From Macrostomum lignano (Eukaryota), in NCBI GenBank assembly GCA_002269645.1, contig NIVC01001808.1:124001-188000 (forward strand): a stretch of 64,000 nt of DNA. Reading direction: 5' to 3'. Made by a program: the position numbers and the translations under genes. Shown in pieces: positions 1 to 64,000 of the stretch. The notes under the pieces are model-generated. The model was given only the letters and a program-made list of their open reading frames with translations, ran no database searches and was not told the origin of the DNA. Each line of letters begins with the position of its first letter. Position 1 is the first letter of the stretch.

Positions 1-53
1 GCAGACCAAACAACACCAAATCCTACAGTCCCTCGGGGCTAAATAGATGTTAC

Positions 54-2935
54 CTTTATGGTCTTTGCCGGCCCCTCCGCCACCTCCAGCAGCCAGCAGC
101 AGGGTGTTGTCGGCGTCCTTGTAGACAAAGCTGCCCCCGCCGCCGCCAGCGCTGCCATGCGACAGCGTTTGTGACGTTATGTAGCCGCCTCTCTTCCCGA
201 CAACAACAGACAGAACTGTGCCGGCCGTCAGCCTGAAATTGCCGCTCATTTTGGCGCCGTTGCCTCCACTTCTAGCGAACACTTTGCCGCCATCGGCACC
301 CAGTGCCTCGATCCGGTAGCAGGCGGTGAACGGCAGCTGCACCGTCTGAACCGAACCGGTGCGTACGGAGCTCGTAGCTGAAGCTGAGAGACATTTCTTA
401 TTAAAAAAACAATTTAGAGGATTCAGACAGAGTTGAGTCATAGGGGTCATAGAGGGAATTAGGTCACAGCCGGAATTGAGTCATAGACGGAATCGGGTTA
501 TCGATAGAATCGGGTCATAGGCGTAATTGAATAATACATGTAGACGGAACTGGGTCTAGACAGATTCGGTTCATAGACGGAATTGGGTCATAGATAATAA
601 CGGGTCATGGATAGAATTGGGTCATAGATAGAATCTGGTCATAGATAAAACCGGGTCATAGACAAAGTTGAATCATAGACGGATTTGAGTCATAGATGGA
701 ATCCGGTTATACGAGCTATATAGAATCAAGTCATCAATGGAATCAGGTCATAGATAAAATCGGTCATAGACGGAACCGGGTCATGGACAGATTCAGTTCA
801 TTGACGGAATTGGGTCATAGATAAAACCGGGTCAAGGATTGAATTGGGTCATACGTAGATAGAATCGGGTCATAGATGGAGTCGGGTCATAGATGGAATC
901 GGGTCATAGATGGAATCGGGTCATAGATGGAGTCGGGTCATAGATGGAATCGGGTCATAGATGGAGTCGGGTCATAGATGGAATCGGGTCTTAGATGGAG
1001 TCGGGTCATAGATGGAATCGGGTCATAGATGGAATCGGGTTATATATAGAATCAGGTCATAGATGGAATCGGGTCATAGATGGAGTCGGGTCATAGATAG
1101 AATCGGGTCATAGATGGAATCGGGTTATATATAGAATCAGGTCATAGATGGAATCGGGTCATAGATGGAGTCGGGTCATAGACAGAACTAGGCCATGAAC
1201 GAAATTGAGTCATAGACGGAATTTGTCATTGACGGAATTGGGGTCATAGATAGAATCGGGTCATTGACGGAGTTGGGTCACAGACGGAATCAGGCCAATG
1301 ATAGAATTAGGGCAATATGATCGGGGCCAAACCATTGGGCCAGAGAAAGAACCGAACGATCACAATCCTTCCGGCTACTCACCAGAAAAAGTCTTCTCAA
1401 ACGGCGGCAGCAGGGCGGCCAGCCGCAGCTCCAAGTCGGCCACTTTCCACAGCCGATCGGACGGTCCGGCCTCAACGTGTCGCCGCACGCGGCTCGGGTT
1501 CGAATTCGGCATCGATTTGGTCGAGTCATCGGCCAGAAAAATCATTCGGCAGATTTTGGAACCGTTGGCCAGGCTGGCGACTGAGCAGCCTCCCTGCAGG
1601 CAGGCAGTGGCGCACTCGATCTCGGACCGGACTCCGGTCACATTTAGCTCGAAGCTGCTTGTCACATTGTCGATGAGTACCGAGTCCGTTCGGATCAGCT
1701 CGGTCTGGTTCACATTGGAGCCGGCGCTGGCGGCTGGAAATAGAATCAGCTTCCGATTGTCAGATGCGCATTGTGGCACTCCATTTGGAGCCATCAATGA
1801 CCATTTGGAGCCATCGATGACCATTTGGAGCCATCGATGACCGTTTGGAGCCATCGATGACCGTTTGGAGCCATCAATGACCATTTGGAGCCATCGATGA
1901 CCGTTTGGAGCCATCGATGACCGTTTGGAGCTATCGATGACAGCCATCGATGACCGTTTGGAGCTATCGATGACAGCCATCAATGACCGTTTGGAGCTAT
2001 CGATGACAGCCATCGATGACCGTTTGGAGCTATCGATGACAGCCATCAATGACCGTTTGGAGCTATCGATGACAGCCATCGATGACCGTTTGGAGCTATC
2101 GATGACAAGTTTGGAGCCATAAATGACAATTTAGAGCTATCGATGAGCAATTAGAACTATCGATGACCAATTGGAGCCATCGATGACGCTTTGGAGCCAT
2201 CGATGACCAATTAGAACTATCGATGACCAATTGGAGCCATCGATGACATGACGGTTTGGAGCCATCAATGACCATTTGGAGCTATCGATGATCAATTGGA
2301 GCTATCAATGACCAATCGAAGCTATCGATGACCAATTGGAGCAATCGATGATCAATTGGAGCCATAAATGACCAACTGGAGACATCGATGGCCATTTGGA
2401 GCCATCGATGACCGTTTGGAGCCATCAATGACTAGTTTGAGCAATCGATGACAAATTTGGAGCCATAAAAGACCATTTAGAGCTATCGATGACCAATTGG
2501 AGCTATCGATGACCAATCGAAGCTATCGATGACCAATTGGAGCAATCGATGATCAATTGGAGCCATGAATGACCATTTGGAGCCATCGATGACTAATTGG
2601 AGCTATCGATGACCAATTGGAACTATCGATGACCAATTGGAGCCATCGATAACCAATTGAAGCCATCGATGACCATTTGGAGCCATCGATGACCATTTGA
2701 ATCCATCGTTAACAAATTGGAGCCATCGATGACCAATTAGAGTCATAGATGACCAATTGGAGCCATAGATGACCACTAGGCGCCACAAGTGAGCATACAT
2801 GTGGCTCCTTTAAGCACGAGCTTACATAGTCGAATAAATTGGTTGCTATCTGAACAGTTCGGTCGCTCCGGCCAACTCACCCAACGAGCAGCAGCAGAAC
2901 AGCAGCCGCAGAGCCACGCGTGAACTTCTCATCAT
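54..2935 (-). CDS. Secreted PAN/apple-domain + ALK/LTK-type glycine-rich-domain protein (5' part; continues beyond the left edge)
   Basis: Exons complement(2881..2935, 1383..1733, 54..383) have GT/AG ends and matching phase-1 junctions. Exon 1 MMRSSRVALRLLFCCCSL is signal-peptide-like. Exon 2 has a PAN-like Cys pattern (SEIECATACLQGGCSVASLANGSKICRM). Exon 3 reads TGSVQTVQLPFTACYRIEALGADGG...GAKMSGNFRLTAGTVLSVVVG...GGGGGSFV...LLLAAGGGGGAG, the hallmark of the ALK/LTK glycine-rich domain. Confidence 0.8.
430..1290. repeat. Intronic 17-bp minisatellite (GGGTCATAGATGGA[A/G]TC)n
   Basis: Near-perfect units at ~861-1180 with degenerate flanks; fills intron 2 of the PAN/GRD gene. Confidence 0.9.
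1775..2775. repeat. Intronic 20-bp minisatellite (GGAGCCATCGATGACCATTT)n with a 33-bp variant block
   Basis: Tandem units are directly visible; the 33-bp variant lies at ~1921-2110. Fills intron 1 of the PAN/GRD gene. Confidence 0.9.
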
Positions 2936-3309
2936 TGAAAATTTCTTTCGTTGCATAAAGTTAATGAACGAAATACAGCAGCAGTGGAGGCGCCTCTGTC
3001 AGCGGAGTGTTGCTTTTTATGCTAAATTGTCAGAGCTGGTATTGTACACCCGTTGAGTGCACCCCGTATGAAGTGCTGCATGGCTACTTCAATTAGAAAG
3101 CTTCTGGCATCTCAAAGGCAGCTACTTCAATTCCAAACGTGACAGATGAATGTTTGCCATCATTTTAGAGTAGCCTGATAATCTCCTTGTCTTCCTTGTC
3201 AATAGCCCATGAAAAACTGAATGAGATCTGGTGTGACTTCTCCATATCTCCCCCAGCCTGTTGAAATAACAAATATTAATTCACAATTGGAAAGCAGGAA
3301 AGTGAGTGA

Positions 3310-3352
3310 CAGACAGAAGAACAAACGGACAAACAAACGAACAAACAAACAA

Positions 3353-3419
<67 letters not shown>

Positions 3420-3434
3420 CACAGACAGACACTA

Positions 3435-3491
<57 letters not shown>

Positions 3492-3500
3492 GGCAGACAG
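3310..3500. repeat. (GACA)n microsatellite
   Basis: Direct reading. Confidence 0.95.
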
Positions 3501-3585
3501 GCAGCCAGGCAAAATTTAGCTTCTGGTATAATGGTAGCATTTAGGAAATTTCCACGAATATTCATCCTCAGTAACTCCCACGTAC

Positions 3586-3935
3586 GGGGGGCCGTAGCCC
3601 AGCGGTAGCGCAGCTGCTCTGGTCTGGTGTGCCAGCGACCCAGGCTCGATTCCAAGTGCAGTCACATTAATTTGGGGCTGAATTGGAATCTCGGCTTGGC
3701 TCTGCTCGTGCAATTAACGGCCTTGAGAGCCAACCCCCCAAGGCACAGTGAAGTGTACATGCCTAACGATAATATAAAGTTAGGGCCGCTGTACACTCCT
3801 GTGTGAGTGTGTGCCTGCGTAAGTATCCGCGCGCTTGTATGCCTGCTCAGGGGAGTCGGCGGAATGGGCAGTAATGCCTCTCGCCGGTTGTGTGCCTATG
3901 TCGCTTAAAGTGCGCCAGGGTGCACACAACCCCCC
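3586..3935 (+). mobile_element. tRNA-derived SINE, family B
   Basis: A-box-like TAGCCCAGCGG and B-box-like GGCTCGATTCC at 3597-3655. The body (AGTGTACATG...CCGCTGTACAC.CCTGTG.GAG.GTGTG...TGCTCAGG.GAGTC.GCGGAATG.GCAG) recurs at ~19890-20065. Confidence 0.55.
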
Positions 3936-5084
3936 TGCCTCTAATAAAAAAATAAAAACTCCCACACTTACAATCGTGAAAATGGAAAGTTTTACAGGTG
4001 TGTAGAAATTTAAAGGAAAGAATTTTTTCATTGGTTCAGGCGACAGACAGCAGCTTTCAGAACTGTGTTGCGCGGTACCAGCATCCCAGCTGCAGCTAGA
4101 GCTCACTTCATCTCGCCTCAATTCTCCCTTCGCTGCATTGTCTGTCCGCGCCTGCCTCTGTCTCTCAAGCCGCTCTCACAAGGATTCTGCCGCCAATTTA
4201 TTGCCTTAGGGTAGGCATTTTACTGCCTGCAGGAATGAAAAAAAAATAGATTAATTCTGTCAGGGAGTTCCCGATAGGAGACCGCCAGACACCGCGCTCG
4301 CTATGTTGTACTGTTTTTACAATTTGGGCCTACAGAAATTCATTCATTTCGAGCATAGCTACATCTTTTGCTACGAAAAAAATTTTCTACTTTAAAATGA
4401 TTTCTTGCCAGAGGCCACAAGAGTGCTTCGTGGTCGGTGTATCTGGATCTAGGAGGGCCATGTTTTAAGTCATAAAAAAGTTCTCTATCTGGTTCATTGC
4501 ATATTTAGAGCCAACCAATGCGTGTAACTGTGCGCGCACTGGAGCAGCCAGTGATATCGATGGGATGAAAAAGATGTAATGGGATGGGTATTGAGCTGAA
4601 ATTGTGGTACTTTCCCTAAGTCTGCCTTCCAACTTAGGCCTCTGCCCTATAAAGCCTTTAGTTTAAATGTTGATTTTTTTAAAACTCCTTGCGTATTTTT
4701 AATTATTGAAATTTAAATTCATGTACTACTAACCATGCGAGTAGTTGTGCTGAAAAATCGGTTTAAATTTATTTATTCCATTTTTAAAACATCAAAAATA
4801 AAATCATTTTTCTAAGAAATTTTTGAATGCATGCATGTTTTTTCAAGTGTTTTAATGTTCTAATTTAAACATCATTGTCAAATTCTGTATCTTTAAGACT
4901 ACAAAACTAAGTAACAAGCAAAGCAAACTTCTTTGCTCTTTATGCAAATGCTACTAAAAGTTGAAAAAATAAAGTAGACCATGTAGGATATAATCATTCA
5001 CAAGTAAAACAAGCAATTTTGGTGTCCGTGCTGATCCATTTTAAGTATTAAATAAAACCGTAATGCTGTCTACTTAAAATAAGT

Positions 5085-5915
5085 TGTTCGGTGTTCCGTA
5101 AGTTCTGAGCCTTCTTGCCCTAGCAAACGAACACAGTCACTCAGAGTCTTCAAAATTTTCACACTTTTCGACGTAGTCCCCTGTCAAGTCGACACACTTC
5201 TTCCAACGCAGCACGAGCTTGCGAAGGCCGTCATCGAAGAAGCTTCTTGGTGTAGTCTCCAGCCACGTGTTCAGTGCACGTTTCACCTCAGTCAGGCTGA
5301 TTTTGATTTGAGTGATTTTTTCATTGGTCAGAAGAGGTGATAGTCGCTGGGTGCCAAAAATCTGGTTTGGAAGCAGTTCCCAGTGCAGATTGCCAACTGT
5401 TCTCACAGTGTGCCTGGCAGTGTGAGGCCTGGCATTGTCGTGCTGAAGGAGTGGCCGAGAGTGCAGCTTTCCAGGCCGCTTTTCAGCAAGTTTTGGCGAA
5501 GCGGCCCTCTTAGCAGGATTGATTGTGCGGCCTGACCCGAGGAAATCAATGTGGATCACGCCTTCGGTGTCCCAAAAGACAGTGATCATTGTCTTCCCCG
5601 AAGATGGAGCAGAACGGGCCTTGACTAGGTGACCTTCTTCTGGCCAGCGCCACTCACGTGACTGCTCCTTGGTTTCTGGATTGTAAAGCCAGGTCTTCAG
5701 TGATAATGCGTTGCCAGAATGCCTCGCCGCGTACTTCTCAACCAGAGTCATCAGGTGCTTGTACGTGTCAGCCCGTTCATGTTTCTGGTGGATGCCCAAC
5801 AGTCTAGGAACCCATCGTAATGCAGAATTACGTGAACGCGTGCCACACCGATGCCACAGAAGTCAGCGATCTCGGGAACCGTGACTCGCTTGTCCTCCAT
5901 CACCAGCTTGAAATC
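5085..5915 (-). mobile_element. Decayed, 5'-truncated mariner (DD34D-type) transposase
   Basis: Motifs LVMEDKRVTVPEIA, WVPRLL (other frame), WLYNPETKEQSREW, GKTMITVFWDTEGVIHIDFL, QHDNARPHTA and RWKKCVDLTGDYVEK, with frameshifts. No complete TIR pair found. Confidence 0.85.
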
Positions 5916-6620
5916 CGTATTTAGACACCCCTTATTTAAAAAAAATCGATTATAACACCAATGCTTCAATTCAATTAGCTAATTATTGAAATATATATGA
6001 AAATGTTACGAAAAATTAAACTCGTCGCAATTTTGACAGCCTACCATTTTTTTCTAAAATATTACTGTTCGTAAAATTCTCGTTTTTAATAAGTACTACA
6101 AACAGGATCTCGAGATCTTTCTCCCCTACGGTATCTCTCTCTCTCTCTCTCTCTCTATTTCTCAATGGCCTGTAGCCTAAAATACAAAAAGCCCTGTGCG
6201 CTGTTTAGTACCAGCTGAAGCAGAACGGAGTTTTAAAGCTGACGGTATAAATGACGCACTGCGTGAGTAGCAGAGCGCAGAGGCGGTGGCGGGGTGGGTG
6301 GGGGGTTGGGTTGCTGCACCTCCTCAGCTCACTCGAGCTGACAACCAGCTGGACTCAGAGCGTCCAATGCCTCGCCAACCCTCTCACAACTAAGAGGTCC
6401 GATCGACTCCTTCGCCTCTTCCCCCTCCCAATGCCGGAAAACGAAAAACCCGCATAGTTGCGTTTGCCTAAGCAAAATTGGCCAAGTTTGAAAAGCCAAC
6501 AGCGGAGCGATCGAAAGACGGAAAAAGAAATTGCAACTCAAGGCAGCGAGGATCCTGCTGAGCCCGAGCTCAGCCTAAGAGCAGACAATCGACCAAGAGT
6601 CTTCTGATGAGGAACTCGGC

Positions 6621-8105
<1,485 letters not shown>

Positions 8106-8184
8106 GCTGCCGCTGACTTGGAATTGACTACATCTGGATTGTTTTTTGGGAAGATTTATCACCTTACTCAGTGGGATTGGCTGA

Positions 8185-9455
8185 GTGGAAGAGGGAGAAT
8201 TATCCCCGAACTCAATGGGATGGGGAAAAGTGGAAGAGGGAGATTTATCCCCGAACTCAATGGGATGGGGAAAAGTGGAAGAGGGAGATTTATCCCCGAA
8301 CTCAATGGGAAGGGGAAGAGTGGAAGAGGGAGATTTATCCCGAACTCAAAGGGAAGGGGAAAAGTGGAAGAGGGAGATTTATCCCCGAACTCAATGGGAA
8401 GGGGAAGAGTGGAAGAGGGAGATTTATCCCCGAACTCAATGGGAAGGGGAAGAGTGGAAGAGGGAGATTTATCCCGAACTCAATGGGAAGGGGAAGAGTG
8501 GAAGAGGGAGATTTATCCCGAACTCAATGGGAAGGGGAAAAGTGGAAGAGGGAGATTTATCCCCGAACTCAATGGGATGGGGAAAAGTGGAAGAGGGAGA
8601 TTTATCCCCGAACTCAATGGGAAGGGGAAGAGTGGAAGAGGGAGATTTATCCCCGAACTCAATGGGAAGGGGAAAAGTGGAAGAGGGAGATTTATCCCCG
8701 AACTCAATGGGATGGGGAAAAGTGGAAGAGGGAGATTTATCCCCGAACTCAATGGGAAGGGGAAGAGTGGAAGAGGGAGATTTATCCCCGAACTCAATGG
8801 GAAGGGGAAGAGTGGAAGAGGGAGATTTATCCCCGAACTCAATGGGATGGGGAAAAGTGGAAGAGGGAGATTTATCCCCGAACTCAATGGGAAGGGGAAG
8901 AGTGGAAGAGGGAGATTTATCCCCGAACTCAAAGGGAAGGGGAAAAGTGGAAGAGGGAGATTTATCCCCGAACTCAATGGGAAGGGGAAGAGTGGAAGAG
9001 GGAGATTTATCCCCGAACTCAATGGGAAGGGGAAGAGTGGAAGAGGGAGATTTATCCCCGAACTCAATGGGAAGGGAAGAGTGGAAGAGGGAGATTTATC
9101 CCCGAACTCAATGGGAAGGGGAAAAGTGGAAGAGGGAGATTTATCCCCGAACTCAATGGGATGGGGAAAAGTGGAAGAGGGAGATTTATCCCGAACTCAA
9201 TGGGAAGGGAAGAGTGGAAGAGGGAGATTTATCCCGAACTCAATGGGAAGGGGAAAAGTGGAAGAGGGAGATTTATCCCCGAACTCAATGGGATGGGGAA
9301 AAGTGGAAGAGGGAGATTTATCCCCGAACTCAATGGGAAGGGGAAGAGTGGAAGAGGGAGATTTATCCCCGAACTCAATGGGAAGGGGAAGAGTGGAAGA
9401 GGGAGATTTATCCCCGAACTCAATGGGATGGGGAAAAGTGGAAGAGGGAGATTTG
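8185..9455. repeat. 45-bp purine-rich minisatellite (AGTGGAAGAGGGAGATTTATCCCCGAACTCAATGGGA[A/T]GGGGAA[G/A])n, ~28 units
   Basis: Direct reading; lies between the convergent EFCAB14-like and scramblase genes. Confidence 0.95.
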
Positions 9456-10030
9456 TCTCCCAAATTAATGAGACCGGAAAGCAGAAAGGCAGCCAATGGA
9501 CAAGATTATCCCATCGCCCGATTTAGATGTTTAGTAGAGGGATTTTCTTAAACAGTGTCGATTCGTTCCTTAGTTTTGCAATTCATTACCTATCTGGAGT
9601 AGCAGGTAACTAAGACTTGCGATTGAACCATTGAACCGCCCTTTTATTGCCTCCGCCTACCTGTAGAATAACTTATTTTTGTTTGCTCAGTCCGAGACTA
9701 AATTTTTTACTTAAATAAGTAAACTTGCACGTACATCAATAGAAGTAGACTTTGAACTTTTCGTTTTTATGTCGAGAAAACCGATTATTATTATTATTAA
9801 GAAGCGTTTGTTCGGACAAAGATTCTTAGCTTAGATGCTAAGGTTCGATATGGATTGGCCGCTAAAATATCCGCTTATTGAGGCAAAAAACATCAGGGAT
9901 AAGGCAAGGAAACAAGCAGAAAGGAATATTCTTGTACTCGTAGTTACGCTCTTATATAAGTCAGCGCAAGGCAACTCTGAAGTCTGGTTCGGGTTGTAAG
10001 TCATCTTGGTTGGGTCTGCGCAACCCAACC

Positions 10031-10201
10031 TCAGTGCTGCGAGCGCCGGTTCTGGCCTTCAAAGAACATGAAGTCCTGCAATGATGTGGGTGCGATCTGT
10101 CTCACTGTCTGTCTGTCTGTCTGTCTGACTGTCTGACTGTCTGTCTGTCTGTCTGACTGTCTGACTGTCTGTCTGTCATGGAGCCTGTCTGTCTGTCTTA
10201 G

Positions 10202-10234
<33 letters not shown>

Positions 10235-10237
10235 TAG

Positions 10238-10297
<60 letters not shown>

Positions 10298-12263
10298 AGA
10301 GCTGCCATCTCACGATCAGAAAGCAGGCTGCCAGAACCACAGCTTTGATCTTGACGCTCAAATCTCGCGGAAAAGTGATGCCAAAGTTGTCAACGTCCGT
10401 GAAGTACTCCTGCAGCAGGTTGGTCCACTGCTTGGACACCCGGCCCACCTCCGTGCTGCCATCGTGCGACCTCAGCTGGAGTGAATTGTTGTTGACGAGG
10501 TGAAAATACAAAAGAATGGAATACCAAAAATGGAATATACCTGGTATCAATCAACGGAGTGATGCATATCAGTGCAGTGGAAAAAATAGAAACTGTGCAT
10601 AGATCGAGACGGAGTGAAAATTTGTATTGAGTGGGAAGGAGGGTAGAGAATAGAATGCAGAGAGGGTGAATATTTTGGCGGGTGTGAAAGTACCAATAAT
10701 GTGAATTATGTGAAGCTAATTGTTGCGAGAGACAAGAAGAGGCAGAAAATATCAATACGTACATGTATAGAGTGAAAATCTACCCCTAGATAGAAGAAGG
10801 CAGGCACAAAGTGAAGACAACCAACATATAGAAAATTCCAGGGCAAAATATTCAATAAAGCAAATTGGTCTTTCACACTCTGATACTCAAATAGCTGAAA
10901 GGGAACAGCTAGCAGCGCTTAACCGACGCACTGAGCGTTCCAGAAATAAGAGGAAAGCAGTTTTCACTTCAAAGCGGGGCCTTTCAAACCAACCCGATAG
11001 ATGCACACTGTACCAACCCGACAGATGCACACTGCACCAACCCGATAGATGCACACTGCACCAACCCGACAGATGCACACTGCACCAACCCGATAGATGC
11101 ACACTGCACCAACCCGATAGATGCACACTGCACCAAACCGATAGATGCACCAATCCGATAGATGCACCAACCCGATAGATGCACCAACCCGATAGATTCA
11201 CCAACCCGATAGATGTACCAACCCGATAGATCCACACTGCACCAAACCGATAGATGCACCAACCCGATAGATGCACACTGCACCAAACCGATAGATGCAC
11301 CAACCCGATAGATGCACCAACCCGATAGATTCACCAACCGATAGATGCACCAACCCGATAGATGTACCAAGCCGAAAGATGCACACTGCACCAACCCGAC
11401 AGATGCACCAACCCGATAGCTGCATACTGCATGTCATGTCAATCACACTACGTCATTGTTTCCTCAACGTGTTCTCTCCGATCAAGCAGCTTCTGACAAC
11501 TGCGTTCGCCAGTGCTGTGGACCGCAGCGCTCATTCGAGCTGTTTGTCGAGGACTACCAGGGCAACGAGGTGCTGCGCATCTCTAGGCCCTACAAGTGCG
11601 TCTGCTGTCACCAGGTCTGCTCCTGCGCCAACTGCTGCTTCGACGAAGTGTCAGTAGAGTCGCCGCCAGGCTGCTACATCGGACGGGTTGTGCAGGCCTA
11701 CGGCGGCTGCCGCCCGGTCTATCAAATCAAGGACGAGGCCGACGCTACTGTGCTGGTGGCGGAGGGGCCCATCTACACCAAGTGCTACTGCCCCGGAGAC
11801 GATATACCTTTCACTGTGAGCTGAGAAGTGGGTGGGGAGTGTAGTGTGCATCTATCGGGTTGGTGCAGTGTGCATCTATCGGGTTGGTGCAGTGTGCATC
11901 TATCGGGTTGGTGCAGTGTGCATCTATCGGGTTGGTGCATCTATCGGGTTGGTGCATCTATCGGTTTGGTGCAGTGTGCATCTGTCGGGTTCAAAGCTAC
12001 CAAATCAAATTAGGCTTGCCGCCGCGAAGCCTCAAGGAGCGCACTCACACTCTCTAGCGAAGAACACCTGCTGTCCAGTGGAGTTCTGCACGCTGTACCT
12101 GTTCTGCATCTCGAAGCCCGAAATGACTGCAAACAAAGGCGGCATGTTTCGGGTAAATGTTTGCTCATCAAAGCCAAAATTCAAGCCCAAAGGTCAGTCC
12201 GTTGGCGAATACGAACCCTCGAAAGTTTCCTTCTTCTGCTTGATGATGAGCTGGTCGAGCTGG
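10031..12263 (-). CDS. PLSCR: Phospholipid scramblase (PLSCR family) with one internal exon on the opposite strand
   Basis: Minus-strand exons: 12217..12263 (QLDQLIIKQKKETFE), 12049..12126 (VISGFEMQNRYSVQNSTGQQVFFARE), 10314..10475 (LRSHDGSTEVGRVSKQW...DVDNFGITFPRDLSVKIKAVVLAACFLI) and 10031..10075 (DFMFFEGQNRRSQH*). The missing middle exon is at +11490..11815. The 5'-most exon(s) are not resolved. Confidence 0.9.
10105..10295. repeat. (CTGT)n microsatellite in the last scramblase intron
   Basis: Direct reading. Confidence 0.9.
10988..11420 (+). repeat. Left arm of the inverted minisatellite pair: 24-bp AACCCGATAGATGCACACTGCACC and 17-bp AACCCGATAGATGCACC units
   Basis: Direct reading; reverse complement of the array at 11841-11991. 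Confidence 0.95.
11490..11815 (+). CDS. PLSCR: Inverted internal exon of the phospholipid scramblase gene
   Basis: AAGCAG|CT TCT GAC...CCT TTC ACT|GTGAGC. Encodes SDNCVRQCCGPQRSF...RISRPYKC...VSVESPPGCYIGRVVQ...EGP...DDIPFT. It starts in phase 1 and ends in phase 0, matching the minus-strand donor at 12049 (phase 1) and acceptor at 10475 (phase 0). Confidence 0.9.
11841..11991 (-). repeat. Right arm of the inverted minisatellite pair (GGTGCAGTGTGCATCTATCGGGTT)n
   Basis: Direct reading; same 24/17-bp units in the opposite orientation. Confidence 0.95.
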
Positions 12264-12955
12264 CTATTTCCTATTGAATCTCTCTTGTGAAGACATTCCA
12301 CCCTATTATATCGCTGCAGATTCAACTCCGCCTCACTGTGCGCAACGCTGGCCCAAGGAGATCTTATAGAATCTGGAGTAGCCACATCGGCTAACTAACT
12401 AAACTTCTACAGCTCATATTGGAGTCGCACTCCAGACTCTATTTATAGATGAAGATCGCCCTCGCCGAGCGGCCGGAGGGTCTGCTAGTCTTTTTTCACG
12501 ATACAGAGAATGCAGCACAGACAATGTTCTTTCAATTTGTTTTTTTCATCTCTCTCTCTCTCTCTCTCCATATCCATCTCTAAACCTTTGCACCTGGCTA
12601 CTCAAGAAAATAGCATTCGCTCAGCAGCTATTGTGTCTTTTGGAATCAACCGAGAGACGGAGGAGTGAAGGGGCGAGCAAAGAAGCTGCTCAACCAATTG
12701 AGGGTTGCCAGCCAGAGAAAAAATGCTTCTCTCCCTGCTGACGTCAAAGCTCAAATAGGCCAACGTGCCAAGCAAGCTGTTTAAGATATTTTCGCAACTA
12801 GCACGCTCTCTGCCAGTTCATTTTTCCCAAACTGACTGGTGCAAAAGTTGAATTTCGAACGTGTTGACCTTCTTTTACTTGGCTGATTCGGACACTGAAT
12901 CCGAATGGCACCCAACGGAGTCAGTGACCGAAGCGCTAGGCTCCCGCGCTTGATC

Positions 12956-15900
12956 ATGATCAGAATTCTGCTGCTAGTTGCTATGCAGGCCACTCTGTTC
13001 CCAGGTAAGAGTGCGCATCAAATTTCCGTATCCGCGTGCCTTTGTTGGTTGTTGATTTTTAACCAATTAATCTTAAGTAGATGCTTGCGAACGCACTACG
13101 CTCGTATTGTCGAGAAAAGTTGAATTTTCTTGATGGATGGATTTAATGGAGGAAGTTTTCGGAGCAAGTGCGACCCCCTTTTTTCTGATTCTGTCGGGGA
13201 TAATATGGATGGATTTAATGGGATTATGGAGGAGGTTAAAAAATTTGTCCCAAAAGCCCCCTCATGCCTTCTACTCAACAGAGTTCTGATGACTGCTCAC
13301 CAAAAGTTTTTAAGAAGCAAAACTTTTCCATCTTCGATGCTGCTTCAAGGACCACTAGAAGTTACCATTATATCATTAAATCAGTTAGAAACCCTGGTCT
13401 GCTAAATTGTTGCAAGCTTTGATGAATATAGTAACTGTATGTACATATAAGCATGACAAGTTTTAAACGATCTGCAAGGACTTGCGTGTAATGACATAAA
13501 TAAGTTTTACTTTAAATGTGCAGCTTTAACAGGTTAAAGCCTTAAAAATTACACACAAATCTATTTTGGAGCTAGTTCAGGTTTCCCAATCGAATCGAAT
13601 ATCAAATTGCCATCGATCTACTTTAAAAACAATATCGACACATTTCAGGTACTGCATTTGCCCAGCTAGCCTGGGATACATTCAGCCCAGCTCAGCAGAC
13701 GTACCCAACCGCCACCGTCACGATAGACGAAAACATGGCGGCTACCACAACGGTGCTGACAATAACCACCACAGGGGCCACGGGCACCGTGACCTATTCG
13801 ATTGCATCATCAACGACGGCTGCATTCACCATCGGGGCTTCCACAGGCGTGATTACGGTGAACGATGCGTCACTGCTTGACAGAGAAGCGATCTCCTTTA
13901 TTGACTTGGTTCTGCAGGCGGTAGACACGTCTCCAGCAACGGTCTCAACTACAGTTCGGATCGATCTGAAAGATGTGAACGAGATTGCTCCAACTTTTTC
14001 GTCGACTTCAACTTACAGCGTTACCATCAGCGAAAGTGAGTCGAATTGGCGCAAATTCTATAAAAATATTTGGATATGAGTTATACAAAGTAAACTTTGT
14101 CATTATTCCAGGTGCCACAGTGGGTACAACAATCCAAGCTCTAACGGTGACGGACACGGACAGCGCCGCGACAAACGTTGCGTGCACCATCAGCTCAGGT
14201 GACCCGGACGGCAAGTTCCAGTTTCGGTCGGACAATCAAACCATCGAGCTGAAGGCCGCCATCGAGCCGGACTCGCCGACAAACAACAGCTTAACTTACA
14301 CGCTCACCATCGTCTGCTATGACAATTTCAATGGTGTCTACAGCGGCGGCTCGCTCGCGTCGACTGGCACAGTGTCTGTCTCCGTGACGCCAGTGAATGA
14401 CAACTCACCGACCTGGGGAACGTTCACTCCGGCTCTTGCTACTCCAATTACTACGATTGATGAGAATCTGGCCAGTGGAACCATCTTTACCGCCGCTGCC
14501 TCGGATGTGGACTACGGAACTGACGGAGTCGTGACATTCAGCTTCTCGACAGTCAAGTTCAACACTGGAGCGGATGCCAGCGCTTTGTTCACGATTGGCT
14601 CCTCAAGTGGAGTAGTGTCCAGGACTGCAGCGACCACCCCGGCTCTCGACAGAGAGACATACAGCCACGTTGAGTTCGTTGTGCTAGCGATGGACAGCCC
14701 GACGGTTACAGCCGATCGGTTGACGATTACTCAGACAGTTCAAGTCAATCTCAAGGATGTAAACGAATTTACACCGGTATTCGACCCTTCAACTGGGCTA
14801 TATAACGTTTCTTTCTCAGAGAGTGAGTGCTCATACTAGTTAACTATTCTTTTGGAAAACGCAACTCCTATGCATTTTATAAGACCATTTACAAATACCG
14901 GTGGTAGTAAAGGACGTGACATTTCAAAGTCATGAAATCTATAATGCATTAGCAAGAATTGGCCCTCCCACATAGAATAAATCCAATATGCATATGATGA
15001 GTTTAATTGGGGATTGCTTTATGTACATGTACAAGGTTGTTCATTCTAGTTTTTTGTAGAATGCCAGGGACCTCTGTGATACAGGATACCATTTCATGTA
15101 TACCATAGATATCCATGATAAAAGGTATGCATAACATTAAATAAGATTTTACCACGCACAGCTATCATTATTTGTTTTCCATTTTCAAGTGATATTTGGA
15201 ATTCTTCTCAAAGGTGAGAAAATTGCCAATATTTTAAAGCGAAACACCTGGACCTTTAGATATGTTTTCCTTCATTAGAGGTGCTACTTCCACTTACTAA
15301 CCAGTGGTTTCCGATAATTTAATCGTCCTTAATTTATTGACGCACAATCGTTATTCCTCAGCCGCTCCCGCCGGGACTCTGGTCCTAAACGTATCCGTGA
15401 GCGACCCGGACTTCTCGCGCACGGCCATATCCTGCACAATCACATCCGGGAACACGCTGGATCGATTTCAAATGCGCGCGGATGGTACATCGTTGGAGCT
15501 GAAAACGCAGATCGAGCCGGATTCGCCCACCTCTGATCCTATAAACTATGTTCTTACCCTTTCCTGCGCGGATAATACTGCCGGTACTTACTCGGGCGGT
15601 CAGAAGTCCTCGACTGGAACGGTTACAGTTTGGGTCGAATATAACAATGACTACTCCCCAGTTTGGTCCACGTTTAGCCCGGCGTGGACATCGGCGACTA
15701 CTCCGATTTCTACCATTCTGGAGAATCTGGCCGTGAATCAGACTGTATTTACAGCCAGCGCAACAGACGACGACGCTGGAGACGATGGTCTAGTCGTCTA
15801 CAGCATCTCAGGCGCAGTCGCGGAGAATGGGTCCTCAGTGATGGAGGCTTTCGCTATTAACGGTTCCAGTGGGGCAGTCAGCATAGCTAATTCTACAGTG

Positions 15901-18900
15901 CTCGATCGCGAAGGCTACAGCTATGTTGATGTCACTGTAGAGGCTCGCGACTCGCCTGCATCTGGCACGACCTACACTATCACGCAGACAGTTCGAATCG
16001 GAATATCGGATTATAACGAATTCCCGCCGGCTTTCACGCCTTCAACTGGACTTTACACACCTGCGATACCAGAAAGTGAGTATAGCTACTGGTTTACAGA
16101 CAGGTTTTCAACATCAGCTCTGCATCAAAAAGGGGTTTGTAGCTTAGTTAAGAGGTTGTAGCCTAGTGAAGGGGTTGTAGCCTTGTAGTGAAGGGATTGT
16201 AGCCTAGTAGTGAAAGGGTTGTAGCTTAGTGAAGGGGTTGTAGCCTTGTAGTGAAGGGATTGTAGCCTAGTAGTGAAAGGGTTGTAGCCTAGTGAAGGGG
16301 TTCTAGCCTAGTGAAGGGGTTGTAGCCTAGTGAAGGGGTTGTAGCCTAGTAGTGGAGGGGTTGTAGCCTAGTGAAGGGTTTGTAGCCTAGTGAAGGGGTT
16401 GTAGCCTAGTGAAGGGGTTGTATCCTAGTGAAGGGGTTGTAGCCTAGTGAAGGGGTTGTATCCTAGTGAAGGGGTTGTAGCCTAGTGAAGTTGTAGTCTA
16501 GTGAAGGGGTTGTAGCCTAGTGAAGGGGTTGTATCCTAGTGAAGGGGTTGTAGCCTAGTGAAGTTGTAGTCTAGTGAAGGGGTTGTAGCCTTGTAGTGAA
16601 GGGATTGTAACCTATTAGTGAAAGGGTTGTAGCCTAGTGAAGGGGTTGTAGCCTAGTGAAGGGGTTGTAGCCTAGTGAAGGGGTTGTATCCTAGTGAAGG
16701 GGTTGTAGCCTAGTGAAGTTGTAGTCTAGTGAAAGGGTTGTAGCCTAGTGAATGGGTTGTAGCCTAGTGAAGGGGTTGTAGCCTAGTGAAGTTGTAGTCT
16801 AGTGAAGGGGTTGTAGCCTAGTGAAGGGGTTGTATCCTAGTGAAGGGGTTGTAGCCTATTAGTGAAAGGGTTGTAGCCTAGTGAAGGGGTTGTAGCCTAG
16901 TGAAGGGGTTGTAGCCTAGTGAAGGGGTTGTATCCTAGTGAAGGGGTTGTAGCCTAGTGAAGGGGTTGTAGCCTTGTAGTGAAGGGATTGTAACCTATTA
17001 GTGAAAGGGTTGTAGCCTAGTGAAGGGGTTGTAGCCTAGTGAAGGGGTTGTAGCCTAGTGATGGGGTTGTATCCTAGTGAAGGGGTCGTAGCCTAGTGAA
17101 GGGGTTGTATCCTAGTGAAGGGGTTGTAGCCTAGTGAATGGGTTGTAGCCTAGTGAAGGGGTTGTAGCCTAGTGAAGGGGTTGTAGCCTAGTGAAGGGGT
17201 TGTAGCCTGGTGAAGGGGTTGTAGCCTAGTGAAGGGGTTGTAGCCTAGTAGTGGAGGGGTTGTAGCCTAGTGAAGCTGTAGCCTAGTGAAGGGGTTGTAG
17301 CCTTGTAGTGAAGGGATTGTAACCTATTAGTGAAGGGGTTGTAGCCTAGTGAAGGGGTTGTATCCTAGTGAAGGGGTTGTAGCCTAGTGAAGTTGTAGCC
17401 TAGTGAAGAGATTGTAGCCTTGTGGTTAGAGCGTTGGACTCTCAGCTTGTAGGTCAGGGGTTCGATTCCCGATCCAACTGAAACAATTTGTGTCCTTGAG
17501 CAAGACACTTAACTCTGCATTGCTTCAGTTCACCCAGCTGTAAAATGGGTGCCAGCATTAGTTGAGGTAATTGAGGGTGGGTGTGGCGACCTCCCAGTCC
17601 TTGGACTGAACAGCTGTACGCAGCCTTCAGATGCGCCGCACAATAGCTGCGGCTGAGCTGTCGGTTGCACATCTGCTCATTAGGGCAGGTGTAATGTACA
17701 AGTACATATAGTATTATTCGTATATGTACCTGTGTGCGTAAATTAATTTGTATTTCTTTTAAACGTGTCCCAAATTCCAGCCACGACAGCGGGCACCGCA
17801 GTGCAGACTATTGTTGCCACGGACCCGGACTACTCGAATACAGCAGTTGTGTGCGCCATTGCCGCTGGTAACAGTCTGAATCGGTTTGCAATCAACACGG
17901 CCGATAAGAAGCTTGTAGAGACCGCCTCCGTCATTCAGCCGGACAAGCCCACCCTCGATCCCACCATCTACCTTCTAACCGTGCACTGCGCCGATATGAA
18001 CAACGGCACCCTGGGAACTCCAGTGCTGACATCGACAGCCTACATCACGGTCAATGTGACCCTCGTCAACGATTACGATCCGACAATCACCCTGAACTCG
18101 ACAACGATGGTGATCCCGGAAGACACCCCAGTATCCAGTTTCATTGTCAGTGTGACTGCGGACGACTTGGACTATGGAAATGACGGTACTTTCACCATAT
18201 CGCTGAGTCCAACAACACCGTTCGCGTATGTAGTACCATTATCTTGCTTCTACGTCGAAATCCTAAAATTTCTCCTTAGATTGAATTGAGTTATTACGCG
18301 TTCGATTAATTTCAGTTTAACCGGAGACCGAACAAAGCTTCTGCTGACAGAGGCTCTAGACAGGGAAACCAAGGATTCGTACGTGATTGAAATGAGGGCA
18401 CTGGATCAGGGGTCTCCAGCTAGGAGCAGCACCACAACGTTGACAGTCAGCATAACTGACGTCAATGATAACACACCTGTGTGCAGTCCCAACACGTACA
18501 ATGTCAGCGTCACCGCGGACAGTGCAGCCACCCTAGTGGCAAGCATTCCTTGCACCGATGCCGATCTGGGTGACAACCAGCTACTGGCCTATTCTTTTCT
18601 GTCGGGGGACACGCGAAATCTGACCCTTTCGTCTACCACTGGTAAGTCAGCGAGTTTTGCTTAAAAAAATATAACACAATCTATATTCAACTCATATTGA
18701 TAATTGGTCACATGACTTATCCAGGTGCCTTGACAACAACCTTTCTAACGTACGATTCCGCGGCGCCGTCCAAAACTCTGGTGATCACTGTGCGCGACAG
18801 CGCGACACCCGCCTCGGCGCAGCGCACAGCGACCGTCACAGTCACCGTGCACGTGCTGCCAAGAAACCTCGGCCCGCCAGTATGGGGAACATTCAACCCG

Positions 18901-21900
18901 CCGTGGATAAGTGCCACTACCGCAATCAACTCGGTATCGGAGAATGCCGACGAAGGATTCGCAGTGTTCACCGCGGTTGCTATTGACTACGACTCCGGGC
19001 CAGACGGTCAGGTGATCTACAGTCTGGCCTCAGTAACCGGTACGGACGGCACTACCAGCGTAGATCTCAGCTCCGTATTTAATATCTCCAGCAGCTCTGG
19101 CCAGGTGCAGGTCAAGACTAAAGGCATCCTTGACCGAGAGGCGACGCCAGCCTACACCTACATCAACTTCGTTGTACAGGCGCGAGATAATCCCACCACT
19201 GGGACTCCAAACAGCATCATCCAGACTGTGCGGGTTGACGTTACGGACTTCAATGAGTTGGACCCAACGTTCACTGGCGATCCATTCTCTGCGACGCTTG
19301 TCGAAGGTAATTGGATAAATACAATGCAAAAAATTACTGTATGAAGACAAAAGTATTCATTTGTGCTTTTATTAAAAAATGACTGAAATTTAATACCCGA
19401 AATTCAGATTCCGCCGCTGGAACTCTGGTGAAACAGATGGTTGTTTCGGATCCGGACAGCTCCAACACGATAATTACCTGCCAGATCACCAGTGGCAACG
19501 ATCTAAGCCTGTTCCGCACAAACTCCGCCAACTCAACAATCATCGAACTGAACACAGCCATCGATCCGGACAGGCCGAAAAATCATCCGCTTAGCTACCT
19601 GCTCATCGTCACGTGCTTGGATAATAATGGTGCTGGCAGTTACAGGACAGCAACAGCCAACCTCTCCGTAACCATCACTACAACCAACGATCACACTCCA
19701 GTCGTATCGATACCGATTGGCAGTAGCATTACCTTGCCTGAAACCCAGGCTATCGGTGACGTTGCTGATATTAGCGTTGTTGACCAAGACTACGGAACCG
19801 ACGGCACAGTTGCGTGCTCGATAGCGCCTACTGGCACTTTTGGGTAAGTTTTGACAGGGAAAATTTTTTTGACTTCAATTTCCACCCATGAGGATCAACT
19901 CCGAAGGCAGAGTGTACATGTCTGACAAATAGAAAGTCAAGACCGCTGTACACCCTGTGGGAGCGTGTGTATAATTGCGTGCCTGAGTACAGTACACTTG
20001 TGCTCAGGAGTCAGCGGAATGTGCAGGATCGCATCACCGCTGGTCTTGGGGCGATTTAGCCAAAGATGTTATGTCAGAGTTTCCATATATATACACACAT
20101 AGACGTATTGTATCACGCTTCGTATAATAAAAATAATTTAAAATTCATTAAACTATTGCAGGCTAACTGGCTGCACTAAGCTAACGCTCGTCTCAGGCTT
20201 GGACTATCCAACGGCCAGCTCCTACTCGCTAACTATCACGGCTGTCGATAGCGGGGCAACGCCGAGAACTGGCAGCGTCGTGGTGACAGTGACAGTGACC
20301 GACGTGAATCGCTACACGCCGTCCTGTTCGCCGGCGACTTACTCGGCTTCTGTATTGGAAACAGCAGCCAGCTTCCCAACGGCTCTGACGCCAGCCACAA
20401 CCATCACCTGCACAGATGGGGATGGCAACGGGGTTTACTATCAGCTAGTAGACAGTTCTGTACCTTTCTCCGTAAACAACTTGACAGGTGTCCTGTCCCT
20501 CAACGGGCCAGTTGACTACGATAGCGCAGTACAAACGTATACGATACTTATTCGAGCGGTTGATCCGGCTGACTCATCCAAATCGGGTCTGGCTACAGCA
20601 ACTGTGGCTGTGACTGCCGCTAACGAGTTCACGCCGACGTTTCCTACGGCCACTGTCACGCTGTCGGTGTATGAGACCGTAGCCAGCTCCACGACGATAA
20701 CGACATTCGCGGCGACCGATGCTGACTACTCACCGCATGCGATCACCAGCTACGCGATCGCATCAGGCAACACTGGCGGGATGTTTGCAATCAGTAACGC
20801 TGGTGTCATCACGGTGGCTTCAGGCATGACGATCGATTACGAAGCTGTCTCCGGAAGTTCGCCCTATGTTTTGCAGATTGTGGCAACAGATGGTGGAGGC
20901 CTAACAGGTACAGGGACGATTAGTATCGTTATCCTGGACTCGAACGACCTGCCTCCAGTCTTTAGCCCAGCAAACTACTCCGCCAGTGTCCCCGAGGGCT
21001 CGGCTGCAGGTACCACCGTCACCACGGTAACCGCCACTGACGGCGACACGGCGCTGAACAATAACAACAAGATATTGTACTCCAAGCTAACTGGAGACTC
21101 GGCGGGCTATTTCAGTGTCAATTCTACCAATGGATTAATATTAACAACTGGTAATATACTGAACTACGACACCGTAACGCAAGTGGTCTTCACGGTGAGC
21201 ATAACTATTTTTAATTTTTATAATTTCCGACGATACATTGTATTCATAAAGATTAGATGTTAAATTATAAACCATCAGACATACAGTTTATGTAGCTATT
21301 ATACAAATAATCCAGTAGATTTATCTGAGGCCATATATTACTTATGTTAGAAACGATTCTACAGTAAGAATCGAGTTTAGGTATTCTACAGAAAAGTGGT
21401 AAAAAAATCGAATTACAGGTCACAGCAGTGGATGGCAACGGTGCTGGACCACACACTGCCACAACTACAGTCACAGTCGCTGTTACGGATGTAAATTTAC
21501 ACGCACCAAGCTGCAGTCCAAGCACAGTCACGGTGAATAACATCCGTGAAGACGTTACAGTTGGTACTGCTCTCACCAGTCTGACTTCGCCGGTTGTGAT
21601 TTGCACTGATGGCGATGCCAAAGACACCCTGACCTACACAATGAGTGCCAGTGCATCTGACAGCCACTTTGCAGTCAATCCGACCAGCGGCGCAATCACT
21701 GTGTCCACTGCTCTGGACTTTGAAACCGCTAGAATCCATCAGTTTGAAGTAGTAGTCACTGACAGCGCTACTCCGGCCAAGTCGGTCAGTATGGCGGTGA
21801 CCATCAATGTACTTGATGTTAACGAATTCAGCCCAACCTGCACAGTGCCAACAACCGCGTCCATGAATGAGGCTCAAGCAGTTGGTACCGCTGCCTACTC

Positions 21901-24900
21901 TGCAACTAGTTGCAGCGACTCAGACGGCACTGCAACAACGCTACAGTTCGCTCTAGTGCCCGGCACCCCGTTTCAAGTCAGCTCATCCGGAGCCGTCACT
22001 GCCAGCAGCGCACTGGATTATGATCCAGCCAGTGCCACCACCAGCTACTCAGTGCGTCTGATTGTGTCAGACAATGCACCCACGATCAGCTCTCTCAGGT
22101 CCAGTACTTACACAACCGTTGTCTCGGTGACACCTGTTAATGAGTTTGCACCGGTGCTCACCTACACGGCTCTCACTGCTAGTCTAGCTGAGGATTCGGG
22201 AACAGGGACAGCACTAGCTTTGAAAACTATCGGTGGTACGAGCGTCTCAATGGCGGCAACTGACGCCGACCGAGGCCTGAATCACGCCACCCTGACCTGG
22301 TCCATTGTTGGTGGAAATGACGCCGGTAAATTTTCGATCAATTCGGCTTCGGGAGCGCTACAAACAGCCGCGGCACTGGACAGAGAGACAGCCGCCAGCT
22401 ACACGCTTCTGGTTAGCGTAACAGATGGAGGCGGCCTCTCTTCCACTGCTAACTGCACCGTGGCCGTCTCAGTGACTGACATCAATGATAACACGCCAGT
22501 TTGCAATCCAGCTTCTCAGACCATCACCCTGTATGAGGGCGAAGCGGCCAAACAGCTGGTAGACTTCGGTGCATCGGGCAGAGTTACCGACGCTGACTCT
22601 GGAGTTAACGCGCAGCTGACCTTCAGTCTAAACAATGCGGGTAAGAAGAGCACTGTTTGATATTATTGCCATAATTATCCGCTATCATAATGAGTGAACT
22701 AACAAAAGAAACTCCACAATCTGATTTCAGCTGCTCTGAGCCCAGACTTCCAGCTTAGTGGCACTCGTCTCAGTAGCGTGCGCAGCTTCAGTTCGTCCGA
22801 TACCCTATCAAACACGCTTTTAGTTGTAGCTACAGATGGTGGCAGCTCCGCTCGATCAGCCACTTGCTCTGTGACGGTTAACATAGCCGTCACAGCTAGG
22901 CCGCCTACATTTACAGTTGCAAACAGCGCTGTCACAGTGTCCGAGAGCTCTTCAGTGGGCACTCAGGTATTTCAATTTGTTCCCAACTTGGGCACTGGTG
23001 GAACAGGACCGCTTACAATGTCACTTGTCGACTTCTCTCCATCTGCGAATTCGAATCTGTTTGCGTTCGATGCCTCAACTGGCCGAGTTTCAGTAAACCA
23101 GGCGTTGGACTATGACTCAAGCTCAACAAGGGTCCCTTTGTCCTGATGGTAAAAGTAACCGACGCCACACCTCTAACTGCGTCGGGCACTCTGACCATCA
23201 GCCTGACTGACGTCAACGACAATGATCCACAGTTTGGATCTACTGTGGAGTTCACAAAAACTATAGACGAAAATGTTGGTTCCGCCTTTTTGACCCAAAC
23301 CATCACCTGGACTGATGCTGATTCCGGCTTAAGCGGAATTGCAAACTGCTCGATTGTGGGGCAGTCCACGCCGGCGATTTTCACCATCGACGCGACCAAC
23401 TGTCAGCTGAAGACGACTGCCAATCCCGACCGAGAGAACTGCAGCCTGCACAATATCACTATCGCGCTTACCGACATGGGTACCCCGCAGCGCACAACTC
23501 AAAGAAGCTTTTTCATCACGATTGCTGATCAAAACGACAACACTCCAGCTTTTGCTTCGGCCTCTTTTGCCGCCTCTGTAGCGGAGGAGTCAGCGCCGTC
23601 TACCACTGTTGGCACCTATGCTGCAACCGATGCAGACGCCGGTGTAAACGCCCAGCTAACGTACTCCCTCACGTCTCAGGACGGCATTTCGGACGCGTCT
23701 AAGTTTACAGTATCTAGTGCCGGGGCTGTGACAACGGCGGCCACGCTCGACCGCGAACAGTTCGGCGTCTATCGCCTGTTGCTGCTTGCAAAAGATGGCG
23801 GGTCGCCACCACGCACGGGTACCACAACCCTTGTAATCACCGTTAATGATATCAACGAACACACGCCGTTGGTAAGACTTTTAAGTAGTACTCGTATATT
23901 TAAAAAATAACTGAATCTTTCGTTTGATCCAAATTAATTTTAAATGTATTGGACTGCTTAAAAAACAAATTTACTTACAACTCTTTCTATTGCAGTTCTC
24001 AGGCCTACCCGACACGGTGAAACTGGTGGAGAACTCCACGGCGGGCACGCTAGTGTACACCATCGCCGCTACTGACCGAGACTCAACCTATGGCGCACTC
24101 ACGTACAGCATCATTGACGGCAATAATAGCACCGCGTTCGCTATCGATGCCAGCACTGGCCAAGTGACCGTGGCCTCGCCTGTAACTCTCAATCGGGAGG
24201 CCATACCAGTTTACCAGCTTGTGGTGCAGGTTCAGGACAACGGTTCGCCAGCTAAATCGGCCACGTCAACTCTCACCGTGTCCGTGATGGATGTCAACGA
24301 GTTTGCACCTAGTTTTGCGTCCCCGACTGTTAGTTTCTCGGTAAGACGATTTATTGCCTTCATTCCTGTGTAGTACACATGTCTCTAAAAGACTCAACTT
24401 GACTATTTTGTTTTTCCTATCGTTCAGATTGCCGAAAACTCCCCGGTGGGCAGCACTCTAGGAACTGTAACTGCCACAGACAGTGACGGCCCGAGCCAGA
24501 CAGTAAGCTATGCTGTTGCTGCCACTTTAGTGGGCACGGCCGGCCACTTTAGCGTCAACAGCGTCACTGGAGTGGTATACGTCAATCAGGCGGCTCTCGA
24601 CCGAGAGACTCTGGCAACCTACGTGCTGCAAATTGCCGCCTACGACAATGGAGTTCCTTCTCTGACGTCTTCTCCGCTGTTGAATGTAACCATCTCTATC
24701 ACGGACACCAACGACAACGATCCCGTCTTCAGTGCAGCCTACTACAACGCCTCAGTTAGTGAGAGTCTAGCTATTGGCTCGGTGGTGCTGACCGTGTCAG
24801 CGACGGATCAAGACGCCGGCAGCAACGCTGCGTTGACCTACTCGCTGCATTCGTCAGCAACGACAGCGAGTACATTTTTCTCGATCAATTCTGCCACAGG

Positions 24901-26276
24901 ACAGCTAAGCACTATTGCAGCTCTGGACTACGAGACTAACACGGACTTTCTGTAAGCCAGTGCACATCTTTGTTACTCTACTTTGTTTTGAGTTAATTCC
25001 AATACATAATCCAACAGTACCATGCACTAAAAACCGTAACAACCGAATTGAATCACGCAGCTTCACCGTCATGGTCAAAGACGCTGGAACGTCGCCTCAG
25101 CGCAGCTCCACAGCCAGCGTCTGGGTGTCTCTGAACAACGTGAACGAGCACCGGCCAGTGTTTGCCTCGACATTCTACAACTGCGAGGTGCCGTACAACG
25201 ACGATACGCGAGCGATTCTGGCGACGCTGACCGCCACAGACGCCGACGCGGGGACTTTCGGTACGATAACGTCGTACAGTTGGAATAGTACAAACATCTA
25301 CTTGTATCTGGGCGCAACTAGCGGTCAAGTGATTCGAAACTCCGATCAAGTCATGGAGCGCAACAAAAAGTACATCCAGTACGCGATGGCCACCGACGGC
25401 GGAGGCCTAGTGTCCACGCAAAATGCCACAGTTCGCTGCGACTCCTTCCCGCCTGAGGACTACGTGGTGCTAATCTACACAGAGTTGTCAGAGAGCAGCT
25501 TCAACATGATGCTGACCAGCCTCACCGCCAGTCTGAACTCCACGCTGCAGGATGTCCACCCGGGCAGCTCAGTGAGGTTCTGGAAAAAGCAGAAGTCTGG
25601 AATCTACTGGGTTGGCTACTTCTATGCTCTAAGCAGCCTTAGCACTGATAGCATCTCCAATATTGGCCAGGACAAAGAATTCCTGACCCAGTCTCAACTG
25701 TTGGACAAGTGGCGACTTAAGTCAGACGGGACACCTACCAGCGTCCTCACGAGCAGCAGCTTCAGCAACTACCGGGTCAACAAAGTGGAGCCGTATCCAG
25801 ACTCCGACAGTGACGCGTCAACAAACTGGTTGGATACGTGGTGGGGCAAACTCTGCCTGGCTCTGGGGGCCGCCGCCGGCGTTGCTTTGATTGGCGCCCT
25901 TGTCTACGGCTTGGTTAACGCATGCGGCGGCGCCGGGGCTGGCGCGTCTGCCGCTGCGCCGACGGCTGCAGCAGCCGGCCAGACCACGGTAGCTCCGGCG
26001 GCTGGAGTCGGCGGCGGCAAAGCGACCAGTCAGCTGGCCCGGCAGCCCATGAACCAGCGGCACCTCCTGCCCAATTCGCAGCAGCAGCCGAAGCCGCCGC
26101 AACGATTCCAAGACACGCCGAGGCCGGACTTTAACGACAAGCAACAACAACAGCAGCAGCAGCAGCAGAAGCAGAACAACTCCAATAACAGGCAGAATCA
26201 GAACCAATCCAGGCAGAGTAACAACGATTCTGGCCGGGGCAGCGCCGCATCCGACGTTGTGATCTTTGAGCTTTGA
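12956..26276 (+). CDS. Giant single-pass cadherin-repeat protein (~3040 aa, ~25 EC repeats, membrane-adjacent domain, TM, short Q/N-rich tail); one frameshift near 23130
   Basis: 14 exons: 12956..13004, 13649..14035, 14112..14822, 15362..16075, 17781..18225, 18316..18641, 18725..19306, 19408..19843, 20162..21194, 21419..22640, 22731..23871, 23996..24340, 24428..24951, 25061..26276. All are GT-AG with consistent phases. Has a signal peptide, repeated xE..AxDxD..LDRE/DYE..DxND/NExxPxF motifs, TM segment WWGKLCLALGAAAGVALIGALVYGLV, and ends DVVIFEL*. Confidence 0.9.
16130..17405 (+). repeat. 19-bp minisatellite (AAGGGGTTGTAGCCTAGTG)n derived from the 5' end of SINE family A
   Basis: About 65 units in cadherin intron 4, running directly into the SINE at 17406. 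The unit matches the first ~19 nt of the SINE copy at 27659 (minus strand: AAGGGGGTTGTAGCCTAGTGGTCAGAGCG). Confidence 0.9.
17406..17695 (+). mobile_element. tRNA-derived CORE-type SINE, family A
   Basis: A box TAGCCTTGTGGTTAGAGC and B box GGTTCGATTCC. GTGTCCTTGAGCAAGACACTTAAC...CTTCAGTTCACCCAGCTGTAAAATGGG resembles the CORE domain. Two more copies are in the window. Confidence 0.8.
19885..20065 (+). mobile_element. Headless fragment of SINE family B in cadherin intron 8
   Basis: Shares several blocks with 3740-3915. Confidence 0.5.
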
Positions 26277-26366
26277 ACTGCTGCCGCCAGGACTGACGAG
26301 GACACTCATAGAGCCCATAAAACTTGAGACTGCCACCTTGCTGTAGCAGCTGTAGCATCCATGGAT

Positions 26367-26372
26367 AATAAA
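26367..26372 (+). terminator. Candidate polyadenylation signal (AATAAA) of the cadherin gene
   Basis: AATAAA ~90 nt after the stop codon. Confidence 0.4.
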
Positions 26373-27379
26373 AACCTAGATTGGCCACCAATTGACAAAA
26401 AATTCCCATAACTATGGTTGAGGAAATAGCTGTAATCACAAGAGTATTTTATCTGAGACTCTCTGCAAGAAAATATTCACGATATTCAAAATGCACTACC
26501 AACATGAAAATTGCGCATTAAACTTATCAAATGGTCAATATAGGCTTTCTATTATCTATTATCAGTTGAAATGTTATAAAAAGAGCTTCACCTCTTCATT
26601 GTTCGTCATTTTAAAGATATTATATACTGAAATTTTTGTTAAATTTATTCCAAGGATATACGTATTCAAGTGAGCACACTTTACCCCCGATAATTATAGC
26701 GCCTTAAATGCCCGGTCCAAAAACCCTTCAACTGACTTATTTTTTGGTAGTTTAGCGGACAGAAGAAGCCTTATTTGTTGATTGTTATATTTATTAAGTA
26801 GTATGAAATGTGTACATATTAATCGCTTTCTATTTCGAGTTTGTTTCACTCATTTCGCTCGCATTTTCAATAGATTTCTGTTTCTATTTTTAAACTAACG
26901 CGATTTTAGTTCGCTCGAATTAAATCAATTATTTCTCTTAAAAAATTCTATTTACGGAATTTTACAGTAATAAAAAGCCAATTAATTTCTACTTTTGTAC
27001 CGATCGCACTCATAATTATTGCTAGGATTTTGTTTTATTTCATAATTTACACTTCCTAAAAAGCTGCCAAAATGTTAGGTCAAAAGTTAGGCACGCAAGA
27101 AAGCAGTTTCATGGACGGTAAAATGTAATCAATGCAATTTACAGATGGCTGTTGGAATATTCGAGCACTTGTTAATACAAGTATTGAGCTAAAAATTAAA
27201 ATCACTTGGACAATGCGTAGCTAAAATCAAATTTACAATTTGATAGAAAAGTTGTGGCAGTGCAAATGCACTTTGACACAGGACAGAAAATGTAAAATTT
27301 CAGGTCCGGGGCTCGAGCCCCAGCGATTTCATTTGCCTTCCCCTAGTCTGAAGCTAATTACTAGCTGGTTAATAATAAT

Positions 27380-27659
27380 TGACTACACTTGCTCTAATGA
27401 GCAGATATGCTACCGACAGCTCAGCCGCAGCTATTGCGCGGCGCATCTGAAGGCTGCGTACGGCTGTTCAGTCCAAGCACACACACCCTCAATTACCCCA
27501 ACTAATCCTGGCACCCATTTTACAGCTCGGTGAACTGAAGCAATGCAGAGTTAAAGTGTCTTGCTCAAGGACACAAATTGTTCCGAATGGGTTTAGAATC
27601 GAACCCCCGACCTTTCAGTCGTGAGTCCGACGCTCTGACCACTAGGCTACAACCCCCTT
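27380..27659 (-). mobile_element. CORE-type SINE, family A (second copy)
   Basis: Reverse complement of 17406-17695, with A/B boxes, CORE-like block and the same 3' body (CCTTCAGATGCGCCGC..AATAGCTGCGGCTGAGCTGTCGG). Confidence 0.8.
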
Positions 27660-27953
27660 AGAGCTTAGATTGGAACTTTTCAGGCTTTTCAAACACTAAA
27701 TTACAAAGTACGAGCCGTCCAAGCTGTGTTTCGAATGAACATGGTAACCAGTGATATTATTGTGTTATTATTCGATTCGCATTGCTTGAGTGGACTTTTA
27801 CGAGCTTCGTAGCACAGACACACACTTGAAGTTATACTTAATTATTGCAAAGCAACTTTTTTAAACACAATACAATAAAACACTCGCTAAATATTCTGCA
27901 CTTGCTACTCCTCAGTAGGCAATCTCGTGAATTTAAAAAACGAACTTTAAGTC

Positions 27954-30092
27954 CTAGATCTTGCCAACGTCGGCAGCCTTCGCTGCGGGCGCCGCCTCAC
28001 GCAGCCACCAGTCGGTGCCGGGCGGCGGAAAAGTCGGATCGGCTGCGCGAACAAAATCGGCCACGGCTGCTAGCAGGGCCCGCGGCCTGCGGTAGAACAT
28101 GCAGTTCAGGGCGCAGCCAGACGGATCACAGCCGGTGAAGGCGTCCACAGCTGATGGATTGCAGGGGCAGAGAGGGGGCACGGTGAGGCCAAGATGCTGG
28201 CAGCGGCTGAGCAGCCACTGCCACTTCTGCGAGTCCCTGACGCTTGTGCAGTCCCGACTGTTAGTCTTGTCGGCGGCTGTGGTGATATCGTCCAGCGACG
28301 AGCCGGAAGATGTCGAAGAAGCATTGGACGCCTGCGCGGCCGGTGAAGGCTTTCGATGCCGCCTGGCGGAGGCTCCGTTGGACGATTTCTGTAGCGGGGT
28401 TTGGTGTAGAGCGCTTGCACTGATATAGCCAGTGACCCTAATGATGCACTTTACCAGCCAGTTATAGCTGCGGGCACTCTGGCACAACACCTTCAGCAAC
28501 ACCGAAGACGGCTTAAGTAGGTCGGGAAATCTGGGTTTCTAAGAAAGATTAGCATCACACGAAAAATACACTAACGAGATTTGGGTGATTTTTTAAGTAG
28601 TTCAATAATTTCTATCTGAACATCAACTAGAATTATGAGAATTTCAATAAATTATTGCGTTTTCCGGTAAAACCGGTAAGCCATGATAAAACAAAAGTTT
28701 ACTTTTTGAGTATAGGCAACCATTTCTAAGAAAAAATCGGAGCCAGAAAAAGCTGACTGACCTGCAGGCTCTGCAGGAAAAGCAGTTGGTTTTTCGGTCG
28801 ATCCGCATCTCCGTTCGTCGGTTCCTCCTCAGGCTGGTCAGCCGCGATGCCGTTCGGACAGTCCCGACCCGTGGTTGCCAGGGTGAGCACAGTGTGAGTC
28901 AGCTCAGTCACGCTGGCTATGGTCTCGTCTCCTCCTTCGTCTCCGTTGACTCTGCCGCCGTCGCCATCGCACTCCGGGTCCGAGGCGGTGGCGTTCGCCG
29001 GAACTGCGCAGTCCGCGGCCAGCCGGGCCGCCGCCATCGCCTCGCCCTCCGCTTTGACCCGGCGCGCCCTGGCGCTGGCCTCTCGACGACGGCGCCAACG
29101 ACGCGCCGATTCGCGCTCAGACAGCGCCGACAGGGAGCGCTGGGCGGCGCGCTGGCGTCTCGCTGATTCGGCCGCGGCTGCCGCGTTGGCGGCGTCGAAT
29201 TTTGCGGCGGCAACGACGGCCGACGTTGCCAGCGTGGCGGAGCCGCGCCGACCGCCTCCGCTGCCGCCCCTGCCATCGAAAGTCGAGGAGGCGGCGGAGA
29301 CGGCCAGATGGTCTTGGCCAAGTTGCTGCTGTTGTGGGCTGCTGAAACAATGATTGACATCGACGAAGCTGTTTAACGGACCTGCCAACGGGCGCCGCAG
29401 CGAAGGCTCCGGCTGACGCCTGCCGACCAAGGCGCGTCGAGCAGCGAGGGTCTCCCGGTGGCAGCACTGGCGGAGCGTCTCCCAGTCTACAGGAGGAGGC
29501 TGCTGCGACCTCGGCGAAGCTGCTGACGATCCCGATGCTGATGCTGCCCGTCTAGCGGAGGCGGCGGCAGCGGAGCCGGCATTGGCGGCTGCCTGCAGTC
29601 GGGCAAGTCGTCGATAGGCGCGAACTCGGGCCGCTTCGCGAGCCTGTGGTGAGCGCAGGTTTTTTTTATAAACTATAAATCACAAAGAGCTCTTTAGTTA
29701 TTAAGAGAGAAGTAAAAAAATCGATCGATCGAGACAATGACAAAATGTACACATAAAAGACCCGATGTCAACAAGGAGGCCCCCCGAGCAGGCACCGCAG
29801 ACAGAGGGTGTACAGCGGCCCTGATACAAGCGTAACTGTAAATTCTCACTTGAAACTCCTGCAGCTGCCTCGCCTTCGCATCCGCCAGCCGCCGCATCCG
29901 GGCTGTCTCCAGCTCGGCCGCCTCGCACGCATCCGCTGGCGCTGGAAACTCTTCCTCATCTACAGTTGCCATGGAAACTACAGAAAAAACGCCGTCTTCT
30001 TCGCTAAAACCGTCAGCAGAAGGATCGGATGGGCTGCCCCATGATCCAGGCCAGTTCAAGGCTGTGTCATCGAATTCGAATTCGGCAATCAT
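27954..30092 (-). CDS. CCDC15: CCDC15-like coiled-coil (centriolar) protein, ~465 aa
   Basis: complement(join(27954..28226, 28762..29643, 29850..30092)), all phase 0; alternative ATG at 29972. The C-terminal LGLTVPPLCPCNPS...GCALNCMFYRRPRALLAAVADFV matches my recollection of the CCDC15 LPPLCCC..TCANNCIFYKN.RAY.RAL motif. N-terminal RRLADAKARQLQEFQ and ETLAARRAL blocks also parallel it. Confidence 0.65.
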
Positions 30093-30132
30093 TGCTGCAA
30101 TTGGCAGTCCACAATTTAGTCTAGTTGATAAG

Positions 30133-30897
30133 TTAATCAAAATTTGCTCTGGTATGAAACTTGGAAAATTTAAAGTTGCCAGTCTAATTTTATTATGGTG
30201 ATAGATAGCGACTGAATTTTGTAGAATAAAATATAGAGCTATAATATAAGTATAGCTTAGATTTAGATTAATAAAAATAATACTAATATAATCATGACTA
30301 TAATAATGAAAAGAATGTCTTTAAGTAATGACAAATAATATTATAAACTATATTACCAATATCAATTTATCAGCTTTTTAACTATTTAAAAACTTTTATC
30401 ATGTCAGGATAGTTGCTATTGTGAATAATTATATTATTGGAAACTCAAGGTTTTCTAAAACTTAGTTGCTTTCTAAAAATCTTAGTTTATTGTAGGATAA
30501 TGAATAGGTCTATCCCAATAATAATAGTTAGGCCATTAATATATAAAAATTTTAATATTTTATAATAGATTATTACAAAAAATGATAATTTGATAACTAG
30601 GCCTATAAAGCTATAGTATAAGTAATTTTGTTTATACTTGCATTAGAAGTAGGGATTGAGACTAGAGGCTAATTATAAACTTTGATTAACTCTAGAAGAA
30701 TACTGAATAGGCCAAAGTCAACACTTGATAGCCATGCCCAGCTAATACTTTATAATGCTATTCACTTTAATTAAAATGCAATTAATCAAAATTTGCTCTG
30801 GTATGAAACTTGGAAAATTTAAAGTCGCAAGTCTAATTTTATTATGGTGATAGATAGCGACTGAATTTTGTAGAATAAAATATAGAGCTATAATATA
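30133..30897. repeat. Pair of 116-bp direct repeats (30133..30248 and 30782..30897)
   Basis: TTAATCAAAATTTGCTCTGG...TATAGAGCTATAATATA occurs twice, two mismatches seen, 649-bp period. Confidence 0.85.
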
Positions 30898-32330
30898 GCA
30901 TTTTAAACCATTTAGTGAGCTCAGCGGACTATTGACTGCTATGGACTAACTTCTTTTAACTTATTGAGTTGATATTTTAACTCAAAATAATTTAACGCGG
31001 GAAACTAGGATTATATTAGCTGTAATAAAAAGTTAGAGAAATTAATGCAGCATCTTAATCTAAGTAAATTTATTATAGACTATTATACATTGACACTTAC
31101 AGGACTTGTGAAATTTGTGAAATTGAGGCTAAATACTTTCTATGTTCCCGTTCGCACAACTTGGACTTGATGGCATGCATGCAAGGCTCTGTAGTAAAAA
31201 ATGCGGCGCTTTAATAAAAGTTAAATTTTAGGGGCCTTTTTTACAAGCAACTATGTACATACAAAGCCAAGAAATTATTTCTAAAATATAACTCAAATTA
31301 TAGAGTTAGCTAACAAATTTACTTGTTATACCGAACATCTGAAGCACTTCAAGCTTTCATTTGTTAAAATGGGAGATTTGTTTCTTCAAAATGACGCAAT
31401 TCAAAGGCCTTATAAGGACCGAGTTTTTACCAAGCTAATTAAGCAAGCTTAGGGTAGAGAAAGTCCTTGAGTTTTTTCTAATTAAGACAATAAAATTCTT
31501 AACATTTTGAGCGAAATAAATTTCATACAAAATGCAGCTTTTCTTACAATCAGAAATTGGAATCAGAAAATCAAAGTACCAATTTCTATGTAGACTTTTA
31601 AAACTCAATTTATGTACATATACATGTATTCGCCCACTGCATCTGTCACTATCAGGGGTTAAATTCATTGTTTGAAGCAGTGTTCCCTGAGATAAATCTA
31701 TAGGATTCTTCATACATTTAAAAAAGCTAACACTCATGCTTCTTCGTACGAGTAATTTAAGGAGTAATTTAATTGTAAAATTTTACAAATATGTTGTAAC
31801 CCCTTGAAAATGATTTTGCAACATTTTCACAGATTAGTGCAGTTAAAGAATAACAAACAAACAAGCTATCACTGCTTTATTTCACAGCTGCTAGGTAGCA
31901 ACTACCAAAAGCTAATCTGACAGGTCTTTTGTCAGAACAAAATGCTTTAGTTATTTACTTTTATTATATAACCACCGGCTTATATAAAAACAGCAAAGAT
32001 TATTACCAGAGTGAATTTCTTATTAACTAACAATGACTATGACACAAAATTGGAGTAGAGAGTTATTTAGGTATTGAATGCTGAAACATCCGATGCCAGA
32101 ATGTTGCTATCAAACTTATTTAAGTTAATCAGTCGCTAAGCCTACGGTTGATAATGCAAACAAACTTGAAGAAAAGAATTACATAATAGTCGTAAGAAGA
32201 TTGACGCACTGTTTATTGATAAGAATTGCAAGCCAACAGTTTTAATAATTCAATCGTAAAACGAAAAAAATGTCAGTAGCACAACACTAAACAGTCGTTC
32301 CACAAGCAAAATGTTGCAGAAAAAAGTCAA

Positions 32331-47168
<14,838 letters not shown>

Positions 47169-48242
47169 CTTTGGACAGCTGGAATAGGGGAATGCGATTA
47201 AATATATTTCAGTTTGAGTCAGTTCATATAAAAAATGAACAAACTTTCTATACAAACTAATATTATTATGATTACTTAAAAATGCTAATAATATCGTCTA
47301 AGCTAAGACAGCAAACTTGATGTTGATTGTTGTGAATTGTGAAATATCTTCACGAGGGGAGCCAGATACAGAGTCAGAGGCAATACTATAGAGACAATCA
47401 TAATATATATGGAATCTTGCCCACTAGATCTTTCAAACTAAAAACACATTAACAATGTACTGGTGCCATTTAAATTAGAGTTATTTTGTAAATTAAATTC
47501 TTTTGCTATTTATTTAAATCCTTCTTTCATAAATAAAATATTATACAATATACTATTAGAAAAACTAGCAGAAAAGAATATAAATAAATAGGCCTAGAAT
47601 TCTTAAAAAACACAAGATTATTGAAATCTTTTAAAACTTTGCAATAGGCCTAGGGTGGCCCATGGGCCACATGCAGCTTACAAAGCCTTTCTATATAGCC
47701 TTCAGTTCTTTTGAGGCTTAAAATTAATAATCTAGCCTATTCAATGTTTCTATCTTTTCTCTTCTTTCTTTCCCTTTTTTCTTTTTGTCTTATTTCTTCA
47801 GCTTTATTCCTTACTTTACATTTCTCCTATTTTTTCTTTATTCCCTTTCCTTTCGATTTCTCTATTCTACAATCATATATTAAGTTCTCTATTTAGCCTT
47901 TAAGATAAAAATTTGCTAATCCTTAGCTTAGGGCTAAGGGTTCAAATAAGATTTTAAAAGTTTTTTATACTATTTTGTATATTACTATATATAAGTCCTA
48001 TTTGCCTAAGTTTTTATAGTTTTTATATATAATAGATAAAAATAAATCTACTATAGCTAAAACAACTAAAACCTTTATAATATTGCCTAAAATGTAGGTG
48101 CTAACAAAATTGTCAAATGGCTAGAGTCTGACTAAGATAGGAAAAATCTGGTTGGGCGAGATTGGGTGAGATTGGATTCATAAAATTCAGGACTTGGGAT
48201 TGGTTGAGATTGGGATCAAGGTCTACCATTTGCATTTAGACT

Positions 48243-50298
48243 TACAAAGGTTATGTCATAAATTTGCTGACAAACTTACATAGTATCTGTTTCTTTTGTA
48301 CTTTGGGACAGAATTTTTGTTACAGACTAAGGCTTTATCAATCTTATTGTCTATGGAAAATCTTTCCTCTGGCTTTTGAGATAAGGCAGAAATTGAGTGG
48401 CATTCAAACCACCCTTCTAGCCAGTATGGAGAAAAGTGAAGCTACCAAGCGCACTGCCATTTGGTCATTGTGGAAGCAGCAGAAGAAGCAGGCTAATATT
48501 TACCGCGAGCGGCTGCAAATCTTTGGTGAAGATGCACCTTCGAAACAAACTGTGTCAAAGTGGGTGCAGCCCTTTGAGGATGGCTGGGAGACAGTTTATG
48601 ATGCTCCCTGCACAGGTTCACTGCAGTCATCCACTTTCAGTGACAATATCTAGCGTGTGCAGCATGCCCTGAACAATGATTATGGAGCAACCCTGAGGTA
48701 GTTAAAGGACTTGTTGGCAATACCAATGAAGAACATTCATCACATCATCTCTGACCATCTGCATATGACACGAGTTGTTGCACAATGGGTCCCTAAACTG
48801 CTGACTCCTGTCCAACTGCAAGAAAGGGTCCAGATATGCCGCCACCTGCTCAATGCTAGTGATAGATCAAAATTTGATTTTGATTTCGATATTCCAAATT
48901 TTGAAACTAATTTTGCATTGCAATAACTTTGATTTTGATTTCAAATTTCGACACCATTCATCAAAAATCATTTCAAAATATTGGTTATATTTTAACAATT
49001 TAGACATTGATGATCATGCTACACGATTAAGAAAATCTATAGGAAGTGAAAGGAAGCGCAGTTCAAAGACTCAGTGGGGAGGTGAGAATCACCTTTTCTA
49101 TAAGAAAAGATTGTGCAGGGCACACACTGTTCCAGGCCTTGTGCTGCACCCACCTCAACCTCCACAAGCCCACTGGCTGAACTCATTGGCGTGGATTTTA
49201 ATTGGCTAAAGACTTAAAGCCTTAATGAAATGGATATAGGCTACTCATATCTAGATCTTCAGCTTAAACAGTGGTGAAGTATAATACAACTTCTACTGTA
49301 TTTTTATGTACGAGTTTATAATACATAATACACTAGCATTTTCTATTTTGTATTTTTAAAGTAAGTTAAATCTAAAGTATTCTGGTTTAAACATATTAAA
49401 GATACTTTTTATAAAACATATAAGCTCTACAGAGGCAAGGTGTTAACCTTTTTGCATGATTAGCGAAAAAGTAAAAATTTGTTAAGCTCTAAAAATTTCA
49501 ATTTTGATTTCAATTTTGATTCTAAGGAACCAAAAATTTTGTTTTCGATTTTGATTTGAAAAATAATTTTGATCCATCATTACTCAATGCCTATCAAAAC
49601 AAGCCCAACTTTCTTGGCCGCCTGGTGACTAATAATGAAATGTGGTTTCACTTCTATGAACTGGAAACGAAACAGCAGAGCAGCATCTGGAAGGCTACTC
49701 ACGAACTCCCACTGGTCAAGGCCAAGGTGGTGCAGTCAGCAGGTAAGCACATGGCCACGGTGTTCTGGGACAGAGAAGGCATCTTGTTAATCGAGTGGCT
49801 ACCTGAAGGCAGAACCATCAATGCCCAGTACTACTATGAAATATTGGAACGGCTGCATGAGAAGATCAAGAGTGAGTGCCGAGAAAGGATCACCAGGGGC
49901 ACTGTGCTGCAGCAGGACAACGCTAGGCTGCATACTTGCAATGCAACTATAGATGTCATCAGGAGACTAGGCTTCGAGTTGCTGCCTTACCCTGCCTATT
50001 CTCCTAAACTGGCCCCTAGTGACTATTGGCTGTTCCTTAAAATGAAAGAGCCTCTTTGTGGCCATTGCTATGGAAGCCTTTTTGCATCCAGCTTGGCTAT
50101 CAGCCAGTAGGTATGTGGGACCCCCACAGAATTCTTCACCTAGGGCATCAGCAAGCTCCCAGAGAGATGGCACAAATGTGTGCAGCTTGGGGATGACTAT
50201 GTTGAGAAGTGCAATGTTGACAATTAGCTGTTCTTTATTTTGTTTCTTGTTTGTTTGCAGTTTGTAGTTTTTAGTGAATTTATGACACAACCCTCGTA
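48243..50298 (+). mobile_element. Full-length decayed mariner transposon (TA-flanked)
   Basis: TIRs CAAAGGTTATGTCATAAATTT (48245-65) and the reverse complement of CGAGGGTTGTGTCATAAATTC (50276-96), 17/21 match, TA on both sides. The transposase (WVPKLL, MATVFWD, QDNAR, YSPKLAPSDYWLF, RWHKCV..DYVEK) has in-frame stops and an internal insertion. Confidence 0.9.
48857..49582. mobile_element. Non-autonomous hAT-type MITE nested in the mariner
   Basis: 8-bp TSD CTCAATGC (48849-56, 49583-90). 18-bp TIRs TAGTGATAGATCAAAATT / TAATGATGGATCAAAATT (16/18). Removing it restores HLLNAYQNKPNFLGRLVT. Confidence 0.85.
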
Positions 50299-50536
50299 TT
50301 TAGGTATAGGACTAGCAATCAGCGCCCCCCGTTGGGGAGCCAAAAAATACAGCACAAGTTTTTGAATAAACTACATATAAGCGTCTCTTTGCATTATACC
50401 TCAGCAACCCCTTGTAAGCCTTGACATGCCAGCAATTCCTCCCCCCCCCCACAAGCCTTAGCATATCAACTCCCCCTTGACATCTTAGCAATTCCCCCCA
50501 TAAGCCTTGAAATCTTAAAAAATCTGTTAACCTTCT

Positions 50537-50566
50537 AAACCTAACCCTAACCCTAACCCTAACCTT
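50537..50566 (+). repeat. Interstitial telomere-like (CCCTAA)n
   Basis: AACCTAACCCTAACCCTAACCCTAACC; a degenerate duplicate lies at ~50944-50992. Confidence 0.8.
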
Positions 50567-51419
50567 AAAGCATTGACATTTCAGTAATTCTCTCCGAGAG
50601 TCATTATAGCACTACAGCATTATAGCGATTCCCTGCAAGCCTCGACATCGTAGGGATTCCCAAATGAATCTCTTAACTTCGACATGAAGCTTCTTTTATT
50701 TTTTACATTACACTTTATCTATCAGCGATCCTTCCCGTGAAGAGCCAACAAATAATGAAAACATTTTTCAATAAACTACATCATCTACATGTAGCTTGTG
50801 AATTTAGCCTTGATATCTCGGTTATTCCCCCGTGAGCCTTGACATCTCAGCTATTCCCCCCGTAAGCCTTGACATGTTAGCGATGCCCCCCATAAACCTT
50901 GATATCTGAAAAATCCCCTGTTAATCTTGAAACCCGCTAAAATCTAACCCTCAACCCAAACCTGACCTAAACCTAACTTTAACCCAACCTAAAGCCTTGA
51001 ATCTCAGCAATTCTTCTCCCCTAAGCCTTGACATTTTAGTGATTCCTTTTTTAAGAATCACAGCACCATAGCGATTCCCTCCAAGCCTTGGCATCGTAGC
51101 AATTCCCAAATGAATCTTTTAACTTTGACATAATGACTCTTCTTTTATGTACACATAGTGCTTCTTCTCTTTTTTACATGACTCTTCTTCTATCAGCGCC
51201 CCCTCCCCCGTAGCGAGCCAACAAAGAATGTAATAAAAAATTGAGTAAACTACATGTACTTTGAAGTAGCTTCTGACGTTTGCTATTTTGCTTCTCTGGC
51301 ATCTCAGAAACCCCCTCCCCATAATCTCAGTTATTCTCCGTGAGCCTTGACATCTTAGTAATTCTCCCCAGCACAGCACAATAGCTTCTTTTAATTTTTA
51401 CATGACACTTCTTTCATGT

Positions 51420-53290
51420 CTGACATGACGCTTCTATGATTTCTCAAATGACACTTCCATTAGTTTTTATATGAGGCTTCTATGATCTTTTGATGACGCT
51501 TCTATGATTTTTTACATGACGCTTCTATGATTGTTTGCATGACGCTTTTATGATTTTTAAATGACGCTTCTATAATTGTTTACATGACGCTTCTATGATT
51601 GTTTACATGACACTTCTATGATTATTTACAAGACACTTCTATGATTGTTTGCATGACGCTTCTATGATTTTTTCATGACGCTTTTATGATTTTTACATGA
51701 CGCTTCTATGATTGTTTACATGACGCTTCTATGATTGTTTATATGACGCTTCTATGATTTTTTTAAATGACGCTTCAATGATTGTTTATATGACGCTTTA
51801 GTGATTGTTTACATGTCGCTTCGATGATTTTTTACATGACGCTTCTATGATTGTTTACATGACACTTCTATGATTGTTTACATGATGCTTCTATGATTGT
51901 TTACATGACGCTTCTATGATTTTTTACATGACGCTTCTATGATTTTTTACATGACGCTTCTATGATTGTTTGCATGACGCTTCTATGATTTTTTCATGAC
52001 GCTTCTATGATTGTTTGCATGACGCTTCTATGATTTTTTCATGTCGCTTCTATGATTTTTATATGACGCTTCTATGATTGTTTACATGACGCTTCTATGA
52101 TTGTTTACATGACACTTCTATGATTTTTATAAGACGCTTCTACGATTTTTTACATGACGCTTCTATGATTCTTTTCATGACACTTCTATGATTTTTTACA
52201 TGACGCTTCTATGATTTTTTCATGACGCTTCTATGATTTTTACATGATGCTTCTATGATTTTTTCATGACGCTTCTATGATTTTTTACATGACGCTTTTA
52301 TTATTTTTACATGACGCTTCTATGATTTTTTAAATGACGCTTCTATGATTGTTTATATGACGCTTCTATGATTGTTTACATGACGCTTCTATGTTTGTTT
52401 ACATGACGCTTCAGTGATTGTTTACATGACGCTTCAGTGATTGTTTACATGACACTTCTATGATTGTTTATATGACGCTTCTATGATTGTTTACATGACG
52501 CTTCTATGTTTGTTTACATGACGCTTCAGTGATTGTTTACATGACGCTTCTATGATTGTTTACATGACGCTTCTATGATTGTTTACATGACGCTTCTATG
52601 ATTGTTTACATGACGCTTCAGTGATTGTTTACATGACGCTTCAGTGATTGTTTACATGACACTTCTATGATTGTTTACATGACGCTTCTATGATTTTTTA
52701 CATGACGCTTCTATGATTGTTTACATGATGCTTCTATGATTGTTTATATGACGCTTCTATGATTTTTTTAAAAGACGCTTCTATGATTGTTTATATGACG
52801 CTTCTATGATTTTTTTAAATGACGCTTCAATGATTGTTTATATGACGCTTCAGTGATTGTTTACATGTCGCTTCAATGATTTTTTTACATGACGCTTCTA
52901 TGATTGTTTACATGACACTTCTATGATTGTTTACATGACGCTTCAGTGATTGTTTACATGACGCTTCAGTGATTGTTTACATGACACTTTTATGATTTTT
53001 ACATGATGCTTCTATGATTGTTTACATGACACTTCTATGATTGTTTACATGACGCTTCTATGATTTTTTCATGATGCTTTTATGATTTTTACATGACGCT
53101 TCAATGATTGTTTACATGACGCTTCTATGATTGTTTATATGACGCTTCTTTGATTTTTACATGACGCTTCTATGATTGTTTGCATGACGCTTCTATGATT
53201 TTTTACATGACGCTTCTATGATTGTTCTACGATTCTTTACATGACGCTTTTATGATTTTTGACATGACGCTTTTATGATTTTTACATGAC
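51420..53290. repeat. 22-23-bp satellite (CATGACGCTTCTATGATT[G/T]TTTA)n, long array
   Basis: Direct reading. Confidence 0.95.
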
Positions 53291-54134
53291 GCTTCTTTTT
53301 AAAAAGTCTTTTAGTTTTCCTGACATTGAAAAGGTTTAATTAAAAAAATTCCACTCTATGAAAATTCGAACCACCGTCGCTGCATTTAGCAGTTCAGTTT
53401 GTTCACCTCTAGGCTAGCTCTCATCGTTTTGATAACATCAAATTTTGCACTTATATAATTCAACACTTTAAAATCCAAGCATAGAGTAAATCACACGAAG
53501 CAGTTATGACATAATCAGTTTCTCAGTCAGTCAGTATCAGTTAACAATATGGTTACGCAATTTAAATCAAGTCTGGTGCTACGCTTCCACACTGCATTTT
53601 CAATTCAAGTCGGAGTTACAATTCAGTTATGATGCAATCTATTTCAGAATCAGAATTCAACCAGTCAGTTTTTTCTCTAGCATTCTTACAATGCATTTCA
53701 AGTCGAAAGAGCTGCTTGACCTTTGCAAAAAAGCATGTTTTTTGAATATTTAATGCCTTTAGCATCGAGCAATTTCTTAGCCACGATGCATGTACAGTCA
53801 CGGGAAAATTTCTGATCGAACAGTGCAAGTCTCATGAAAATCGGTCCAGCCATTTTTTTTTCTAATCGATTACAAGCAAGCAAGATTTTCATTTTTAGTA
53901 TATTGGACTAGCAATCTACGCCCCCCGTTGGGGCGCCAAAGAAATGCAATACACATTTTTTAATAAGCTACATATATCCTTGAAATCTTAAAAAATCTCC
54001 TGTCAAACCTTGTAAGCCTTGACATGTCAATAATTCCCCCCCCCCCCACAAGCTTTAACACATCAACTTCCCCCCCTTGACATCTCAGCAATGCCCCCAA
54101 TAAGCCTTGGAAATCTAAAAATATCTGTCAACCT

Positions 54135-54196
54135 TCTAACCCTAACCCTAGCCTAACCCTAACCCTACCCTAACCCTAACCCTAACCTAACCCTAA
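54135..54196 (+). repeat. Interstitial telomere-like (CCCTAA)n
   Basis: About 10 imperfect units. Confidence 0.85.
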
Positions 54197-54549
54197 AGCA
54201 TTGACATTTCAGTAATTCTCTCCGAGAGTCATTATAGCACTACAGCATTATAGCGATTCCCTGCAAGCCTCGACATCGTAGGGATTCCCAAATGAATCTC
54301 TTAACTTCGACATGAAGCTTCTTTTATTTTTTACATTACGCTTTTTTATCAGCGCCCCCCCCATGGCGAGCCAACAAAGAATGCAATAAAAAATTGAGTA
54401 AAGTACATGAACTTTGAAGTAGCCTCTGACTTTTGCTTTGACATCTCAGAAACCCCCCGTAATCTCAGTTATTCTCTGAGAGCCTTGACGTCTCAGTAAT
54501 TCTCCCCAGCACAGCATTATAGCTTCATTTAATTTTTACATGACACCCT

Positions 54550-55278
54550 TCATGTCTGACATGACGCTTCTTTTATTCTACCATGATGCTTCTTAACATT
54601 TTAAATGACACTTTCATTACTTTTTAAATGAGGCTTCTATGATTTTTACATGACGCGTCTATGATTTTTTACATGACGCTTCTATGATTTTTTACATGAC
54701 GCTTCTATGATTTTTTACATGACGCTTCTATGATTGTTTACATGACGCTTCCATGATTTTTATATGACGCTTCTACGATTTTTTACATGGCGCTTCTATG
54801 ATTGTTTACATGACGCTTCTATGATTTTTAAATGAGGCTTCTATGATTTTTTAAATGACACTTCTATGATTGTTTACATGATGCTTCTATGATTGTTTAC
54901 ATGACGCTTCTATGATTTTTTACATGACGCTTCTACGATTGTTTGCATGACGCTTCTATGATTTTTTACATGACGCTTCTATGATTGTTTACATGACGCT
55001 TCTATGATTTTTTAAATGACGCTTCTATGATTTTTATATAACGCTTCTACAATTTTTTACATGTCGCTTCTATGATTGTTTACATGATGCTTCTATGATT
55101 TTTTAAATGATGCTTCTATGATTGTTTACATGACGCTTCTACGATTCTTTACATGACGCTTCTATGATTGTTTACATGACGCTTCTATGATTTTTTAAAT
55201 GACACTTCTATGATTGTTTACATGACGCTTCTATGATTTTTTACATGACGCTTCTACGATTTTTACATGACGCTTCTT
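54550..55278. repeat. Same 22-23-bp satellite, short array
   Basis: Direct reading. Confidence 0.95.
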
Positions 55279-55967
55279 TTTAAAAAGTCTTTTAGTTTTC
55301 CTGACATTGAAAAGGTTTAATTAAAAAAATTCCACTCTATGAAAATTCGAACCATCGTTTCTGCATTTAGCAGTTCAGTCTGTTTACCTCTAGGCTAGCT
55401 CTTATCGTTTTGATAACATCAAATTTTGCACTTATATAATTCAACACTTTAAAATCCAAGCATAGAGTAAATCACACAAAGCAGTTATGACATAATCAGT
55501 TTCTCAGTCAGTCAGTATCAGTTAACAATATGGTTACGCAATTTAAATCAAGTCTGGTGCTACACTTCCACACTGCATTTTCAATTCAAGTTGGAGTTAC
55601 AATTCAGTTATGATGCAATCTATTTCAGAGTCAGAATTCAACCAGTCAGTTTTTTCTCTAGCATTCTTACAATGCATTTCAAATCGAAAGAGCTGCTTGA
55701 CCTTTGCAAAAAAGCATGTTTTTCGAATATTTAATGCCTTTAGCATCAAGCAATTTCTTAGCCACGATACATGTACAGTCACGGGAAAATTTTTGATCGA
55801 ACAGTGCAAGTTTGAACAAAATCGGTCCAGCCATTTTTTCTCTAATCGATCACATAGATAGATAGACACAGACAGACCATTTTTAGTATATAGGATGGCT
55901 AAGGATTATTTATAATAGTTGGCATGTATATCAATTAGTATTAGTAGTCATGATATTACTCCCACTA

Positions 55968-57137
55968 CTGTTTTTAAAGATTGCTTGGCAACACCCTGAT
56001 TCAGCATCTCTTCAACATTTTCTGAAAATGATTCAATTTTTACATCCCATAAATGTGCCCCGTATCCCAAAAAGACAATGGACTAACTCTTACGCATGTT
56101 TTAGCTGTAAAATGCCGCATCACGCGTCTAATAAAATACTTTACTTCCTAAATTATTTTCTTTTAAAGTGTGCTTGGCGATTTGCTTTTTTGAAGGCAAG
56201 TCAAGAAACAGCGCATATTTGCTGATGTCAGAACTCGATTTCGCTCTCAAATTAAATGAATTTATAGTTCCATTCTTGCGCACATCCCAGCTTTAGAATG
56301 ACACCATTGAAGCTGAAAAAGAAACAGTATTTCCTGAGATATTCGACTCTAAAGTGTGCTTTGCTTTTGAGTCAATAACGCTTGACGTTGTATATCAAAA
56401 TATACGCAAAGAAATTGTGACACCATTTTTTGCTTACGAAACATAAAACTTAACTTGCTCTTTTACGCACGTCCCAGCTTTAAAATGACACCTTAGGCGT
56501 CGCCAAAGACGCTACCATTCGTGAGATATTCGACTCGAAACATTGCTCGGCGTGTATAGACATTTACCTTGAGAAGTCAATTGCAGTCAATCTTGGCGAA
56601 ACTTTAATGAAGATATTTGATTTGAAACATTGCTCGCCATTTAGTTTGACAGGTGTGTAAACACAGGTGGAGCACATGCACAAAGATTGGGAATACATTT
56701 GATTTATAAGGTGAATGTCTGTACACGCCGAGCAATGTTTCGAGTCAAATATCTCACGAACGGTGGTGTCTTTGGCAATGCCTGAGGTGTCATTTTAAAG
56801 CTGGGACGTGCGTAAAAAAGCAAGTTAAGTTTTATGTTTTGTAAGCAAAAAATGGTGTCACAATTTCTTGGCATATATTTTGACATACAACGTCAAGCAT
56901 TATTGACTCAAAAGCACAAAAGCAAATTGCCAAGCACACTTTAAAAGAAAATAATTCAGGAAGTAAAGTATTTTATTAGACGCATGATGCGGCATTTTAC
57001 AGCTGAAACATGCGTAAGAGTTAGTCCATTGTCTTTTTGGGATACGGGCACATTTATAGGATGTAAAAATTGAATCATTTTCAGAAAATGTTGAAGAGAT
57101 GCTAAATCAGGGTGTTGCCAAGCAATCTTTGAAACAA
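55968..57137. mobile_element. Foldback/MITE-like element with ~430-bp inverted arms
   Basis: 55968-56195 is the reverse complement of 56918-57137, and 56362-56569 of 56706-56915. Loop ~135 bp; no coding capacity. Confidence 0.8.
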
Positions 57138-59801
57138 TGCACTTCGTAAAGTTTTTTATTTTATAAAACAAATTTGGGCTTATTTGATTGCAAACACATG
57201 CGTAAACATCTGCCAAAAATATGGTTCCATTTGGTCCATTTTGTTAAAAGTAGTAGATGATTGTTTTGAATATCTGTCTGAATATCTGTCGCAAAACCCT
57301 CACATAAATAGAATGAAAATGTAATAGTTAGAAAATTTCAAACCTCAACCTTGCTCTATTTGACTATTGATATATTTTTTGTATTAAACTTTTTTTGTTA
57401 GTTTAATACTTCCAATAATTTAGCCTATAAATTCTCAAATGCCACCTTAAGTACAAAATCTTGCTTTTCAATTAATTTTTGTTTGAGTAAGTTAATTCAT
57501 TTATTCAAGTGACCATTTTCTAGGAAATTAGAATAACCAAACCTCAAACTAAATAAACATTTAAAAAATCAATTTGGTATATTTGCCTTATTTAGTCTTT
57601 TCATACTCACTTCTAAATGATGTTTATAGTATACTTAAAATGTAAAAACTTTTTATTAATCCTGCCCAACTTTTCCTAACTCCTGACATTTACTCTTGAC
57701 ATGGTCAAGAATCTGAAAAAAATACCCAGGTCCCAACCAAGTTAGGATCGCAATTAGAATCTTGGTCAGGCTCTAAAACTGGCCTAGTTGCATAGTAAAT
57801 TTGTCAATAGGTAAATTTGTCAACTGGTAAATTTCTCAATACAGTACAATAATGTCACTATGTGAAGCTATTTCAGTGCATAGATAAAATAGATTCATAA
57901 AACCAGTGAGCAGAACTATGTCATTTTAATGGTTTTTAGACATTGGCCTAGGCCTATGACATAACAATTGTGACAATTATGACAATGCTTTTACTGCTGC
58001 CAGATTTTTGCTGGAATGTCCTATTGCTAAGATTTATTGGATACGAGACAATAGGCCTACATATGTAACCCAATAGTTTCCTAGATGTACAAATGATTAA
58101 ATATGAGATAGGCCTACAATTATAAAAATAATGAAACTGGGAATCTTCCATGGCAAAAACTAGGGATAGTAATCTTGGGATATCTGCAATCTCTTAATCA
58201 ATTTCAAATTTGATTAGTTTCAATCAATGTAAATCAATCAAAATCAACTCATTTATGCATATATAAATTAAAACTTTATTGGTTTTGCTTTTGTTTGTAT
58301 CACTTACTTCTGGCCTATACACTTCATTATATTGCATATTAGTTATATGCTAAGTATCATTATCACTATCAATATCTCATCTCAATTCTTTCTAAAAAAT
58401 CTCTTTACTTTCTGTCTCATGTTTTATTTCTTCGAGGAAGTTAAGTCGGCTGGCCGCTGTTAATTGGATCGGCGGCAGTTTATCTGCAATTTTAAACGAG
58501 AGACTTTTTAAAGTAAAAAATAATACGATAATCAACTAAACAAAAATTAATAAGTAGTCAACGTTAGTTTTTGTTTAAAAAAATAGTTAGTTTAAGTCTT
58601 AGTGTTGTGGATTTTAAACAATTATATTACCGTTTAATTTAAAGTTTTTAGCTGGAAAAACCGAATAGTAAACTGCCCAGGGAACTGGGGTAAATACCGG
58701 GTATCAAAAACGGGTGCCTCAGGAATAAGAATAATCTAGAGCTAGATTCATGGTGTCAAGTCTCGAAGTATCAGTATCTCAACTCCATCTAAACGTCTCA
58801 GCATTTCAGTATTTGTAAATTTATATTAAGCTAGGATATTAAGTAATGGTCATGCAGTGTAACGTAGGACGTAAAAATCAAAGATCGAGTATTTTTGGGG
58901 GCTAATTTCCTGGATTTCACTGCATGCATGCAGGTACGATCTTAACCGTAAGTTGGGTCTTGGCCTAAAAAATGATAGTTTCCTAATGACTATAGGTCAA
59001 CAACAATTTAATATGGGAAATGATATTAGTAAATAAACATTGTCTGCATTTTATTATTTAGACGCATTTTAGACAGTATAGCTACGCCTTGATGAAACAA
59101 TATCTACATTAATGGTTTTACGATTACCTGCATGCAACATTTTATTACAATAATACTTGATTCAAGAAGGAAAAAAACTAAAAGTTCAGCTAATACCACT
59201 TGTGAGTAGTTCCAAACTCTGGGATTACGAAATAAAATAAAACAATGTAAAAATGAAACTTCAACTCAACAACCATATAAAATATATAGAGTAACATGTT
59301 AAGCATGCTTAATTAAAAGAATGGTAATCTACTCTGCCCCAGATGAAATGCAATCATAGATTTTGAGATGAAAAAAATTTCTCATCTTCTCCAGTGTTAT
59401 TTTTTTAGGAAATTGGCCTCCTAAAATCTACACGATCTTTGAGTTTACGTCCTGTTACAATACAGTGGTCCTTGAGTTAAATTAGTATGAGAAATATAAA
59501 AATTAATAATTACTAGTTACTAATACATAGCTCGTAATTAGTAATGCAATACATGTAACTTTAAACTTATTAATAAAGAAGTATTTTTTTTTTTTATGTA
59601 CGCATTTGTTTTGTATCATACCAAAATCTATCATCTCGGCTCTGTGGTATTGAATTTATTAACAGCAATTTTACGTAGCATGCGCATATACTGTACACGT
59701 ACATGTAACTGGTAAGGTGCTAATTCATCTAACGATGTTTAATCAATATTAACAAGCTATTGCAAAATTTAAGACAATGAGGGGACGTTATCGAAGTATA
59801 G

Positions 59802-60191
59802 TCAGAGCAGGGTACATTTATTGAGGCTATACTTCATATGAACGATCTGGTTGCTTCTCTTGTACTCGTCAATGACAAAAGTCAGCTCTCGGACCAGAAC
59901 TTGCAGGTTCAGGTTGTCCCTGTACCCGTCAGGCAGTTCGATGGCAGAAAATATTAGCGTGCCGTTCATCTCGATTTCGAAAGCGTACCACAGGTCCATC
60001 TTGGATTCCATGTTAATGTAGAAGTCGCTCAGCAGCATGTGCTCACGGAGCATGCGATATATTTCAAAGTTTTTCTCATTCCTGATGCAGAATGACACAA
60101 CAAGCTCGATCCGTTGTTGAGACACGTTTTTTTCTATTTTGAACGTGCTGTGGGTGAAGGAGCAGTAGTTATATAGATTTTTTGGACGCAT
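59802..60191 (-). CDS. Intronless orphan ORF, 129 aa
   Basis: ATG start, TGA stop, non-repetitive protein-like composition, and codons often ending in C/G in an otherwise AT-rich region. No family recognised. Confidence 0.45.
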   Translation of the reverse strand: MRPKNLYNYCSFTHSTFKIEKNVSQQRIELVVSFCIRNEKNFEIYRMLREHMLLSDFYINMESKMDLWYAFEIEMNGTLIFSAIELPDGYRDNLNLQVLVRELTFVIDEYKRSNQIVHMKYSLNKCTLL

Positions 60192-62574
60192 GTAGGTGGA
60201 TTTTCACAATTTCTGTTAGCCGTTCTATTTAGAAGATCAACCCAACTGACTCCCGAGAATGTGCTTTTAAGAATTAAATAAGCCTTATGCATGTAAGCTC
60301 AAAGTTATCAACTCTCTCACCGGCTTCTGATGCGAGACAGCACGTCCAACGTACCAAAAGAAAACCCGCCGAGTGGATTATTCATGACTGCAGATGCTAA
60401 AAGTATTTCAGTATTGCGTCTTGAGTGTTTCTGGTTTTCATGTTCGAAAACCTTACTGGGACTACTGTGTTACAGTGTGCTTTGCAATATTTCAGGCAAA
60501 ATTCTATGGCTCAACTTCCCTTTTCCTGTGTACACGTAGAGAATTTTTATACAAAATACGAGCATAAAATGTTCAATAGTAAGTTTGTAAAAAATGACCT
60601 TTTAATGTCGCTTGTTATAAGTAATAAATACGTTCGCAGGCAGCATACCACCCAATAATGCGTTTTCACTGCTCTTCAAGCAATACTCCTACACTTTACT
60701 GTATATATACATAGACGGCACTTTACCTTAGTAAAGTCGACCCCCTCAAATAAAAACGACTTGTTATAATTACGAGTATTTCAAACGAAGAAATAAAGAA
60801 GACTGCCTGATAGTCCCTTTGACATTCTCTGCGTCTGGCTTACAACGATCGTAGCAAAATAGTTGGTTTAACAAGTTTTCCTCTTGCTTAACAAGTAGAA
60901 AGCTGCGCTGCCAGCATATTCGACGTGACTGTGTGCTCGAAATGCTTTGAGTGAGTAAACCAAGCGAGAGTGACAAAGAGAGAACGGGCGAATGTAAGCA
61001 AATGACGGGCTTAGCAAACAATTCACTGTTCAACTGCCATGAGCTGCGCCACTCTAGGCGCATTCGTACATGTGGGCGCTTGCGCTCGGCTAAAGCTGAC
61101 TTCTATAGTGCATCCTAACTTCCATCTAGCCCACTCTCCTCATATTATTTCCACCTGGACTCGAGACAGCCAAGCCAAGGCCTGCTGCTGCCAGTCTCAA
61201 CTCCCGGGGCAACTAGGCGAATCCTGCCAAAGTAGAAAAAAAAATTGGCATCAAGGAGCTAAACCCGCAGCGCGGCTAGAATAGTCGATGGCTGCCGAGG
61301 CGACGGATGCGGCTTTGAGTCATCAAAGGCGCCGAGCATCAGCGCTGGTGCAGCCGCCACAAGCGGCAGGTCGCGGCAGAGTTGACATCAAAAGTCGCGA
61401 CGGCGTGAGAAATTCACTTCGTGGTGAGGCGACGAAGCGTAACCAAGTTTGCCCGTAGCAACTAAAATAGGTATAATTTTGCATCGAGCAGTTATATTAC
61501 TCAGACCGGAGACTCTAGAAAAATTGCAGGCAGTTATTCAGTCAATTTGTTGTTTTTCACTGGGGTTTTCAACTTCTTTTGAATTGATTCACTTCGCCAA
61601 TCACTCCGACAGCATGCTTTCAGACCAGAACTTCCTTTTTCCCATTTTTACGATCCAATGGCATTACGCCGTAAAAAGATAGGCTACAGTGGACGCCCAT
61701 GAAACTGTATATGGAAAATATTTTTACTGCAACTTTATGACATTTGCATTGGGTGTTGCATTGTTTAGAATAATTAGCCGTATGACAACTGAGGCATGAG
61801 GTGGATCCCCTGCCTACGCATGCCTAGTGCAGCTCAGGTCACGCTGAGGATGAAAAATCCTCGCGTACACCTGCCGTTTCCTGGTTCTCAACAGCCTCTG
61901 CAGTCCCATCCAATAAGGCATGGTGGTTGCCGGCAAGGGGACAATAACGTGCATTCTTTTTGGAAGCAATCGAAACAAAAATCCAGCTCTCCCGTTTCCT
62001 ATTTGATTGTTTTTTTACAATCCCCTCCCCTCTAGCTGAGGATGATGCATTGCTCAGCATCCCCGCTGCTCTTCAGTCAATGAAAAACGCCTTGGTTTAG
62101 CGCATCTTCCTTCCTCATCAATCCTAACCAATCCCATCATCCCGCACGCTCGGCTCAGCGCACCTCAGCTTACTCGCTTTGATAGAAAAGGAAAGGCAAA
62201 GCGAAAGAACCATTGAAATGAAGTTATAGACGCTCTGGGATGCTATTGCTTCTGCAGTTCATTTATTGAGTTATCCGCCATCCCGGAAGTCCCACCGGTT
62301 GAGCGGGAAGTGCAGCCTGGCTGGATGAGCGGCTAACAACGTCGGTTATCGAATTCGGGCAGCCTCTGCAAGGATGAACATCGGGCTGACTGTCTGGAAG
62401 CTTAAGAGTGAGTTTTATTTACAATTTGTAGTTGAGACCGAGACAACATTCTCTGTATCCTAGTTCTGTGGGTCGGCAACCATTTGAACCTTAAGGGCAG
62501 ACAATTCAGCTTATGGCTGCTGGTCAGCGCTGGTAGTCAGAGTATGTAGGAAAACAGATTAGAGGTGAGAGATG

Positions 62575-62715
62575 ATGATAGAGAAGAGAAGGGAGAATAG
62601 AGGAGAGAAGAGAGAAGTGAGAGAAGAGGAGAGGAGAAGGGAGAGAAGAAGAGAAGAGAAGAGGGAGGAGAGGAGAAGAGGGAGAGGAGAGAGGAGGAGA
62701 GAGGAGAAGAGCGAA
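62575..62715. repeat. Purine (GAGAA/GAGGA) low-complexity tract
   Basis: Direct reading. Confidence 0.85.
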
Positions 62716-63374
62716 TGAAAAAAGATTAGGAAAGTTCGGGAGGACAGAGCAGGGCGGAGCAAGTGACACAAGTGAGCATGCTTTTTAAAGGAGTTTGCCG
62801 ACCTTTGCATCCGTCAATTTGCTCTGAAGGTGGCTATTGTATGTGTAAGCGGTATACTGACTCAATAAACCGGGCGGGGCATTTGGTGTTTACTATTAAC
62901 GTTGTATTGAACTGCAGAACTAAATTAATATTCTTGGTTTATGCTTTAGAAGATTTAAAAAGGGTGCTGTAAGATGGCTGTCAGCTCCACCTTGTTATTG
63001 GGAGGAGTCGTATAGCGCAGAATCGAGGGCTGAATTATCCAGCTACGGCTTTAGATTTTGTGTTGAGCCTGAACGGAGAGAAGACAGATGGCAATTTTTT
63101 GCTAAGGAAAGGAAAGAGAAGGCGTCGCCATTACCAGTTTATCAATGATGCGCATGAAATTCTATACCAATACCCGTCCTTTTCATGAGATGCTGCAAGT
63201 TCCTTGCATGGAATCGGCAGGATCCAGAGACAGAAATTTGCGAGACAAATGCAGCCACATAAGAAAGAGAAATAGCTGAATGGGGTGTATGAAACTTGCG
63301 AGACGGAAGCAAAAAGCGTCCTTAGCTCACTTTTTCTGGCTTTTTGGCAGCCTCATCAGGTTTAGGAATCTGAA

Positions 63375-64000
63375 AGATTTGGCATATTGTGAAGGATTTG
63401 GTATATTGTGAAGGATTTGGTATATTGTGAAGGATTTGGTATATTGTGAAGGATTTTGTATATTTGTGAAGGATTTGGTATAATGTGAAAGATTTGGTAT
63501 AATGTGAAGGATTTGGTATATTGTGAAGGATTTTGTATATTTGTGAAGGATTTGGTATAATGTGAAGGATTTGGTATAATGTGAAGGATTTGGTATAATG
63601 TGAAGGATTTGGTATATTGTGAAGGATTTTGTATATTTGTGAAGGATTTGGTATAATGTGAAGGATTTGGTATAATGTGAAGGATTTGGTATATTGTGAA
63701 GGATTTTGTGTATTTGTGAAGGATTTGGTATATTGTGAAGGATTTTGTATATTTGTGAAGGATTTGGTATATTGTAAAGGATTTGGTATATTGTGAAGGA
63801 TTTGGTATATTGTGAAAGATTTGGTATATTGTGAAGGATTTGGTGTATTGTGAAGGATTTGGTATATTGTGAAGGATTTTGTATATTGTGAAGGATTTTG
63901 TATATTGTGAAGGATTTGGCATATTGTGAAAGATTTGGTATATTGTGAAGGATTTGGTATATTGTGAAGGATTTGGTATATTGTGAAGGATTTGGTATAT
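63375..64000. repeat. 19/21-bp minisatellite (TATTGTGAAGGATTTGGTA)n, continues past the right edge
   Basis: Direct reading. Confidence 0.95.

Follow-up and report, generated by a model that had tools for sequence, protein, structure and literature searches.

An oppositely oriented scramblase exon between inverted minisatellite arrays in a probably damaged gene copy of Macrostomum lignano

The window considered here, a stretch of 64,000 nucleotides from Macrostomum lignano, contains a phospholipid scramblase gene whose exons are not all found on one strand: exon 3 is antisense to exons 1, 2, 4 and 5, and is bracketed by two arrays of a single minisatellite. This locus raises the question of whether the exon belongs to an invertible cassette that turns the gene on and off, whether the copy is a fixed null allele, or whether the arrangement is a misassembly, all of which were proposed in an initial annotation.

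The scramblase gene of the window

A single scramblase copy was detected within the 64 kb. Its parts, in the direction of the gene, are as follows.

12266 to 12907, minus strand: stretch upstream of the exon 1 remnant, without homology to the scramblase N-terminus, ending where a plus-strand cadherin gene starts
12217 to 12265, minus strand: exon 1 remnant, SQLDQLIIKQKKETFE plus one base, with a GT donor at 12216
12049 to 12126, minus strand: exon 2, VISGFEMQNRYSVQNSTGQQVFFARE plus T, ending in ..FFARE plus one base (phase 1), with acceptor TTTGCAG and donor GTGAGT
11992 to 12048, minus strand: start of the intron after exon 2, 57 nt of unique sequence in gene orientation
11839 to 11991, minus strand: right array, with units of 21, 17, 17, 24, 24, 24 and 24 nt from the outer end inwards on the minus strand
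11432 to 11838, plus strand: inverted unique segment, comprising exon 3 with 58 nt of intron (including a polypyrimidine tract) before it and 23 nt of intron after it
11490 to 11815, plus strand: exon 3, 2 nt plus 108 codons (SDNCVRQCCG...DDIPFT), on the opposite strand to the rest of the gene
10988 to 11431, plus strand: left array, six 24-mers followed by 17-mers mixed with 24-mers, in which a block of about 108 nt is duplicated
10476 to 10987, minus strand: remaining intron before exon 4, unique and in gene orientation
10314 to 10475, minus strand: exon 4, LRSHDG...AACFLI, 54 codons, phase 0 at both ends, with donor GTGAGA
10076 to 10313, minus strand: last intron, made up almost entirely of a microsatellite that reads (TCTG)n on the plus strand
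10031 to 10075, minus strand: exon 5, DFMFFEGQNRRSQH followed by the stop codon, with acceptor TTGCAG

The four minus-strand exons of the initial annotation are all present (the exon 1 remnant and exons 2, 4 and 5), with two amendments: the start of exon 2 is corrected to 12126, and the truncation of exon 1 had been missed. Exon 3 is 326 nt long, with ...TGTTCTCTCCGATCAAGCAG directly on its 5' side and GTGAGC directly on its 3' side, and a splice and frame check agrees with its earlier description as a plus-strand exon with intact AG and GT sites and phases (1 in, 0 out) that fit the neighbouring exons. Joined colinearly, exons 1 to 5 form a single open frame up to the stop codon. The colinear splice of exons 1 to 4 gives one continuous match to the Pfam Scramblase family (PF03803, E=7e-60), and when exon 5 and the upstream read-through are added, the domain is matched over its whole length (E=5.7e-65, profile positions 19-220 of 221). 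Skipping of exon 3 shifts the frame, as had been claimed, and leads to a stop after 28 codons. A search for solved structures related by sequence found none.

A second, plus-strand scramblase gene as the owner of exon 3 is ruled out by the single copy in the window, and the absence of a last exon is ruled out by the presence of DFMFFE... at 10075-10031. Both of the unique flanks retain the gene orientation, which points to a clean inversion and not to a palindromic chimera. At the DNA level, the inverted unique segment is 73% identical to exon 3 of three paralog loci.

Colinear copies and the 5' coding end

M. lignano is a neopolyploid with three approximately 98%-identical subgenomes that show mostly structural differences (PMC5730564, PMC10733133). 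In the DV1 line, single-nucleotide differences between the three subgenomes amount to 1.1% in coding sequence and 2.2% overall, and the subgenomes differ mostly by indels, with some differences that may be inversions (PMC10733133). The assembly includes 180 Mb in duplicated blocks at ≥95% identity, and tandem repeats account for 15% (PMC5730564). A UniRef entry for an M. lignano phospholipid scramblase, A0A1I8GLT5 / UPI0007A2C6F8, which is encoded on an ML2 contig, is 100% identical to exon 3, in keeping with the identity of the organism.

Two gene models from an earlier assembly of M. lignano, P0001 and P0002, provide a view of the same gene with exon 3 in line. The joins expected by the initial annotation are found in them: both contain FFARE-SSDNC, and P0002 additionally contains DDIPFT-LRSHDG, in one reading frame. 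In the scramblase part, P0002 and the window are identical at 203/205 residues, including all 108 residues of exon 3; Thr in QNSTGQQ and Arg in FPRDLS are private variants of the window copy. P0002 maps along the window minus strand from 12265 to 52, and the gene order is thus common to both loci. In the neighbouring stretches, however, identity is only 89-93%, and P0002 has about 745 residues without a match in the window (a large insertion) as well as 51 N-terminal residues that are lacking there. Judging from these comparisons, P0002 derives from a different copy of the locus, and the window gene is one of several near-identical homeologous scramblase copies, of which at least one other is colinear. 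No protein more than 70% identical was found from the annotated Mlig_3_7 assembly by a shared-word search, which may be incomplete.

Window homology to the intact gene ends at 12265, and BLASTP identity to P0002 stops exactly at SQLDQL. The first 51 codons, with the start codon and the conserved CPxGLEYL segment, are absent from all 64 kb by tblastn (E up to 100) and by six-frame motif scans, which rules out an N-terminal exon elsewhere in the window. Within the open frame of the exon 1 remnant, no in-frame ATG occurs upstream of it, and at the DNA level 12266-12907 does not resemble the sequence upstream of the paralog genes. In the paralogs, the remnant corresponds to the 3' end of one exon beginning at the ATG; this exon is unbroken in four of the six paralogs, and is split at another point in L004 and L005. 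A PW...E.L pattern in the upstream read-through, seen in a MAFFT alignment, was considered as a possible N-terminus, but is without BLASTP support and was taken as chance. As a scramblase, the window copy is therefore incomplete at the start codon and at the N-terminal CPxGLEYL segment.

On the basis of protein homology and the exon structure of the paralogs, exon 1 has probably lost its 5' part, including the start codon. Just 274 bp separate the break from the right-hand edge of the inverted region. Because 51 N-terminal codons are missing, flipping exon 3 back would not restore the gene at this locus, and the window copy is probably not expressed as protein.

The bracketing arrays and their counterparts in the paralogs

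The initial annotation described the same 24/17-bp minisatellite in opposite orientations around the exon, and this is confirmed, except that the left array ends at 11431 and not at 11420. Tandem Repeats Finder detects a 24-mer and a 17-mer, and the right array is the reverse complement of the left array, so that the segment is flanked on both sides by similar, oppositely oriented sequence. The alignment score between the arrays is 117 in inverted and 25 in direct orientation, and the longest inverted arms measure 101 nt, with 98% complementarity and a spacing of about 0.4-0.7 kb. Within the window, 27 matches to the unit were counted, every one of them inside the two arrays (chance expectation 0.01), and the unit is absent from the rest of the window and from six other loci (approximately 160 kb of genome in total). 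All four array ends coincide in unit phase, and CTTT[C/G]AA is common to both outer flanks. The left array (444 nt) is much longer than the right (153 nt), and the units are ordered differently in the two.

At the RNA level, the arms are predicted to form a near-perfect stem of about 150 bp. The earlier suggestion that the arms pair is supported to that extent, but exon skipping or circular RNA formation needs a sense exon, and the window exon is antisense. The arrangement resembles the intronic inverted repeats that promote circular RNAs (e.g., Alu pairs), in that the arms would pair in the pre-mRNA in the colinear state, and paralog L004 is so arranged around exons 3 and 4; with the exon antisense in the transcript, however, there would be no back-splicing at the window locus.

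In the six paralog loci, only colinear exon matches were observed by tblastn (exons 1-4 in all six, with exon 5 matched in three). L004, on NIVC01000227.1 at about 23.0-36.0 kb, has a different, locus-private 23-bp minisatellite, inverted in introns 2 and 4, with arms of up to 615 nt at 92-93% complementarity, and the exons 3 and 4 in between are un-flipped; the proposed substrate for an inversion therefore exists in a colinear state. In L001, an array pair around exon 3 is in direct orientation. Altogether, a locus-private minisatellite is present in two introns in 3/7 of the scramblase loci examined, and is inverted around exons in two. A homeolog comparison of L002 and L003 detected only indels and changes in array length, with no inversion, which suggests that small inversions are not everywhere.

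Origin and meaning of the inverted arrangement

We consider the most likely explanation to be a real, young inversion tied to inverted repeats, in a homeolog that is redundant and already damaged (probability roughly 0.6). The window copy would have two structural lesions, the 5' loss of exon 1 and the inversion of a 0.4-1 kb segment with exon 3. The arrays probably predate the inversion, by analogy with L004, and homologous recombination between two such pre-existing inverted arrays would flip the enclosed segment; this would need no dedicated recombinase and would be reversible in principle. The outcome would be a non-functional copy, with the start codon gone and a shifted frame when exon 3 is skipped, and its loss may be tolerated since the exon is colinear in at least one other copy. 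The coding sequence is otherwise pristine, with two changes in 205 residues, none of them in exon 3, and with all splice sites intact, so both lesions must be very young; a misassembly would look alike. Among the readings of the initial annotation, the fixed null allele is closest to the evidence, with the refinement that the allele is one of several homeologs and that another copy is colinear. The copy thus looks like a decaying duplicate and not like a genetic switch.

Inversions between inverted repeats by non-allelic homologous recombination are well established, and include the F8 intron-22 inversion, the polymorphic FLNA-EMD inversion and the flip-flop isomers of plastid genomes. These share with the window a segment between highly similar inverted repeats, the lack of a need for a dedicated recombinase, reversibility in principle and the disruption of a gene if exons lie inside. 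In contrast, the window structure is very small (0.15-0.44 kb for the arms and 0.4 kb for the spacer, with a single exon), its arms are locus-private minisatellite arrays and not segmental duplications, and its opposite orientation is known only from another copy. The locus is also comparable to the loss of redundant copies after whole-genome duplication, since the organism is a neopolyploid in which one copy appears intact and one is structurally broken. However, what inactivates the broken copy is an inverted exon instead of a point mutation or deletion, and the remaining coding sequence has so far not decayed.

Two other origins of the structure have to be weighed, and we judge each of them unlikely, though not negligible. 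One is that exon 3 is truly colinear in the window copy, and that the assembler or polisher misoriented the segment enclosed by the inverted arrays. Orientation errors classically arise from inverted repeats, and the M. lignano genome has been called hard to assemble, redundant and, in part, chimeric between subgenomes (PMC5730564, PMC10733133). Moreover, exon 3 and all its splice sites are undamaged, as if nothing had happened, the colinear version of the gene is present in models from another assembly, and the window orientation comes from one assembly. On the other hand, the whole structure spans only about 1 kb, with arms of 150-440 nt, and the window is without Ns, including at the boundaries of the segment, and was assembled through arrays of 1.3-1.8 kb. 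The resolution of arrays up to 1.8 kb implies long reads, which would span a structure of this size, although this evidence is indirect. In sequence and at three further structural points, the colinear models depart from the window, and they therefore describe another locus, and the adjacent 5' truncation sits in unique sequence, where a false join is unlikely. The inversion is thus probably real and not an assembly error. The other origin reverses the order of events: a real inversion would itself have created the inverted repeats, with a single array at one breakpoint duplicated in inverted form by staggered breaks or replicative template switching. Inversions with inverted duplications are known to arise by staggered breaks in Drosophila and by template switching in humans ('dupINVdup' or 'INVdup'), and the window shares with them one sequence present in inverted form at the two ends, an additional lesion nearby and array ends in the same phase. 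The common phase of the four ends and the shared outer motif fit two complete copies of one array, the confinement of the unit to this locus is in agreement, and the proximity of the exon 1 truncation would fit one complex event. However, the arms differ threefold in length and are unlike in unit order, even though the event must be young. L004 has inverted arrays without an inversion and L001 has a direct pair, which suggests that arrays are re-seeded locally without inversions. The splitting of one array by a simple two-break inversion is less likely, given that all four ends have the same phase, and phase continuity does not separate the models. A foldback transposon, which would similarly have terminal inverted repeats of short tandem units with abrupt outer ends, is ruled out: the segment inside is the in-phase exon of the host gene, no further copy of the unit was found in about 160 kb, and the candidate target-site duplication (CAA) is too short to count.

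As for a role of the flipped exon in the living animal, the ON/OFF switch for the scramblase, working without a recombinase, is not supported, and we regard it as very improbable. Exon phases, splice sites and bracketing inverted repeats are exactly what a reversible cassette needs, and a similar bracket of inverted arrays is found in L004. Bacterial and phage invertible switches (fim, Hin/Gin and shufflons) likewise have a segment between inverted repeats whose orientation decides expression, but they use short specific sites and a nearby site-specific recombinase, and both of their states are functional outputs. The window has long degenerate arrays, neither orientation gives a complete gene, and no DNA-inverting recombinase was found among the six long ORFs scanned (a retrotransposon integrase, mariner transposase fragments and cadherin domains). 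In the 'ON' state, too, with exon 3 turned back, the 5' coding end would be missing, and nothing points to regulation or to a second orientation. There are other intact copies and a minimum of five paralogs, and same-family array pairs are found in direct orientation as well, so that the architecture looks incidental. It is somewhat less improbable, although doubtful, that the segment flips to and fro at an appreciable rate via the arrays, as a polymorphism within the line or a mosaic within the body, without any function. Other genomes offer established cases of inversions that toggle repeatedly between flanking inverted repeats, the lesion is young, and the arms are a plausible recombination substrate in their complementarity and spacing; however, they are short, and L004 was assembled un-flipped despite far longer arms. 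A broader version of this proposal holds that minisatellites in M. lignano are often re-seeded 1-2 kb away in either orientation, and that recombination between inverted pairs flips the enclosed exons at an appreciable rate in germline or soma, a general means, with no recombinase needed, of silencing or toggling redundant homeologs once a genome has duplicated, with the window as the flipped and L004 as the un-flipped case. This we consider a long shot. Least probable is the continued use of exon 3 by trans-splicing of its mRNA to the minus-strand exons, as in mod(mdg4) of Drosophila. The splice sites of exon 3 are perfect, and spliced-leader trans-splicing is very common in M. lignano (38.8% of genes; PMC5730564). 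Nevertheless, two trans-splicing events are required for an internal exon, complementarity between the sense and antisense transcripts would be complete, the copy has no 5' coding end in any case, and a colinear DNA copy already accounts for the colinear protein models.

The window locus opens no new kind of gene regulation, and for annotation purposes its scramblase copy should be treated as a pseudogene or be checked for misassembly. If the inversion is real, it would be a clean single-exon case of a recently duplicated genome disabling a redundant copy through a structural flip instead of point mutations, and it would indicate that locus-private minisatellites can supply the inverted repeats. 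The more useful lead may be the recurrence of paired locus-private minisatellites among the scramblase loci, which are a possible source of structural divergence in M. lignano.

Anatomy of the scramblase copy

The scramblase copy in the window consists of five exon pieces, four on the minus strand and one, exon 3, on the plus strand between two minisatellite arrays:

12265-12217, minus strand: exon 1 remnant, SQLDQLIIKQKKETFE
12126-12049, minus strand: exon 2, last residues ..FFARE plus one base
11839-11991: right array, reverse complement of the left array
11490-11815, plus strand: exon 3, an open exon-like segment encoding SDNCVRQCCG...DDIPFT
10988-11431: left array, 24/17-bp minisatellite
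10475-10314, minus strand: exon 4, first residues LRSHDG
10075-10031, minus strand: exon 5, DFMFFEGQNRRSQH, then stop

A pyrimidine-rich tract and AG lie before exon 3, and GTGAGC comes after it. When spliced colinearly, the five pieces form a single open frame up to the stop codon, and the product gives one uninterrupted match to Pfam Scramblase (E=5.7e-65, profile positions 19-220 of 221). Verification of strands, frame and arrays bears out the initial annotation, which described an exon flipped between inverted minisatellites with the rest of the gene on the minus strand; its claim that skipping exon 3 breaks the frame also holds, as omission results in a frameshift and a translation stop after 28 codons. 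A tblastn scan detected only this one scramblase copy within the 64-kb window. Nearly the whole last scramblase intron (10076-10313) is a (TCTG)n microsatellite.

Colinear copies and the missing 5' end

Exon 3 is 100% identical to a phospholipid scramblase from the flatworm Macrostomum lignano (UniRef A0A1I8GLT5). Two gene models from an earlier assembly, P0001 (160 aa) and P0002 (UPI0007A2C6F8, a 1449-aa fused model), belong to one 90% cluster. Both carry ...QQVFFARESSDNCVRQCCG..., and P0002 additionally carries ...DDIPFTLRSHDG...; these sequences read across the exon joins, and exon 3 is therefore colinear in the DNA underlying these models. P0002 maps in order onto the minus strand of the window (12265 to 52), which shows a gene order common to both loci. 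However, P0002 cannot describe the window locus itself, and the colinear copy is a different one, because the scramblase part is identical at 203 of 205 positions (the differences being T/N and R/Q), other stretches beside it are only 89-93% identical, about 745 reverse-transcriptase-like residues have no counterpart in the window, and the window lacks the 51 N-terminal residues of P0002. The P0002 model fuses the scramblase (with exon 5 skipped), probably non-coding stretches, the reverse-transcriptase-like insert and a downstream gene at 52-2947.

These differences match the level and kind reported between the three subgenomes of the sequenced line, whose divergence is 1.1% for coding sequence and 2.2% overall; indels account for most of it, and some of these indels may be inversions (PMC10733133). 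Macrostomum lignano assemblies were built from PacBio reads; simple and tandem repeats make up about 15% of the genome, and duplicated blocks at >=95% identity cover 180 Mb (PMC5730564). The repeat and transposon content of the window fits this published picture.

The comparison covered five annotated paralogs from six Mlig_3_7 loci (L001-L006), of which L001-L003 are closest in sequence to the window copy. The tblastn matches to exons 1-4 lie in colinear order at each of the six loci, exon 5 was matched at three, and the boundaries of exon 3 (SSD...DDIPFx) are the same as in the window. In the homeolog pair L002 and L003, which represents paralog P0003, sequence identity is 96-99% and the two sequences remain colinear for about 18 kb; the only differences are in the length of the arrays and in one intron insertion of 3.9 kb, which indicates that small inversions are no common background. 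The comparison with related copies suggested in the initial annotation thus yielded a colinear exon 3 in P0001, P0002 and the paralogs, whereas the flipped state was seen in the window copy only. The 3.9-kb insertion, in intron 2 of L002 (L002:8466-12382), holds minisatellites and an opposite-strand ribosomal protein L18A gene. Downstream of BOX15_Mlig008661g1, and in tandem with it, is another scramblase paralog of more distant relationship (L004:11333-12895).

Identity to P0002 breaks off sharply at 12265, the Ser of SQLDQL. The frame upstream is open for 43 codons without an ATG, and this stretch gave no significant similarity; the DNA there is unique and bears no relation to the sequences upstream of the paralogs. 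At the N-terminus (MDSNRIQP...APWMERP...PGCPRGLEYL in P0002), P0002 shows clear homology to the paralogs, in which exon 1 is intronless from ATG through CPxGLEYL..QLDQ..KKExFE (L001-L003 and L006) or split at another point (L004 and L005). The Pfam match starts at profile position 19 in the window copy versus 7 in P0002. Since the first 51 residues of P0002 have no counterpart in all 64 kb by permissive tblastn or six-frame motif scan, the window copy, judged from its sequence, lacks a start codon and about 12 domain positions. A large multi-exon gene with many cadherin domains (12908-26276, plus strand) begins, in divergent orientation, only some 640 bp away from where the scramblase is truncated.

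Minisatellite arrays

The bracketing unit occurs 27 times in the window, always in the two arrays (0.01 expected by chance), and was not found in the rest of the window or in the six other loci. The left array has six 24-mers, then a 17/24 mixture in which a block of about 108 nt is duplicated; the right array reads 21, 17, 17, 24, 24, 24, 24 from its outer end. All four array ends fall at one phase of the unit and CTTT[C/G]AA is common to the outer flanks, which may slightly favour two complete arrays over one randomly cut array.

At L001 (BOX15_Mlig009235g1, NIVC01000092.1), a 30-bp minisatellite lies on both sides of exon 3 (9342-10807 and 11432-11776) in direct orientation (alignment score 188 direct versus 9 inverted). 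At L004 (BOX15_Mlig008661g1, NIVC01000227.1), a 23-bp minisatellite is present in introns 2 and 4 (4407-6156 and 7370-8904) in inverted orientation; its arms are as long as 615 nt and 92-93% complementary. Both units are unrelated to that of the window, and this direct pair and inverted pair indicate that, in this genome, arrays private to a locus are re-seeded close by, whether directly or inverted. Exons 3 and 4 of L004 are unflipped, and the annotation gives an intact gene, so here the exons enclosed by an inverted pair are colinear; L004 is the un-flipped counterpart of the window structure.

The window carries more than 15 distinct minisatellite arrays, several exceeding 1 kb. One 23-bp minisatellite occurs twice, directly, 1.4 kb apart (51397-53226 and 54599-55277), a further case of two same-unit arrays close together. 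Minisatellites at 39908-40470 (CCAAACCGATAATCCCACATC) and 444-1307 (GGGTCATAGATGGAATC) resemble the bracketing unit (CCAACCCGATAGATGCA), and the three may form one loosely related family. Other elements include a Ty3/gypsy-type retrotransposon with an intact 1332-aa ORF (35715-39713, minus strand; protease, reverse transcriptase, RNase H and integrase), two mariner-type transposase fragments (5137-5799, minus; 49556-50110, plus), and an inverted repeat resembling a palindrome (about 1.16 kb, 55972-57134; arms of about 430-600 nt, 92-97% complementarity, 137-nt centre), which is not built of tandem repeats and could be a foldback element or MITE.

Origin and meaning of the flipped exon

A real inversion, all versions together, is likely. 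The leading version, to which we assign a probability of roughly 0.6, is a fixed inversion from recombination between pre-existing arrays: by the simplest route, homologous recombination between the two inverted arrays would have inverted the 407-nt unique segment, and inverted arrays would remain afterwards. Alternatively, the inversion itself could have duplicated a single array, via staggered breaks or template switching; the common end phase and the second lesion close by are compatible with this, but the two arrays are very unlike in size and unit order. Misassembly is less likely. The window contains no Ns and is continuous through arrays of 1.3-1.8 kb, which implies long reads, and such reads would span a 1-kb structure; both unique flanks retain the gene orientation, which indicates a clean inversion rather than a palindromic chimera; the adjoining truncation sits in unique sequence; and the window copy departs from the colinear copy in several independent ways. 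What argues for misassembly, or failing that for a very recent event, is the absence of codon changes in exon 3 (0/108; 2/205 overall), given that about 10% of translated positions differ in the neighbouring stretches, which are probably non-coding, so that about 20 changes per 205 codons would be expected.

That the segment still toggles at this locus is more doubtful again, and the functional ON/OFF switch proposed in the initial annotation is very improbable. The key argument is the 5' truncation: with the start codon gone, turning exon 3 back would restore no gene here, so neither orientation is functional. A programmed invertible switch was accordingly rejected, there being no functional state, no invertase-type recombinase among the six long ORFs scanned and no second orientation seen at the locus. 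A foldback transposon was also rejected, as what lies between the arrays is an exon of the host gene itself, and the unit shows no dispersal. The suggested pairing of the RNA arms stands in part: the minus-strand transcript is predicted to form a near-perfect stem (about 150 bp) with the antisense exon looped out, but this has no coding consequence in the window copy. In a colinear copy or L004, such a stem could matter for exon skipping, circular RNA or double-stranded RNA.

The window structure belongs to an already known type, comparable both to familiar inversions between inverted repeats and to the loss of genes that follows genome duplication. The more useful point is that paired locus-private minisatellites recur in neighbouring introns of the scramblase family, and such pairs could prove a measurable source of exon flips genome-wide.
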